A stretch of DNA of 64,000 nt, taken from positions 34,720,001-34,784,000 of the forward strand of contig NC_135808.1 of the NCBI RefSeq assembly GCF_964213995.1, given 5' to 3'. This DNA comes from Mustelus asterias. Taxonomy: Eukaryota. Positions 1-64,000 of the stretch are shown piece by piece. A program made the position numbers and the translations under genes. The notes below the pieces were generated by a model. It did not search any database. It saw nothing but the letters and a program-made list of their open reading frames with translations, and was not told the origin of the DNA. Each line of letters starts with the position of its first letter. Positions within the stretch are counted from its first letter, which is position 1.

Positions 1-229
1 CGTGCTGTTGTAAGAGATTCGGGGGAAGCTTTTTTCTTGGGGTAGGTGTAGAAGGCAGTGGGTTGGACAAGATTGTGAAGAATGTAATGAAGTGGTTAGA
101 GAGTGCATCATCTGTAAGTGTCGAGGTGTCACAGGACAGACAACTTCAAGAGGGTTGTCATGAATATGGAGGAAGAAGCTAAAGGAAGGCAGCAGAGTAA
201 AGGAAGAAGCTAAAGGAAGGCAGCAGAGT

Positions 230-3150
230 AAAAATAAGAGGGGCTGGTCGGCAGTGTGAGAGGGAGGATAGGCGGGTGAAGGGGAAGGGGAGCTCTCAGA
301 CTGAAGGGTTGAGGTGTGTTTATTTTAACGCAAGGAATATAGTGAACAAAATGGATGAGCTTAGAGCGTGGATCGCTGCTTGGAAGTGTGATGTGGTGGC
401 CATTACAGAGAATTGGTTATCTCAGGGTCAGGACTGGGTACTTCAAGTGTCGGGTTTCAGATGTTTCAGGAGGGACAGGGAAGGAGGCAGAAGAGGTGGG
501 GGAGTGGCACTGTTGATCAGGGATAGTGTCACAGCTGTAGAAAAGATGGATGCCACGGAAGGATTGTCTACAGAATCTCTGTGGATGGAGGTTAGGAACA
601 GGAAGGGGTCGGTAACTTTACTGGGTGTTTTCTATAGGCCGCCCAATAGTAGTAGAGATGTGGCGGAGCAGATTGGGAAGCAGATTCTGGAGAGATGTGA
701 TAATAACAGAGTGGTCGTGATGGGAGATTTTAATTTCCCAAATATCGAATGGAATATCCCTAGGGTAAGGGGTTTAGATGGAGAGGACTTTGTTAGGTGT
801 GTTCAGGAAAGCTTCCTGACACAGTATGTGGATAAGCCTACAAGAGGAGAGGATGTGCTTGATTTGGTATTAGGGAATGAACCTGGGCAGGTATCAGATC
901 TATCAGTGGGAGAGCATTTTGGGGATAGTGATCATAACTATATCTCCTTTACGCTAGCATTGGAGAGAGATAGGATCAGCCGAGCTAGGAAAGTGTTTAT
1001 CTGGAGTAAGGGCAACCATGATGCTATTAGGCAGGAAATTAGAGGCATAAATTGGAAGGAGGTTTTCTCAGGGAAATGTACGGAAGAAATGTGGCAAATT
1101 TTCAAGGAAAATTTGTCTGGAGCTCTGCATGGCAATGTTCCGGTGCAACAGGGGAGTTATGGTAGGTTACAGGAACCGTGGTGCACGAAAGCTGTAACGG
1201 ATTTAGTCAGGAAGAAAAGAAAAGCCTACAAAAGGTTCAGGGAGCTAGGTAATGTTAGAAATCTAGAATAGTATACGACTAGTAGGAAGGAACTAAAGAG
1301 GGAAATTAGAAGAGCCAGGAGGGGACATGAGAAGGCCTTGGCAGACAGGATAAAGGAAAATCCCAAGGCATTCTACAAGTATGTGAAGAGCAAGAGGATA
1401 AGATGTGAAGGAGTAGGACCTATCAAATGTGACGGTGGGAAAGTCTGTATTGAACCGGTTGAAATGCAGAGGTACTCAATGAATACTTTGCTTCAGTATT
1501 CACAGTGGAAAAGGATCTTGGTAGTTGCAGTGCAGACTTGCAGTGGACTGAGAAGATTGAGCATGTGGACATTAGGAAAGAGGATGTGTTGGAGCTGTTG
1601 AAAAGCATCAAGTTAGATAAATCGCCGGGACCGGATGGGATGTACCCCAGGTTACTGTGGGAGGCGAGGGAAGAGATTATTGATCCTCTGGCGATGATCT
1701 TTGCGTCATCAATGGAGACGGGAGAGGTTCCGGAGGATGTGGTTCCGTTATTCAAGAAAGGGAGAAGAGATAGCCCAGGAAATTATAGACCGGTGAGTCT
1801 AACCTCAGTGGTAGGTAAGTTGATGGAGAAGATCCTGAGAGGCAGGATTTATGAGCATTTGGAAAGGAGTAGGATGATCAGAAGTAGCCAGCACGGCTTT
1901 GTCCAAGGCAGATCATGCCTTACGAGTCTGATTGAGTTTTTTGAAGATGTGACTAGACTCTTAGACGGGGGAAGAGCAGTAGATTTATATGGATTTCAGT
2001 AAGACGTTTGATAAGGTGCCTCATGCAAGGCTTATGGAGAAAGTGAAGGGGCATGGGATACAAGGGGACGTTGCTTTGTGGATTCAGAACTGGCTTGCCC
2101 ACAGAAGGCAAAGAGTGGTTGTAGATGGGTCTTTTTCAGAGTGGAGGTCGGTCATCAGTGGGGTGCCCCAGGGATCTGTTCTGGGACCCTTGTTCTTTGT
2201 GACTTTTATAAATGACCTGGATGAGGAAGTGGAAGGATGGGTTGGCAGGTTTGCTGATGACACAAAGGTTGGAGGTGTTGTGGATAGTGTAGAGGGATGT
2301 CAGCAGTTGCAACGAGACATAGATAAGATGCAAGACTGGGTGGCGAAGTGGCAGATGGACTTCAACCCAGATAAGTGTGTGGTGGTTCATTTTGGCAGGT
2401 CGAATAGGATGGAAGAATATACTATTAAGGGTAAGACGCTTGGCAGTGTGGAAGAACAGAGGGATCTTGGGGTCTGGGTCCATAGGATGCTCAAAGCAGC
2501 GTCGCAGGTAGAGGCTGTGGTTAAGAAGGCGTATGGAATACTGGCCTTCATCAATAGAGGAATTGAGTTTAGAAATCGGGAGATAATGCTGCAGCTGTAT
2601 AAGACCCTGGTCAGACCCCACCTGGAGTACTGTGCCCAGTTCTGGTCGCCTCATTACAGAAAGGATGTGGAAGCCATAGAACCGTGCAGAGGAGATTTAC
2701 GAGGATGTTGCCGGGATTAAGTGGTATGCCTTATGAGGGTAGGTTGAGAGAGCTAGGTCTATTCTCCTTGGAGAGGCGAAGGATGAGAGGTGACCTGATA
2801 GAGGTGTATAAGATGTTGAGAGGTATTGATAGAGTGGATTCTCAGAGGCTTTTATCCAGGGCTGAAATGGTTGTCACGAGAGGCCACAGGTTTAGGGTGC
2901 TGGGGAGTAGGTATAGAGGAGATGTTAGGGGTAAGTTTTTCACTCAGAGGGTGGTGGGTGCGTGGAATCGGCTGCCGGTAGTGGTGGTGGAAGCGGATTC
3001 GATTGAGTCTTTTAAGAGACTTTTGGATAGGTTCATGGAGGTTAGTAAGATAGAGGGTTATAGGTAAGCCTAGAAGGTAAGGAAATTGTTCGGCGCAACT
3101 TGTGGGCCAAAGGGCCTGTTTGTGCTGTAGCTTTTCTATGTTCTATGTTC
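230..3150 (+). mobile_element. CR1-clade LINE, ORF2 (APE endonuclease + RT) broken by stops/frameshifts
   Basis: ORF pieces 276-1271, 1338-2002, 1989-2720 and 2684-3067 carry YFNAR, VAITE, GDFNFP, DHN, KSPGPDG, GVPQGSVLGP and FADDTK; 3' tail ends in TTCTATG repeats. Confidence 0.95.
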
Positions 3151-3477
3151 TAGATCAAAAAAAACAGGAGAGAGTAAGAGTGAGTTCAGAGTGGTGTGAA
3201 GCACTGAGAATAAGGTGCCACTCCGTGCAGAAGCTGAGAGAGGAAATGGTTGAGGATACATCAGAGAGAAATCTGAGGTGGAGTTTGGAGGACAGTCGAC
3301 AACTGGAGAGGTGGAAAACGAAGTGGATCTCGAAGAAGGAGAAGGTATCAGAGAAATAGAGGAAAGGCAAGTGTGACTCGATGATAAGGACCACAGCATT
3401 GCTGTGATGGATGTTCTGGGCAGTGCAGATGGTGGAAGGTATGAGGAGGCTTCATTGAGAGAGAAATGGTTAGCAGT

Positions 3478-3827
3478 CATCATAGAATCATAGAATCATA
3501 GAAACACGACAGTGCAGAAGGAGGCCATTCGGCCCATCGAGTCTGCACCGACCACAATCCCACCCAGGCCCTACCCCCACATATTTACCCGCTAATCCCT
3601 CTAACCTACACATCCCAGGACTCTAAGGGGCAATTTTTAACCTGGCCAATCAACCTAACCCGCACATCTTTGGACTGTGGGAGGAAACCGGAGCACCCGG
3701 AGGAAACCCACGCAGACACGAAGAGAATGTGCAAACTCCACACAGACAGTGACCCGAGCCGGGAATCGAACCCGGGACCCTGGAGCTGTGAAGCAGCAGT
3801 GCTAACCACTGTGCTACCGTGCCGCCC
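3478..3827 (-). mobile_element. HE1-type tRNA-derived SINE (chondrichthyan V-SINE)
   Basis: Reverse strand reads GGGCGGCACGGTAGCACAGTGGTTAGCACTGCTGCTTCACAGCTCCAGGGTCCCGGGTTCGATTCCC (A/B boxes), then a V-domain-like core and a CR1-like tail ending in (TTCTATGA)n. Confidence 0.88.
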
Positions 3828-4489
3828 GTAAAGCTAATTTTTCTCCAGTACGATGATGTCAATCATTCTCAATGTGGTTCTGGATGGCAAAGTCTTATTA
3901 ACAAGTGAACAGATATTCTGCAGGGATGTGCGAACTGACTCAATGGCAGAGACAGTGGTGGGCGAGGTAGGCAGGGTAAGAGGAACCTGGCGAGAATAAT
4001 CCCCAGCAGCTAGGCAGGCAGGAGGAGCCCTGTGAAAACATGGGCTGGGGCAGTTAGGCAATGTACAATATACATCAGTGACTATTTACAACATCAAGCA
4101 ACTTGACGCGACCCTGAAAATGGGCTTTAACTGCAGTAGCTGGTTTGCAAATACATCCCCTCCCCCAAACACCCACCAATGCTGTTCTGATTTCAAATCC
4201 TCTTTCTCTGGTATGGGGAAGTGAAAATGAGATAAAATAGGAACTTCGGCCCAACATATGAGACTGTTCCAAATAATATCACATTCATGTCCAAATAGGA
4301 ATGTGTTTATTCTTGTCTGTATGAGAGAGAGTAACAGATTCACTGTCAGAAAGGGAACTAACTATAAACCAGCAGTTTCCATTTGGAAATGACACCATCC
4401 CACCTGTAACCAGTATCTGACTCATCACTGTCCCAGCTAACCAATGGGATCATTCCAATGTCAATTAGTTATCCATTGCTAAAAGCCTT

Positions 4490-6040
4490 TGATTTTGATT
4501 TGATTTGATTTATTATTGTCACATGTATTAACATACAGTGAAAAATATTGTTTCGTGCGCGCTATACTGTTCATAGAGAAGGAAAAGAGAGAGTGCAGAA
4601 TGCAGTGTTACAGTCATAGCTAGGGTGTAGAGAAAGATCAACTTAATGCAAGGTAAGTCCGTTCAAAAGTCTGACAGCAGCAGGGAAGAAGCTGTTCTGG
4701 AGTCGGTTGGTACGTGACCTCAGACTTGTATCTTTCTCCTGAAGGAAGAAGGTGGAAGAGAGAATGTCCAGAGTGCATGGGGTCCTTAATTATGCTGTTT
4801 TGCCAAGGCAGCGGGAAGTGTAGACAGAGTCAATGAATGGGAGGCTGGTTTGCGTGATGAATTGGGCTACATTCACTGACCTTTTGTAATTTCTTGTGGT
4901 CTTGGGCAGAGCAGGAGCCATACCAAGCTGTGATACAAGCAGAAAGAATGCTTTCTCTGGTGCATCTGTAAAAGTTGGTGAGAGTCGGAGCTGACATGCC
5001 AAATTTCCTTTGTCTTCTGAGAAAGTAGAGGCGTTGGTGGGCTTTCTTAACAATAGCATCAGCATGGGGGGACCAGGACAGGTTGTTCGTGCTCTGGACA
5101 CCTAAAAACTCGAAGCTCTCGACCCTTTCTATTTTGTCCCCATTGATGTAGACAGGGGCATGTTCTCCTTTACGCTTCCTGAATTCAATGACAATCTCCT
5201 TCATTTTGTTGACATTGAGGGAGAGATTATTGTTGCTGCACCAGTTCACCAGATTCTCTACCTCATTCCTGTACTCTGTCTCATCATTGTTTGAGATCCG
5301 ACCCACTATGGTGGTGTCATCAGCAAACCTGAAAATCGAATTGGAGGGGAATTTGGCCGCACAGTCATAGGTGTATAAGGAGTATAGTAGGGAGCTGAGA
5401 ACACAGCTTGTGGGGCACCGGTGTTGAGGATGATCGTGGAGGAGGTGTTGTTGCCTATTCTTACTGATTGTGGTCTGTGAGTTAAGAGGTTCAGGATCCA
5501 GTCGCAGAGGGAGGTGCCGAGGCCCAGGCCATGGAGTTTGGAGATGAGTTTCGTGGAAATAATAGTGTTGAAGGCTGAGCTGTAGTCAATAAATAGGAGT
5601 CTGACATAGGTGTCCTTGTTATCTAGGTGCTCCAGGGTTGAGCGCAGGCCCAGGGAAATGGCGTCTGCTGTGGACCTGTTGCAGCAGTAGGCAAACTGTA
5701 GTGGATCAGGGTAGTCCGGGAGGCTGGAATTGATTCGTGCCATGACTAACCTTTCGAAGCACTTCATAATGATGGATGCCAGAGCCACGGGCCGATAGTC
5801 ATTAAGGCACGCTGCTTGGTTTTTCTTAGGTACCGGGATGATGGTCATCTTGTTGAAGCAGATAGGGACCTCAGATTGTTGTAAAGAGAGGTTGAAGATG
5901 TCTGTGAATACCTCCGCCAGCTGATCCGCGCAGGATCTGAGTGCTTGTCCGGGTACCCCGTCCGGGTACCCCATCCGGGCCAGTTGCTTTCCGTGGGTTG
6001 ACCTTCAAGAAAGTTGCTCTGACATCTGCAGTGGTGACCC
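4490..6040 (-). mobile_element. Rex1/Babar-clade LINE fragment (RT and C-terminus, degenerate)
   Basis: [34 protein letters not shown] and LYFLRR..KFGM..TNFYRCT.ESIL motifs; (TCAAA)n tail near 4490-4510. Confidence 0.85.
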
Positions 6041-6249
6041 CAGTTTGAGGCCTCAAACTGGAGCCTCAGTTGCGTTAGTTGATGGAAACACATCCAGCAG
6101 GGACACTGGAATAGAATAAGATGGAGGCTGTGCCCTTCATTAATATCCTTCCAAACTGAGATGAAATTGGAATGACTGCTGCAAAACTATCATGTTGAAT
6201 CTCCCCTCTTCATAAAAAAGGGTCTGGAGACAGAAGGCAGAGGCTTCCT

Positions 6250-6835
6250 GTAATTGGAAGGTTGATAAAGACCAGGGCCCAGTCTAGTTTCTACCAGAGT
6301 GGGCAGCACAAGAATAGACACGAGGATTTCCCTTGTCTGGGAAATCTAGAACACAGGGACACAGTCTCAGGATAACGGGTTGATTATCTAGAACTGAGAT
6401 GAAAGAAATTACTTTTCTCAGAGGTCTGTGAACCTCTGGGATTCTTTATGTTAAGAGTTGTGGATGTTCCATCATCGAGTATATTCAAGTCTGCGATACA
6501 GAGAATTTTAATCTCTCCGTAAATCAAAGAAAATGGAGACAGTGTGGAAAATTGGAGTTGAGGCAGAAGATTTAGGCGTGATCATATTCAATGGCAGAAC
6601 AGAGTTGATGGGCTGACCCAAATCAAACCAGTTGTATCAGTGAATGGAAACCCACAGACAGGATTAGAGCGAGATAGATTCTTGGTGAGCAAGGGGGTGA
6701 TAGATTGTCAGGGGTAGACGGGAATGTGGAGTTGAAGTTACAGTCAGATCAGCCATGATCTCATTAAATGGTGAAGCAGGCTCGAGGGGCCGAGGGGCCT
6801 ACTCCTGCTCTTAATTTGTATGTTTATTTGTATAT
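6250..6835 (+). mobile_element. Old CR1 3'-end fragments (at least two)
   Basis: Degenerate RGHSL..R...RNFFSQRVVNLWNSL-type sequence and CR1 3' hairpin tail (GGCTCGAGGGGCCGAGGGGCCTACTCCTGCTC). Confidence 0.7.
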
Positions 6836-6839
6836 TTGG

Positions 6840-7200
6840 TGAATGTTCCTTAACAGCCTTCCCCGAAAACAGAATAGAGGGAAGTTAAGGGTGGGAGTGG
6901 TCAGGGAATAGGTGAAGAGGAGAGAAGGGTGACAATTGGAAAGAAGTCATTTCAATTCCTTGTTCACGGTGAGAACAGGAAGCTGCAGCAATACAATCAT
7001 CCATGTACCGGAAAAAAGGATGAGAATGGGAATCTGAGTAAATAAGGAATGTTCCACATGTCCCACAAAAAGGCAGGCGTTGCTCGGAGCCATGCAGGTA
7101 CACACAGCAGCTACTCTTCATTTGGAGGAAGTGAGTGGTGTTGAAAGGGAATTTTTTCCAGAGAACAGGTTCAGCCAGGTGGAGGAAGGGGAGTTTATTA
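6840..7200 (-). mobile_element. Degenerate RT fragment, probably Penelope-like
   Basis: FFRYMDDCI motif in ORF 6885-7121. Confidence 0.55.
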
Positions 7201-7749
7201 TTAAGAATTGTTTACAGTAGATTAAGAAACACGGAGCTGCAAAGAGAGTTTCGCTTGGGTTCCAGTTTGCAGCGAGGGGGAAGGGCGTGAGTGGAAAATC
7301 CCCGACTCCAAACAGCAAATCAACATTTTACTGTGATTGCTTAATCTGTCAAGTGTCGTTAATATGTACAAAGACAAACATACTTAGCCAATGAAATTTT
7401 AAAAATGAGACATGTCATCTGTTGCCAGGCAGAATGTATTTCTGAGGTTATATTTCAATACAGAAAACTTCATTATTAGCACTAACGCTGTAGGGTACAT
7501 GAATGGCACTTTTTATTGTCCTGGATTATTGATTCTAAGATCTTCCCCAACTTTACTCTAAATGGCTTGTAATTAGCACCTATTTGCATTTCCCCTTTGA
7601 CAAATCCTTCCGTTTTCTATCAACTTGGTGCAGATGTATCTGTCCATGACAATATGCTGGGGGCTGAGCACCACACTGTCCTTGTGGAGGAAAGATTACT
7701 CCCTTCACAATGAGAAGACCCTTTGTTACTCCCTCCACCACCAACACAC

Positions 7750-9290
7750 AGTAACAGCAGCACTGTGCATCATCAGAAACATGCACTGCAGGAACTCACC
7801 AAAGCTCCATCTAGAAGGGCAAATGCAGCAGATACATGGTAACACCAACCTTATAAGTTTGTTATATTGCTGTTACTTCACTGTCGCTGGGTCAAGATCC
7901 TGGAACTCCCTCCCTAACAGCACTAACTGTACATACACCACAGGTGCAGCGGCTCAAGAAGGCAGCTCACCACCACCTTTTGAATGGCTTTTAGGGATGG
8001 GCAATAAATGCTGGAATAGCCAGCAATGCCCACATCCCGCAAATTAATTCAAAAAACATGCTGCATCGCACTGTCACAATGCCAGAATTGTACTCAACCA
8101 CAATCTGTAACCTCATGGCCCTGCATATCCCGCACTCAGTAAGAAGTCTCACAACACCAGGTTAAAGTCCAACAGGTTTATTTGGTAGCAAATACCATAA
8201 GCTTTCGGAGCGCTGCTCCTTCGTCAGATGGAGTGGAAATGTGCTCTCAAACAGGGCACAGAGACACAAAATCAAGTTACAGAATACTGATTAGAATGCG
8301 AGTCCCTACAGCCAACCAGATCTTAAAGATACAGACAATGTGGGTGGAGGGAGCATTAAGCACAGGTTAAAGAGATGTGTATTGTCTCCAGACAGAACAG
8401 CAAGTGAGATTCTGCAAGTCCAGGAGGCAAGCTGTGGGGGTTACTGATAATGTGACATCAATCCAACATCCCGGTTTAGGCCGTCCTCGTGTGTGCAGAA
8501 CTTGTGCCATTACCACCATGCTGGTTCAATGAGGAGTTCAGGAGGGCATGCCAGGAACAACACCAGGCATACCTAAAAATTAGGTGTCAACCTGGTGAAG
8601 CGACAACACAGGACCAGTTGCACCCTAAATAGTTTAAGCAGCAAGTAATAGACAGAGCTAAATGATCCCACAAGCAATGATCATATCTAAGCTCCGCAAT
8701 CCTGCGACATCCAGTTGCGAATAATAGCGTACAATTAAACAACTCACTAGAGGAGGAGGTTTCACCAGTATCCCCATTGCCAATGATGGAGGAGTCCAGC
8801 ACATCAGTGCAAAAGATAAGGCTGAAGCATTTTCAACAATGTTCAGCCAGAAGTGCCGAGTGGATGATCCATCTCAGCCTCCTCCGGTGGTCACCAGCAT
8901 TTCAGTCTTCAATCTTCAATTCACTCCTCATGATATCAAGAAACGGCTGAAGACACTGGACATTGCAAAGGCAATGGGCCCTGACAATATTCCCTAACAA
9001 TAGTATTGAAGACTCGTGCTCCAGAACTTGCAGCGACACTAGCCAAGCTGTTCCAGTACAATTACAACATGGACCAGCCATGTCCTGTACATAAGAAACA
9101 GGAAGGAGCCAATCCAGCCAATTACCACCCCACAGTCTACTCTTGATCATCAACAAAGTGGTAGAAAGGATCATTGACAGTGCTATAAAGCAGCACATAC
9201 TTAGCAATAACCAGTTCACTAACACTCAGTTTGGTCTTTCCCAGGATCGTGTAGCTGCTGACCTTATTACACATTTTGTCCAATCATGAA
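7750..9290 (+). mobile_element. Degenerate CR1/L2-group LINE pieces, interrupted by a Penelope terminal fragment
   Basis: KA.GPDNIP...LKTCAPELA.PLA.LFQYSYN-like sequence, same family as 11940-13950; a LINE 3' tail at 7880-8045. Confidence 0.7.
8136..8505 (-). mobile_element. Penelope-like element pseudo-LTR fragment with minimal hammerhead motif
   Basis: Shares terminus AGTAAGAAGTCTCACAACACCAGGTTAAAGTCC with the GIY-YIG copies at 36463 and 46620; reverse strand CCAT-CTGACGA-AGGAGCAGCGCTCC-GAAAGCTT-ATGG. Confidence 0.8.
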
Positions 9291-9810
9291 TTAATTATCC
9301 TTCCATCTCATGAGACGATGGTTTGTGCCAAGATGGTTGACTTTGTGTTGAGCATCACCTAGTGTGACAGCAGAGCCCCACTCTGATATGGCAGTCTGTA
9401 CTGCATTTGCTGCAAAGGAAGACCGTGGGCTGAGCAAGTTCAGGATTCGCTGGCCTCTGTTTTCTCTGAGTCCTCTTTTCAGGTGTATGAGCTATCGATT
9501 TCTGCTCACCTCTGACAATGCCCTTCCAAAAAGTCAGCTTCCAGAGGTCACAGATGTTGGTGACTGTCTCTCAGTTGTCAGTTGACAATGTCCGCGATCG
9601 TCATCTTCTGCTGACAGGTGTCCTTGTTGCAGAGGTACAGATGCCCAGCATCCAGTGGTCAGTGCACTCTGCAGAAGGTCTTTGGATATAGAGCTGCTAT
9701 CCAATGAATGTGGCTGAGCCAGTGCAGACATCATTGACTTAGCAATGAGTGTACACTGATGGTGCTTGCACACTCCAAGATCTCTGGGTTGTTGACCTTG
9801 TTTTAATCCA
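9290..9810 (-). mobile_element. RTE-clade LINE 3' fragment (degenerate)
   Basis: Reverse strand resembles the RTE C-terminal C..C...C.SR.GL..H.R motif; a related RT piece (LQQ.MDR.S..CKDFGLTISIKKTNV) lies at ~11520-11740. Confidence 0.6.
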
Positions 9811-9954
9811 AGGATGAGGGACTTTAGCTGCAAGATTAGATTGGAGAAGCTGGCATTGTTCCCTTTGGGGCAAAGGATATTGAGGAGAGATTTTACAGGG
9901 CAGTATAAGATCAAGAGAAATTTAGATAAAGGAGATAAAGAAAACTGTTCCCAT

Positions 9955-10715
9955 TGTTACAACCCGGATGGGAGAAGTGCCCTGTCTGTCTCTAGTTCCA
10001 CTACACCATGGGTCACACCTCTATTTAAATTATTTTCTCAGCTGGCTACATGACTCAGTATGTGCTTCACCCATTAAACTCTTCAATAAACAACAAAATT
10101 ATTAGTTTATTATAAAACTATTCTTGTCAAGTAGAAGAGCAAAGCTTAGTAGCATAGAGTATGAAATGTGAAAGTATAATTATTACTCTTTATAAATACC
10201 TTAACTCACACACACAAAAAGATACAATAGAAGAATTCTGCCAAATTGTTAAAAATTAATGGTTCAAAGGAAAAGGATGAAGTTCTTGAAATAGAGTCTG
10301 GTTGACTTACTGGTCTGAGAAATAGTCAATGGCTCTTGCCTACTTTTCAGATGTAATCCGAGGGAATCTTACAGTCGGTCCATTTCAGAATGTAGAGCGA
10401 CTTTGGAGCAACTTCCATTTGTTTTCATCTTTGGATTGGGTCAAGAACTTCAGGAGCTGTTTATGTCTTTATCCAAGCAATTGATCCTTCTCCTTCCCAC
10501 CTCCCCCCTCCCCCACCCCCTGCCCCCCCCCCCCCCCCCCCCAACCCGCCATCCTCCAAAAGCAAATCAACCTACCAGCTTTTAAACACAGTTTTCCAGG
10601 CATGGTTTTATTTCAGAACCATGAACTACCATGTGACCCTTCTGTAAATAGTTCACCAGCTTCTTTAAAACTGCTTAATTACCTTTTCATGTAATATGCT
10701 GTCTTTACCAGGAAC
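9955..10715 (-). mobile_element. Probable Gypsy LTR remnant
   Basis: Begins TGTTACAACCCGG, similar to the reverse complement of the Gypsy terminus ending CCTGGATTGTAACA at 40275; non-coding. Confidence 0.45.
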
Positions 10716-10832
10716 ACAGTAAGAAGTCTAACAACAGCAGGTTAAAGTCCAACAGGTTTATTTGGTAGCAAAAGCCACTAGCTTTCGGAACAGGCTGTTC
10801 CTTCATCAGGTGGGTGGGAGTTCATGTTTACC
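10716..10832 (-). mobile_element. Penelope-like terminal fragment with intact minimal hammerhead
   Basis: Same terminus as the other Penelope copies; reverse strand CAC-CTGATGA-AGGAACAGCCTGTTCC-GAAA-GC-TA-GTG. Confidence 0.8.
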
Positions 10833-11040
10833 AGGAGCAGCAGCATCCAGAGCCCCTGAACTAACATTTTAAGAGCGGAGTCTTTTAAAAACACAAATTC
10901 TTCCAGAATGTCCTTAGTCCTTGAAGAGGAACAATTTTCTGTGATTAAAGTGTTTATGACAGCATTAGTGTGACAAAACAGTACAAGGACTAAGAGACAC
11001 AGGTTTAAGGCTTTGGTAAGAGATGCAGAGGGAATACGAG

Positions 11041-11274
11041 TGTGGTAAACCACTGTTAGCTTATTGCCTGTGTGTGTGACATGTCTGGACACGTCCCTGC
11101 CGGCCCTGCCCGGGACTCCTCCCCCCCTGGTCCAGGGATAAAGGCGACTGCTCCCAATCCCCCTGCCTCAGTCTGGACCAGTTCATCGGCACGGGTGTGC
11201 TCCAAGTCTTTTGCTAATAAAAGCCTATTTGTTCTTGCATACAAACTAGTCTTTGCTCGATTGATGGTGCATCA
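11041..11274 (+). mobile_element. Solo LTR (234 bp) with 5-bp TSD
   Basis: TG...CA termini, ACGAG duplicated at 11036-11040 and 11275-11279, internal GATAAA and AATAAA; inserted in an old CR1 3' fragment. Confidence 0.85.
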
Positions 11275-11356
11275 ACGAGGAAGAACATTTTTTATGGAGC
11301 TGGTGGTAATGAGCTGCAACTCACTGCCCACAACGATGGTGGAAGCAAAGACAATG

Positions 11357-11483
11357 GGCCCGATTCTCTGACCTCGCCCGCAGCTTGGGTTCTCCCAATC
11401 ACTGCAGTGAACAGAGATTTGGCTGAGTGCCAAATTCTCACTGGCAGCAGCAGCGGGCCATGAACAGCTGGAGAATTCCAGCC
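11357..11483. mobile_element. Short Harbinger-type MITE
   Basis: Imperfect TIRs GGGCCCGATTCTC ... GAGAATTCCAGCC, similar to the ends of 29578-30538 and the start at 41500. Confidence 0.5.
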
Positions 11484-11939
11484 AATAAAAATTTCAAAAG
11501 AAAATTGGATGGTGTTTACATTCATGTAGCTCTTGTTTCACACTCTCTTACTCAGTTTGGACACAATAGCTGCAGCTTTTGCAGTGTGAATTGATTTTAA
11601 TGTTGATCGATGGCGGAATGGTAACATCTGGACAATGACATTTGTCTTCTTGATGCTGATAGTCAAACCAAAGTCTTTGCAGGTGTGAGAGGGTCTGTCC
11701 ATTTGCTGCAAGTGTTCCTCATTATAGAATGTTCATGCACTGACAGGAAGCAGAGGGGAGGGATAAATGGCTCCTTCTCTGGTTGGCGAAATGTAGCTAG
11801 CGGGGTGACGCAGGGGTCAGTCCTTGGACCTCAACTATTTAGAATCTATATAAATAATCTGCAAGCAGGGACAGAGTGTAATGTAGCAAAGTTTGTGGAT
11901 GATGCTAAAATAGGTGGGAAAGCAGGCAGTGAAGAGGAT

Positions 11940-13950
11940 GCTCCCTTGATGCCAATGGAAGTCACCCTCAACTCTAGTATTCAGCTCTTTTGTCCATGTT
12001 TGAACCAAGGTTGTAATGAGGTCAGGAGCTGAGTGACCCTGGCAGAATCTAAACTGAGCGTCTGTGAGCAGGTTATTGCTGAGTAAGTGCTGTTTGATAG
12101 CATTGTTGATGGCCCTTCCATCCCTTTACTGATAATCAAGAATAGACTGATGGGGCAGTAATTGGCCTGGCTGGATTTGTTTCTTGTGTCCAGGACATAG
12201 CTGAGGAATGTTCCACATTTCCTGTTAGATGCCAGTGTTGTAGCTGTACTGGAACAGCGTGGCTAGGGGCGCGGCACGTTCTGGAGCACAAGTCTTCAGT
12301 ACAATTGCTGGAATATTGTCAGGGCCAACAGCCTTTGAATTATCCCGTGCCTTCAGTCGTTTCTTGATATCACGTGGAGTGAATCGAATTGACTGGAGGC
12401 TGGCATCTGAGATGCTGGGGACCTCTGGAGGAGGCCGAGATGGATCATCCACTTGGCACTTCTGGCTGAAGATTGTGGCGAAAGCTTCAGCCTTATCTTT
12501 TGCACTGATGTGCTGGGCTCCTCCATCATTGAGGATGGGATATTTGTAGAGCCTCCTCCTCCAGTGAGTTGTTTAACTGTCCACCACCATTCACAACTGG
12601 ATGTGGAAGGACTGCAGAGCTTGGATCTGATCCATTGGTTGTGGAATCTTTTAGCTCTATCACTTGCTGCTTATGCTGTTTGGCACATGAATAGTCCTGT
12701 GTTGTAGCTTCACCCAGGTTGACACTTCATTTTTAGATTTCCCTGGTGCTGTTCCTGGCATGCCCTCTTGCACTCTCCATTGAACCAGGGTTGATCTCCT
12801 GATGGTAATGGTTGAGTGGGGGATATGCCATGAGGTTACAGATTATGGTTGAGTACAATTCTGCTGCTGCTGATGGCCCAAAGCGCCCAGTGTTGAGCTG
12901 CTAGATCTGTTTGAAGTCTGTCCCATTTAGCACGGTGATAGTGCCACACAACACGATTGAGGGTATCCTCAATGTCAAGATGGGACTTCGTCTCCACAGC
13001 GACTGTGCGGTGGTCACTCTTACCGATACTGTCATGGGCAGATGCATCTGTGACAGGCAGGTTGATGAGGATGAGGTCAAGTATGTTTTTCCTTCTTGTT
13101 GTTTCCCTCACCACCTGCCCCAGCCTCTGTCTAGCAGCTATGTCCTTTCGGACCCAACCAGCTCAGTCTGTGGTGGTACTATCAAGCCACCCAGAGTACA
13201 TTCTGCACCCTTGCCACCCTCAGTGCTTCCTCCAAGTGGTGTTAAAGATGGAGGAATACTGATTCATCAGTCGAAGGAAGGCAGTACGTAGTAATCAGCC
13301 GGGGGTTTCCTTGCTCATGTTTGACCTGGGGCCATGAGACTTCATGAGGTCCGGAGTCAATGTTGAAGACTCCCAGGGTAACTCCATCCCGACTGTATCT
13401 CACTATACTGCCACCTCTGCTGGGTTTGTCCTGACGGTGGGACAGGACATATCCAGGGATGGTAATGGCAGTGTCTGGGACATTATCTGTCAGGTATGAT
13501 TCAGTGAATGTGACTATGTCAGGCTGTTGCTTCACTAGAATGTGACATATCTCTCCCAAGCCTCCAGATGTTAGTAAGGACGACTTTGCAGGGTCGACAG
13601 GACTGAGTTTGCCATAGTTTAGTCCAGTACCTAGTACCGGGTGGTCCGTCCAGTTTCATTTCTGTTCGGCTTCATAATGCTTTGATACAACTGAGTGGCG
13701 TGCTGGGCCACTTCAGAATCAACCACATTGTTGTGGATCTAGAGTCACATGTAGGCCAGATCAGGTTAGCATGGCAGATTTCCTTCCCCAAAGGGACATT
13801 ATTGAACCAGATGGACTTTTACAACAATCAGCAATGGTTTCACAGTCATTATCAGATTTTTTAATTCACGATTTTTTGCTGAATTAAAATTTCAAAACCC
13901 AGGTCCCTAGAGAATTGCTCTGTCTCTGAATTACTAGTCCAGTGACAATA
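11940..13950 (-). mobile_element. Degenerate CR1/L2-group LINE (endonuclease + start of RT)
   Basis: QQPDIV..TESYL, NILDLIL.N, GKSDHRTV and KAVGPDNIP motifs in ORFs 13242-13559, 12836-13114 and 12225-12452. Confidence 0.8.
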
Positions 13951-14413
13951 TTAGTGGCAGAGTGGCACAGTGGCTAGCACTGCTACCTCCCTCCAGGGAA
14001 CTCGGTTCAATTCCAGCCTTGGGCGACTGTCTTTTTGGAGTTTGTATGTTCTCCTTGTGTCTGCATGGGTTTCCTCTGGTGCTCTGGTTTTCTCCCACAG
14101 TCCAAAGATGTGCAGGTTAGTTGCATTGGCCATGCTAAATTGTCCCTTAGTGTCCAAGAATGTGGAGATTAGATGGGATCAGCCATAGTAAATGTGTGGG
14201 ATTATAGGGATAGGGTGAGGAAGAGGGCTGGGTAAAATACTCTGTTAGAGAGTTGGTGCTAATTGAGCACACTCAAAATGAGTGCCATGTTCGAGTCTTT
14301 ACGTCGCTCGTCGACGTGATTGTCTACCTCTAGCGAATCCACAGTCAGGGGACTACTGATCTAAACTGAGGCCAGATTATAAGGTCAAATCAGGGGTACT
14401 ACCCTCCCAAGAT

Positions 14414-15091
14414 CTAATTGGGGCTACTGAGCCAAGTTGTTGGCACCCAGTGCACGAAACTCCACCACCTCAGGACTGATAGAATAGGCCGAATCAAGAC
14501 TGAAAAATTAAAGAGACTATTAACTATACTAAAAGCCCCAAGTGTGGGAAAAATGGTATTACAGGGCTTACAAAATAACGTGTCTATGGGATAGTGTATT
14601 ATTACCTCACTACCCTTAGTTCGGTCCTGAGTTGGCTCTATGCTAACAGTCTCGATGAAGGTACCAGAAGTACCAACATCGCTTACGGTATTTTTGCTTA
14701 TTTCTAAGCTTCCCGAACCCACATTCTGGGCTTTATAGGCCTTATTATAGAAGGTAACTGTAGTTAACTCAACTACGTCATCCGTTGGATGGGCCGTCCA
14801 AACGGGCTCCTCTACAATAGGTTCAAGGTCCTCAACTACTGGGGTAGCTACCTTACCTGGACTGGGACCAGAATATACCACCCAATAGTGCCGATAGTTT
14901 AACTCGGGTCTCAAGGCTGTCTCTTCTGTTTGAGTGGAGACGGAACTTGTCTCTAGCTTCTTAGGGCTAGTTCTAGTATAGCCTAACTTTTTGAATTTTT
15001 CCCAAAGAGCGGCTACAGACTCATCTGGGGGGCTGTTATTTAACCGGGACCCAACCCATCCGGATTCCCCCTTTTCGGGAGTACTATTCAT
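14414..15091 (-). pseudogene. Truncated N-terminus of an R2-like ORF
   Basis: 225-aa ORF directly after the ribozyme; IIHYPIDTLFCKPCNTIFPTLGAFS is the CxxC half of a C2H2 finger with no His pair, consistent with a deletion junction near 14525. Confidence 0.65.
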
Positions 15092-15168
15092 TTCGCTAAC
15101 CGCCTATATCAAATCGCACAAATCTCTCTGTGGACTATCTATCTACGGTCTCTGCGTTGTTTTTAACA

Positions 15169-15331
15169 AAGTTGTTTAGCCCTTGGTGGCAAGCCACCAA
15201 GGTTACCGACGGGGCCGCGAGGAGGCACAACTTCACTGTGAATGCCAAAACACGCCAATAACATTCACAGAGGTAACTACCCAGAGATGACTCTCTAGTG
15301 AGACCCTTCTAAGAGTCATAGTTACTCCCGC
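15169..15331 (-). ncRNA. HDV-like self-cleaving ribozyme (R2 5' ribozyme)
   Basis: P1 (G)GCGGG/CCCGUC, P2 AAGUUGU/ACAACUU, P3 GCC/GGC, L3 UCCUCGC, P1.1 CC/GG, P4 CCUUGGUGG-CUUG-CCACCAAGG, J4/2 GCUAA with the candidate catalytic C at 15179. Confidence 0.9.
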
Positions 15332-15891
15332 ATGGGCTGAATGGCTTCTTCTGCACTGTTGGGATTCTGTGAATGCCACTGCATCTCCTGTTACAGGGAG
15401 AAGGCAGGAGACTGGCAGATGAGTTGCTCATTCGATAAGTAGTGCAGACATGATGGGCTGAATGGGCTCCTTCTATGCTGTAACAGTGCAGAGTGTCCTT
15501 CACTACACTAAGATCTGATAACATTATTGGGTCAAACAGCGTAGGCTCTGATTTTCTGCATTAATTGTCTTTTCCTGGCTGAAACCAGACTGGGTGCACT
15601 AAAATGGAAATTTCCCTCAGATGACTGTACGGCAGGAAGTAAAACGGTCGACATGATGCAAAGACTGACCCCATTTCCAGCCAGGAAGGGATTGTTTTAT
15701 GTCCAGGTCTGTTTCCCCTTGTGAAGATGCTCTGAGTGTTGATCTGTGATGGGACAGCCCTGTATCTGGGGTTAGTGTCCATATATCTCAAACTGTTTTA
15801 CTGGGGTGTTTCACCACAGCTAAGCTCAGGTCACCAACTCACCCGGGAGATGCAAAGGGGCTGAGTTATTTAGAAGCGTTGTGATAAAATG

Positions 15892-15957
15892 TGAACTCCA
15901 GGAGAGAATGTCTCTCAGCAACAGATGACAACCTGGTGTTCTAAATTCCTATTGGTC
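15892..15957 (+). promoter_or_regulatory. MHC class II S-X-Y promoter module
   Basis: X1 CTCAGCAACAGATG (15914-15927; HLA-DRA X1 is CCTAGCAACAGATG), X2-like TGACAA, a 20-nt spacer, Y box CCTATTGGTC (15948-15957), S-like TGAACTC at 15892. Confidence 0.85.
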
Positions 15958-16097
15958 AACAGCCCATTGAGCCTGCCCACACTCGGGATGCTAGCTGCCC
16001 AAACAGAAGCTGTGGGTTTTGTGTGTTCCAGTCTGCTCTCACACTTACCCTGGACTCTCTCCAAAGTCAGACACCCACAACACACCCTTTTAGAGAA

Positions 16098-16206
16098 ATG
16101 TTCTTTGGGAGAGTTTTCAGTCAAACTAACACTGAGATAACTTCCTGTTTCACTCATTAAACTCACTTATTGCTGGTGATGACAGGGGCACAGATTACGA
16201 GAGCGG
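16098..16206 (+). pseudogene. MHC class II leader exon (exon 1), inactivated
   Basis: ATG 140 nt after the Y box; reads MFFGRVFSQTNTEITSCFTH*THLLLVMTGAQITRA(G), with TAA at 16158-16160; the phase-1 donor position reads GGAGGT instead of GTAGGT. Confidence 0.6.
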
Positions 16207-16256
16207 GGAGGTTATTCTGAATTTATAAAAGACGATATATCATACTTCAGCTGTTA

Positions 16257-19200
16257 CATAAGAACATAAGAAATAGGAGCAGAAGTAGGCCATCTAGCCC
16301 CTCGAGCCTGCCCCGCCATTCAATAAGATCATGGCTGATCTGACGTGGATCAGTACCACTTACCCGCCTGATCCCCATAACCCTTAATTCCCTTACTGAT
16401 CAGGAATCCATCCATCCGCGCTTTAAACATATTCAGCGAGGTAGCCTCCACCACCTCAGTGGGCAGAGAATTCCAGAGATTCACCACCCTCTGGGAGAAG
16501 AAGTTCCTCCTCAACTCTGTCTTAAACCGACCCCCCTTTATTTTGAGGCTGTGTCCTCTAGTTTTAACTTCCTTACTAAGTGGAAAGAATCTCTCCGCCT
16601 CCACCCTATCCAGCCCCCGCATTATCTTATAAGTCTCCATAAGATCCCCCCTCATCCTTCTAAACTCCAACGAGTACAAACCCAATCTCCTCAGCCTCTC
16701 CTCATAATCCAAACCCCTCATCTCCGGTATCAACCTGGTGAACCTTCTCTGCACTCCCTCCAATGCCAATATATCCTTCCTCATATAAGGGGACCAATAC
16801 TGCACACAGTATTCCAGTTGCGGCCTCACCAATGCCCTGTACAGGTGCATCAAGACATCCCTGCTTTTATATTCTATCCCCCTCGCAATATAGGCCAACA
16901 TCCCATTTGCCTTCTTGATCACCTGTTGTACCTGCAGACTGGGCTTTTGCGTCTCATGCACAAGGACCCCCAGGTCCCTTTGCACGGTAGCATGTTTTAA
17001 TTTGTTTCCATTGAGATAGTAATCCCATTTGTTATTATTTCCTCCAAAGTGTATAACCTCGCATTTCTCAACGTTATACTCCATTTGCCATATCCTCGCC
17101 CACTCACTCAGCCTGTCCAAATCTCTCTGCAGATCTTCTCCGTCCTCCACACGATTCACTTTTCCACTTAACTTTGTGTCGTCTGCAAACTTCGTTACCC
17201 TACACTCTGTCCCCTCCTCCAGATCATCTATATAAATGGTAAATAGTTGCGGCCCGAGTACCGATCCCTGCGGCATGCCACTAGTTACCTTCCTCCAACC
17301 GGAAAAACACCCATTTATTCCGACTCTTTGCTTCCTGTCGGATAGCCAGTCCCCAATCCACTTTAACACACTACCCCCAACTCCGTGTGCCCTAATCTTC
17401 TTCAGCAGCCTTTTATGGGGCACCTTATCAAAAGCCTTTTGGAAATCCAAAAACACCGCATCCACCGGTTCTCCTCCATCAACCGCCCTAGTCACATCTT
17501 CATAAAAATCCAACATGTTCGTCAAGCACGACTTTCCCCTCATGAATCCATGCTGCGTCTGATTGATCGAACCATTTCTATCCAGATGCCCTGCTATCTC
17601 CTCTTTAATAATGGATTCCAGCATTTTCCCTACTACAGACGTTAAGCTGACCGGCCTATAGTTACCCGCCTTTTGTCTCCATCCTTTTTTAAACAGCGGC
17701 GTAACATTAGCCGTTTTCCAATCAACCGGCACTACCCCAGAATGCAACGAGTTTTGATAAATAATCACTAACGCATCCACTATTACCTCTGACATTTCTT
17801 TCAATACCCTGGGATGCATTCCATCCGGACCCGGGGACTTGTCCACCTTCAGTCCCATTAGTCTACCCAGCACTGCCTCTCTGGTAACATTAATTGTATT
17901 AAGTATTTCTCCTGCTGCCAACCCTCTATCGTTAATATTTGGCAAACTATTTGTGTCCTCCACCGTGAAGACCGACACAAAAAACTTATTTAAAGACTCA
18001 GCCATATCCTCATTTCCCACTATTAACTCCCCCCTCTCCTCCTCCAAGGGTCCAACATTCACTCTAGCCACTCTATTCCTTTTTATATATTTATAAAAAC
18101 TTTTACTATCATTTTTTATATTAATTGCTAGCCTAGCTTCATAGTCTATCCTTCCTTTCTTTATCGCTTTCTTAGTCTCTCTTTGTTGTTTCTTAAATTT
18201 TTCCCAATCACTTGTTTCTCCACTATTTTTGGCCACTCTGTACGCAGCTGTTTTTATTTTAATACTCTCCTTTATTTCCTTCGTTATCCACGGCTGGTTC
18301 TCCCTTTTCTTACAATCCTTGTTTTTTGCTGGAATATATTTTTGCTGAGAACTGAAAAGGATCTCCTTAAAAATCCTCCACTGTTCCTCAGCTATCCTAC
18401 CTGCCAGCCTGCTCTCCCAGTCTACCTTAGCCAATTCATCCCTCATCCTATCATATTTCCCTCTGTTCAAACAGAGGACACTGGTTTGGGACCAAACTTT
18501 CTCCTCTTCCATCTGAATCAGAAATTCGACCATATTGTGGTCACTAGACCCAAGAGGGTCCTTCACAATAAGATCCTTAATTCTACCTACCTCGTTACAC
18601 AATACCAGATCCAAAATAGCTCGTTCCCTCGTCGGTTCCGTAACATGCTGTTCAAGGAAACTATCCCGACAGCATTCTAAGAACTCTTCCTCCATTCCAC
18701 CCTTACCGACTTGAGTCTGCCAGTCAATGTGCATGTTGAAGTCCCCCATGATTATTGCCATTCCGTTTTTACACGCATCCCTTATCTGCTTGTTTATAGC
18801 CCTCCCTACCTCAACATTATTATTTGGGGGCCTATATACCACACCTACTAGTGTCTTTCTCCCTCTACTATTCCTCATCTCTACCCATAATGATTCCACG
18901 TTTTGTTCCTCAGAGCCTATGTCATCCCTCAGTACTACCCTGATATTATCTCTTATTAATAGCGCGACCCCACCACCTTTTCCTTCCTGTCTATTCTTCC
19001 TAAACGCCTGAAACCCCTGGATATTCATCTCCCAGTCCTGGTCACCTTTCAGCCACGTTTCTGTAATGGCCACTAGATCGTACCCACTTGTGCTGATTTG
19101 CACCATCAACTCATTTACCTTGTTCCGAATGCTTCGTGCATTCAGGCAAAGTGTCCTTATTCCAGCTTTTATCTGGACCCGCTTTGATGAGTCGCGAACA

Positions 19201-19418
19201 CCCTCTCCCTCTACTCCCTTATCTAAATTACCGCCTTCATTCACTTGCACCCTCTCCTCTACCATTAATTTTGTAATTCCCCTTACCCCTGCATCCTCCC
19301 CCCCCATCAATTAGTTCCTTGATCCTAGTCAACTCTTCTAGCTCCCCTCCCCCCAACCTATCTAGTTTAAATTCTCCCCAGTAGCCTTAGCCAACCTACC
19401 GGCCAGGATATTGGTCCC
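16257..19418 (-). mobile_element. Young CR1 LINE, 5'-truncated in ORF1, intact ORF2
   Basis: ORF1 tail GTNILAGRLAKATGENLN*, uninterrupted ORF2, (TTCTTATG)n tail. Confidence 0.97.
16350..19310 (-). CDS. CR1 ORF2 (APE endonuclease + reverse transcriptase), 986 aa
   Basis: LNARS, AITETW, GDFN, SDHN, SPGPDG, PQGSVLGP and FADDTK motifs with no stops. Confidence 0.95.
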   Translation of the reverse strand: MMGGEDAGVRGITKLMVEERVQVNEGGNLDKGVEGEGVRDSSKRVQIKAGIRTLCLNARSIRNKVNELMVQISTSGYDLVAITETWLKGDQDWEMNIQGFQAFRKNRQEGKGGGVALLIRDNIRVVLRDDIGSEEQNVESLWVEMRNSRGRKTLVGVVYRPPNNNVEVGRAINKQIRDACKNGMAIIMGDFNMHIDWQTQVGKGGMEEEFLECCRDSFLEQHVTEPTRERAILDLVLCNEVGRIKDLIVKDPLGSSDHNMVEFLIQMEEEKVWSQTSVLCLNRGKYDRMRDELAKVDWESRLAGRIAEEQWRIFKEILFSSQQKYIPAKNKDCKKRENQPWITKEIKESIKIKTAAYRVAKNSGETSDWEKFKKQQRETKKAIKKGRIDYEARLAINIKNDSKSFYKYIKRNRVARVNVGPLEEERGELIVGNEDMAESLNKFFVSVFTVEDTNSLPNINDRGLAAGEILNTINVTREAVLGRLMGLKVDKSPGPDGMHPRVLKEMSEVIVDALVIIYQNSLHSGVVPVDWKTANVTPLFKKGWRQKAGNYRPVSLTSVVGKMLESIIKEEIAGHLDRNGSINQTQHGFMRGKSCLTNMLDFYEDVTRAVDGGEPVDAVFLDFQKAFDKVPHKRLLKKIRAHGVGGSVLKWIGDWLSDRKQRVGINGCFSGWRKVTSGMPQGSVLGPQLFTIYIDDLEEGTECRVTKFADDTKLSGKVNRVEDGEDLQRDLDRLSEWARIWQMEYNVEKCEVIHFGGNNNKWDYYLNGNKLKHATVQRDLGVLVHETQKPSLQVQQVIKKANGMLAYIARGIEYKSRDVLMHLYRALVRPQLEYCVQYWSPYMRKDILALEGVQRRFTRLIPEMRGLDYEERLRRLGLYSLEFRRMRGDLMETYKIMRGLDRVEAERFFPLSKEVKTRGHSLKIKGGRFKTELRRNFFSQRVVNLWNSLPTEVVEATSLNMFKARMDGFLISKGIKGYGDQAGKWY

Positions 19419-19419
19419 T

Positions 19420-19716
19420 GTTCTTTAAGTTTATTTATTACTGTCACAAGTAGGCATACATTAACACTGCAATGAAGTTATTGTGAAAATCTCCCAGTTG
19501 CCACACTCCGGCGCCTGTTTGGGTTCATTGAGGGTGCATTTAGCATGGCCAATGCACGTCCTTTGGACTCTGGGAGGAAACCGGAGCATCCGGAGGAAGC
19601 CCACACAGACATGGGGAGTGCGTGCAGATTCCGCACAGACAGTCATCCAAGCCAGGAATCGAAGCTGGGTCCCTGGCGCTGTGAGGCAGCAGTGCTAACC
19701 ACTGTGCCACCATGCT
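19420..19716 (-). mobile_element. tRNA-derived V-type SINE
   Basis: Reverse strand GCAGCATGGTGGCACAGTGGTTAGCACTGCTGCCTCACAGCGCCAGGGACCC; tail differs from the 3478 copy. Confidence 0.8.
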
Positions 19717-20819
19717 GCACCAGGAATAGCCAGAATATGGGGCGTGATTCTTCTGCCACCACCAGGAAAATTGGGGCAATTCCCACTGGCGCTGGCAGCA
19801 CTAATAAGGTGGGATTCAACCACTTTAAAAGCGCACCACAGTGTTGGAGCCAGAATTTAACTATACAATAGGGCTGTGCCTGGCATACATGTCTTCGTCC
19901 CAGTCCAGGTTTGAAGAAGGAGACATCTGGTGGTCTCATGGGTGGGGGGGATTCCTGTAGGTCACTGTGCATGGGGCTTCAAGGGGTGAGGTCAATATGG
20001 GACATGGGGACATCAACAGAAAATAGATTGGGGGGAGAACAGGAGTATCAACAACAATAAACATGGATCCATGATTAAAGGGGGAAGTAGGAGAGTGAGC
20101 TGGGGAATGGGTTTGTTGAGGACCAAGGAGGATAGAAGGGATTTGGATAGTGACAGGAGAGGACTGGAAGCTGCTCTCGAAGTGGAATCGGAGCAGCACT
20201 ATTTCGACAGCCTGATGCAATGACACTGTAGGAAAGTAATTTTGTAAAGAATTGCGAGAGCGAGAGTCTGAGAGCTTCTGGGAGCCATCCATTACTGTCC
20301 TTTCTTACCGATTGAAGGAGCACTCTAATAATTTCCACTTCAGGACATGTAGAGCAAAGCTCAACTGAGATACATTAAGAAGATTCAAATGTCAATGGAA
20401 GGATTTTGGGACCAGATGTTGGGTGGCAATGCCCTGACTGAGGTTGATAGAAGGTTATGAATGTGCTGTAGTGCCTGGGGTGTTGGGGTCATGGGGAGGT
20501 GGCGCGGGGAGGGGGGGGGGGGGAGGGGCAGGAGAGGGGGGCACGGGTGGTGCTTTTAAGGACCCTCAGCTACCTGTGATCCTTCATGATGTGCTTCAGC
20601 TGCAAGGGAGGATTTTGTGATGAAATACCTGGAATGAGGGCTGTCCCAGGGATTCACAATGACCGGGATTTTCTAGTTCACTCCACAGTGGGTTTTCCGA
20701 TGGCGGAGGTGGTTCGCATTGGTTGCCAGTGGGATCTTCCAGTCCCACTGAATTCAGTGGCCATTTGTGTTTCTCACTCGCCACGCCGCCAGGGAACCCA
20801 TTACACGGGAACTGCTTTC

Positions 20820-21430
20820 AAAGAACAAAGGACAATACAGCACAGGAACCGGCCCTTCGGCCCTCCAAGCCTGCACTGATCATGTGTTCCTAACTAGACT
20901 ATCCGTTTGTATCCCTCTATTTCCAGTCTGTTCATGTGGCTATCTAGATAAGTCTTAAATGATCCTAGCATGTCTGCCTCAACCACCTTGCTTGGTAGTG
21001 CATTCCAGGCCCCCACCACCCTCTGTGTAAAATACGTCCCCCGCATATCCGTATTGAACCTTGCCCCCCTTACCTTGAACTTATGACCCCTTGTATTTGT
21101 CATTTCTGACCTGGGAAAAAGCTTCCAACTGTTCACCCTATCTATGCACTTCATAATTTTATAAACTTCTATTAGGTCGCCCCTCAACCTTCTTCTTTCC
21201 AGGGAGAACAACCCTAGCTTACTCAATCTCACCTCATAGCTAATACCCTCCATACCAGGCAACATCCTGGTAAACCTTTTCTGCACTCTCTCCAAAGCCT
21301 CAACGTCCTTCTGGTCATCCATGGCTCTTTGGTTATCCATGGCTCTTGAATCCTACCTCTCCTGTCCTTCCTTTTTACAGGCACATGCCTGTCCTGCACT
21401 CCTATCAACTGCTCCTTAAAAGACTCCAAC
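20820..21430 (-). mobile_element. CR1 3' fragment with internal deletion
   Basis: ORF 20894-21340 (LERVQKRFTRMLPG...FTQRVVGAWNALP) is joined directly to an upstream linker piece. Confidence 0.85.
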
Positions 21431-21699
21431 GGGACTGGAAGATCTCACCGGCAAAAATGCCGGACAATGACTCCCCCTAGCTTGGCGATAGAAGGTGATC
21501 ATTGCAGGGTAATGTTCAATCATGTCTCTCATCTATTTCTCTACAAGCACAAAGATGCGGGTAGCATGAAATAATCAGGCAACCCTGCCTTTTTTATGGC
21601 TTTCATGCAATGTAGGAGGTGAAGGAGAGCCTGTTGCTTTTTTAAGTTGGGCCGAAGGGCCTGTTTCCATGCTGTAAACGCCTATGACTCTATGACTCT

Positions 21700-22732
21700 A
21701 GGCAGGGCAAAGGGAAGAGCCTTGCCCTGTGGAACATATGCCAGAGGGACCCCATGAAGACCCAGAAACTGCACAGAATCTCACTGGATTATTGGGAGAT
21801 GCTGACCTTGCCTTTTGTGCAAGAATGGTCCAGGCTCTCTCAGGCCAGCTCTGCCTCCTGCTCTCTCAGGCCAGCTCTGCCTCCTGCTCCTTGTAGGGGG
21901 AGAGTGGCCTCAACTCTGGCATTCCCCCTCCAGTCTGAGATCTCCCCTGTTGCTGTGGGAGGTCTTGACCTGCCTAAAGACTGATAGGTAAACTGAAAGC
22001 ACCGGGGACAAAAAGGGAGATGAGAAGTATGAATGCCCGCTGTGTGTGCTGAGTGCTCCCAGTGAGGGTGAAGATGCTAAAGCATCAGTGAGACAATCAG
22101 TGCTGATGTCCCTTCAGTTAGTCATGTGTGAGATTCCTGACGATTGTGATCCTGTGAATACCTGATGACCTTAAAAGCGAGTCAGTTGACAGTGAGAAGG
22201 TTGACTTTCCCTGGTAGAGCGGTTGAGATCATTCATCCTCTGCCTACACTACAGTTCAGTCCTCTTCTGAGGTCCACAGGCATTGATCTCCCGGCGACCT
22301 CCTCCCAGGCCAGCATGCTGAGACTGGTGGATCTCCAGCTTCCGTCCCATGAGTAAAGAGCCTCCCACCAGTCCCGGGCTGCCTGAAGGAGTCTTTCCAG
22401 GGAGCTGTCACGAAACATGGAGGAAAGGGCTTGTTTCCTCTGAGGGGCCATTACTCACCTCAACAAGGTCTAAACTGCAGAGAGTGACTGTGTGTGTGTG
22501 TGTGTGTGTGTGTGTAGCGGGCGGGGGGTAGGGGGGATGTTTTTAAATATGGACCTTCAAACACATACAGTAATGGCAGAGTGGATAAATCCCTGTCTGC
22601 TCCTCATTGATGCATTTACAATGAACTGAACAGTGGACGGTCTGGCACAAGAACCCTTCCCAACATCCAGGGAATCAAACTGACTTTCCTGCCTGCCACC
22701 AGAGTTAGTCCACAGAATGGAAAATTCTGTCC
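21700..22732 (-). mobile_element. Harbinger-type element remnant (Myb/SANT-like gene)
   Basis: ORF 22233-22451 reads F.DSSLERLLQA.....EALY....AWEEVAG; TIR-like GGAAAATTCTGTCC near 22730; (GT)n at 22487-22515. Confidence 0.55.
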
Positions 22733-23491
22733 TAAAACAGAAAATGCTGGATATGTTCAGCAGGTTGAGGTGTATAAAGTCATGAAGAGTTTCGATTGGG
22801 GTAAATAAGGAGAAACCAATTGAGGAAAGGTCAGTAAGATGACTGGGAAAAGAACCAGAGGCAACACGACATAACCTCTTTTACACAGCATGTGTTGAGT
22901 ATTTGGATGGCACTGCCTGATGGGGTGCAGGATGCAGATTCAATAATAACCTTCAAAATGAAATTGGATAATTATTTGAAGAAAATCTTGCGGTGATGTG
23001 GAAAAAGAGCAGAATTGTGGGAATAGTTAATGTGCTGTTTGAAAAGTTGACACAGACATAATAATCTCAATCTGATCTGTATGATTCTATCAGTAAAGGA
23101 TTATTATGGATGGGCAATAAATGTTGGCCTTTCCAGTCTCACTCATATGCTGAGAATGTGAGTTGGAAAGTCCCTGTCCCTGGAATGAAATGAAGATCGG
23201 CATTGACTCCTGTTGTTATACCAGGTAAATGTAGTTTGTGTTGTGTTGGGGAAGAGCAGGTTGTGTGTGGCTGGTAAATGAAGGTTTTGATGGAAAGTCC
23301 CTGTCTCTAAGACTGGAATGAAGATTGACACTGACTCCAGTAGTTTGTGTAGCGTTGGGAAAGAACAGGTTGTGTGGCTGGTAATTGGAGATTTTGATGA
23401 AAAGTCCCTGTCTCTGAAGGTAACCTAACCCCACATTGTGAAATCTGACTAATAGCAGAATGATGTTAAAACAGTAGCTCGGCTGCCCTAC

Positions 23492-23525
23492 AGCCAATCA
23501 GATAGAGGAGTCATCAGTTGCTGGG
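23492..23525 (-). promoter_or_regulatory. Inverted X-Y box module (class II-type enhancer candidate)
   Basis: Reverse strand CCCAGCAACTGATG (X1), ACTCCTCTAT (10-nt spacer, X2-like TGACTC), CTGATTGGCT (Y). Confidence 0.65.
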
Positions 23526-23910
23526 TAGAATATGTTGGTGAAGATTTGATTCTGGACCTGTGTACAGTGGAGATTATTAACAGGCCCAGTCACTCCCACA
23601 GGCTTTCCAATCTTTATAATCCGAATAGTTAGACAGATTGTGATCAATAATCACTGGGAGTAATCCTTGACAGTGTTTGCTTTACTCCAGTCAAACCTCA
23701 CTCACCCTGACTCTGGTCGTATTTTTTAGTGTATCTTCACACCCAGTGTTTTACCCGTTGGGGAATAGTGGTGGAAGGACTCCCGAGCTGATTATCAGCC
23801 CATTGAACCATGTTGCAAGCTCATTTCATGGCCAATATGTCCTGGCGTTGGACTCAAACCCGGAGCTTCTGGTCCAGTGGTGGGGCACTAATACTGATCT
23901 ACAAGATCTT

Positions 23911-25010
23911 TTGATTTGATTTGATTTATAATTGTCACATGTATTAGTATATAGTGAAAAGTACTGTTTCTGGCACTCCATACAGAAAAAGCATACTGTT
24001 CATAGAGAAGGAAATGAGAGAGAGTGCAGGATGTAGTGTTACAGTCATAGCTAGGCTGTCGAGGAAGATCAACTTAACGCAAGGTAGGTCCATTCAAAAG
24101 TCTGACGGCAGCAGGGAAGAAGCTGTTCTTTAGTAGGTTGGTATGTGACCTCAGAATTTTGTATCCTTTTCCTGACAGAAGAAGGTGGAAGAGAGAATGT
24201 CCGGAGTGCGTGGAGTCCTTGATTATGTTGGCTGCTTTGCTGAGGCAGCGGGAAGTGTAGACACAGTCAACGGATGGGAGGCTGGTTTGCGTAATAGATT
24301 GGGCTACATTCACTGACCTTTTGTAGTTTCTTGCGGTCTTGGGCAAGCTGTGATACAACCAGAAAGAATGCTTTCTATGGTGCATCTGTAAAAGTTGGTG
24401 AGTCATAGCTGACATGCCAAATTTCCTTAGTCTTCTGAGAAAGTAGAGGCGTTGGTGGACTTTCTTAACTACAGTGTTGGCATGGGAGGACCAGGACAGG
24501 TTGTTGGTGATCTGGACACCTAAAAACATGAAGCTCACGACCATTTCTACTTTGTCCCCGTTGATGTCGACAGGGGCATGTTCTCCTCTATGCTTCCTGA
24601 AGTCGATGACAATCTCCTTCATTTTGATGACATTGAGGGAGAGCTTATTGTCGTTGCACGAGTTCACCAGATTCTCTATCTCAGTCCTGTACCCTGTCCT
24701 GTCATTGTTTGAGATCCGACCCACTATGGTGGTGTCGTCAGCAAACTTGAAAATCGAGTTGGAGGGGAATTTGGCCACACAGTCATAGCTGTATACGGAG
24801 TATAGTAAGGGGCTGAGAACACAGCCTTGTGGGGCACCGGTGTTGAGGATGACCGTGGAGGAGGTGTTGTTGCCTATCCTTACTGATTGTGGTCTGTGAG
24901 TTAGGAAGTTCAGGATCCAGTCGCAGAGGGAGCAGCCAAGGCCCAGACCACAGAGTTTGGAGATAAGTTTCGTAGGAATAATGGTGTTGAAGGCTGAGCT
25001 GCAGTCATTA
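23911..25010 (-). mobile_element. Rex1/Babar LINE 3' fragment
   Basis: ORF 24074-24778 has [10 protein letters not shown] and [13 protein letters not shown]; same family as 4490-6040. Confidence 0.88.
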
Positions 25011-26159
25011 AATCGGAGATCTCCTTTTTACTCTGATCAATCCTAGAATAATGAGCACTCTGTAATCCAGAAATCTCAATTAATAATCTGGAGGACAAGT
25101 TCAAATTTCATTAAAGCAGTTATATAATTTAATTCAATTAGCAAAGGTGTCCATCAGTTCCCACATGCTAAAGCTGCAACACACCACCTGCCCTGTTTGT
25201 ATTTAACTAAATAGTTTCAAGTTCAGATTGTCACTGAATAATTATCCATACTCATATTGTAGAGTCTAACTAGTTATGTTCTAAATTTTATATAATACTT
25301 ATATCACCCAGTAATGGTTTAACCTATTGTCCTGGTTTACAGAAGAGAAAAACCTCACCAGTTACCTCCCACACCCACTTGATACCTCTGGGCTTCTACA
25401 GTCTCACTGTCCTCATTCCCTCTTTTGGATCACTCCATTGTAAAAGGCCGGAACAGCACCCCGTTCCTCACAGCACCAAATTCCCACCCAAATCCTCGGA
25501 ATTAAGCAGCACCCAGTCTCCAGCTGCCAACTTTGTGTCACTTACTTCATGTGTGTGCTAAACCTCCTGATTTTAGCCGAGCTCAGCTTCCAGTGAGATA
25601 GGAGCGCCACTGCTGGCGAGGGAACCAGCTCTAGCCAGTTATCTAATTAAATACCCTGCAGGTGCCTCTAGGTATGGACCCGGTTTATCAGTAAGACTGG
25701 AAGAAACTGCAAATTATTGTTACAGTTAAGTTGGTGTAAAATAGCCTGTTCCATGATTGGTTCCTCAACCCACTGCTATAAGAAATTGCCATGGTGCGCA
25801 GCATCAGAACATTGTTGATAGGTCTGATACCAAAATGTTTGGTGCAATGGACAGCCTGCCTGAACATTTATGAGCAATAGCTCAAGTAAGGAGAAGTCCA
25901 TCTCCTTCTTGCTTATGTTTTGTCGTAGCCCAGAAACCGTTCTCTGCAACATGAAAGGGCTGGCCAATCCCAGCCAGGAACCCAACATCTGATGATTGGA
26001 CTTGAAACTTCCATTAGATTTCATAATGGTACCCCCATAGAATGGCAGACAGCTTCCATGGAATGAGAAGTTGCTACAATGGAATCTCAGGAAACTGGCA
26101 TCATGGTTCTGGGTTCCTTCGTTGCTGATCATAAGAACATAAAATCAATGGACCTTTGA

Positions 26160-27870
26160 CCAATTTGATTCAAAAACTATAGATCAGTGAGCCTAATGTC
26201 AGTAGTAGGGAACTTGTGAGAGTCATTTGTCAAAGATTTCATAACGCAGCATTTGGAAAGCAGTGGTTATAATCAGGCAAAGTCAGCATGGATTTACAAA
26301 GGGGAAATCATGCTTGATGAATCTATTGGAATTCTTTGAAGATGTAACTAGTAGAGTTGATCAGGGAGATCCGGTAGATGTGGTTTATTTAGATTTTCAG
26401 AAGGCTTTCAACAAGGTCTCACATAGCAGATTACTATGTAAAGTTAAAGCAATGGGATTGCAGGTAGTGTCTTGAGGTGGATAGAAAGCTGGTTAGCAGA
26501 CAGGAGGCAAAGAGTTGGAATAAATGGGTCTTCATCCGATTGGCAGGCAGTGACTAATGGGGTACTGCAGTGATCTGTGCTAGGACTCCAACTGTTCACA
26601 TTATATATTAATGATTTGGCAGAGGGAACTAAATGTATTATCCTCAAATTTGCAGATGATACAAAGTTGGGTGGGAGGATGAGCTGTGAGGAGGATGAAG
26701 AGATGCTTCAGCGTGATTTGGACAGGCTGATTGAGTGGGCATCTGCATAGCAGACGCAGTATAATTTGGATCAATGTGAGGTTATGCACTTTGGTTGCAA
26801 AAATAGAAAGGCAGAATAATATTTGAATGGGTGTAAACAGAGAGAGGTGGATACTCAGCGAGACCTTGGTGTCCTCGTGCATCAATCACTGAAAATAAGC
26901 ATGCAGGTGCAACAGGCAGTAAAGAAGGCAAATGGTATGCTGGCCTTCATAGCGAGAGGATTTGAGTACAGGTATAGGGATGTTTTGCTCCAATTGTATG
27001 GGTGCTGGTGAGGCCACATCTGGAGTATTGTGTGCAGTTTTGGTGTCCTTATCTGAGGAAGGATGTCCTTGCTATAGAGGAAGTACAGCGAAGGTTTAGC
27101 AGGCTGATTCCTGGGGTGGCAGATCTGTCATATGGGGAGAGATTAGGGCAGCATGGCGGCACAGTGGTTAGCACTGCTGTCTCACAACCCGGGTTCAATT
27201 CCTGGCTTGGGTGACTGCACATTCTCCCCATGTCTGCATGAGTTTCCTCCAGCTGCTCCAGTTTCCTCCCACACTCCAAAGATGTGGAAGTTAGGTTGAT
27301 TGGCCATGCCAAATAGCCCCCTAATGTCAGGGAGACTAGCAGGGTAAATACATGGGGTTACAGGGATAGGATCTTGGTGGGATTGTTGTCAGAGCAGGCT
27401 TGATGCACTGCACTCATTCTGCATTGTAGGAATTCTGTGATTAAGTCGGTTAGGTTTATATTCATTGGAGTTTAGAAGAATGAGAGCGGATCTCATAGAA
27501 ATTTATAAATTTCTAACAGGATTAGACATGGTAGATTCAGTAAATATGTGCCCAATGGTGGGGGAGTCCAGAACTAAGGGTCACAGTTTGAGGATAACGG
27601 GTCAACGTATTAGAACTGAGGTGAAGAGAAATTTCTTCACCCAGGGAGTGGTGAATCTGTGGAATTCACTACCACAGAAAGTAGTTGAGGCCAAAACATT
27701 GTGTGATTTCAAGAAGTTATTAGATAGAGTTCTTGGGACGAAAGGGATCAAGAGATATAGGGGGAAGGCAGGATCAGGGTATTGAATTTGATGATATTAA
27801 ATTAAATGGTGGAGCAGGCTCGAAGGGCCAAATGGCCTCCTCCTGCATCTATTTTCTATGCATGTTTATA
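26160..27870 (+). mobile_element. Degenerate CR1 RT with an HE1 SINE inserted at ~27146-27440
   Basis: QHGFTKGKSCL, LDFQKAF and PHLEYCVQFW pieces; SINE head GGGCAGCATGGCGGCACAGTGGTTAGCAC. Confidence 0.85.
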
Positions 27871-27939
27871 CGTGTGACCTGAAACATTAAGGGCTGAATT
27901 TTCCAGTTCTGTTTTAAATCTGCCTAAAACCATGGCTTT

Positions 27940-29520
27940 TTGTTCTCGAATGTCCAGCAAGGAGAAACATCCGCCCTACGTCGATATCCTTTAGTATCTT
28001 ATATACCTCAATTACATCTCCTCTCATTCTTCTAAACTCCAGCGAGTATCGGCTAAACTGCTAAATCTCCCTTCATAAGACAAGTCCTTCATCCCCAGAA
28101 TCAATCTAGTGAATCTTCTCTGAACCGTCTCCAATGCATTTACATCATTCCTCAAGTAAGGGGACCAAAACTGTGCGAAGTACTCCAGATACGGTCTCAC
28201 CAATACTCTACAGAGTTGCAACTTCCCTATTTTTATGCCCTATTCCATTAGCAACGAGTGCCAAAATTCCATTTGCCTTACTCATTACCTTCTCCTTCTG
28301 CATACTAACTTTCTGACTCGTGCACAAGAACACCCAGATCCCTCTGCACCGAAGCATTCTGAAGTTTCTCTTCATTTAGATAATGAGTTGCCATTTTATT
28401 CCTCTGACCAAAATGGGTAACCTCACACCTATCCACATTAAATTCTATCTGCTAAATTTTGCCCAATCACCTAACCTACTCATATTCATTTGTAAATTTC
28501 TTATTTCCTCATTGCAACTTGCTTTCCCACCTATTTTAGCGTTGTCTGAAAATTTGGCTATAGTACATTCTATGCCTGTATCCAAGTCATTAATTAGATT
28601 ATAAATAGTTGGAGCCCAAGGACTGCACCCTGTGGCACACCACTAGTTTGCCAACCAGAAAAAGGCTCATTTATTGCCACTCTCTGCTTTCTGTTGGTTA
28701 GCCAGTCCTCTATCCAAGCTAAACATTACCCCCAACCACATGGGATCTTACCTTGTGCATTAATCTCCTGTGTGGCACCTTATCAAATGCCTTCTGGAAG
28801 TCCAAATATACTGCATTGATAGTACACCCATTATCCACTTTGCTTGTTTCATCTTCGAAGAACTCTAGCAAATAACTCAAACATGATTTACACTTCATAA
28901 AACCATACGAACTCTGATGGATTGCGTTTTGACTTTCCCAATGTCCTGTACTACTTCCTTAATAATGGAGCCCAAAAACATTCCAATGACAGATTTAAAC
29001 TAACTGGTCTACAGTTTCCTACTTTCTGCTTTTCTCCCTTTTTGAACATCAGCCTTTTTGCAATCCACTGGAACATTTCCAGAATTCAGAGAATTTTGGA
29101 ATATTATAACAAATGCCTTCACTATCCCTGTTGTCACTTCCTTTATGACCCTAGGTTAGGCCATCTAACCCTGGGGACTTGCCTGCCTTTAATCCCAATG
29201 ATTTGCTCAGAATTTTTGTAATGGCTATTGTTTGAAGTTCGTCCTTTTCAACAACCTCTACATAACCTTTTACCAAGTTATTGGTATACATTGCAATCAG
29301 TTGACGCCCCAGCACTGATCCCCGTGGCACTCCACTCATCACATCCTGCCAACCAGAAAAATGACCCATTTCTGCCTACTCTCTGCTTCCTGTTAGCCAG
29401 CCAATCCTCTTTCCATGCTGATATGTTAGCCCCTACACCATGAGCTCTTATTTTGTACTGTGGCACTGTGTCAAATGCCTTCTGGAAATCTGCAGAGAGT
29501 GCATCCACAGGTGTTTAATT
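27940..29520 (-). mobile_element. Degenerate CR1 RT fragments
   Basis: ORFs 28024-28221, 29151-29369 and 29278-29508 carry CR1 motifs. Confidence 0.8.
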
Positions 29521-29577
29521 ACCAATCCTCCAAACACTTGGTCCATTGGCACACTTCAACACATGAATCAAGACAGT

Positions 29578-30538
29578 GGGCGGAATTCGCCCCCAAAAAT
29601 TCTAAGTGTTGAATTCATGGGAAAACTGGTGTAAATCCTGATTATTTTTTCAGTGGGAGTTCACACTAGAATCTCCCACACTCTGTGCAATGCAGAGGCC
29701 ACCAACATGATTATCACTGTGCATGCACAGTGGCCCCGAACTGTCAGCCTCTCATTTGCTGGCCAGATCGGGACCCCCTTAGTGCTGCCCCCCTCAACCC
29801 TCCCACGACCCAATCACAGTCTCCCACCCCCCCTCCGACCATTGCCAACTCCCCGTCCCAGACTGCCCCGATCTCCAACGCCCCCCCCCCCCCCACGCTG
29901 AAAGTCCCCCCCACTTCCCCCCGCGGACACCCCCACAAGCAGACCCCTCCCCTGACAGAACCCCACCCCCAGTAGATACCAACCCCCATCCACCCTGGTC
30001 TCTGGCCTCCCTCCTGCCCCCAATGCATTGTGACTGCAAGACCCCCCCAACCCCTACGTGGGCCTTGCCCACGATAGGACCCACCACCGTGGCACTGCCC
30101 ACAGTGCCAAGATGCCCTCTGGGCATGGGCACCTTGCCCCTTGAGCAGTGCTTGGAGGCCCAGGCTGGCACAGCCAGGGTGTCCATGCCCTGGAGGCACC
30201 AGTCCCCCACTGCCTGACCCCCTGGGGGAGCCCCGATTGCACCCCCCTTCATTCCAGCGGGGTTGGGCCACTTGTTCCCCAAAAGTTGGTAACTCGTGCA
30301 AACCCCGCTTGAGTGAAAGAGAATTCAGTCCTGGGCCCACTAATCTCACTTAAAGTGTAGGAAAATGATTATTTAAATCATTTCCGTGTCTCCCTACCGA
30401 TTTCTGGTGCAGGGCAGACCGTGCCAAAATCCCAGCGCTGGGAGACGCAAGTGCAGCACAAATGCTCGCGCGAATCCCACAAATCGGCCAACTTGCAATT
30501 CTCCTGGCCTGCTCCCGCAGGATGGGAGAATCACAGCC
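29578..30538. mobile_element. Non-autonomous Harbinger-type element with C-rich interior
   Basis: Imperfect TIRs GGGCGGAATTCGCCC ... GGGAGAATCACAGCC; no coherent ORF. Confidence 0.55.
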
Positions 30539-31069
30539 AGTGTCTTGTGCTAACGGTGGGTCAACCAGTATTTCAGCTCAATGTCCCATCTTGGTCACTT
30601 CAGAGACTGTCTAGCACCTTGAGTTTCTGGGTAAAATCACTGTCCTGGGTCTGCTAGGGAGACACTGGATGGAAAGTTGATTTGACAGAGGTGTGCTTTT
30701 ATGTTAATGCAAGGTCCCATTAGCCTATTTCCTGTCCAGGGAATATAAATCTTCCTAAGGCACTCGTTGGTGAAGGAGGAATTGGGCCAATTTTTACACA
30801 CCTTTATATTTACACAGCTACACATTATAAGCAATGTAAATAAGCACAATTTCAATCTGTGTCTATTGGGATTCAAGTGAATCCCCAATTTTTTAATATT
30901 CATTCCTGGGATGTGGGCATTGCTGGCTCAGCCAGCATTTATTATCCATCCCTAATTATCCCTAAACTGAATGACTTGCTAGGCATGTAAACCACATTGC
31001 TATGGATCTGAAGTCACTTGTAGGCCAGACCTGATAAGGACGGCAGATTTCGTCCCCTAAAGCACATTG

Positions 31070-34000
31070 GCATATTAAAAGGGGAAGATAAAGAAACGGA
31101 CGTCATTATACACATTGGTGGAAATGACATAGATAGGAAGAGTAGGGGGGTCCTAAGAGAGCAATTCAGGGAGTTGGGAAATAGATTAAAAAGTAGGGTC
31201 ACTAGGGTGGCCATCTCTGGGCTGCTCCCAATGCCTCGTGCCAGTGAGGCTAAGAATAGGGAGTGGGTTCAAATGAATGCCTGGCTAAAGGACTGGTCCA
31301 GGAGGGAGGGCTTTATTTTCATAGACCAATGGGAGGTTTTCAGGAGAGGATGGCACCTGTACAAGAGGGAGGGGTCACAACTAAGTTGGAAGGGCACAAA
31401 TATCCTGGCTGGGAGCTTTGCTAGTGCAGTTCGGGGGGGTTTAAACTAGTATGGCAGGGGGGTGGGGATCAAACTATTAGGTCTATACGTGTGGTGGCTG
31501 GGGACGAGCTTGGGGCTGGGACAAGGCTGGCAAAGAAGAAGAGCACTCTGGGGGAGGACGACCTCACTGAGCCTGGGGGTCTGGAGTGCTTATACTTCAA
31601 TGCAAGGAGCGTAGCAGGTAAAACAGACGAACTTGGGGCCTTAATGCGCACGAGGAATTTGGATGTGGTTGCGGTGACAGAGACTTGGTTGAAAGAGGGA
31701 CAAGACTGGCAGCTGAATATTCCAGGGTACAAGTGTTTTAGGCGAGACAGACGAGGGGCCAAAAGAGGTGGGGGAGTAGCGGTATTGGTTGGAGAGCATA
31801 TTACAGCGGTGCAGAGGGAGGACAATTCAGAGGAGTCGTGTAGCGAGTCACTCTGGGTGGAGCTTAGAAACAGGAAAGGCGCAGTCACTATGTTGGGGGT
31901 GTACTACAGGCCCCCCAACAGCCCAAGGGAAGTGGAAGAATGGATATGTCAGGAGATACTGGATAGGTGCAGGAAATATAGGGTTGTTGTAGTGGGAGAC
32001 TTCAATTTCCCTGGTATAGACTGGAAATCGCTGAGGGCAGGGACTCTGGATGGGGAGGAATTTGTAAAATGTGTACAGGAGGGTTCGTTGGAACAATATG
32101 TGAACAGCCCGACTAGAGAGGGGGCTATACTGGACCTGGTACTGGGGAATGAGCCCGGTCAGGTCTTCAAAGTTTTGGTTGGGGAACATGTGGCAAATAG
32201 TGACCACAATTCTGTTAGCTTTAGGATAGTGATGGAAAAGGATGAGTTGTGTCCCAAGGGTAAGGTGTTGGATTGGGGGAAGGCTAATTTTGTTGGGATC
32301 AGGCAGAAATTGGCAGCTCTTGATTGGGAGAGGCTGTTTGAGGGTAAATCCACATCTGGTATGTGGCAGTCTTTTAAGGAACGGTTGTTAGGGCTACAGG
32401 ACAAGCATGTGCCTGTAAAAAAGAAGGATAGGAAGGGTAGGATTAGAGAACCGTGGATAACCAGGGAAATTGAGGGACTGGTCAAAAGGAAAAGAGAGGC
32501 GTATGTTAGGTCCAAGCAGCTAAAAACAGAGGGAGCTCTGGAGGAGTACATTGAAAGTAGGAAAATACTCAAACGGGGAATTAGAAGAGCAAAAAGGGGT
32601 CACGAAATGTTCTTGGCAGACAGGATTAAGGAGAATCCCAAGGCATTTTATTCATACGTTAGGAACAAAAGGGTTGTTAGGGAAAAAATCGGACCTCTCA
32701 GGGACAAAAGTGGGGACTTATGCTTGGAGCCCAAAGAGGTAGGGGAGATCCTAAATGAATACTTTGCGTCGGTATTCACAAAGGAGAGGGATGTGTTGAC
32801 TGGGAGTGTCTCGGAGGGGAGTGTTGAACCGTTGGAGAAAATCTCCATTACAAAGGAGGAAGTGTTAGGTTTGTTAGAGAATATAAAGACTGACAAATCC
32901 CCAGGGCCTGATGGAATCTATCCAAGGCTGCTCAGGGAGACGAGAGGTGAAATCGTTGGGCCTCTGACGCAAATCTTTGTCTCGTCACTGGACACAGGTG
33001 AGGTCCCAGAGGATTGGAGGATAGCCAATGTGGTCCCGTTATTTAAGAAGGGTAGGAAGGATAACCCGGGTAATTATAGGCCGGTGAGCTTGACGTCCGT
33101 GGTGGGGAAGTTGTTGGAGAAGATTCTTAAAGATAGGATGTATGCGCATTTAGAAAGGAATAAACTCATTAACGATAGTCAACATGGTTTTGTGAGAGGG
33201 AGGTCATGCCTCACTAACCTGGTGGTGTTTTTTGAAGAAGTGACCAAAATGGTTGACGAAGGAAGGGCCGTGGATGTTGTCTATATGGACTTTAGTAAAG
33301 CGTTTGACAAAGTCCCTCATGGTAGGCTAGTGAAAAAGGTTGGATCCCATGGGATAAAGGGGGAGGTGGCTAGATGGGTGGAGAACTGGCTTGGTCATAG
33401 AAGACAGAGGGTGGTAGTGGAAGGGTCTTTTTCCGGCTGGAGGCCTGTGACTAGTGGTGTTCCGCAGGGCTCTGTATTGGGACCTCTGCTGTTTGTGATT
33501 TACATAAATGATCTGGAAGAAGGAGTAACTGGGGTGATCAGTAAGTTTGCGGACGACACAAAACTGGCAGGACTTGCAGACAGTGAGGAACATAGTCAGA
33601 GGCTACAGAAGGATATAGATAGGCTGGAAATTTGGGCAAGGAAATGGCAGATGGAGTTCAATCCTGATAAATGCGAAGTGATGCATTTTGGTGGGAATAA
33701 TGTAGGGAGGAGCTACACGATAAATGGAAGAACCATAAAGGGTGTAGAGACGCAGAGGGACCTGGGTGTGCAAGTCCACAGATCTTTGAAGGTGACGTCA
33801 CAGGTGGAGAAGGTGGTGAAGAAGGCATATGGCATGCTTGCCTTTATAGGACGGGGCATAGAGTATAAAAGTTGGGGTCTGATGTTGCAGATGTATAGAA
33901 CGTTGGTTCGGCCGCATTTGGAATACTGCGTCCAGTTCTGGTCGCCACACTACCAGAAGGACGTGGAGGCTTTGGAGAGAGTACAGAGGAGGTTTACCAG

Positions 34001-34844
34001 GATGTTGCCTGGTATGGAGGGGCTTGGTTATGAGGAGAGATTGGGGAAACTGGATTTGTTCTCCTTGGAAAGACGGAGGATGAGGGGAGACTTAATAGAG
34101 GTGTATAAAATTATGAAAGGCATAGATAGGGTGAACGGTGGGAAGCTTTTCCCCGGGTCGGTGGTGACATTCACGAGGGGTCATAGGTTCAAGGTGAAGG
34201 GGGGGAGGTTTAACACAGATATCAGAAGGACATATTTTACACAGAGGGTCGTGGGGGCCTGGAATGTGTTGCCGGGCAAGGTGGTGGAGGCGGACACACT
34301 GGGAACGTTTAAGACTTATCTAGACAGCTATATGAACGGAGTGGGAATGGAGGGATACAAAAGAGTGGTCTAGTTGGACCGGGGAGCGGCGCGGGCTAAT
34401 TGTTCCTTGTTTCTCGTTTTAAGGCTTAATTCTATGATGTTCGTGGAAGTGGAAATTACTAGGGTTGGGAAGCATTTTCCGATCAGGGCCATTGTGATCT
34501 CCTGGACTCGTTTCGATCGCCTCAGGGGGTCGGAGAGGAATTTCCCAGATTTTTTTTTCCCCATATTGGCCCTGGGGTTTTTCACTCTGGGTTTTCGCCT
34601 CTCCCTGGAGATCACATGGTCTGGAATGGGGGGGTGGGGGTGAGTTAATAGGTTGTAATGAACAAAGCATCGTAGCTGTGAGGGACAGCTCGGTGGATAG
34701 GATATTGGTATGTAGATAGGCTGGAAAATTGGGCGGGGATCCTGGATTCAGGATTCATTCCTGGACCGGGGAGCGGCGCGGGCTTGGAGGGCCGAGGGGC
34801 CTGTTCCTGTGCTGTATTGTTCTTTGTTCTTTGTTCTTTGTTCT
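31070..34844 (+). mobile_element. Young CR1 LINE: ORF1 3' part (SGNH esterase-like), intact ORF2, extended 3' UTR
   Basis: ORF1 reads IIHIGGNDI...ISGLLP...KGTNIL; 960-aa ORF2; (TTCTTTG)n tail; interrupts an older repeat at 30900-31069 and 34845-35030. Confidence 0.97.
31491..34373 (+). CDS. CR1 ORF2 (APE endonuclease + reverse transcriptase), 960 aa
   Basis: Complete motif set YFNARS, VTETW, GDFNFP, SDHN, GVPQGSVLGP, FADDTK with no stops. Confidence 0.95.
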   Translation: MVAGDELGAGTRLAKKKSTLGEDDLTEPGGLECLYFNARSVAGKTDELGALMRTRNLDVVAVTETWLKEGQDWQLNIPGYKCFRRDRRGAKRGGGVAVLVGEHITAVQREDNSEESCSESLWVELRNRKGAVTMLGVYYRPPNSPREVEEWICQEILDRCRKYRVVVVGDFNFPGIDWKSLRAGTLDGEEFVKCVQEGSLEQYVNSPTREGAILDLVLGNEPGQVFKVLVGEHVANSDHNSVSFRIVMEKDELCPKGKVLDWGKANFVGIRQKLAALDWERLFEGKSTSGMWQSFKERLLGLQDKHVPVKKKDRKGRIREPWITREIEGLVKRKREAYVRSKQLKTEGALEEYIESRKILKRGIRRAKRGHEMFLADRIKENPKAFYSYVRNKRVVREKIGPLRDKSGDLCLEPKEVGEILNEYFASVFTKERDVLTGSVSEGSVEPLEKISITKEEVLGLLENIKTDKSPGPDGIYPRLLRETRGEIVGPLTQIFVSSLDTGEVPEDWRIANVVPLFKKGRKDNPGNYRPVSLTSVVGKLLEKILKDRMYAHLERNKLINDSQHGFVRGRSCLTNLVVFFEEVTKMVDEGRAVDVVYMDFSKAFDKVPHGRLVKKVGSHGIKGEVARWVENWLGHRRQRVVVEGSFSGWRPVTSGVPQGSVLGPLLFVIYINDLEEGVTGVISKFADDTKLAGLADSEEHSQRLQKDIDRLEIWARKWQMEFNPDKCEVMHFGGNNVGRSYTINGRTIKGVETQRDLGVQVHRSLKVTSQVEKVVKKAYGMLAFIGRGIEYKSWGLMLQMYRTLVRPHLEYCVQFWSPHYQKDVEALERVQRRFTRMLPGMEGLGYEERLGKLDLFSLERRRMRGDLIEVYKIMKGIDRVNGGKLFPGSVVTFTRGHRFKVKGGRFNTDIRRTYFTQRVVGAWNVLPGKVVEADTLGTFKTYLDSYMNGVGMEGYKRVV

Positions 34845-36462
34845 AGTGGACCAGATGGGTTTTTCCGACAATCGAAAATGGTTCCATGGTCATCATAAGA
34901 CCTTTAATTCCAGATTTTTATTGAATTCAAATTTCACCATCTGCCGTGGTGGCATTTGAACCCAGATCCCAGAGCATTACCTTGCGTCTCTGGATTACTA
35001 GCCCAGTGACAATACCACTGTGCCATCACTTCTCTGGAAATGTCCATAATCTGCATGCAATTAAATACAATTAATATCAGTGGTGTGGAGGTCCTGTGGT
35101 AGCACTGTTAACACTGGACCAGAAGCTCCGGGTTCAAGTTCAACGCCAGGACTTGTTGGCCACGGCTGGAGAGTTCAACGGCTGATAATCAACTTGGAAG
35201 TTCTTCCACTACTTCCCCCCACTATTCCCCAAAGAGCAAAAAACATTTTATGGACATGAAGATACGCTAAACATACAAAAAATATCAGTGGTCCCATACA
35301 ACACCACCAAAAGATTCACATAAATTGGCTGCTGGATTTTTCAATATTGGATGGGTGGCTAACCTTCAAAAATGATTCACTAAGTGGGAATGTGAATGTA
35401 ATAAACACCTTACAAATGAATATTCGATATTAATATAGTAGCACTGGAAAGCACAGGTACAATCTGGTGTGGGGTCAGACTAGAATTAATATGAGGAGTG
35501 TCTTCCAGGGTGTCCTTCAGTTATAGTACATGCAGGGCCTGGAAATTGTTTACTGCCGAGCCCCTCAGGCTGCAGGCCCCACATGGAATACACATTGCGA
35601 ATGGCAGCAACTTTGAAATTGTATCGAGGCACCTGAGAGTGGGACATGCTATTCTATTCACAATAGAAGCGAATTCTATTGCACTTCCTTAATATTCAAT
35701 TTGAAATGTTTTGCTCTCAGCCTGTATGCCTGATACGGAAATGTATTCTGTAAATATCGAGAATATTAAAATTGTATAGAGTCAAAAAAGTTTAATTTTA
35801 TTGTACTTTCTGTCATTTTCAATGCAAATATTTTGTAATTACGTTAATAAATGACGTATATTTTTGGACAAGCAGATGGAGTGGGGTGAGGTTATTAACA
35901 GTGACTGGAACATTCTAACATTACTACAGACAACAACACAGCAATGCTCTTAGGGTTACTCTTGACAGGGTAACATTTTATTATGAGTTATCATGGGTTG
36001 GAAAGTCCCAAGAACAGAAACCAGTCCTGCAGAGGCCAGAAATACAGGACACGCAACTACAAACCAAGTCAAAGCCCAAATTGGCCAATTAGAATTCAGC
36101 TTTCTGTAGAGTCAACTGTCTCTGGGTGAAGGTGTTGGAATGGTAGTTGTTTTTCTCCATAGAGTAATAGTGTCCCAGCACCATCTGGTAACTCAGTCAT
36201 GAACTACATCACACCTGCTGTACTGCAAAGTTAGAGGAATGGTTAGGATTTAGGATGGGCTATAGACAGGACAGTGCCTCTGTTTGGAGGATACTGAGAG
36301 GGCAAAAGACACTCAGCAGTCACCCCTCCCTCACGGTTTGCCTCTATACTAGCGAATAGGTGAAGGCCACAGAATCTGAGATAGAGGAAGGTGGCATACT
36401 CACAGTGATGGATGTAGGGTTTCAATAGATTGAAAGCAATGCTTCTGGATTGTAAGAAGAGA

Positions 36463-37366
36463 TGTTGTGGAGATGCCGGCGTTGGACTGGGGTAAACACA
36501 GTAAGAAGTCTCACAACACCAGGTTAAAGTCCAACAGGTTTATTTGGTAGCACAAGCACAAGCTTTCAGAGCGCTGTTCCTTCATCAGGTGAGTGGGAGT
36601 TCTGTTCACAAACAGGGCAAATAAGACACAAACTCATTTTACAAAATAATGGTTGGAATGCGAGTCTTTACAGGTAATCAAGTCTTAAAGGTACAGGCAA
36701 TATAAGTGGAGAGAGGGTTAAGCACAGGCTAAAGAGATGTGTATTGTCTCCAGCCAGGACAGTTAGTGAGATTTTGCAAGCCCAGGCATCTCCCTGGGCA
36801 TGGTACATTGGGGAGACCATGCAGACGCTACGACAACAGATGAATGAACACCGCTCGACAATCACCAGGCAAGAGTGTTCTCTTCCTGTTGGGGAACACT
36901 TCAGCGGTCACGGGCATTCGCTCTCTGATCTTCGGGTAAGCATTCTCCAAGGCAGCCTTCATGACACACGACAACGCAGAGTCGCTGAGCAGAGACTGAT
37001 AGCCAAGTTCCACATACATGAGGACAGCCTCAACCGGGATCTTGGGTTCATGTCACACTATCTGTAACCCCCACAACTTGCCAGGGCTTGCAAAATCTCA
37101 CTAACTGTCTTGTCTGGAGACAATACACATCTCTTTAACCTGTGCTTAACCCTCTCTCCACTCACATTGTCTGTACCTTTAAGACTTGATTACCTGTAAA
37201 GACTCGCTTTCCAACCACTATTTTGTAAATTGAGTTTGGGTCTTTATATACCCTGTTTGTGAACGGAACTCCCACTCACCTGATGAAGGAGCAGCGCTCT
37301 GAAAGCATGTGGCTTGTGCTACCAAATAAACCTGTTGGACTTTAACCTGGTGTTGTGAGACTTCTT
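36463..37366 (+). mobile_element. 5'-truncated Penelope-like element (GIY-YIG C-terminus) with inverted pseudo-LTR
   Basis: WYIGETMQTLRQQMNEH...VGEHF in ORF 36744-37067; ~36500-36787 is the inverted copy of ~37075-37366; 13-bp TSD ATTGTA(A/G)GAAGAG at 36449-36461 and 37367-37379. Confidence 0.9.
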
Positions 37367-37469
37367 ATTGTAGGAAGAGCACAGATATGTTTTAATGACC
37401 CCAGTGACGTCGCCTCAGTGCCCTTTCCCATTCCAGATGTTTATTAATGACCCCAGTGTCCTGGCCTCA

Positions 37470-40275
37470 AGCGATGATAAAACCAGCACCCTTAATACCC
37501 ATTCCAGCATTTAAGGAGCCATTTATAAGAGTCTTAATTAAAACAAAAAGTGGGATTCAATATCTATTGAGTATAATGGATGTGTCTACCAGGTTTCCAG
37601 AGCCATTCCATTATGCAATATTACAGCCAAAGGATTATAGAGAAGTTACTTAAATGTTTTACTACATATTGCTGTTTGTAATATATATAAATGATTTGGA
37701 GGAAAATGTAACTGGATTGATTAGTAAGTTTGTGAATGACACAAAGATTGGTGGATTTGCAGATAGCGATGAGGACCATCAGAGGATACAGCAGGATATA
37801 GATCAGCTGGAGACTTGGGCGGAGACATGGCAGATGGAGTTTAATCCGGACAAATGTGAGGTAATGCATTTTGGAAGGTCTAATACAGATAGGAAATATA
37901 CAGTAAATGGCAGAACCCTTAAGAGTATTGATAGGCAAAGGGATCTGGGTGTACAGGTACACAGGTCACTGAAATTGGCAATGCAGGTGGAGAAGGTAGT
38001 CAAGAACGCATATGGCATGCTTGTCTTCATCGGCCGGGGTATTGAGTTTAAAATTTGGCAAATCATGTTGCAGCTTTATAGAACTTTAGTTAGGCCACAC
38101 TTGGAATATAGTGTTCAGTTCTGGTCGCCACACTACCAGAAGGATGTGGAGGCTTTGGAGAGGGTACAGAAAAGATTTACCAGGATATTGCCTGGTATGG
38201 AGGGCATTAGCTATGAGGAGAGGTTGGAGAAACTTGGCTTGTTCTCACTGGAGCGATGGAGGTTGAGGGGACACCTGATAGCAGTCTACAATGAAATTGA
38301 TGAAATTCAACGTGGGCAAGTGCGAGGTCGTACACTTTGGAAAAAAGAATAGAGGCATGGACTATTTTCTAAACGGTGACAAAATTCATAATGCTAAAGT
38401 GCAAAGGGACTTGGGAGTCCTAGTCCAGGATTCTCTAAAGGTAAACTTGCAGGTTGAGTCCGTAATTAAGAAAGCAAATGTAATGTTGTCATTTATCTCA
38501 AGAGGCTTGGAATACAAAAGCAGGGATGTACTTCTGAGGCTTTATAAAGCACTGGTTAGGCCCCATTTGGAGTACTGTGAGCAATTTTGGGCCCCACACC
38601 TCAGGAAGGACATACTGGCACTGGAGCGGGTCCAGCGGAGATTCACACGGATGATCCCAGGAATGGTAGGCCTGACATACGATGAACGTCTGAGGATCGT
38701 GGGATTATATTCATTGGAGTTTAGGAGGTTGAGGGGAGATCTGATAGAAACTTACAAGATAATGAACGGCTTAGATAGGATGGACGTAGGGAAGTTGTTT
38801 CCATTAACAGGGGAGACTAGGACGCGGGGGCACAGCCTTAGAATAAAAGGGAGTCACTTTAGAACAGAGATGAGGAGAAATTTCTTCAGCCAGAGAGTGG
38901 TGGGTCTGTGGAATTCATTGCCACAGAGGGCTGTGGAGGCCGAGACGTTGAGCGTCTTCAAGACAGAAATTGATAAATTCTTGATTTCTCGAGGAATTAA
39001 GGGCTATGGGGAGAGAGCGGGTAAATGGAGTTGAAATTAACCATGATTGAATGGTGGAGTGGACTCGATGGGCCGAATGGCCTTACTTCCGCTCCTATGT
39101 CTTATGGTCTTATACAAGATTATGAGAGGCATGGACAGAATGGATAGTCAGAAGCTTTTTCCCAGAGTGGAAGAGTCAATTACTAGGGGGCATAGGTTTA
39201 AGGTTTAAAGGAGATGTCTGAGGCAGATTTTGTACACAGAGAGTAGTGAGTGCCTGGAACTCATTGCCGGGGTAGGTAGTGGAAGTGGATACGGTAGTGA
39301 CTTTTAAGGGGCATCTTGACAAGTACATGAATAGGATGGGAATAGAGGGATATGGTCTCTGGAAGAGTAGGGGGTTTTAGTTAAGTCGGGCAGCATGGTC
39401 GGTGCAGGCTTGGAGGGCCGAAGGGCCTGTTCCTGTGCTGTAATTTTCTTTGTTCTTTGTTCTATATGGACTACCCACAGATCAAGGATCAAATTTTACA
39501 TCAATGTTGTTCAAGGAAGTTATGGATAGCTTAGGAATAAAACAATTTAAATCAACTGTGTACCATCCAGAATCACAGGGAGGGTTAGAGCGGTGACATC
39601 AAACTTTAAAGACAATATTATGGGCTCATTGTCAAGGTTATCCAAAGGATTGGGATAAAGGAATTCCATTTGTAATCCTTACAGTTAGGGATGCACCTAA
39701 TGAGTCAACCAAATTCAGTCTATTTGAATTGATTTTTGGTCATGAGGTAAGAGGACCATTTAAATCGATTAAGGAGAATTTGGTGAGTGAGCATTCTGAG
39801 ACTACATTATTGGACTATGTGTCAAATTTTAGGGAAAGGTTGAATAGAGCAGGTAAATTGGTTAGACAACATTTAAAAGGGGCACAGCATGTGATGAAAC
39901 AGGAAGTGAATAAGAAATCAAAAATTCGTAGTTTTGCGAGTGGGGATAAAGTCTTAGTACTGGTACCATTGGTAGGTGAATCTTTAAAAGCAAGGTTTAG
40001 TGGGCCCTGTCAAATTGAAAGGAAATTGAGTGAGGTGAATGATTTGATAAGTGTGCCAAACAGAAGGAAAATTCACCGAGTGTGTCATGTGAATATGTTT
40101 AAAAGGTATTTTGATAGGGAAGGAAAGCAGAAGGATTGAAGCTCCCTAGTGGATCATTTGAATCATACTTGAAGTGAAACATCTTATGCTTACCCGTAAC
40201 AAATTCAAAGTGCAAAACCTAAGGTCCAGGGTGACTTCATAAAATACCTTAGAGTTTCTGACCTGGATTGTAACA
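37470..40275 (+). mobile_element. Gypsy integrase fragment hosting two nested CR1 fragments
   Basis: YLLSIMDVSTRFPE (37447-37653), YHPESQG.LER (~39560) and FGHEVRGP...HVNMFKRY (39729-40139); ends TGTAACA. Confidence 0.85.
37668..39463 (+). mobile_element. CR1 3' fragment containing a second CR1 (38292-39112)
   Basis: ORF 37654-38352 is broken at TACAA, which recurs at 39113; the inner copy is ORF 38291-39034 with its own tail. Confidence 0.9.
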
Positions 40276-40799
40276 AATGACTCCAGTGTCCTGGCCTCAG
40301 TGCCCTTTCCTATTCCAGATGTTTATTAACTATTTATTAAATGGCCTCAGTGCCCTTTCCCATTCCAGATGTTTATTAACTATTTATTAAATGGCCTCAG
40401 TGCCCTTTCCCATTCCAGATGTTTATTATTGACCCCAGTGTCCCGGCCTCAGTGCCCTTTCCCATTCCAGATGTGCAGTGGATAGGCCTTGCTGCTGAGC
40501 AATTGTGGAGAATGGAAGTTGAATGTAACTGCTGATTATTGCAGATAATGACAGCTGCCAGGTTAGCAGGCACACACTAGCAGCACCGTTCAGTGACCAC
40601 CTCCCAGTGATGCAGAGCCACTGAACACACTGGTTGGGGGATCCCTAAGAAACCTGGGTGGGCCTCCTGGTGAGAGCCCTCCAGCTCCTCATCCTCTCTA
40701 TGAGCAGCTTGTCTACTCTGCTGTCTCTTCTCCCTCTCCCTCTGGTTCTGCAGCCTAAGGGGAACTGAACCCAAGCCCACATCAGAGCGGTGGGAGTTA

Positions 40800-41499
40800 T
40801 TCAAAAATGAAATAGAGAGAGTACAGGGCCAACATGGTCCCGTAAAGATAAAGGGTGAGACAACAGATCCAGAAAAACCTGGATGTCGAGGATTGGATTG
40901 GTAAGGAAAAAAAGAGAGGCTTATGACAAATACAAGAGATTAAAAACATTGGATGCTCGAGGGGAGTATAGAAAATGCAGGGCAGGGAAGTATTTTAAAA
41001 AGAAATTAGGAGAGTAAAGAGACACATGAAAAACCCTGGCAGCAAAACAAAGGAAAATCCCAAGGTGTTTGATAAGTATATTGAGGAATAGTGGGTAACC
41101 AGGGAAAGAGGAGGGCCCATTAGGGACCAAAATGGCAACAAGTGTGTAAAGGCAAAAGACGTAGGTGGTGTATGAACTGCGTATTTTGCATCTCTGTTCA
41201 CTATGGAGAAGGATGATATTGGTGTAGAAAGCAGGGAGGTAGGCTGTAATAAATTGAAGAGGTTAACTTTGAAAAGGAAGAGGTGTTCGTGGTTCTAATG
41301 GTCTTAAAAATGGATAAACCTCCAGGCCCAGATGAGATGTATTCTGGGCTGCTGTGTGAGGCAAGGGAGGAGATTGCTCTGAAACTAATTTTCAAATCCT
41401 GTCCGGCCATAGGAGAGGTGCCAGAGGACTGGAGGACAGTTAATGTGGTACCATTGTTCAAGAACGGAATTAGGGAAAAAGCAGGAAATTAAAGACCAG
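40800..41499 (+). mobile_element. Degenerate CR1 internal fragment
   Basis: DKPPGPDEMY...EVPEDWRTVNVVPLFK. Confidence 0.8.
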
Positions 41500-44400
41500 T
41501 GGGCAGTATTTTCCCAAAATGAGGCTAAATGTCAATTTTGGCCTGAAAACTAGTGTTAATCCCGCCAGCTCGATCCAAACTGTAATGAAAGATGCTTTAA
41601 AAAAAGCTATTCCCACATGAAAATAAGCTGCACCAGAGGCACAATGTTTCAGAGTCGCCCCCTCCGGGGGTCATCTGAGCAGTTCACTCTCGGGGGTGCT
41701 GCATTTAAACAGCTCCAGAGCACTTACTCACAGTCAACCCAAGAGGATGGAAGCAAGAAAACCAGCTCCAAAGATCACAGAGGGGGCCTCCACACGAATG
41801 TTAGATGCTGTGGAGGAGTGAAAGGAAATATCTGCTCTAAGGTGGGCAGGAGATCCTCCAGTAAGGTCACCAACCCCACATGGGAGACTGTGGCTGCACT
41901 GGTGAGTGCCAGCACCTTCCACAAGAGGACAGAGGTTCAATGCCAGAAGAAAATGAACGATCTTCTCTGTGCTACCAGTTGCTTCTTGTCTTCTGTCACC
42001 ACCCTCTCTCTCTCAGAAACCCCTCACCATGCCACATGGACCACATGCTGCCACCTTGCTGTGCTCCACCACCTGACCTCCCGCACACTTCCTCATCTCC
42101 CCGAGGCTTCTCTCCTCATCATCCATCCTGACTCACACACACAGCGCCCACACATGCCAGGCATCACTGCCATCTGACCCTGCACACAGCCTACTAACAT
42201 CATTCCCATCTGTCTCCCTGCAGGATAAACTTGCTCATAACCGCCATGAGCGAGAAAAGATGGGGGATGGCAGGGCAGAGCCAAGGATCCTGACTCCTTT
42301 CGAGGAGCGCGCACTGGAGCTCGTAAGGGGGGAGCGGGAGCGGGACTGGGCCTGAGAGAGAGAAAAGTGAGGAGCCTCTGCCTTTCATCCGTCTTCCCAA
42401 ACTCACGTGAGTTCTGTCTCTCCCAGACCATGCACTAATCACATGTCCCTTTCCTTACAGGAAAATTACCCGAGCAGTGTGTCCCCTCCACCTGCAGGGA
42501 TCCTGCGCCAAGCCAGGAACAGCCTACTGAGGAGATGTCACTGGAGCACACTGAAGAGGTATCACAGCTGCACCCTCCGCCAGCACAGAGACAGACACTT
42601 CCATGAGCAATCATAGCAGGCAGGCTTCAGAGTGAACAGCTTACTGCATCCGATCCACATCAGGTGGAGGCTGGAACATTCCAGGGATTAGATAGTCAGA
42701 GGTCTGCTGGATCCTAGGACTCAGCTGTGCCCCAGGCAGGTGCTGTACCTCAGGACACATTCATCCCTCATCTGCTAGAGATGCAAAGTCAGAGCCGGGA
42801 ATAACAGGAAGTGGTGTCAGCGACACTCCTGAGATTGCAGGGCCAAATGGAGGAGTCCCAGGCCTTTTCTTACAGGATATTTTGCCGGCAATGCGAGGCA
42901 CCCGGGCCAAAACTGCAAGAGTGGTGTCCGCAGTGGAGAGCCTGGGCTTGTAGTCAGATCCATGGTACGAAGTATCTAAAGCTTGGCTCAGTCCACGAGC
43001 TCCATGGTTCAGGCATTGAACTCAATGGTTCAGGGCATCAACCAGGTGGTGCAGACACTGGTGGCAATCTAAGAGTGCCAGCGTCAGAGGACATTGAGGT
43101 TTCTGGATTTCAGTCCAGCTGCCTTTCTATCCCATGGAGTGACCCAGAGGCCCATGAGGGCCCAAAGGGAGGAGGCTCCACTGGTGCACAGCCTTCTACC
43201 CAGGAGACCCCGGGAGTGTCCAGTCCATCTGACTTCCCGCTTCCAGAAACCTCTCTATGAGATGAAGTAATCTCAGTGCAAGTGTTCCACTCGCATTGAC
43301 AGGACACAGTAATGCAACAGGGAATCCTCTGACTGAACCCCAAATCCCTGAGATAGCATCAGGAGAGACGACTGACCCCGCATCATCGCGATGAGATGAC
43401 CCAGGCACGAGGGAGTCAGCGAGCTGCCATCAGACAGGCAACAGTCAGACTTTAGCAGAGTCTCTGAGGGGCATCACAGGCTACTCCTCACTGCGGGTCA
43501 TCTTCATCCCTCTGCATTGATGGGATTCCCCATTACCAGCTTCCTGAGTTGTGACTCCTCACAACCTCCACTCCCCCCTGCCCCCCCCACCCCATCCTGA
43601 AGGGGTAACCAAGTGTCTACCCTAATCTTCGCCCTCCAGAAACCACGGAGTGATTTGGGTGTCTCTAGCCTTCCTGCCATGCGCACCCTTGCCCCTGCCT
43701 GGCTGCCTTCCTCCGCTTCCTGTGGAGATTCCTCCTCTACTTCCACCTCATCCGAGGAGACTGCCCGCTCCTTCAGGTCCTCTGCTGATAACTCCTCAAG
43801 GTTGTGGACGGAGCAGCAGACTAGCACAATGCAGGAGACCCTCCGGGGGCGATACTGTAGGGCTCCACGTGGCCTGTCCAGGCAGCGAAGCACATCTTGA
43901 GGAGGCTGATGGTCTTCTCAGTCACTGCGTGAGTCACAGTGTGTACCTTGTAACTGCTCTCCACAGCAGTCTGTGGCCTCCGCCTTGGCATCATCAGCCA
44001 TGCCCTGAGGGAGATATTCCTTGTCCCCGAGGAGCCATCCCTGAAGCATTGAGTATCCCTCGCAAGTTCCGGGATCTGGGACTAGCCAAGAATGAAGCTG
44101 TTGTGGACACTCCCCAGGAAACTGGCACACAGCTGCATTATCCATCTAATGTGCTCACAGACCAGCGGCACATTCAGGAAGTGGAAATCCTTTCAGTTAA
44201 TGAATGGTCATGAGACTCCCTGGTGCCATGGGGCGCAGAGAGGCACATGGGTGAAGTCAATTGCCCCGGCACCTGTGGCAGACCAGCTATCTGCCCGAAC
44301 CCTGAGGAACATTCATCCTGGCTGGCTTGGTCGAGGTCAAAATGAATATAGTCCCTCACCCGGGAATAAAGAACATCCAAAACCCCATGGATGCACTTCT

Positions 44401-46600
44401 GGGAGGATGCCTGCAAGATTCCACACAGGTTCCCCATGGAGTCCTGGAAATATTCAGAGCTACTGTGGCCTTCACGGCCACAGGCAGAAGGTACCCTTCT
44501 GAACCGCATGATGCCAAGTCTGTGAGGCAAAGGTGGCAAATGTGTCTCACTGTCTGCTTGGTCAGCCGGAGACTCTGGCAGCACATGCTGTTGGTGAACT
44601 CCATGAAGGAGAGCCGAGGATGGTAGACTCTTGGCTGACACCTGCATCTTCAAGCTTGCTCTCCGGCGAGTGGGGCCTCCTGGTCATCATGGTGACACTC
44701 CAGTGTCAGTGCAGCCGCACGTTGATGCTGGAGCCTCTCCTTGTCTCTCATTGTGCTCAATATCATTGCTCGCTCCAATGGCTCCATCGGAGTAGAGAGA
44801 GTGAGGTTTGTGATCCAACATCGTTTCCATCCCTTGACCCATTGGCTACCTTGACCTGGAAGCATCAAGTTCAGAAAAATCATTTGCAGTGCTCGCACAC
44901 ACACTTATATCAATTGCCCCCCTGCCCTCCCCCCCCCTCCCCCGCCGTCGACCCCCTCCCCCTGCCCTCCCCCGCCGTCGACGCACCCCCCCACCACCCC
45001 TGAATTTGCCCTCACCCACTCTGACTTGCAGCTGGCCCTCTGCCTGCAGCTGCTTTTCCTTGAGCATGGGGCCACTTGAGGATCTCTCAGGAGGGACCAT
45101 TGCACCTGGACATGGGTATCTGGGCAGTGAGGTGTGCTTTGGCAGGTGTGGACGGACTGGGGGGACGGGAAGGGGGATGGGGGGATGGGGAGGGGGATGG
45201 GGGGACGGGGAGGGGGATGGGGGGACGGGGAGGGGAACGGGGGGCACAGGAATTGTATGTGCAGGCGCTGCGGACCCCGGGGAGATGTGAGCCCCCTTGG
45301 CCCTTGTTCTCGAGGCACTCGCTGGCAGCCCTGACTCCTAAAGCTGAGTCTCAGCCTCGGATCTGGCACTGTGGGAAGCTGATGGTGCGAAGGGCCAACT
45401 CCTGAGGTCCAGTCAGTATAACGAGCATACTAACTGGGCATGATTGGTCCCTCTTCAGGGATTGGCTGTGCTAATAGGCACCCTGCTATCTCCAGCGGCA
45501 GATACCAGGGAGCTCATTGCTGCCATCCCTCCAAACTTAAAATCACCGCACCGTCAATACTCACCTGCAGCCAGTAACCCCCCCACCCTGTACCCTCCCC
45601 CCATACCCCCCACCCCCCCCCCCACCCTGCACCCTCCCCCCAACCCCACATCCCCCCCTCACCCCCACCCTGCACCCTCCCCCCATCCCCACATCCCCCC
45701 CTCACCCCCACCCTGCACCCTCCCCCCATCCCCACCCCCACACCCTCCCCTCACCCCCACCCCCACCCTGCACCCTCCCCCATCCCCACCCCCACATCCC
45801 CCCTCACCCCCACCCCCACCCTGCACCCTCCCCCCATCCCCACATCCCCCCCTCACCCCCACCCTGCACCCTTCCCCCATCCCCACCCCCACATCCCCCC
45901 CTCACCCCACCCCCACCCCCACCCTGCACCCTCCCCCCATCCCCCCACCCCCACCCTGCACCCTCCCCCCATCCCCACCCCCACATCCCCCCCTCACCCC
46001 CACCCCCACCCTGCACCCTCCCCCCATCCCCACATCCCCCCCTCACCCCCCCTGCACCCTCCCCCCATCCCCACCCCCACACCCTCCCCTCACCCCCACC
46101 CCCACCCTGCACCCTCCCCCATCCCCACCCCCACATCCCCACCCTCCACATGCAGGGAGCTTCAAGTAACATTTCTTTTGTGGGATCGCAACCAGCCTGC
46201 CAATCAGCTCAGGCTGCATGGCACTGAACACATTCCCGACCCCCGACCTCAACCTCAAAAACCCCCACAAACAGAGTCAGCTCGCACTGACTTACTCACC
46301 ACCAACAACAGACTCATTTTCCACCAAGTGCAAACTTACTGACCCCTGTGAGTAACGTCAATCACCCCGACAGCTGCCCTCTTGGTTTTCAACCCCCTCC
46401 CTGGGCTGGCCAGGGCCCTCTCTCCCCTTGAACCGCCTGGTGCTCCAGGGAGACATTTGTGCTCAGCTCCATTTTTAAACAGCAGCCGTGATTCGCGGCA
46501 GTCACGGCTGATGGGTGGGAAGATAAGTTGAGGGTGGAAGATGCAGTGTGAAGGCCGCTAAGTAATGTATTCTAATCCGCGCTAATCAGACTCGCACCCT
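41500..46600. mobile_element. Degenerate autonomous-type Harbinger/PIF transposon (Myb-like gene +, DDE transposase -)
   Basis: + strand WETVAALVSA...RTEVQCQKKMNDL; - strand LRLTKQTVRHIC...LPVAVKATVALN, GWLLGDK and RCLDRPRGALQY...IVLVCCSVHNL; TIR-like start GGGCAGTATTTTCCC. Confidence 0.85.
45577..46148. repeat. C-rich low-complexity minisatellite
   Basis: Recurrent CACCCTGCACCCTCCCCCCATCCCCAC and CACATCCCCCCTCACCCC units. Confidence 0.9.
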
Positions 46601-46619
46601 TGCTGCGTGTGAACCTGAT

Positions 46620-47636
46620 CACAGAGCGAAAAACCGCACCGACCTTCTCAGAAGACAAACACGGGACACGGCGGACAGAGTACCCTTCGTCGTCCAGTAC
46701 TTCCCCGGAGCGGAGAAGCTACGACATCTTCTCCAGAGCCTTCAACATGTCATTGATGAAGACGAACATCTCGCCAAGGCCATCCCCACACCCCCACTTC
46801 TTGGCTTCAAACAACTGCACAACCTCAAACAGACCATTGTCTGCAGCAAACTACCCAGCCTTCAGGAGAACAGTGACCACGACACCACACAACCCTGCCA
46901 CAGCAACCTCTGCAAGACGTGCCGGATCATCGACACGGATGCCATCATCTCCCATGAGAACACCATTCACCAGGTACATGGTACATACACTTGCAACTCG
47001 GCTAACGTTGTCTACCTGCAGGAAAGGATGTCCCGAGACATGGTACATTGGGGAGACCATGCAAACGCTACGACAATGGATGAATGAACACCACTCGACA
47101 ATCACCAGGCAAGAGTGTTCTCTTCCAGTCGGGGAACACTTCAGCGGTCACGGGCATTCGGCCTTTGATCTTTCGGGTAAGTGTTCTCCATGGCGGCCTT
47201 CACGACACACGACAATGCAGAGTCGCTGAGCAGAGATGATAGCACACATGAGGACGGCCTCAACTGGGATCTTGGGTTCAAGTCACACTATCTGTAACCC
47301 CCACGACTTACCTGGGCTTGCAAAACCTCACGAACTGTTCTGGCTGGAGACAATACACATCTCTTTAACCTGTGCTTAACCCTCCCTCCACTCACATTGT
47401 CTGTACCTTTGAGACTTGATTACCTGTAAAGACTCGCATTCCAACCATTATTTTGTAAATTGAGTTTGTGTCTTTATATGCCCTGTTTGTAAACAGAACT
47501 CCCACTTACCTGATGAGGGGGCAGCGCTCCGAAAGCTAGTGGCTTGTGCTGCCAAATAAACCTGTTGGACTTTAACCTGGTGTTGTGAGACTTCTGACTG
47601 TGTTTACCCCAGTCCAACACCGGCATCTCCACATCA
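46620..47636 (+). mobile_element. Penelope-like element 3' fragment (GIY-YIG) with pseudo-LTR hammerhead
   Basis: C.KGCPE.WYIGETMQTLRQWMNEH; same terminus as the 36463 copy. Confidence 0.9.
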
Positions 47637-48289
47637 TGAGAATAATGTGAACAGTGTCAGCATTTTATGGAATGCGCCAATTTGTGTTTAAATTTAAATG
47701 GTAACTTACATCTAAACAAGTGACAGAGAAAATTAGCTGCATTGTTCTATTGAGAAGTAGTGTAAAAATATAACCAATGTGACAGACAGGAAGAGTGCAC
47801 AAACTTGGGTAAAGATCGCAATCCCAGCCTGTGCTGATTACTTTATGGATCTTATTGAAAGGCAGAGTCGGCTTCAAGAGTAGAATAGCTTTCTCCTGCT
47901 CCTGTCATGTCCTTGACTCTACCAATACTATCAAGACAGGCAATCTAGACCCCGAAGGGTTATCCAGACTTGAAACATTAGCTCTAGGCAATCTGGACTG
48001 GTTGATTGAAGATTGTTACAATTCACATTGGGACTAACAAACTGAAGAATGACAATATCCAAATGATATGAACAAGATTTCACTTGATATTTATATTTTA
48101 AATTAACAGCCAAATCCAAGTCAATACAAATTATATATTACACAGTTAGATCTTTCTTTATTCCAAGGTTGCTTGCTGGTAATCCTTGGTGAATGTTGCA
48201 ACTATGACAGCTGTAAACTCACATGTTGGCCAATATGCCGAAAGGACATGTGAGAAGATGAAACGGCAATGAAGGAACAAAATGTCAAA

Positions 48290-51200
48290 TGGCGCAGTTA
48301 CTATTCGCCATGCGAATCGCTGAAAATGGTGCTCGGCTCCCACCCAATCCAGTGGTGTGTCCAACTGAATGCCATCGAATGGGCTTATCACACAGAAACA
48401 TGGGGTGCACATTGCAGGCCCCAGCCACGTCAGGGGTCCTGGTGTTCACATCCATCTTACAAATGAGGTGGGCAGCCAGGCAGCTCTTCGACAGCCCTCA
48501 GCCTCATGATCATTAGAGAATACTGTCAGACATGAGAGGGGTGAGATTGATGGAAGTGGGGGTAATGGGGATGCACTCCGGGGGGGGGGGATGGCGGGGG
48601 AGTGGGTGGCGGCAAGCCAGCAGCAGCGCTTCCTTACTGTGTCGCCTGTGTGGGAGGGACATAGCAGTGCTATTCTCACACTCCATAGCAATGAGGCACC
48701 GGGTGAGCACACTGATTCCCCCAAGCTTGCTGGCACAAACAGACAGAGTCGAGGCTCTGTGGGTGAACAAAGTGAAATTTAATGCCAAACATTCAGTACA
48801 AAATGGTGACCTACCTACACTAGTGCCTATATTCACCCATGTCCTCTTAGTGCCTACAGTTTCTTAATCTTCCTCATCCTCACACTATAGTCAGGTGTAT
48901 CCCCAGGATCCGCAGCTGAGGCTGAGGAAGCTTGCTGACTTCACACCCTTTGACCTGGGGATCTGGGACCTGGAGGGTCCAGGCCAGCTTTCAGGCAGAA
49001 TTGATATTGGATTGCTGCCTTCCTCAGTGTCAGGGGCTGGAGGTGTGTTGTTCACAGGGAGGGGGAGATGCTAATTGGCTGAAGACTGCCATGGTCCCCT
49101 GGCTGGATGGCCCCCAGGCTGTACTCTGGCCGATCGTCTTCCTTTCGAGTTCCTGGGAGCCGCTGTGCTCCTCCATGGGTTGGAGGGGCAGCTGGAGTGA
49201 GATCCAGAAGCCCCACCATCCTCTGGTGCAGACAGTCGTGGATTCCCACCAGTGCCTGCACCATGCAGTTGAAGCCCTGCACCAGGGAGCTCACACCCCC
49301 AGACATGGAGGTCATGAGCTAAGCCATGGTGTGGACATTTCCTGCCATGGAATGCATGTCCTGCTGTGAATATCAATCTCGCAATGTTGGTCTCTGCATG
49401 GCAGTGAACAAAGAACAAAGAAAATTACAGCACAGGAACAGGCCCTTCGGCCCTCCAAGCCTGCACTGACCATGCTGCCCAATTTAACTAAAACCCCCAA
49501 ACCTTCCGAGGACCATATCCCTCTATCCCCATCCTATTCATGTATTTGTCAAGATGCCCCTTAAAAATCACTATCGTATCCGCTTCCACTACCTCCCCCG
49601 GCAGCGAGTTCCAGGCACCCACCACCCTCTGTGTAAAAAACCTTGACTCATACATCTCCTTTAAACCTTGCCCCTCGCATCTTAAACCTATGCCCCCTAG
49701 TAATTGACTCTTCCACCCTGGGAAAAAGCTTCTGACTATCCACTCTGTCCAAGCCTTTCATAATCTTGTAGACTTCTATCAGGTCCCCCCTCAATCTCCA
49801 TAACTGCAGTGAGAAGAAACCAAGTTTCTCCAACCTCTCCTCATAGCTAATGCCCTCCATACCAGACAGCATCCTGGTAAATCTTTTCTGTACCCTTTCC
49901 AAAGCCTCCACATCCTTCTGGTAGTGTGGCGACCAGAATTGAACACTACATTCCAAGTGCGACCTAACTAAGGTTCTATAAAGCTGCAACATGACTTGCC
50001 AATTTCTAAACTCAATGCCCCGGCCGATGACGGCAAGTATGCCATGTGCGTTCTTGACTACCTTCTCCACGTGCGTTGCCACTTTCAGTGACCTGTGTAC
50101 CTGTACACCCAGATCCCTCTGCCTATCAATACTCTTCTGCCATTTACTGTATATTTCCTATCTTTATTAGGCCTTCCAAAATGCATTACCTTACATTTGT
50201 CCGGATTAATCTCCATCTGCCATCTCTCTGCCCAAGTCCCCAACCGATCTTTATCCTGCTGTATCCTCTGATGATCCTCATCACTATCCGCAAATCCATC
50301 AATCTTTGTGTCGTCCGCAAACTTACTAATCAGAGCAGTTACATTTTCCTCCAAATCATTTATATATATTACAAACACCAACGGCACCAGTGACAGTGAC
50401 GGCACCATCTCCTCGGATAGAAGGCAATGGAGCTCCTCCAATCACCCTTGGAGATTGGAGGAGGGCTGCTGTCATCCCTTATTGATCCTCGCGAGTCTGC
50501 CTCTGCAGTTCCAGCAGCTCTAGGACGACTGGAATCAGGGGCACATCATAGGCCTGGGGCTCAGCAGAGTTCTTCCCCTGGGAACCCAAAAGGAAGACAA
50601 TCAGCAGGAATACAGCCTGGGGGCCATCCAGCCAAGGGACCATGGGAGTCTTCCACCAATTATTAGTACCCCCCCCCCCCTGTGAAATGTGAGGATGATT
50701 CGGCCTGTTCCAGTCAGTCTGCAAGAGAAGGGACGTGGCATCAGTACATTCCAGAGGATACAGAGAAAACATTCATTACGCACTTGAGATGAGGAATGAC
50801 AGCATATGTGTTGAGGTTTCTCATGTTTCTCTGCTGCCCCCATTTCACAAGCAGTGCAGACACGCTTTTCCTTCTCCCCTGTCAGCTCGAAAGCTCGCTC
50901 CTCATAACATGTGAGGGTTCAGAGCTCGGGCATGACCTCAGTTGTCTCCGCCCACTCACACTTGTTGTGTTGAGTTTGTCCTGCAGTGACACAGATAGGG
51001 AGAGTGTAAGTGGGAGTGTCGACATTTAAGATGGTGATGAGATATGTCAGGCATGGGGCTTGGTTGGGAGCTGGAGTGTGAGGAGCAGAACAGCCACATG
51101 GTGATTGTGAGGGGGAGGGAGAAACCTGGTGCCTGGTGTTGGCAAAGACCAAGGTGGCTGAGTGAGAGAAGGAGTTGGGGGTGTGAAGGGTGTGCAAGGG

Positions 51201-51610
51201 GTCCAGTGGATGACTGGGTGGTTCACTTACCCTAGACGAGTGAAGAAGATCAATCATCTTCTTCCAACATTGCTGTCCCGTCCTCTTCTGGAATGTGCTT
51301 GCACTGACCAGGGGATGACGGGGGTGGAGGGTGGGTGGAGGGGGTTGTCGGGGGGGGGGTGTCATGGGGGGGTGTAAGGTGCAGCTGCCACTGCATCCCA
51401 GGCTGGGATTGTGACTCTTCTGGAAGGCCATCTCTTGGAGCGGGGGTAGAGTGTAACCCACCTCTGCTTCACTCCATCCTGGTGAGTGCTCCCTCCGTGA
51501 AGTGTAGTGCACACTTCTTGGCTGCCGTGTCCTGCAGTCCTGTTGTGGAGCAAGAGCTGGGAAAACGTGTTTATGGAACTCTCCAGTGTTTGCAACAGTT
51601 AAGTTTTTGT
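48290..51610 (-). mobile_element. Harbinger Myb-like gene remnant, interrupted by a CR1
   Basis: LVSASTFQKRTGQQCWKKMIDLL in ORF 50919-51512; internally duplicated segments flank the CR1. Confidence 0.65.
49407..50375 (-). mobile_element. CR1 3' fragment
   Basis: ORFs 50085-50441 (KFADDTK) and 49648-50082; same subfamily as 37668. Confidence 0.9.
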
Positions 51611-51614
51611 CGGG

Positions 51615-52200
51615 CAGTCGAATCAGATGGAGCTATATAAAACCTTGGTTAGGCCGCATTTGGAGTATTGCATGCAGTTCTGGTAACCACACTACTAGAA
51701 GGACGTGGAAGCTTTGGAGAGACTGCAAAGAAGGTTCACCAGGATGTTCCTGGTCTCAAGGGTGTTGACTATGAGGAGCGATTGAATAAACTAGGATTCA
51801 TTTCACTGAAGGCTGAGGGGAGACCTGATAGAGGTCTACAAAATTATGAGAGGCATAGACAGGCTGGATAGTCAGAGGCTTTTTTGGAAATTACAAGGGG
51901 GCACAGGTTCAAGGTGAGAGGGGGTATGTTTAAGGGAGATGTGTGGGGGAAGTTTTTTTTACACAGAGAGTGGTGGGTGCCTGGAACGCACTGCCAGGGG
52001 AGGTTGAGGAAGCAGACACATTAGCCATACTTGAGAGGCATCTGGATGGGTACATGAATAGGGAGAGAATAGAGGGATACGGACCGAGTAAGGGCAGAAG
52101 GGTTTTGTTTTATTTAGTTAGGGCATCATGATCGGCACAGGCTTGGAGGGCTAAAGGGCCTGTTCCTGCACTGTACTTTTCTTTGTTCTTTCTTCTTTGG
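51615..52200 (+). mobile_element. CR1 3' fragment
   Basis: FFTQRVVGAWNALPG and a CR1 tail. Confidence 0.85.
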
Positions 52201-53890
52201 AACATGCCAAACTTGTGGGCATAAGAATTATTGCGAATGAGGCATAGGATTTTCTGAAACCAATATTTGAGCGTGTCATCAAGTTTGACATTGGGCCCCT
52301 CTGATCTTCCCAAGTCCTTCCTGAAAAAATTCAGAATACCTGCTAATTCACACAGCTCTCCCTCACCTCGCCAGAAGATCTCCAATCAATTTAGCTGGAG
52401 CCAATCTTGCTCCATTAGCCTCAGTCCTGCCCATGCACAATGAAGAGTGGGAGTGGGGCTGATTGCTGTTCGTAGGTCACTGGGGTCATTCATATCCTTA
52501 GTGGTTTCAGATAAAGCTCGGCATAACATCGTGGGCCGAAGGGCCTGTTCTGTGCTGTACTGTTCTATGTTCTAGGTGACTAGTCTGGCCATTGTGTTCT
52601 CCAGTTTCAGAAGTTGAAAACCGGTTTCGAGGTAGTTATATGCCTGCTCCCTGATAGTGGAAACTGTGGCTCCCTGTGCCCATCTCCATTTTCAATGGAT
52701 GCCCATATACCAGCAGTTCTATCCTTATTGGGTGAATTTGGTCGCAATAATAGTTTAGTTGCATTGCTTCTTGGTCTGGCAGTGGATGTACCTCACTGCT
52801 ATGGGCTGGTATTGGCTTGGCCTTTTTCGGAGCAATGTGCGTTTTGTCTACTCCTGCAATTATGCCTTTGCTGAGACGCCTAAAACAGCCCAACCCATGG
52901 CACTTGCAACCTTCCAGAGTATGATCTCTTCCACATAGAGGGATATTATTGTTTCCTCGACTGTCAAGTGATGTGAGCTGGGCCTCTGTATTGTCATGGG
53001 AACAGTAACGTCTTACTTGCACAGGGACACTCAGTTGAGGAACAGTTACTACCACTCATGGTTCCTCTCTCTATCCAGAAAACATCACTTTCAGATGTCC
53101 CTTGTAGCTCTTGAACTTCTTTTTTCTGCTCTCTTTAAGTCCAGATCAAGTTCCGCAGTTATTTTTGGATTATTGGGTTGTTCATTCCACACACCAATCT
53201 GTTTCTCAACATTTCATTCAAAGATGACCCAAATTCACAATGTTCTTCCAGTTTCTGCAATCTGGCCAAAGATTCTGTAATGGGCTCTCTGACAGCTCTC
53301 CCTGTTGTGTTAAAGTAATATCTCTGGAGTATGACAGAGCGCTTTGGTTCATAGCAATTTTTAACCAAATCTACAAGTTCATTGAAGGTCTTCGAATCGG
53401 GGTATTTGGGTAAGTCAGGCTTTTAACACCATTCAACATCTTGGTGGAGGAGTTGACAAAGGGGTCCGATAACCTCACTGTAACAGGGAATGAACTTGGT
53501 AAGATAATTTGTCATACCAAGAAAGCACTGCAGAGTGTGCTGGTCCTCAGAAATGGACATGTATCGTACGGATCTGGCTTCATACCATCGGCTGTGAGCA
53601 AGTGACCCATGTAGGGAACCTGGTTTACCCTAAATCTGCATTTGGCAGGGTTAGGGTCGAACTGGATGGTCCTGACTCTGTCGAGGACAAGACAAAGATA
53701 TGCATCATGTTCTTGCATAGTATGACCCCCGACCAGGGTGTCACCAACGATGATTTTGCAGGGTTGTCCTGCAAAGAGTTGCTCCGTGCACCATTGGAAA
53801 ACCTCACTACCAGTGGACATGCCATCTGGAATGCGGAGGAAACAATATGTGCCGGCTGGAGACATGAATGTAGTGAGTTTCGAGGATTCT
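52200..53890 (-). mobile_element. Gypsy gag/protease/RT remnants
   Basis: YEPKRSVILQRYYF...HCEFG..LNEMLRNRLVCG (gag) and ESSKLTTFMSP.GTYCFLRIP.G (RT). Confidence 0.8.
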
Positions 53891-53892
53891 TC

Positions 53893-56385
53893 ATAGAACA
53901 TAGAACATAGAACAGGCCCTTCGGCCCACGATGTTGTGCCGAGCTTTATCCAAAACCAAGATCAAGCTATCCCACTCCCTATCATCCTGGTGTGCTCCAT
54001 GTGCCTATCCAATAACCGCTTAAATGTTCCTAAAGTGTCTGACTCCACTATCACTGCAGGCAGTCCATTCCACACCCCAACCACTCTCTGCGTAAAGAAC
54101 CTACCTCTGATATCTTTCCTATATCTCCCACCACGAACCCTATAGTTATGCCCCCTTGTAATAGCTCCATCCACCCAAGGAAATAGTCTTTGAACATTCA
54201 CTCTATCTATCCCCTTCATCATTTTATAAACCTCTATTAAGTCTCCCCTCAGCCTCCTCCGCTCCAGAGAGAACAGCCCCAGCTCCCTCAACCTTTCCTC
54301 ATAAGACCTACCCTCCAAACCAGGCAGCATCCTGGTAAATCTCCTCTGCACTCTTTCCAGCGCTTCCACATCCTTCTTATAGTGAGGTGACCAGAACTGC
54401 ACACAATATTCCAAATGTGGTCTCACCAATGTCCTGTACAGTTGCAGCATAACCCCACGGCTCTTAAACTCCAACCCCCTGTTAATAAAAGCTAACACAC
54501 TATAGGCCTTCTTCACAGCTCTATCCACTTGAGTGGCAACCTTTAGAGATCTGTGGATATGAACCCCAAGATCTCTCTGTTCCTCCACAGTCTTCAGAAC
54601 CCTACCTTTGACCCTGTAATCCACATTTAAATTAGTCCTACCAAAATGAATCACCTCACATTTATCAGGGTTAAACTCCATTTGCCATTTTTCAGCCCAG
54701 CTTTGCATCCTATCTATGTCTCTTTGCAGCCTACAACAGCCCTCCACCTCATCCACTACTCCACCAATCTTGGTGTCATCAGCAAATTTACTGATCCACC
54801 CTTCAGCCCCCTCCTCTAAGTTATTAATAAAAATCACAAAGAGCAGAGGACCAAGCACTGATCCCTGTGGCACTCCGCTAGCAACCTGCCTCCAATCCGA
54901 AAATTTTCCATCCACCACCACCCTCTGTCTTCGATCAGACAACCAGTTACCTATCCAATCGGCCAACTTTCCCTCTATCCCACACCTCCTCACTTTCATC
55001 ATAAGCCAACCATGGGGGACCTTATCAAACGCCTTACTAAAATCCATGTATATGACATCAACTGCCCTACCTTCATCAACACACTTAGTTACCTCCTCAA
55101 AAAATTCAATCAAATTTGTGAGGCACGACTTGCCCTTCACGAATCCGTGCTGACTATCCCGGATTAATCCGCATCTTTCTAAATGGTCGTAAATCCCATC
55201 TCTAAGGACCTTTTCCATTAATTTACCAACCACCGAAGTAAGACTAATCGGTCTATAATTACCAGGGTCATTTCTATTCCCTTTCTTAAACAGAGGAACA
55301 ACATTTGCCATTCTCCAGTCCTCTGGCACCATCCCCGTGGACAGTGAGGACCCAAAGATCAAAGCCAAAGGCTCTGCAATCTCATCCCTTGCCTCCCAAA
55401 GAATCCTAGGATACATTTCATCAGGCCCAGGGGACTTATCGACCTTCAGTTTATTCAAAACTGCCAGGACATCCTCCCTCCGAACATCTATTTCCTCCAG
55501 CCTATTAGCCTGTAACACCTTCTCTTCCTCAAAAACATGGCCCCTCTCCTTGGTGAACACTGAAGAAAAGTATTCATTCATCACCTCGCCTATCTCTACT
55601 GACTCCATACACAAGTTCCCACTACTGTCCTTGACCGGCCCTAACCTCACCCTGATCATTCTTTTATTCCTCACATAAGAGTAAAAAGCCTTGGGGTTTT
55701 CCTTGATCCGACCCGCCAAGGACTTCTCATGTCCCCTCCTAGCTCTCCTAAGCCCCTTTTTTAGCTCATACCTTGCTAACTTGTAACCCTCAATCGAGCC
55801 ATCTGAACCTTGTTTCCTCATCCCTACATAAGCTTCCCTCTTCCTTTTCACAAGACATTCCACCTCTTTCGTGAACCATGGTTCCCTCACTCGGCCATTT
55901 CCTCCCTGCCTGACAGGGACATACCTATCAAGGACACCCAGTATTTGTTCCTTGAAAAAGTTCCACTTTTCATTAGTTCCTTTCCCTGACAGTTTCTGTT
56001 CCCATCTTATGCCCCCTAATTCTTGCCTAATCGCATCATAATTACCTCTCCCCCAATTGTAAACCTTGCCCTGCTGTAAGGCCCTATCCCTCTCCATTGC
56101 AACAACAAAAGACACCGAATTGTGGTCACTATCTCCAAAGTGCTCTCCCACAACCAAATCTAACACTTGGCCCGGTTCATTTCCCAGTACCAAATCCAAT
56201 GTGGCCTCACCTCTTGTCGGCCTATCCACATAATGTGTCAGGAAACCCTCCTGCACACACTGCACAAAAACTGCCCCATCCGAACTATTTGACCTACAAA
56301 GGTTCCAATCAATATTTGGAAATTTAAAGTCCCCCATGACAACTACCCTGTGACCCCCACACATATCCATAATCTGCTTAGCAAT
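53893..56385 (-). mobile_element. Young CR1, 5'-truncated in the endonuclease, otherwise open ORF2 (802 aa)
   Basis: ORF 53962-56370 is uninterrupted; (TTCTATG)n tail. Confidence 0.95.
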
Positions 56386-56536
56386 TCATCTAATGGGATT
56401 TGCCAGAAGCCTTCACGGTACAGGGCACACCCTGTTCCGACTGCGGCAGCCATCACTCACAGAACTGAACTACATATTTGTTGTTTGGTAAACGCTGTAA
56501 GAAATGTGACATATTTTGCAAATGCTGCAGATTCAA

Positions 56537-56790
56537 ACCACAGCAGCCTGCCTGTGCCACCAGCCACATCACAGCAGATTGCCTGTGCCACCAGCCACAT
56601 CACAGCAGATTGCCTGTGCCACCAGCCACATCACGGCAACCTGCCTGTGCCACCAGCCACATCACAGCAGATTGCCTGTGCCACCAGCCACATCACAGCA
56701 GCCTGCCTGTGCCACCAGCCACATCACAGCAGCCTGCCTGTGCCACCAGCCACATCACAGCAGATTGCCTGTGCCACCAGCCACATCACA
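56537..56790. repeat. 31-bp minisatellite (about 8 units)
   Basis: Unit GCCTGTGCCACCAGCCACATCACAGCAG(ATT/CCT). Confidence 0.92.
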
Positions 56791-57067
56791 GTCAATCACT
56801 TCTCCAGGGGCTGGAGCACAGATGTGTAGCTTTGTTCTGTGAGTGGAACTGGCACAAGGCATGCTCTGTACCACAAGGACTTCTGCTTCCTGCCTTAACT
56901 CTTTGTGCTTCTGTCTGGCTGCTCATTCCGTATATAGATGCTAATGGCAGATTCCAACATTAAGGCCAATTCAGACCAACTTCGGTATCTGGCCATGATC
57001 TGAACCTGGCTGTCCAGATGGTTCTTTCCTGCACTCAATGCTCCTCACTCTAATCCCAATCCCAGGT

Positions 57068-57410
57068 CATAGAGTAATAGAGGTTTACAGCATGGAAACA
57101 GGCCCTTCGGCCCAACTTGTCCATGCTGCCCAGTTTTTACTACTAAGCTAGTCCCAATTGCCTGCTTTTGGCCCATACCTCTCTATACCCATCTTACCTA
57201 TGTAACTGTCTCAGTACTTTTTAAAAGACAAAATTTTACCCGCCTCTACTACTACCTCTGGCAGCACATTCCGGACACTCACCCTCCTGTGTGAAAAAAT
57301 TGCTCCACTGGACCGTTTTGTATCTGTCCCCTCTCACCTTAAACCTATGTCCTCCTCTACCTTTTGGGAAAAGATGTTGACTTTATATATGCCTCTCATT
57401 ATTTTTTAGA
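57068..57410 (-). mobile_element. Old CR1 3' fragment
   Basis: CR1 tail GGCCCTTCGGCCCAAC and degenerate FFTQ/VWN sequence. Confidence 0.7.
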
Positions 57411-58004
57411 CTATAATTCTTTCAGGTATTTTTAGGTTAGTGTAGATAGAGTACTTCTCGGAGTCCTTGGGACTTATGAGCTAATGCTCTTCAGCCATCA
57501 GCATATGTCGAGGACTCTAGACTTTGGCAGTAGTATTTTACACTCTGCTTGGTCATTTCCTCTTGTGTAACTTGTATCTTATTCTTATCACTTCTTCAGA
57601 ATGTCCAAATCATAGGACTAATGTATCATATCCTTTTGAGGTGGGCAATGATTGACAGGATACCCCCTTAAAGGTGTTTGTCATTATATCATAATATACT
57701 GGAGCACCCGGATGATCAGTAATGTTCTCTACTTGTGCTAACATACATCAGTTCTGCAAAGAGAAATGAATGCAATGTAACTTCAGGATGGAGCAAAAAA
57801 ACCCTTAAGTCATCAGTGTCTACCTTTCGTTATGAACTGATCTTGGTCATCAAAGTGAAGATTGAAACATAGAAAAACTAACTAAGAGTGTTCAGGAGCT
57901 GTAAGCAAAAAGCAATGTGGAACCAGGGAAGAAGACCATTTCTAAAGCTATACTCTGCTCCCTCTTTCATTATTTCTAAAGTTTTTTTTCTTCCCCTGTT
58001 CCAG

Positions 58005-58276
58005 TCAAACCATCAGTCACTGTCCAACCTAAAACATCTTCACATTCTGGACAGTCAACCCTGCTCTCCTGTCGTGTTACTGGATTTTATCCTCCTGCGA
58101 TTAAAGTCACATGGCTGAAAAATGAAGCACCAATTCCTGATGGTGTCATCAACACTGCCCTGTTATCAAATGGTGACTGGTGCAGCATCTCCTCCAATAT
58201 CACCCTGTGACTGGGGATAAATATACCTGTCGTGTGGAACACAGCAGCCTGAATGAACCCAAGAACACAGACTGGG
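58005..58276 (+). pseudogene. MHC class II beta2 (Ig-C1) exon with frameshift
   Basis: Polypyrimidine-CAG acceptor, phase 1/1, GTAAG donor; reads KPSVTVQPKTSSHSGQSTLLSCRVTGFYPPAIKVTWLKN...LLSNGDW, then frameshifts to VQHLLQYHPVTGDKYTCRVEHSSLNEPKNTDW; 272 nt versus the canonical 282. Confidence 0.93.
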
Positions 58277-60740
58277 GTAAGAACAATTTGGGGGTAAATT
58301 GCAGGAACTTCATACACAATCTTTACATCCAACTTTCATATTCTATCCCTCCAACCATGAAACCCAGTATTCAATCACCTTAATTTTGTGACCTGATCCA
58401 CTTGGGTGCAGTGTTTTAATAGCTTGTGAACCTGAACTCTTAATCACTCTGCCATTTCACATCACCGAGCTTTGGGTCCTCTATTATTACCACTGTCAAT
58501 ATCCTCTGGCATTGTTTGGAAATTTAGACATGATTTCCCCCTCATTCACAAATAATTCTAGAACCTGTTTCAACCAGAGAAACTCCTTTACAGAAGAAAA
58601 CTGTAACCATTTTACTGCAGGTTGTTACTCAATCTTGTACAAACTTCCCCTTCTGAGAATTTAATCCTGATGATGTAGTCACAACATCTAAGGTGCTGGC
58701 TCTCATCTAACTCTCCCCTACCTGATCCATTTTATTATCTATCATTAGATCTAGTAATCTCCCTCCTTTGCTTGTAGATATTAACAAACTGAAATGCTGC
58801 AAATGTTGGGAGTTCCAATCCCTTGTTACCTTACTCCCTCAATGAACATGTAATTAAAATCTTCAACAATCGTTATAGATTTCCACTTCCCTCCCACAAT
58901 TAATGCAATGATTTTTTTTCACCTTTAATCTCAAATGTGCTTTTGTATTTTGTTCATGGTGTTGAATCAATGGGTGGGATTTACCATGCAACCCACTGCC
59001 ACATGTTTCACAGCAGCAGGAGGTGGTCTGCCTTGGCTGGCAGCAGGATCTTCTGATCCTGCCAATTATGAATGATTGGAAAGTTCTGGCTAATATCTTT
59101 CTATCATTATTTTCTAACTTCCACAAAATGCATCCATTTTTATTCTTAAATTACACTACTCCTTGTCCTTTGATATTTTGTCCAAGTTAGTACCTCATTC
59201 AATTCTTGGCCTATTTTCCCCTGCTCGTAGCCACTTTCTTCTATATTTACACAGCCTTCTCTACTTGTTCTGATTTTGCTTTTATTTCCTCTCTGCTTCC
59301 TTGCTGACAAGTTCTCTCTTTGCAAGAGACGATGGAGTATAAAAATAGGAAGTGTTGTTGCATCTATACAGAGCATTGGTGAAACTACACCTGGAGCACT
59401 GCAATTTTTGTCTCCTTATTAAAGGGGGGATGTGCTTGAATTTAAATCAGTTGATAGGCTGATTCCTGGGTTGAATAAGTTACCCTTTGGGGAATGGTTG
59501 AACAAGTTGGGCCTACACTCATTGGAGTTCAGATTAATGAGTTGATCTAAAAATGAAGCATCTAAGATTGTGGGAGCTTGACAGGGCTGAGTTTTTTTCA
59601 CGGGGGAGCCTAGGACCAGGACCACAGTTTAAATATAATTGTATTTTTAAGACTGAGCTGAATAGGAATTTTATTTGGAGTTTCATGGAGTTTCTTCCCC
59701 AAAGCACAGGAGGCTGGATTACTGAATATATTCATGATTAACCTTTGATCTGGGGCTCAGGCAGAAAAGTGGAGTTAAGGCCACAATCAGTGGGCCATGA
59801 TCTTGCTGGATTTTTGACATTCATTACTAGTCAAGTGTAGACCATCCTTGTGGAAGGTCTCCTCTTTCCCAGAACTCAGCCCATGAAATGGCAGTTTAGC
59901 TATGTTAACCTTTGTCTTCCCTAATCTGCACCATAAATGTATAGTCATCCAGAGATGCTTTCTAAATTCCTTTTGCCTAATTTGGCCCCTTCCTATTACA
60001 TTTGGCTCCATGTATATCACAGTAACTGTCCTTCGTGCAACCTTTCCAGTATCTTTACATCCTTTATTTTAGCCCCTAGCTAAACAGGACTCAAACTGAA
60101 GTACAAAAGATGATGCTCAGCAGTCTCTGTGGCAGTGCTAGCTGAGTTGCTAATATTCTCCCCTTTCATCCTTCTCCAGCATCATAATCACTCCAGCCAC
60201 CATCATCTCCCTTTTTTTTTACCCCCCACCCGCCCCGCCACCTCATGTCTTTTTAATGTTACTTTGAATTCTTATGACTTCTTTCAGTGATCTGTCTCTC
60301 ACTGAAGTGACATCAGCAAACTGATATGAACCCCTCCCCAAGCCCAACATTGTGCAGTTTATTAGTTTAAGATAGTATCATAAACCACTGCAGGTATCTG
60401 AATTACTTCAGCTTTCTCCTGAGAATTCTGCAGTCCTACACTTGAATCTCATTTTACAGGAACCTGGGTAATCATCACTTGTGAAGAAAATTATCACATT
60501 TGTACAGTTCATACAGACGTCATACCTTGCTAGAATACAGTTGGAGCAAAGTAAGGACTTCCAGCAGTAAGTCAGTATCTCTCATTCCCATTCCCAGTTT
60601 TTCCTTTCTTCTATGAACTCGTGCAAGTTCACTGATTTTTGTCCGACAGAACAGTCTGCAATCTCTTGGATCTTTCATCTTTTCATCTTTCATCTTCCTT
60701 CCAGTGTTAATGACATTGTCAGAACAACATCTTCCAGGTT

Positions 60741-63240
60741 CATAAGAACATAAGAACATAAGAAATAGGAGCAGGAGTAGGCCATCTAGCCCCTCGAGCC
60801 TGCCCCGCCATTCAATAAGATCATGGCTGATCTGACGTGGATCAGTACCACTTACCCGCCTGATCCCCATAACCCTTAATTCCCTTACCGATCAGGAATC
60901 CATCCATCCGCGCTTTAAACATATTCAGCGAGGTAGCCTCCACCACCTCAGTGGGCAGAGAATTCCAGAGATTCACCACCCTCTGGGAGAAGAAGTTCCT
61001 CCTCAACTCTGTCTTAAACCGACCCCCCTTTATTTTGAGGCTGTGTCCTCTAGTTTTAACTTCCTTACTAAGTGGAAAGAATCTCTCCGCCTCCACCCTA
61101 TCCAGCCCCCGCATTATCTTATAAGTCTCCATAAGATCCCCCCTCATCCTTCTAAACTCCAACGAGTACAAACCCAATCTCCTCAGCCTCTCCTCATAAT
61201 CCAAACCCCTCATCTCCGGTATCAACCTGGTGAACCTTCTCTGCACTCCCTCCAATGCCAATATATCCTTCCTCATATAAGGGGACCAATACTGCACACA
61301 GTATTCCAGCTGCGGCCTCACCAATGCCCTGTACAGGTGCATCAAGACATCCCTGCTTTTATATTCTATCCCCCTCGCAATATAGGCCAACATCCCATTT
61401 GCCTTCTTGATCACCTGTTGTACCTGCAGACTGGGCTTTTGCGTCTCATGCACAAGGACCCCCAGGTCCCTTTGCACGGTAGCATGTTTTAATTTGTTTC
61501 CATTGAGATAGTAATCCCATTTGTTATTATTTCCTCCAAAGTGTATAACCTCGCATTTATCAACGTTATACTCCATTTGCCATATCCTCGCCCACTCACT
61601 CAGCCTGTCCAAATCTCTCTGCAGATCTTCTCCGTCCTCCACACGATTCACTTTTCCACTTATCTTTGTGTCGTCTGCAAACTTCGTTACCCTACACTCC
61701 GTCCCCTCCTCCAGATCATCTATATAAATGGTAAACAGTTGCGGCCCGAGTACCGATCCCTGTGGCACGCCACTAGTTACCTTCCTCCAACCGGAAAAAC
61801 ACCCATTTATTCCGACTCTTTGCTTCCTGTCGGATAGCCAGTCCCCAATCCACTTTAACACACTACCCCCAACTCCGTGTGCCCTAATCTTCTTCAGCAG
61901 CCTTTTATGGGGCACCTTATCAAACGCCTTTTGGAAATCCAAAAACACCGCATCCACCGGTTCTCCTCCATCAACCGCCCTAGTCACATCTTCATAAAAA
62001 TCCAACATGTTCGTCAAGCACGACTTTCCCCTCATGAATCCATGCTGCGTCTGATTGATCGAACCATTTCTATCCAGATGCCCTGCTATCTCCTCTTTAT
62101 TAATGGATTCCAGCATTTTCCCTACTACAGACGTTAAGCTGACCGGCCTATAGTTACCCGCCTTTTGTCTCCTTCCTTTTTTAAACAGCGGCGTAACATT
62201 AGCCGTTTTCCAATCAACCGGCACTACCCCAGAATGCAACGAGTTTTGATAAATAATCACTAACGCATCCACTATTACCTCTGACATTTCTTTCAATACC
62301 CTGGGATGCATTCCATCCGGACCCGGGGACTTGTCCACCTTCAGTCCCATTAGTCTACCCAGCACTGCCTCTCTGGTAACATTAATCGTATTAAGTATTT
62401 CTCCTGCTGCCAACCCTCTATCGTTAATATTTGGCATACTATTTGCGTCCTCCACCGTGAAGACCGACACAAAAAACTTATTTAAAGACTCAGCCATATC
62501 CTCATTTCCCACTATTAACTCCCCCCTCTCGTCCTCCAAGGGTCCAACATTCACTCTAGCCACTCTATTCCTTTTTATATATTTATAAAAACTTTTACTA
62601 TCATTTTTTATATTAATTGCTAGCCTAGCTTCATAGTCTATCCTTCCTTTCTTTATCGCTTTCTTAGTCTCTCTTTGTTGTTTCTTAAATTTTTCCCAAT
62701 CACTTGTTTCTCCACTATTTTTGGCCACTCTGTCCGCAGCTGTTTTTATTTTAATACTCTCCTTTATTTCCTTCGTTATCCACGGCTGGTTCTCCCTTTT
62801 CTTACAATCCTTGTTTTTTGCTGGAATATATTTTTGCTGAGAACTGAAAAGGATCTCCTTAAAAATCCTCCACTGTTCCTCAGCTATCCTACCTGCCAGC
62901 CTGCTCTCCCAGTCTACCTTAGCCAATTCATCCCTCATCCTATCATATTTCCCTCTGTTCAAACAGAGGACACTGGTTTGAGACCAAACTTTCTCCTCTT
63001 CCATCTGAATCAGAAATTCGACCATATTGTGGTCACTAGACCCAAGAGGGTCCTTCACAATAAGATCCTTAATTCTACCTACCTCGTTACACAATACCAG
63101 ATCCAAAATAGCTCGTTCCCTCGTCGATTCCGTAACATGCTGTTCAAGGAAACTATCCCGACAGCATTCTAAGAACTCTTCCTCCATTCCACCCTTACCG
63201 ACTTGAGTCTGCCAGTCAATGTGCATGTTGCATGTTGAAG
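60741..63240 (-). mobile_element. Young CR1, 5'-truncated, near-identical to the 16257-19418 copy
   Basis: Translated ORF2 differs from the 986-aa copy at only about a dozen residues by eye; same 3' UTR and tail. Confidence 0.97.
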
Positions 63241-63313
63241 CATGTTGCATGTTGAAGCATTTCAATAGAACACCCAGTGCTGCTCGAACACCTGAATTGC
63301 TTCGCTTGTACAG

Positions 63314-63430
63314 AAGTGGGGAACACAACTGAACCAGAGAAACCCAAGATCAATGTTGGAGCTGTGGGATTTGGAATTGGACTGATCATCTTGCTGGCTG
63401 GAGTGATTATGAAGCTGAGGGATGTTAAAG
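63314..63430 (+). pseudogene. MHC class II beta connecting peptide/TM/cytoplasmic exon
   Basis: CAG acceptor, GTAAGA donor, phase 1/1; (E)VGNTTEPEKPKINVGAVGFGIGLIILLAGVIMKLRDVK(G) aligns without gaps to the class II beta pattern [29 protein letters not shown] (GxxGxxxGxxxxxxG). Confidence 0.92.
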
Positions 63431-64000
63431 GTAAGATTCCGTCCCTGTCTCCATAAGATAGGTAGCATCAACCCTTTAACGATTATCTGAGGCTGATGCT
63501 AGGCAGACTGTTTGTATGCACTGTACAAAACCTCCAAGCTGTTGGCTGGGAACAAGTTTGACATGTTAACAATAGTGGGAAAAAACCCTTGCATGAAGAG
63601 CAGTCAGTGCTGGTTTGAGTCTTGATGAATGTAAAGTAAAGGTTGTGCTCAAGACAACAGCAGTGTAACTGGGATTTGTACTTTTAGAGAATTGATATTC
63701 TGCACATTAGCACATTATCACAGATTGTGGTTGAATGTCAATGGGTTGGATATGTAATGGACTTTATTAATGGCCCTGCACCAGAGGAACATTGCCTATA
63801 TTCTACTTGTAACATAGTGAAGTTGCAATCCAGTAACTGTTAGAAGTTTGTCAGAATTTCAGTGAATCAGGAATGATGAAAAGCAAGCAGTGGAGTTCCA
63901 TTCAGGGGAATGGAACCTTAAATTAGATATAGCATTGAGATGTTGGATTGTGCATGGACAAAAAAAACACTTAAATGCCGCAAACGACAAGCTTGTGCTT

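What the first reader, a model, noticed from the sequence alone, without database searches (positions are those of the whole stretch)
14260..15331. Ribozyme-capped, internally deleted R2 derivative inserted outside rDNA (candidate non-autonomous R2 family in a shark)
Seen: a 1072-bp minus-strand insert splits an HE1 SINE with no TSD and an apparent loss of a few SINE bases. Its order is 28S-derived leader, HDV-like ribozyme, 5' UTR, ORF N-terminus ending in half a zinc finger, then a ~260-nt tail with hairpins (ACGTCG/CGACGT and GCACTCA/TGAGTGT). It has no RT or endonuclease. Known: R2 normally inserts site-specifically in 28S rDNA, is co-transcribed with rRNA and is freed by a 5' HDV-like ribozyme; short internally deleted R2 elements (SIDEs) are described in Drosophila rDNA. 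Inference: this copy keeps the two cis-elements needed for trans-mobilisation (5' ribozyme, 3' UTR) and was integrated off-target, so it may belong to an undescribed vertebrate SIDE-like family.
Basis: partly seen in the sequence, partly recalled or inferred. Interest (0 to 1): 0.92.

Follow-up and report, generated by a model that had tools for sequence, protein, structure and literature searches.

The report
Internally deleted R2 copy outside rDNA
This is a young, dead, shortened copy of the ribosomal-DNA-specific R2 jumping gene that landed in an ordinary shark SINE instead of the 28S gene; it is a clear example of a known kind of event, and it is not shown to belong to a new mobile family.

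Summary
Window 14260-15331 (minus strand) is a 1072-nt insert that splits a SINE, with 7 SINE bases lost and no target-site duplication.

In order it carries:
- a 27-nt 28S leader starting at position -27 of the R2 site
- a complete HDV-like ribozyme whose P1 stem uses those 28S bases
- a 73-nt 5' UTR
- the first 187-188 codons of an R2 protein, 61% identical to a 1296-aa shark-type R2 protein (E 8e-72), cut inside the first CCHH zinc finger
- 20 unmatched bases
- a 247-nt non-coding tail

Contigs from related organisms hold both halves at about 99% and 93% identity and at similar multi-copy depth. In these contigs the two halves are not adjacent: the matches stop at 14527 and at 14506, and the contigs run on unlike the window. 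The R2 origin, the RNA intermediate and the off-target site are therefore well supported.

The SIDE-like family is not shown. No second copy lies in the window, no contig of the deep organism-A run crosses the junction, and no protein hit spans it. The only pointers to a family are unchecked scan notes of other short 28S-headed R2 inserts in this genome.

Internally deleted and non-rDNA R2 copies are already in print. I could not fetch the parent's 3' UTR.

The parts
15305..15331 (-). 28S-derived leader, corresponding to positions -27 to -1 of the R2 insertion site. It carries one CT unit less than 28S and an extra GA.
   Evidence: Read. Compared by eye with the 28S target oligo printed in PMC12180492 and with the 28S strings in PMC3774820. 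The relatives' contigs restore the CT unit (table 4, at 15311).
15165..15331 (-). HDV-like self-cleaving ribozyme. P1 is 15331-15327 with 15213-15209; the G at -28 that would pair with C15208 is missing. J1/2 is about 89 nt. P2 is 15237-15228 with 15174-15165. P3 is 15226-15224 with 15216-15214. L3 is 15223-15217. P1.1 is 15222-15221 with 15207-15206. P4 is 15202-15193 with 15190-15181. J4/2 is 15180-15175, with the candidate catalytic C at 15179.
   Evidence: P2, P3 and P4 appear in the MFE fold. The core motif occurs once against 0.05 expected. P1 and P1.1 were read by eye. The architecture and the -28 rule come from passages of PMC3774820. There is no Rfam match.
15092..15164 (-). Remainder of the 5' UTR, between the ribozyme and the start codon.
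   Evidence: The start codon aligns with residue 1 of P0007 and P0001.
14527..15091 (-). R2 ORF N-terminus, residues 1-188, free of stops and frameshifts. It ends after CxxC-x8-GAF, inside the first CCHH zinc finger.
   Evidence: BLASTP to P0007: 115/189 identical, E 8e-72. tblastn. Alignment A1. P0007 matches solved R2 proteins: 9dou at 3.5e-218, and 9nl2 over residues 164-1294. The relatives' contigs match down to 14527 and then run on (records 11, 23, 32).
14507..14526 (-). 20-nt AT-rich filler at the deletion junction. No laid contig of the deep organism-A run X2 matches it.
   Evidence: the X2 depth in bin 14476-14522 (233.4) equals record 10's 353.9 x 31/47, so nothing else in X2 covers 14507-14522. 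X1 and X7 have depth 0 there. X6 has 4.63, which is undecided. No 9-mer source lies nearby in the window.
14260..14506 (-). Non-coding tail, presumed to be the parental R2 3' UTR. Its last 58 nt can be drawn as hairpin 14317-14301, a loop-to-14295-14292 pairing of 4 bp, a 6-nt spacer 14291-14286, and hairpin 14285-14269. The last two bases, T and A (14261-14260), together with the flank's G and C (14259-14258), spell the first four 28S bases downstream of the R2 site.
   Evidence: No protein match to P0007. Contigs of organisms A and B cover it at depth similar to the 5' half (X2: 354 against 206-275; X6: 16.8 against 21.9), and record 10 runs on unlike the window beyond 14506. Folds. A-clade 3' UTR features from passages of PMC12180492.
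13956..14259 (+). Left (5') part of the host SINE that the insert interrupts.
   Evidence: and the loose-end consensus.
15332..15375 (+). Right (3') part of the same SINE. Seven consensus bases between the two halves are missing.
   Evidence: and the loose end before 15332 (264 contigs of X2).

Best explanation
This is a young, dead copy of an A-lineage-type shark R2 retrotransposon, made through an RNA intermediate and integrated off-target into a SINE.

Shown:
- The ORF start is R2.
- The 5' end carries a 28S leader that begins one base inside the -28 self-cleavage site. That site is defined by a P1 stem built from 28S bases.
- About 3.3 kb of the element is missing: the rest of the zinc fingers, Myb, RT and endonuclease.
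- Related genomes hold both halves as parts of longer, multi-copy sequences.

Inferred:
- The template was an R2/28S co-transcript trimmed by its own ribozyme.
- R2 protein bound the 3' UTR (the tail) and primed reverse transcription at a nick or break in the SINE, helped by the few 28S bases that follow the 3' UTR in the transcript. TA-GC sits at the 3' junction.
- The enzyme copied to the very 5' end of the RNA.
- The internal deletion, with its 20 filler bases, arose by a template switch during that reverse transcription or already lay in the template RNA.
- Joining cost 7 target bases and left no duplication.

The copy cannot move by itself. Nothing here shows that it has been copied again.
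For: - ORF: residues 1-187 are 61% identical to the N-terminus of the 1296-aa protein P0007, E 8e-72. P0007 matches solved R2 proteins at E 3.5e-218. A second homologue, P0003, carries RVT_1 and matches R2Tg at 3.3e-107.
- Ribozyme helices.
- The -28 site: it is the commonest R2 cleavage site and its P1 is built from 28S -28..-22 (PMC3774820 passages). The insert starts at -27.
- Parent sequences in relatives: high-depth contigs of organism A are about 99% identical (12 other letters over records 10, 11, 13 and 15, which span about 1,000 nt). An organism B contig is 93% identical over 801 nt. All stop matching at 14527 or 14506 and run on.
- Youth: CpG o/e is 0.65 in the insert, against 0.12 and 0.26 in the flanks and 0.33 in the window. 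The ORF part is intact.
- Integration: 7-bp target loss and no duplication. This fits R2's near-blunt double nick, with the second nick 2 bp upstream (PMC12180492 passage).
- Template tail: R2 templates carry 4-5 nt of downstream rRNA that pair with the primer.
- Location: no rRNA in the window.
Against: - The parent's 3' UTR could not be fetched, so the tail's identity rests on depth parity and on contigs that run on. The tool itself warns that its depths are not copy numbers.
- Rfam finds no ribozyme.
- Fold energies of the ribozyme core, the tail and its last 61 nt are within chance (z -1.35, -0.51 and -1.10).
- No read or contig was seen to span any of the three junctions of this copy, so the assembly is not independently confirmed.
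- The relatives' contigs stop matching at 15327, four bases short of the insert's 5' end. I cannot explain this.
- Seven scan notes of other 28S-headed or short R2 inserts in this genome suggest this may not be a one-off.
Confidence: 0.6

Rival explanations
1. One reading: this is a member of a SIDE-like non-autonomous family. An internally deleted master, keeping the ribozyme and the 3' UTR, is transcribed, trimmed and copied in trans by R2 protein. This is one of several copies sharing the same deletion.
For: - Both ends needed for trans-mobilisation are kept, and the 5' end is complete.
- The scan's unchecked notes list other short R2-type inserts outside rDNA in the same genome, of 1037 and 1201 letters, plus four to five stand-alone 28S-headed ribozymes. 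Similar sizes would be unexpected for independent deletions.
- The budgerigar internally deleted R2 copy keeps similar parts: about 0.7 kb of the 5' end plus about 0.33 kb of the 3' end (PMC5035012 passage).
Against: - One copy in the window.
- In X2 (2.4 billion letters of contigs, organism A) nothing covers 14507-14522, and both halves continue into other sequence.
- No protein in 5.8 billion clusters spans the junction; the only hit, P0001, covers the N-terminus alone (1 hit of 159 candidates).
- The scan notes were not checked and their sequences could not be read. Searches of them by sequence and by relatives were blank.
Confidence: 0.3
2. A full-length R2 inserted off-target, and a later DNA-level deletion (end joining with filler) removed about 3.3 kb.
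For: The 20-nt unmatched filler at the junction is typical of end joining. Non-rDNA R2 copies in Drosophila are 'frequently incomplete' (PMC2718515 passage).
Against: The copy is young (CpG retained, ORF part intact, about 1% from relatives' copies), which leaves little time for a second event. Nothing distinguishes this from a template switch.
Confidence: 0.12
3. R2 cDNA or RNA was captured during repair of a chance double-strand break in the SINE, without R2 endonuclease choosing the site.
For: No duplication, a 7-bp loss, only 2 bases of microhomology at the 3' junction, and no convincing likeness of the site to the 28S target.
Against: The copy is complete at both ends of the RNA, which fits orderly target-primed synthesis better than capture of fragments. 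It cannot be excluded with these data.
Confidence: 0.1
4. Assembly chimera joining rDNA/R2 reads to a SINE.
For: No contig spanning the junctions was seen. rDNA and R2 are hard to assemble (PMC13188248 passage).
Against: A chimera would not start at the ribozyme cleavage site, end at an element terminus, and sit between two abutting halves of one SINE with only 7 bases lost.
Confidence: 0.03

Closest known systems
Drosophila R2 SIDEs (Short Internally Deleted Elements; Eickbush & Eickbush 2012, PMC3414825; abstract and section 5 read)
   Same: A 5' R2 ribozyme joined to an R2 3' end, with the coding middle missing and a stretch of unrelated sequence in between (197 bp there, 20 nt here).
   Different: SIDEs sit in the 28S R2 site and exist as many copies (about 70 reads, under 3% divergence) with TPRT-type 5' junction variation. 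They keep no ORF part. Here there is one copy, outside rDNA, retaining 188 codons, and no shared-junction copies have been found.
Budgerigar R2-2_MUn, an internally deleted R2 copy (Kojima et al. 2016, PMC5035012; passage read)
   Same: A vertebrate R2 copy that keeps about 0.7 kb of the 5' end and about 0.33 kb of the 3' end. Its 5' end is flanked by 28S-like sequence.
   Different: It is a bird R2 and its context is not described as a SINE. I saw only the passage, not the sequence or the supplement.
Non-rDNA R2 copies in Drosophila (Stage & Eickbush 2009, PMC2718515; passages read)
   Same: R2 copies not inserted in 28S, frequently incomplete and 1-2% diverged from the rDNA copies. In the same paper, non-28S R1 insertions carry 7-28 bp of upstream 28S at their 5' ends.
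   Different: Insects. No ribozyme-defined 28S leader is described for those R2 copies in the passages I read.
A-clade vertebrate R2 (zebra finch R2Tg, turtle PlaMe; PMC12180492) and shark R2s (PMC13188248)
   Same: The nearest full-length homologue, P0007, aligns to these solved proteins from the first zinc finger to the C-terminus. Cleavage at -28 is reported for zebra finch. The 3' UTR size is comparable (210-248 nt there, 247 nt here). The last 58 nt here can be drawn as pseudoknot, 6-nt spacer and stem.
   Different: The spacer sequence differs from the GAAAAG hinge. The second pseudoknot stem is only 4 bp and has no covariation support. The shark protein has an N-terminal extension of about 165 residues before the fingers.
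R2NS families without target specificity (PMC5035012; passage read)
   Same: R2-clade elements found outside 28S.
   Different: Those are autonomous families with many copies more than 98% identical to their consensus. This copy carries a 28S leader, which points to an rDNA-resident source.

Membership tests
R2 retrotransposon (as a derivative) | ORF homologous to R2 protein | tested here: met
   Residues 1-187 are 61% identical to P0007, E 8e-72. P0007 matches R2Tg (9dou) at 3.5e-218.
R2 retrotransposon (as a derivative) | Reverse transcriptase and restriction-like endonuclease domains present | tested here: not met
   tblastn with P0007 hits only 15091-14531 within the insert. Pfam finds nothing in the 225-aa ORF.
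R2 retrotransposon (as a derivative) | Inserted at the specific 28S rDNA site | tested here: not met
   The flanks are two halves of a SINE. No rRNA family matches in the 64-kb window.
R2 retrotransposon (as a derivative) | 3' UTR homologous to that of a full-length R2 of the same lineage | tested here: inconclusive
Indirect support only: relatives' contigs at similar depth that run on beyond 14506.
HDV-like self-cleaving ribozyme (R2 type) | Nested double pseudoknot (P1, P1.1, P2, P3, P4) with the conserved L3/P3 core | tested here: met
   P2, P3 and P4 appear in the MFE fold. P1 (5 bp present, plus 1 with the missing G at -28) and P1.1 were read. The core occurs once in the window against 0.05 expected. 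It differs by one base from the conserved R2 string quoted in PMC5035012.
HDV-like self-cleaving ribozyme (R2 type) | Match to a curated covariance model | tested here: not met
   0 Rfam matches at gathering score and at E<=10. The roughly 89-nt J1/2 insertion is a likely reason; this is an inference.
HDV-like self-cleaving ribozyme (R2 type) | Self-cleavage activity at the base of P1 | not testable with these tools
   Needs an in vitro transcription-cleavage assay with upstream 28S sequence.
SIDE (non-autonomous internally deleted R2) | 5' ribozyme conjoined with the 3' end, with the coding region missing | tested here: met
   The anatomy is as listed under parts. The 3' end identity is inferred, not aligned.
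SIDE (non-autonomous internally deleted R2) | Several copies sharing the same internal deletion, with junction variation typical of TPRT | tested here: not met
   One copy in the window. The junction and filler are not covered in run X2 and have depth 0 in X1 and X7; X6 is undecided. No junction-spanning protein was found. The source genome itself could not be searched, and the scan notes are unchecked.
SIDE (non-autonomous internally deleted R2) | Resides in the R2 site of 28S genes | tested here: not met
   Inserted in a SINE.

The most novel reading that the evidence does not exclude
This shark carries a propagating SIDE-like R2 derivative of about 1.0-1.2 kb: 28S leader, ribozyme, N-terminal ORF stub and 3' UTR. 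R2 protein mobilises it in trans, and it has escaped the rDNA to insert genome-wide. This would be a vertebrate R2-driven non-autonomous family with relaxed target choice.
Probability: 0.25. Interest if true: 0.7.

Novelty: new member of a known kind. Interest (0 to 1): 0.42.

Why it matters
The copy is a natural record of three steps of R2 biology in a cartilaginous fish:
- Its 5' end shows that the transcript was cut at the 28S -28 site predicted by the ribozyme fold.
- Its 3' junction fits priming by the few rRNA bases that follow the 3' UTR.
- Its location shows that an R2 template can be integrated away from rDNA in the germ line.

Vertebrate A-clade R2 proteins are being developed for site-specific transgene insertion, so natural off-target events and their junctions are of practical interest. 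If the other 28S-headed inserts noted in this genome share the deletion, it would be the first R2-dependent non-autonomous family in a vertebrate that I could find in the papers searched. As a single copy it is an ordinary dead element.

Tried and rejected
- Rfam, on the whole window at gathering score and on 14000-15600 at E<=10: no match. This gives no curated-model support for the ribozyme or for an R2 3' element.
A 24-letter exact pattern from the tail found nothing in metagenome contigs. The search for related loci with P0007 found 27 pattern matches, none confirmed.
- The search for homologous proteins with the 225-aa ORF gave 1 hit of 159 candidates: P0001, N-terminus only. With P0007 region 1-188 it gave 0 hits of 111 candidates. 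So neither a junction-spanning relative nor a closer full-length parent was found.
- Thermodynamic support for the tail and hairpins is within chance.
- I looked for a source of the 20-nt filler in the window and found only scattered 9-mers.
- Target-site mimicry of 28S is rejected as unsupported. Apart from the TAGC at the 3' junction, of which only G and C belong to the flank, the downstream flank shows only a loose likeness by eye to the 28S string.
- An L1/L2-type processed-pseudogene origin is rejected: there is no poly(A), no microsatellite tail and no duplication.
- A hybrid with another abundant LINE's 3' end is rejected: the tail has no second copy in the window, and its contig depth is like that of the R2 5' half, not like the SINE's.
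- The search of earlier findings by sequence and by relatives was blank.
- Supplements of PMC13188248 and PMC5035012, which hold the shark and bird R2 sequences and junction figures, were not open to me. They may contain the parent element or similar deleted copies.
Full report
**What is there**

On the minus strand, 15331->14260 is a 1072-nt block found once in the window. blastn of the block against the window returns only itself, and the next hits are 27 nt or shorter at E 0.016 or worse.

Both flanks belong to one SINE. The left flank (about 13956-14259) matches three other copies in the window at 71.5-78.5% identity. In a decayed paralog the two flank halves abut at 27403-27406. The consensus of 264 contig ends of run X2 lying just before 15332 reads ...GGTGC AGACTCG ATGGGC (table 7). 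The window has GGTGC ending at 14259 and ATGGGC starting at 15332. So seven SINE bases are gone and nothing is duplicated. I could not test the name HE1; ARAGORN finds no tRNA in 13800-15800. No rRNA or any other Rfam family reaches its gathering score anywhere in the 64 kb, so the locus is not rDNA.

**The 5' end**

The first 27 bases (15331-15305) correspond to 28S positions -27 to -1 of the R2 site, as printed in the target oligo of PMC12180492 (methods passage) and in the 28S strings of PMC3774820. There are two departures: one CT unit fewer and an inserted GA before the final AGG. The multi-copy contigs of organisms A and B have the CT unit, put in behind 15311 (X2 depth 284.9 of 405.3; X6 depth 21.9 of 24.2, table 4). 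The loss of that unit is therefore private to this copy, while the GA is shared.

Downstream lies an HDV-like ribozyme:
- P3 (GCC/GGC) around the loop UCCUCGC
- a P1 3' strand CCCGUC directly after P3
- GG for P1.1
- a 10-bp P4
- GCUAAA as J4/2
- a P2 of 6 Watson-Crick pairs plus up to 4 more

The MFE fold of 15245-15160 recovers P2, P3 and P4 on its own. Its energy is only z -1.35 against shuffles. The core string CCTCCTCGYGG occurs once, against 0.05 expected. PMC5035012 quotes CCUCCUCGUGG as the most conserved string of R2 ribozymes (passage).

The P1 partner of CCCGUC is the 28S string GGCGGG at -28 to -23. The insert begins with its second base. PMC3774820 (passages) reports three relevant points. 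Cleavage at -28, with P1 built from 28S -28..-22, is the commonest arrangement in R2 and includes zebra finch. P1 is 6-7 bp. P1 and P1' may be 23 to over 700 nt apart; here the distance is about 110 nt.

The copy therefore starts within one base of the predicted self-cleavage site. This is the strongest single argument that its template was a ribozyme-trimmed RNA and not a piece of rDNA moved as DNA. Against it, Rfam reports no ribozyme even at E<=10 on 14000-15600. I attribute that to the long J1/2 insertion, which is an inference.

**The ORF**

ATG at 15091 opens a 225-codon frame. A search of 1.84 billion representative proteins found 6 hits at E<=0.001. One of these, P0001, shares its 90% cluster with a 1296-aa protein from a Logan assembly, P0007.

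Window residues 1-187 align to P0007 residues 1-188 with 115/189 identities, E 8e-72. P0007 matches the solved R2 proteins 9dou (R2Tg, 3.5e-218), 9nl3 and 9nl2 (residues 164-1294 on chain 3-1110), and Bombyx R2. P0003, another hit, carries RVT_1 (2.6e-25) and matches the same structures.

All homologues that reach that far continue after ...C-x2-C-x8-(G/S)(A/L/T)F with x-x-H-x4-H (alignment A1). The window frame is therefore cut inside the first CCHH finger, 3-4 residues before the first histidine. After that it reads 38 unrelated codons.

tblastn with P0007 finds nothing else in the insert. The RT-like hits elsewhere in the window are 19-26% identical and belong to other LINEs.

**The junction and the tail**

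I laid contigs of four public runs on 14100-15500 at 85% likeness: X1 and X2 of organism A, X6 of organism B, and X7 of organism C. All are Logan contigs, and the tool warns that its depths are not copy numbers.

In X2:
- A 502-nt contig (depth 275) matches 14828-15327 with 3 other letters and 2 gap letters.
- An 811-nt contig (depth 206) matches 14527-14745 with 3 other letters and has 592 further letters unlike the window.
- A 317-nt contig (depth 354) matches 14349-14506 with 4 other letters and has 159 further letters unlike the window.

In X6, a 998-nt contig (depth 21.9) matches 14527-15327 with 54 other letters and runs on at both ends. In X7, a 225-nt contig starts matching at 14527.

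The X2 depth in bin 14476-14522 is 233.4, which is exactly 353.9 x 31/47. So no other X2 contig covers 14507-14522. X1 and X7 have depth 0 there. X6 has 4.63, which I cannot resolve.

I conclude four things:
- Both halves exist in related genomes as parts of longer sequences, at similar multi-copy depth. Contigs that look single-copy in X2 have depth 13-35.
- In those genomes the two halves are not adjacent.
- The 20 bases at 14507-14526 are filler.
- The deletion junction of this copy is not present in the deep organism-A run.

The tail has no protein likeness to P0007. It has no poly(A) or microsatellite end and no second copy in the window. Its 247 nt compare with the 210-nt and 248-nt full R2 3' UTRs quoted in PMC12180492 (passage).

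That paper describes the last 65 nt or so of A-clade 3' UTRs as pseudoknot, 6-nt hinge and stem, followed by 4-5 rRNA bases that pair with the primer (passages). The last 58 nt here can be drawn the same way:
- hairpin 14317-14301
- its loop CGAG pairing with CUCG at 14295-14292
- a 6-nt spacer
- hairpin 14285-14269

The junction letters T, A | G, C equal the first four 28S bases after the R2 site. This is a resemblance, not a test. The second stem is only 4 bp, the spacer sequence differs from GAAAAG, and the energies are within chance: z -1.10 with 27 of 200 shuffles as good, and z -0.51 for the whole tail.

**Age**

The insert is about 1% different from organism A's high-depth contigs (12 other letters over roughly 1,000 nt). 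Its ORF part is free of stops. Its CpG o/e is 0.65, against 0.12 and 0.26 in the flanks and 0.33 in the window. It is young relative to the SINE.

At positions such as 14348, 14444, 14722, 14916 and 14918, every X2 contig differs from the window. No organism A run holds more than 0.59 of the sampled words. So this exact copy is not in those runs. They come either from a close relative or from individuals that lack it.

**How it most likely arose**

An R2 in 28S was co-transcribed and cut at -28 by its ribozyme. R2 protein bound the 3' UTR. Reverse transcription was primed at a nick or break in a SINE, with the rRNA-derived end of the RNA pairing over two bases. Synthesis reached the RNA's 5' end but skipped about 3.3 kb (P0007 has 1296 codons), either by a template switch or because the RNA was already deleted. 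Joining removed 7 bp.

R2's two nicks lie 2 bp apart (PMC12180492 passage). A small loss without duplication is therefore the expected signature, unlike the duplications left by most LINEs. These steps are inferred. What is shown is the anatomy, the homology and the state of the relatives' contigs.

**Family or one-off**

Against a family:
- one copy in the window
- no junction-bridging contig in X2
- no junction-spanning protein among 159 candidates

For a family, only leads. The scan's own unchecked notes list seven R2 items elsewhere in this genome. They include inserts of 1037 and 1201 letters called short or non-autonomous, a 4941-letter relic, and several stand-alone 28S-headed ribozymes, all within the 816 windows read so far. 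I could not read those sequences.

Two further observations show that R2 pieces outside the homogenised rDNA copies are common in sharks, though not that they share this deletion. Organism A holds diverged, low-depth pieces of both halves (records 9, 12 and 14 at 87-94% identity). Chiloscyllium punctatum has N-terminal R2 fragments annotated as hypothetical proteins on contigs of 280 kb, 290 kb and 5.8 Mb.

**What is known**

- R2 in Chondrichthyes is reported in PMC13188248 (passages) and in PMC5035012 (R2Sqj; passage).
- SIDEs are described in Drosophila (PMC3414825; abstract and section 5).
- Non-rDNA, incomplete R2 copies 1-2% diverged from the rDNA copies occur in five Drosophila species. 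Non-28S R1 copies carry 7-28 bp of upstream 28S (PMC2718515; passages).
- An internally deleted R2 copy in budgerigar keeps regions 4-517, 604-726 and 4370-4700 of its relative (PMC5035012; passage).
- My three searches for a vertebrate R2 SIDE family listed none. This is not proof that none is in print, and the supplements were closed.

**Verdict**

The object is a new member of a known kind: an internally deleted, off-target R2 copy. The family claim is open, and I put it at about 0.25-0.3.

Noticed in passing
window 15327-15331, against runs X2 and X6 (records 15 and 23): The relatives' multi-copy contigs stop matching at 15327, four bases short of the insert's 5' end. True 28S upstream sequence should match to 15331. 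The X2 contig simply ends there, and the X6 contig runs on unlike the window. One possibility is a duplicated or variant leader at the parents' 5' junctions; another is that contigs with more 28S were filtered out. Unexplained.
   Followed up: partly
window 14825 to 15266 (table 5): One X2 contig (depth 25.2, 44 letters on its shorter side) joins 14825 to 15266, skipping 440 nt that include the ribozyme core and the first 88 or so codons. It may be another deleted R2 fragment in organism A, or a contig artefact.
   Followed up: no
window 16256-18738 and 60748-63230: Two copies of a 2,483-nt repeat at 99.2% identity. They carry an RT-like frame only about 24.5% identical to R2 RT, so they belong to a young LINE of another family.
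   Followed up: partly
window 15442-15525: A second fragment of the same SINE 3' region lies about 70 nt beyond the interrupted SINE's end. The insert therefore sits in a small cluster of SINE pieces.
   Followed up: no
proteins P0002, P0005, P0006 (Chiloscyllium punctatum GCC20388.1, GCC24880.1, GCC20326.1): These N-terminal R2 fragments (146-289 aa) are annotated as hypothetical proteins on contigs of 280 kb, 5.8 Mb and 290 kb. R2 5' pieces outside pure rDNA arrays may therefore be common in sharks. Their DNA context could not be read.
   Followed up: no
P0007 residues 1-165 and window ORF residues 1-165: Shark R2 proteins carry a conserved N-terminal extension of about 165 residues before the first zinc finger. 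It has no Pfam match and lies outside the region aligned to the solved R2 proteins.
   Followed up: no
run X1: X1 is listed as holding 0.59 of the insert's words. When laid, it covers only 14392-14468 and the SINE flanks. Its R2-bearing contigs may have been dropped by the filter for human-like (28S) sequence, which would fit rDNA residence of the parent.
   Followed up: no

What the first reader, a model, noticed from the sequence alone, without database searches (positions are those of the whole stretch)
15169..15331. Complete HDV-like ribozyme whose predicted cleavage site coincides with the element's 5' end
Seen: every helix of the nested double pseudoknot is present: P2 7 bp (15233-15227 with 15175-15169), P3 GCC/GGC, L3 UCCUCGC as in the HDV antigenomic ribozyme, P1.1, P4 9 bp with a CUUG loop, and J4/2 GCUAA. 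The P1 3' strand CCCGUC pairs with 28S GGCGGG, which begins 28 nt upstream of the R2 target site. The genomic copy begins at GCGGG (-27). Inference: a self-cleaved RNA was reverse-transcribed to within 1 nt of its end. Loss of G1 may impair cleavage of this copy.
Basis: partly seen in the sequence, partly recalled or inferred. Interest (0 to 1): 0.85.

Follow-up and report, generated by a model that had tools for sequence, protein, structure and literature searches.

The report
Shark R2 retrotransposon ribozyme, off-target copy
This is the self-cleaving (HDV-like) ribozyme at the front of an R2 jumping gene in a shark, in a shortened copy that landed outside the ribosomal RNA genes and still carries the small piece of ribosomal sequence the ribozyme needs; it is a well-known kind of element seen in an unusual place.

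Summary
On the minus strand, 15331-15169 holds every helix of an HDV-like double pseudoknot at the stated coordinates. It begins with a 28S-like leader at 15331.

The ribozyme heads a 1072-bp element (15331-14260). Its ORF matches the N-terminus of R2 proteins up to an internal deletion at 14527/14526.

The element interrupts a very abundant interspersed repeat. Seven host bases are lost, and there is no target duplication and no A tail. It is therefore a retrotransposed copy lying outside rDNA.

Its first base corresponds to 28S position -27. That is one base inside the -28 site, which is the commonest R2 cleavage site in print (PMC3774820).

Three things remain untested:
- self-cleavage itself;
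- whether the cleavage register is -28 or -27;
- whether this shark lineage lives in rDNA or has dispersed.

No Rfam model reaches its threshold. The best match is the HDV ribozyme at 16.4 bits.

First readers of this scan noted at least five similar copies on other pieces of the same genome. I did not check them.

Verdict: a new member of a known kind, of moderate interest.

The parts
15305..15331 (-). 28S-derived leader, 27 nt in this copy. The first 5 nt (15331-15327, GCGGG) form the 5' strand of P1. The base homologous to 28S -28 is absent.
   Evidence: 28S sequence as printed in PMC3774820. The family's main contig has 2 more nt behind 15311.
15234..15326 (-). J1/2, 93 nt, predicted to fold on itself. 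An 8-bp helix joins 15325-15318 to 15280-15273 (leader paired with element-encoded antisense). There are two short hairpins and a 12-bp hairpin, 15270-15259 with 15247-15236.
   Evidence: minimum-free-energy fold.
15227..15233 (-). P2 5' strand, AAGUUGU.
   Evidence: 7 of 7 pairs with 15175-15169.
15214..15226 (-). P3 (GCC/GGC) enclosing L3 UCCUCGC. C15222 and C15221 form P1.1.
   Evidence: The core aligns to the HDV ribozyme consensus. It differs by one base from the CCUCCUCGUGG motif quoted for fly and zebra finch R2 in PMC5035012.
15206..15213 (-). P1 3' strand CCCGUC (15213-15208), followed by the GG of P1.1 (15207-15206).
15181..15205 (-). J1.1/4 UAA, then the P4 hairpin: 9 bp with a CUUG loop.
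15169..15180 (-). J4/2 GCUAA with the candidate catalytic C at 15179, then the P2 3' strand ACAACUU (15175-15169).
   Evidence: The role of the C is inferred from PMC3774820 and PMC11331408.
14414..15091 (-). ORF of 225 aa. Residues 9-187 are the N-terminal region of an R2 protein, up to the start of the first zinc finger. The last roughly 37 residues are read out of the 3' part.
   Evidence: The homologues P0003 and P0007 match solved R2 proteins.
14526..14527 (-). Internal deletion junction. Zinc fingers, Myb, reverse transcriptase and endonuclease are missing.
   Evidence: Protein homology ends at 14528. Contigs of three organisms all break at 14527, and the organism B contig runs on into different sequence.
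14260..14526 (-). 3' part, 267 nt, presumed R2 3' untranslated region. It has no coding match to R2 proteins and no A tail.
   Evidence: It has higher depth than the 5' part, and organism B has matches of about 90%. Its identity as a 3' UTR is inferred.
15332..15375 (.). Host interspersed repeat, upstream flank in the element's orientation.
   Evidence: depth 112,057 in X1; 335 loose ends at 15332. (paralogues).
14200..14259 (.). Host interspersed repeat, downstream flank. Seven host bases between the two flanks are missing.
   Evidence: joints 14259|15332 with letters between. (copy at 3525).

Best explanation
The stretch is the HDV-like self-cleaving ribozyme of an R2 non-LTR retrotransposon of a shark. 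It sits at the 5' end of a 1072-bp internally deleted copy made of 5' UTR, the first 188 codons and a 3' part.

Proposed course of events:
1. A donor R2 was transcribed together with upstream 28S-type sequence.
2. The ribozyme paired its CCCGUC strand with the GC-rich 28S stretch and cut just 5' of it, at -28.
3. This left an RNA that starts with about 28 nt of 28S-type leader.
4. R2 protein supplied in trans reverse-transcribed this RNA at a nick outside rDNA, inside an abundant interspersed repeat.
5. With no 28S sequence at the target for the cDNA end to anneal to, the 5' junction formed by end joining. The last base was lost along with 7 host bases.

Shown here: the fold, the leader, the R2 identity of the ORF, the deletion junction, and the exact insertion boundaries.

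Inferred: self-cleavage, its register, mobilisation in trans by R2 protein, and that this copy cleaves poorly.
For: - All helices are present, and P1 and P4 appear in the unconstrained fold.
- Core and leader are each unique in the window and unexpected by chance.
- The best Rfam match of the core is the HDV ribozyme.
- The ORF matches P0003 at E = 3e-23 and 1e-29.
- P0003 and P0007 match solved R2 proteins at 3e-107 and 2e-164, far better than LINE-1 ORF2 at about 1e-19 to 1e-27.
- The host repeat is interrupted exactly, with 7 nt lost, no target duplication and no A tail.
- The element's 3' end resembles no other LINE in the window.
- The copy differs from the family's main contig in organism A by 3 letters and 2 gaps over 500 nt, so it is young.
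- PMC3774820 reports -28 as the commonest R2 cleavage site, with P1 built from 28S -28 to -22. It also reports 5' duplications whose length equals the cleavage distance.
- PMC2718515 (passages) used 28S leaders on non-28S R1 copies in the same way, to infer transcript ends.
Against: - No Rfam family reaches threshold.
- There is no comparative support for the helices. The metagenome scans gave nothing usable, and the variant table was cut off at 15123, before the ribozyme.
- No RNA run was found.
- The first P1 pair is missing in this copy.
- The leader is not identical to 28S near the junction, in this copy and in the family contigs of two organisms. It may therefore be element sequence rather than freshly copied flank.
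- The main contig in organism A stops at 15327, so copies differ within the P1 strand.
- The organism B contig, which is not deleted at 14527, also has non-28S sequence upstream.
Confidence: 0.7

Rival explanations
1. The ribozyme is the same, but the lineage no longer depends on rDNA. The 28S-type leader has become part of the element (an internalised duplicate, as in the Figure 8 model of PMC3774820). The ribozyme would then cut at the element's own 5' end in any read-through transcript, and full-length and deleted copies would spread through the genome.
For: - The leader differs from 28S near the junction, and the difference is shared by contigs of organisms A and B.
- The organism B contig continues past 14527 (it is not deleted there) and has non-28S sequence upstream of the leader.
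- The closest named R2 proteins, from Scyliorhinus torazame, lie on contigs of 255 kb and 487 kb.
- Unchecked first-reader notes list at least five further off-rDNA copies in this genome.
- Non-specific R2 families exist in flatworms (PMC5035012, passages).
Against:
- In organism A the 5' region collapses into one contig of depth 275 with no variant contigs over 15040-15165. This fits homogenised rDNA copies as well as a recent burst.
- Junction variants are also propagated by rDNA-resident R2 (PMC3774820).
- R2 copies outside rDNA are known as dead ends in Drosophila (PMC2718515).
Confidence: 0.2
2. Cleavage in this family is at -27, not -28. G15331 would then be the true first nucleotide, paired with U15209 as a G-U like the cleavage-site pair of HDV. 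The cDNA would have been copied to the very end, and this copy's ribozyme would be complete.
For: - The copy starts exactly at that G.
- The Rfam alignment places U15209 at the last position of the P1 3' strand of HDV.
- PMC3774820 reports one R2 (termite Kf) with cleavage at -27.
Against: - C15208 would then separate P1 from P1.1, which is not the usual architecture. With cleavage at -28, P1 is 6 bp and the GG of P1.1 follows directly.
- An unchecked note describes a 166-letter copy. That length equals this copy plus the 2-nt gap plus one more base.
- The three bases upstream of the aligned part in organism B read like -28 to -26. This is weak: a chance of 1 in 64.
Confidence: 0.2
3. R2 RNA or a fragment of it was inserted by the machinery of another LINE, such as the CR1/L2-like elements with long ORFs in this window. 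Alternatively, the piece was moved as DNA from an R2-bearing rDNA unit.
For: Four long reverse-transcriptase ORFs of endonuclease/phosphatase-type LINEs lie in the same window.
Against: - There is no target duplication and no A or microsatellite tail.
- The 3' end shares nothing with other elements in the window.
- 28S homology starts within one base of the predicted cleavage site and there is none downstream. The host repeat is broken cleanly. These features are unlike a DNA rearrangement.
Confidence: 0.05
4. The fold is a chance resemblance with no ribozyme function.
For: No Rfam hit reaches threshold. The strict descriptor still hits 9 times in 1000 shuffled windows.
Against: The fold lies exactly where R2 ribozymes lie: downstream of a 28S leader whose 5' end supplies P1, and upstream of an R2 ORF. 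The core matches the HDV and R2 consensus.
Confidence: 0.01

Closest known systems
R2 retrotransposon HDV-like ribozymes that cleave at -28 in 28S (earwig, silkmoths, flour beetle A, zebra finch and other birds; PMC3774820, PMC11331408)
   Same: - Same double-pseudoknot order.
- P1 5' strand supplied by the GC-rich 28S stretch that starts at -28.
- Long structured J1/2.
- Conserved CCUCCUCG-type core.
- C in J4/2.
- Position at the 5' end of an R2 ORF.
   Different: - It is found in a shark, for which no ribozyme is described in the papers I could search.
- The copy is outside rDNA.
- The first P1 pair is missing.
- The leader departs from 28S near the junction.
- Activity is untested.
Hepatitis delta virus ribozymes (Rfam RF00094)
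   Same: P3-L3-P3' reads GCC UCCUCGC GGC and J4/2 reads GGCUAA, aligned to the HDV consensus. PMC3774820 notes that some R2 ribozymes have converged on the HDV active-site sequence.
   Different: - Score is 16.4 bits against a gathering score of 50.
- P1 lies 93 nt upstream.
- P4 is unrelated.
- It is a cellular retrotransposon, not a viral genome.
No call tested it beyond the legend of Figure 6 in PMC3774820.
R2 SIDEs, short internally deleted elements of Drosophila (PMC3414825; abstract and outline seen only)
   Same: R2 5' ribozyme joined to an R2 3' end by internal deletion, with no reverse transcriptase of its own. It would have to be mobilised in trans.
   Different: - Drosophila SIDEs sit at the 28S site; this copy does not.
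- It keeps 188 codons of the ORF.
- No second copy with the same junction was seen, so a propagating family is not shown.
Non-28S insertions of R1 carrying upstream 28S sequence, and extra-rDNA R2 copies, in Drosophila (PMC2718515; passages)
   Same: Off-target copies keep 7-28 bp of 28S leader, which is read as the 5' end of the transcript that was used. Insertions are often in repeated DNA.
   Different: Those leaders belong to R1, which has no ribozyme-defined end. Here the leader start falls within one base of a predicted ribozyme cleavage site.
[quoted passage not shown]
   Same: R2-clade elements inserted outside rRNA genes.
   Different: They are flatworm families shown to be dispersed from many young copies. 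Here only one copy was examined, and no vertebrate case is reported in that paper.

Membership tests
HDV-like self-cleaving ribozyme (R2 type) | Five helices P1, P1.1, P2, P3, P4 in the nested double-pseudoknot order | tested here: met
   P2 7/7, P3 3/3, P1.1 2/2, P4 9/9, P1 5/5 for the part present. The sixth P1 pair lacks its 5' base in this copy.
HDV-like self-cleaving ribozyme (R2 type) | Cytosine in J4/2 just before the P2 3' strand, and conserved C-C and G in L3 | tested here: met
   C15179 in GCUAA; L3 UCCUCGC. Their roles are taken from PMC3774820 and PMC11331408.
HDV-like self-cleaving ribozyme (R2 type) | Site-specific self-cleavage 5' of P1 that depends on the J4/2 cytosine | not testable with these tools
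   Needs an in vitro assay or mapping of RNA 5' ends. No RNA run holds the stretch.
HDV-like self-cleaving ribozyme (R2 type) | Helices supported by compensatory changes among relatives | tested here: inconclusive
   No related sequence could be fetched. The organism B contig has 54 differences, but those beyond 15123 were not listed.
Rfam RF00094 HDV_ribozyme | Score at or above the gathering score of 50 bits | tested here: not met
   16.4 bits, E = 1.2 on the core alone; nothing in the wider searches. The model has no long J1/2 and no pseudoknot pairs. I do not file the stretch under this viral family.
R2 non-LTR retrotransposon | ORF of R2 type (N-terminal zinc fingers and Myb, reverse transcriptase, C-terminal endonuclease) | tested here: inconclusive
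   Only the first 187 residues are present. They match P0003, which matches solved R2 proteins. The rest is deleted.
R2 non-LTR retrotransposon | Inserted at the specific site of the 28S rRNA gene | tested here: not met
   Both flanks are an interspersed repeat, and there is no rRNA match in the window. This copy is an R2 derivative by descent, not a canonical R2 insertion.
R2 non-LTR retrotransposon | 28S sequence upstream of the R2 site at the 5' junction | tested here: met
   20 of 20 bases match the 28S stretch printed in PMC3774820. The last 7 bases of the leader differ.
R2 SIDE (short internally deleted element) | 5' ribozyme joined to the R2 3' end that the R2 protein recognises | tested here: inconclusive
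   The ribozyme is present. The 3' 267 nt is repeated and conserved in organism B, but no full-length R2 of this species was available to show that it is the 3' UTR.
R2 SIDE (short internally deleted element) | Several copies sharing the same deletion, showing propagation | tested here: inconclusive
   No listed contig bridges 14527/14526. Other joints (14440 to 14570, 14440 to 14700) show different deletions. Contigs drop rare variants.

The most novel reading that the evidence does not exclude
A shark R2 lineage has taken the 28S P1 strand into the element itself. The ribozyme would then be portable and define the element's own 5' end in any transcript. That would let full-length R2 and its deletion derivatives multiply outside rDNA, which would be the first R2 in a vertebrate without target specificity.
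Probability: 0.2. Interest if true: 0.65.

Novelty: new member of a known kind. Interest (0 to 1): 0.38.

Why it matters
R2 ribozymes and their -28 cleavage site are well studied and are now used to build RNA templates for gene insertion. An off-target copy that starts within one base of the predicted cut is a natural footprint of the RNA 5' end that was used in vivo, in a vertebrate group where the ribozyme has not been described.

If the shark family proves to be dispersed rather than resident in rDNA, it would show how a site-specific element can escape its target by carrying the target-derived half of its ribozyme with it.

Tried and rejected
- **Rfam.** The whole window at gathering thresholds gave nothing. 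E-value searches of 14600-15900 and 14100-14700 gave nothing relevant: a mir-769 hit at E = 1.1, taken as chance. Only the 86-nt core gave the HDV model, and below threshold.
- **Pfam on the 225-aa ORF.** Nothing.
- **Solved structures with the ORF itself.** Nothing at E up to 10.
- **Fetching related copies.**
  - The search for homologous proteins gave one short relative, P0001.
  - The search for related loci with P0001 in metagenomes matched 205 stretches by pattern, none confirmed.
  - A DNA pattern of the ribozyme core in metagenomes gave 67 loci. 0 of 67 have a 28S-like leader within 400 nt upstream. 66 are G+C-rich (0.58-0.77) bacterial-looking contigs. The one A+T-rich locus, L053, reads as an open coding stretch with no leader. 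I took all 67 as chance matches and did not test their other helices.
- **Covariation.** No covariation test and no covariance model could be made as a result.
- **The search of earlier findings by sequence.** Blank.
- **Tandem repeats around the element.** None.
- **Other R2 pieces in the window.** None by blastn or tblastn.
- **Trans-mobilisation by a neighbouring LINE, and DNA-level transfer from rDNA.** Both were considered and set low. Reasons are given under the rival explanations.
- **Supplements.** Figure S2 of PMC3774820 (structures of 18 further R2 ribozymes) and the SI tables of PMC12247875 (the list of cartilaginous-fish R2s) may hold this lineage or its ribozyme.

Full report
**What is there.**
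The feature lies on the minus strand.
- P2: 15233-15227 with 15175-15169, 7 of 7 pairs.
- P3: GCC with GGC.
- L3: UCCUCGC.
- P1.1: CC 15222-15221 with GG 15207-15206.
- P4: 9 of 9 pairs with a CUUG loop.
- J4/2: GCUAA, including C15179.
- P1 3' strand: CCCGUC (15213-15208). Its first five bases pair with GCGGG at 15331-15327.
- J1/2: 93 nt.

The unconstrained fold of the 163 nt has an energy of -64.4 kcal/mol, z = -4.18, and 0 of 200 shuffles fold as well. It contains P1 and P4 as predicted. It folds J1/2 into an 8-bp helix between the leader and an element-encoded antisense stretch, plus a 12-bp hairpin. Forcing P2, P3 and P4 costs only about 3 kcal/mol. The two nested halves of the pseudoknot are therefore about equally stable.

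**Is it more than chance?**
- The 21-nt core and the 20-nt leader each occur once in the window, against expectations of 0 and 0.02 at up to 3 mismatches.
- A loose HDV-like descriptor of my own finds only this site in the real window and 14 sites in 200 shuffled windows.
- A strict descriptor finds this site and 9 sites in 1000 shuffled windows.
- Both descriptors were written after seeing the hit, so these figures are only a guide.
- The stronger argument is position. The fold lies just downstream of a 28S leader whose own 5' end supplies P1, and 78 nt upstream of an R2 reading frame.

Rfam counts against the claim. Nothing reaches a gathering score. On the core alone the HDV ribozyme model is the best of three weak hits, at 16.4 bits and E = 1.2 against a gathering score of 50. 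In that alignment the P3-L3 core and GGCUAA match the consensus, while P1 is wrongly sought next to P2.

**What it belongs to.**
The 225-aa ORF (14414-15091) has no Pfam match. It does match six proteins in the representative library. The best long one is P0003, at E = 3e-23 in that search and 36% identity with E = 1e-29 by BLASTP. P0003 carries a reverse transcriptase domain. P0003 and its catshark relative P0007 match solved R2 retrotransposon proteins at 3e-107 and 2e-164, far above LINE-1 ORF2.

Homology stops at residue 187-188, which is base 14528, inside the first zinc finger. Nothing in 14260-14527 encodes R2 protein. Contigs from three organisms all break at 14527, and the organism B contig runs on into other sequence there. 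By my own by-eye translation, that continuation reads as the rest of the zinc finger; no tool tested this. The copy is thus internally deleted: 5' UTR with ribozyme, 188 codons, then 267 nt that I take to be the 3' UTR. That last point is inferred from its higher depth and its conservation in organism B.

**Where it sits.**
Both flanks belong to one very abundant interspersed repeat, with a depth of 112,057 at 15334-15375 in X1 against about 275 over the element. Many contigs join 14259 to 15332 with a few letters between. There are 335 loose ends at 15332 that carry the repeat's own continuation. A paralogue at 3525 shows the uninterrupted sequence.

The element is therefore a 1072-bp insertion that removed 7 host bases, with no target duplication and no A tail. 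Its 3' end resembles nothing else in the window. It differs from the main family contig of organism A by 3 letters and 2 gaps in 500 nt, so it is young. One of those gaps is a 2-nt gap in the leader.

**The 5' end.**
The leader's first 20 bases equal bases 2-21 of the 28S stretch printed in PMC3774820. The host repeat ends at 15332, so the copy starts at the base homologous to -27. The base at -28, which would pair with C15208, is absent.

I read the Results and Discussion of PMC3774820. It reports -28 as the commonest R2 cleavage site, with P1 made of 28S -28 to -22. It also reports that R2 copies which insert without annealing carry 28S duplications whose length equals the cleavage distance. 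PMC11331408 (passages) reports efficient cleavage at -28 for native ribozymes, including an avian one. PMC2718515 (passages) used 28S leaders on off-target R1 copies in the same way.

**What remains open.**
- First, the register. With cleavage at -28, P1 has 6 pairs and P1.1 follows directly, which is the usual layout. With cleavage at -27, G15331 would pair with U15209 as a G-U, as at the HDV cleavage site, and nothing would be missing. But C15208 would then separate P1 from P1.1.
- Second, the family. The main contig in organism A stops at 15327, so copies differ within the P1 strand. The organism B contig has non-28S sequence upstream. The leader differs from 28S near the junction in both organisms. 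These points leave room for a lineage that carries its leader as its own sequence and spreads outside rDNA.
- Third, there is no RNA evidence and no covariation evidence. The related-sequence routes failed or were closed, and the variant table was cut off before the ribozyme.

**Comparison with what is known.**
It works like the R2 ribozymes that cleave at -28. By descent it is an R2 derivative resembling the Drosophila SIDEs (PMC3414825, abstract only). It fails the defining R2 feature of sitting in the 28S gene. R2 is recorded in sharks: PMC5035012 names R2Sqj in a passage, and PMC12247875 has passages on the group. Neither text describes their ribozymes, off-rDNA copies or deletion derivatives. 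Searches for HDV-like plus ribozyme plus shark gave two papers, neither on this subject. Supplements were closed and may hold more.

First readers of this scan noted at least five similar copies on other pieces of the same genome. I could not check them. Their lengths (166, 163 and 158 letters) suggest slightly ragged 5' ends.

**Verdict.**
The feature is a new member of a known kind, and the main open question is whether this shark lineage has left rDNA.

Noticed in passing
window 16350-19310 (-), 31491-34373 (+), 53962-56370 (-), 60842-63328 (-): Four long ORFs (986, 960, 802 and 828 aa) with reverse-transcriptase similarity. The first has endonuclease/phosphatase plus RVT_1 domains. They look like young copies of a CR1/L2-like LINE family and are unrelated to R2 (23-30% identity in the reverse transcriptase only).
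   Followed up: partly
window 15332-15375 and 14200-14283; paralogues near 3525, 15453, 39068: The host repeat broken by the element is extremely abundant: summed contig depth is 112,057 in one run against about 275 for the R2 part. It is shared with organisms B and C.
   Followed up: partly
window 15325-15318 with 15280-15273; 15270-15259 with 15247-15236: In the predicted fold the 28S leader pairs with an element-encoded antisense stretch inside J1/2. A 12-bp hairpin follows. The long J1/2 appears built to bring P1 next to the core.
   Followed up: partly
window 14440-14700 and 14825-15266: Contigs of organism A join 14440 to 14570, 14440 to 14700 (with 51 other letters between) and 14825 to 15266. 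Other deletion variants of the same R2 family therefore exist.
   Followed up: no
window 14527-15327, contig of organism B (run X6): A 998-nt contig of a related species is about 93% identical. It runs past the deletion junction into different sequence, and it has non-28S sequence directly upstream of the leader. This suggests a non-deleted R2 copy outside 28S in that species.
   Followed up: partly
window 42001-46000: A G+C-rich stretch (0.56-0.61, against about 0.45 elsewhere) was not examined.
   Followed up: no
window 15741-15822 (+): A weak match to the mir-769 precursor model (19.1 bits, E = 1.1, gathering score 57). Taken as chance.
   Followed up: no
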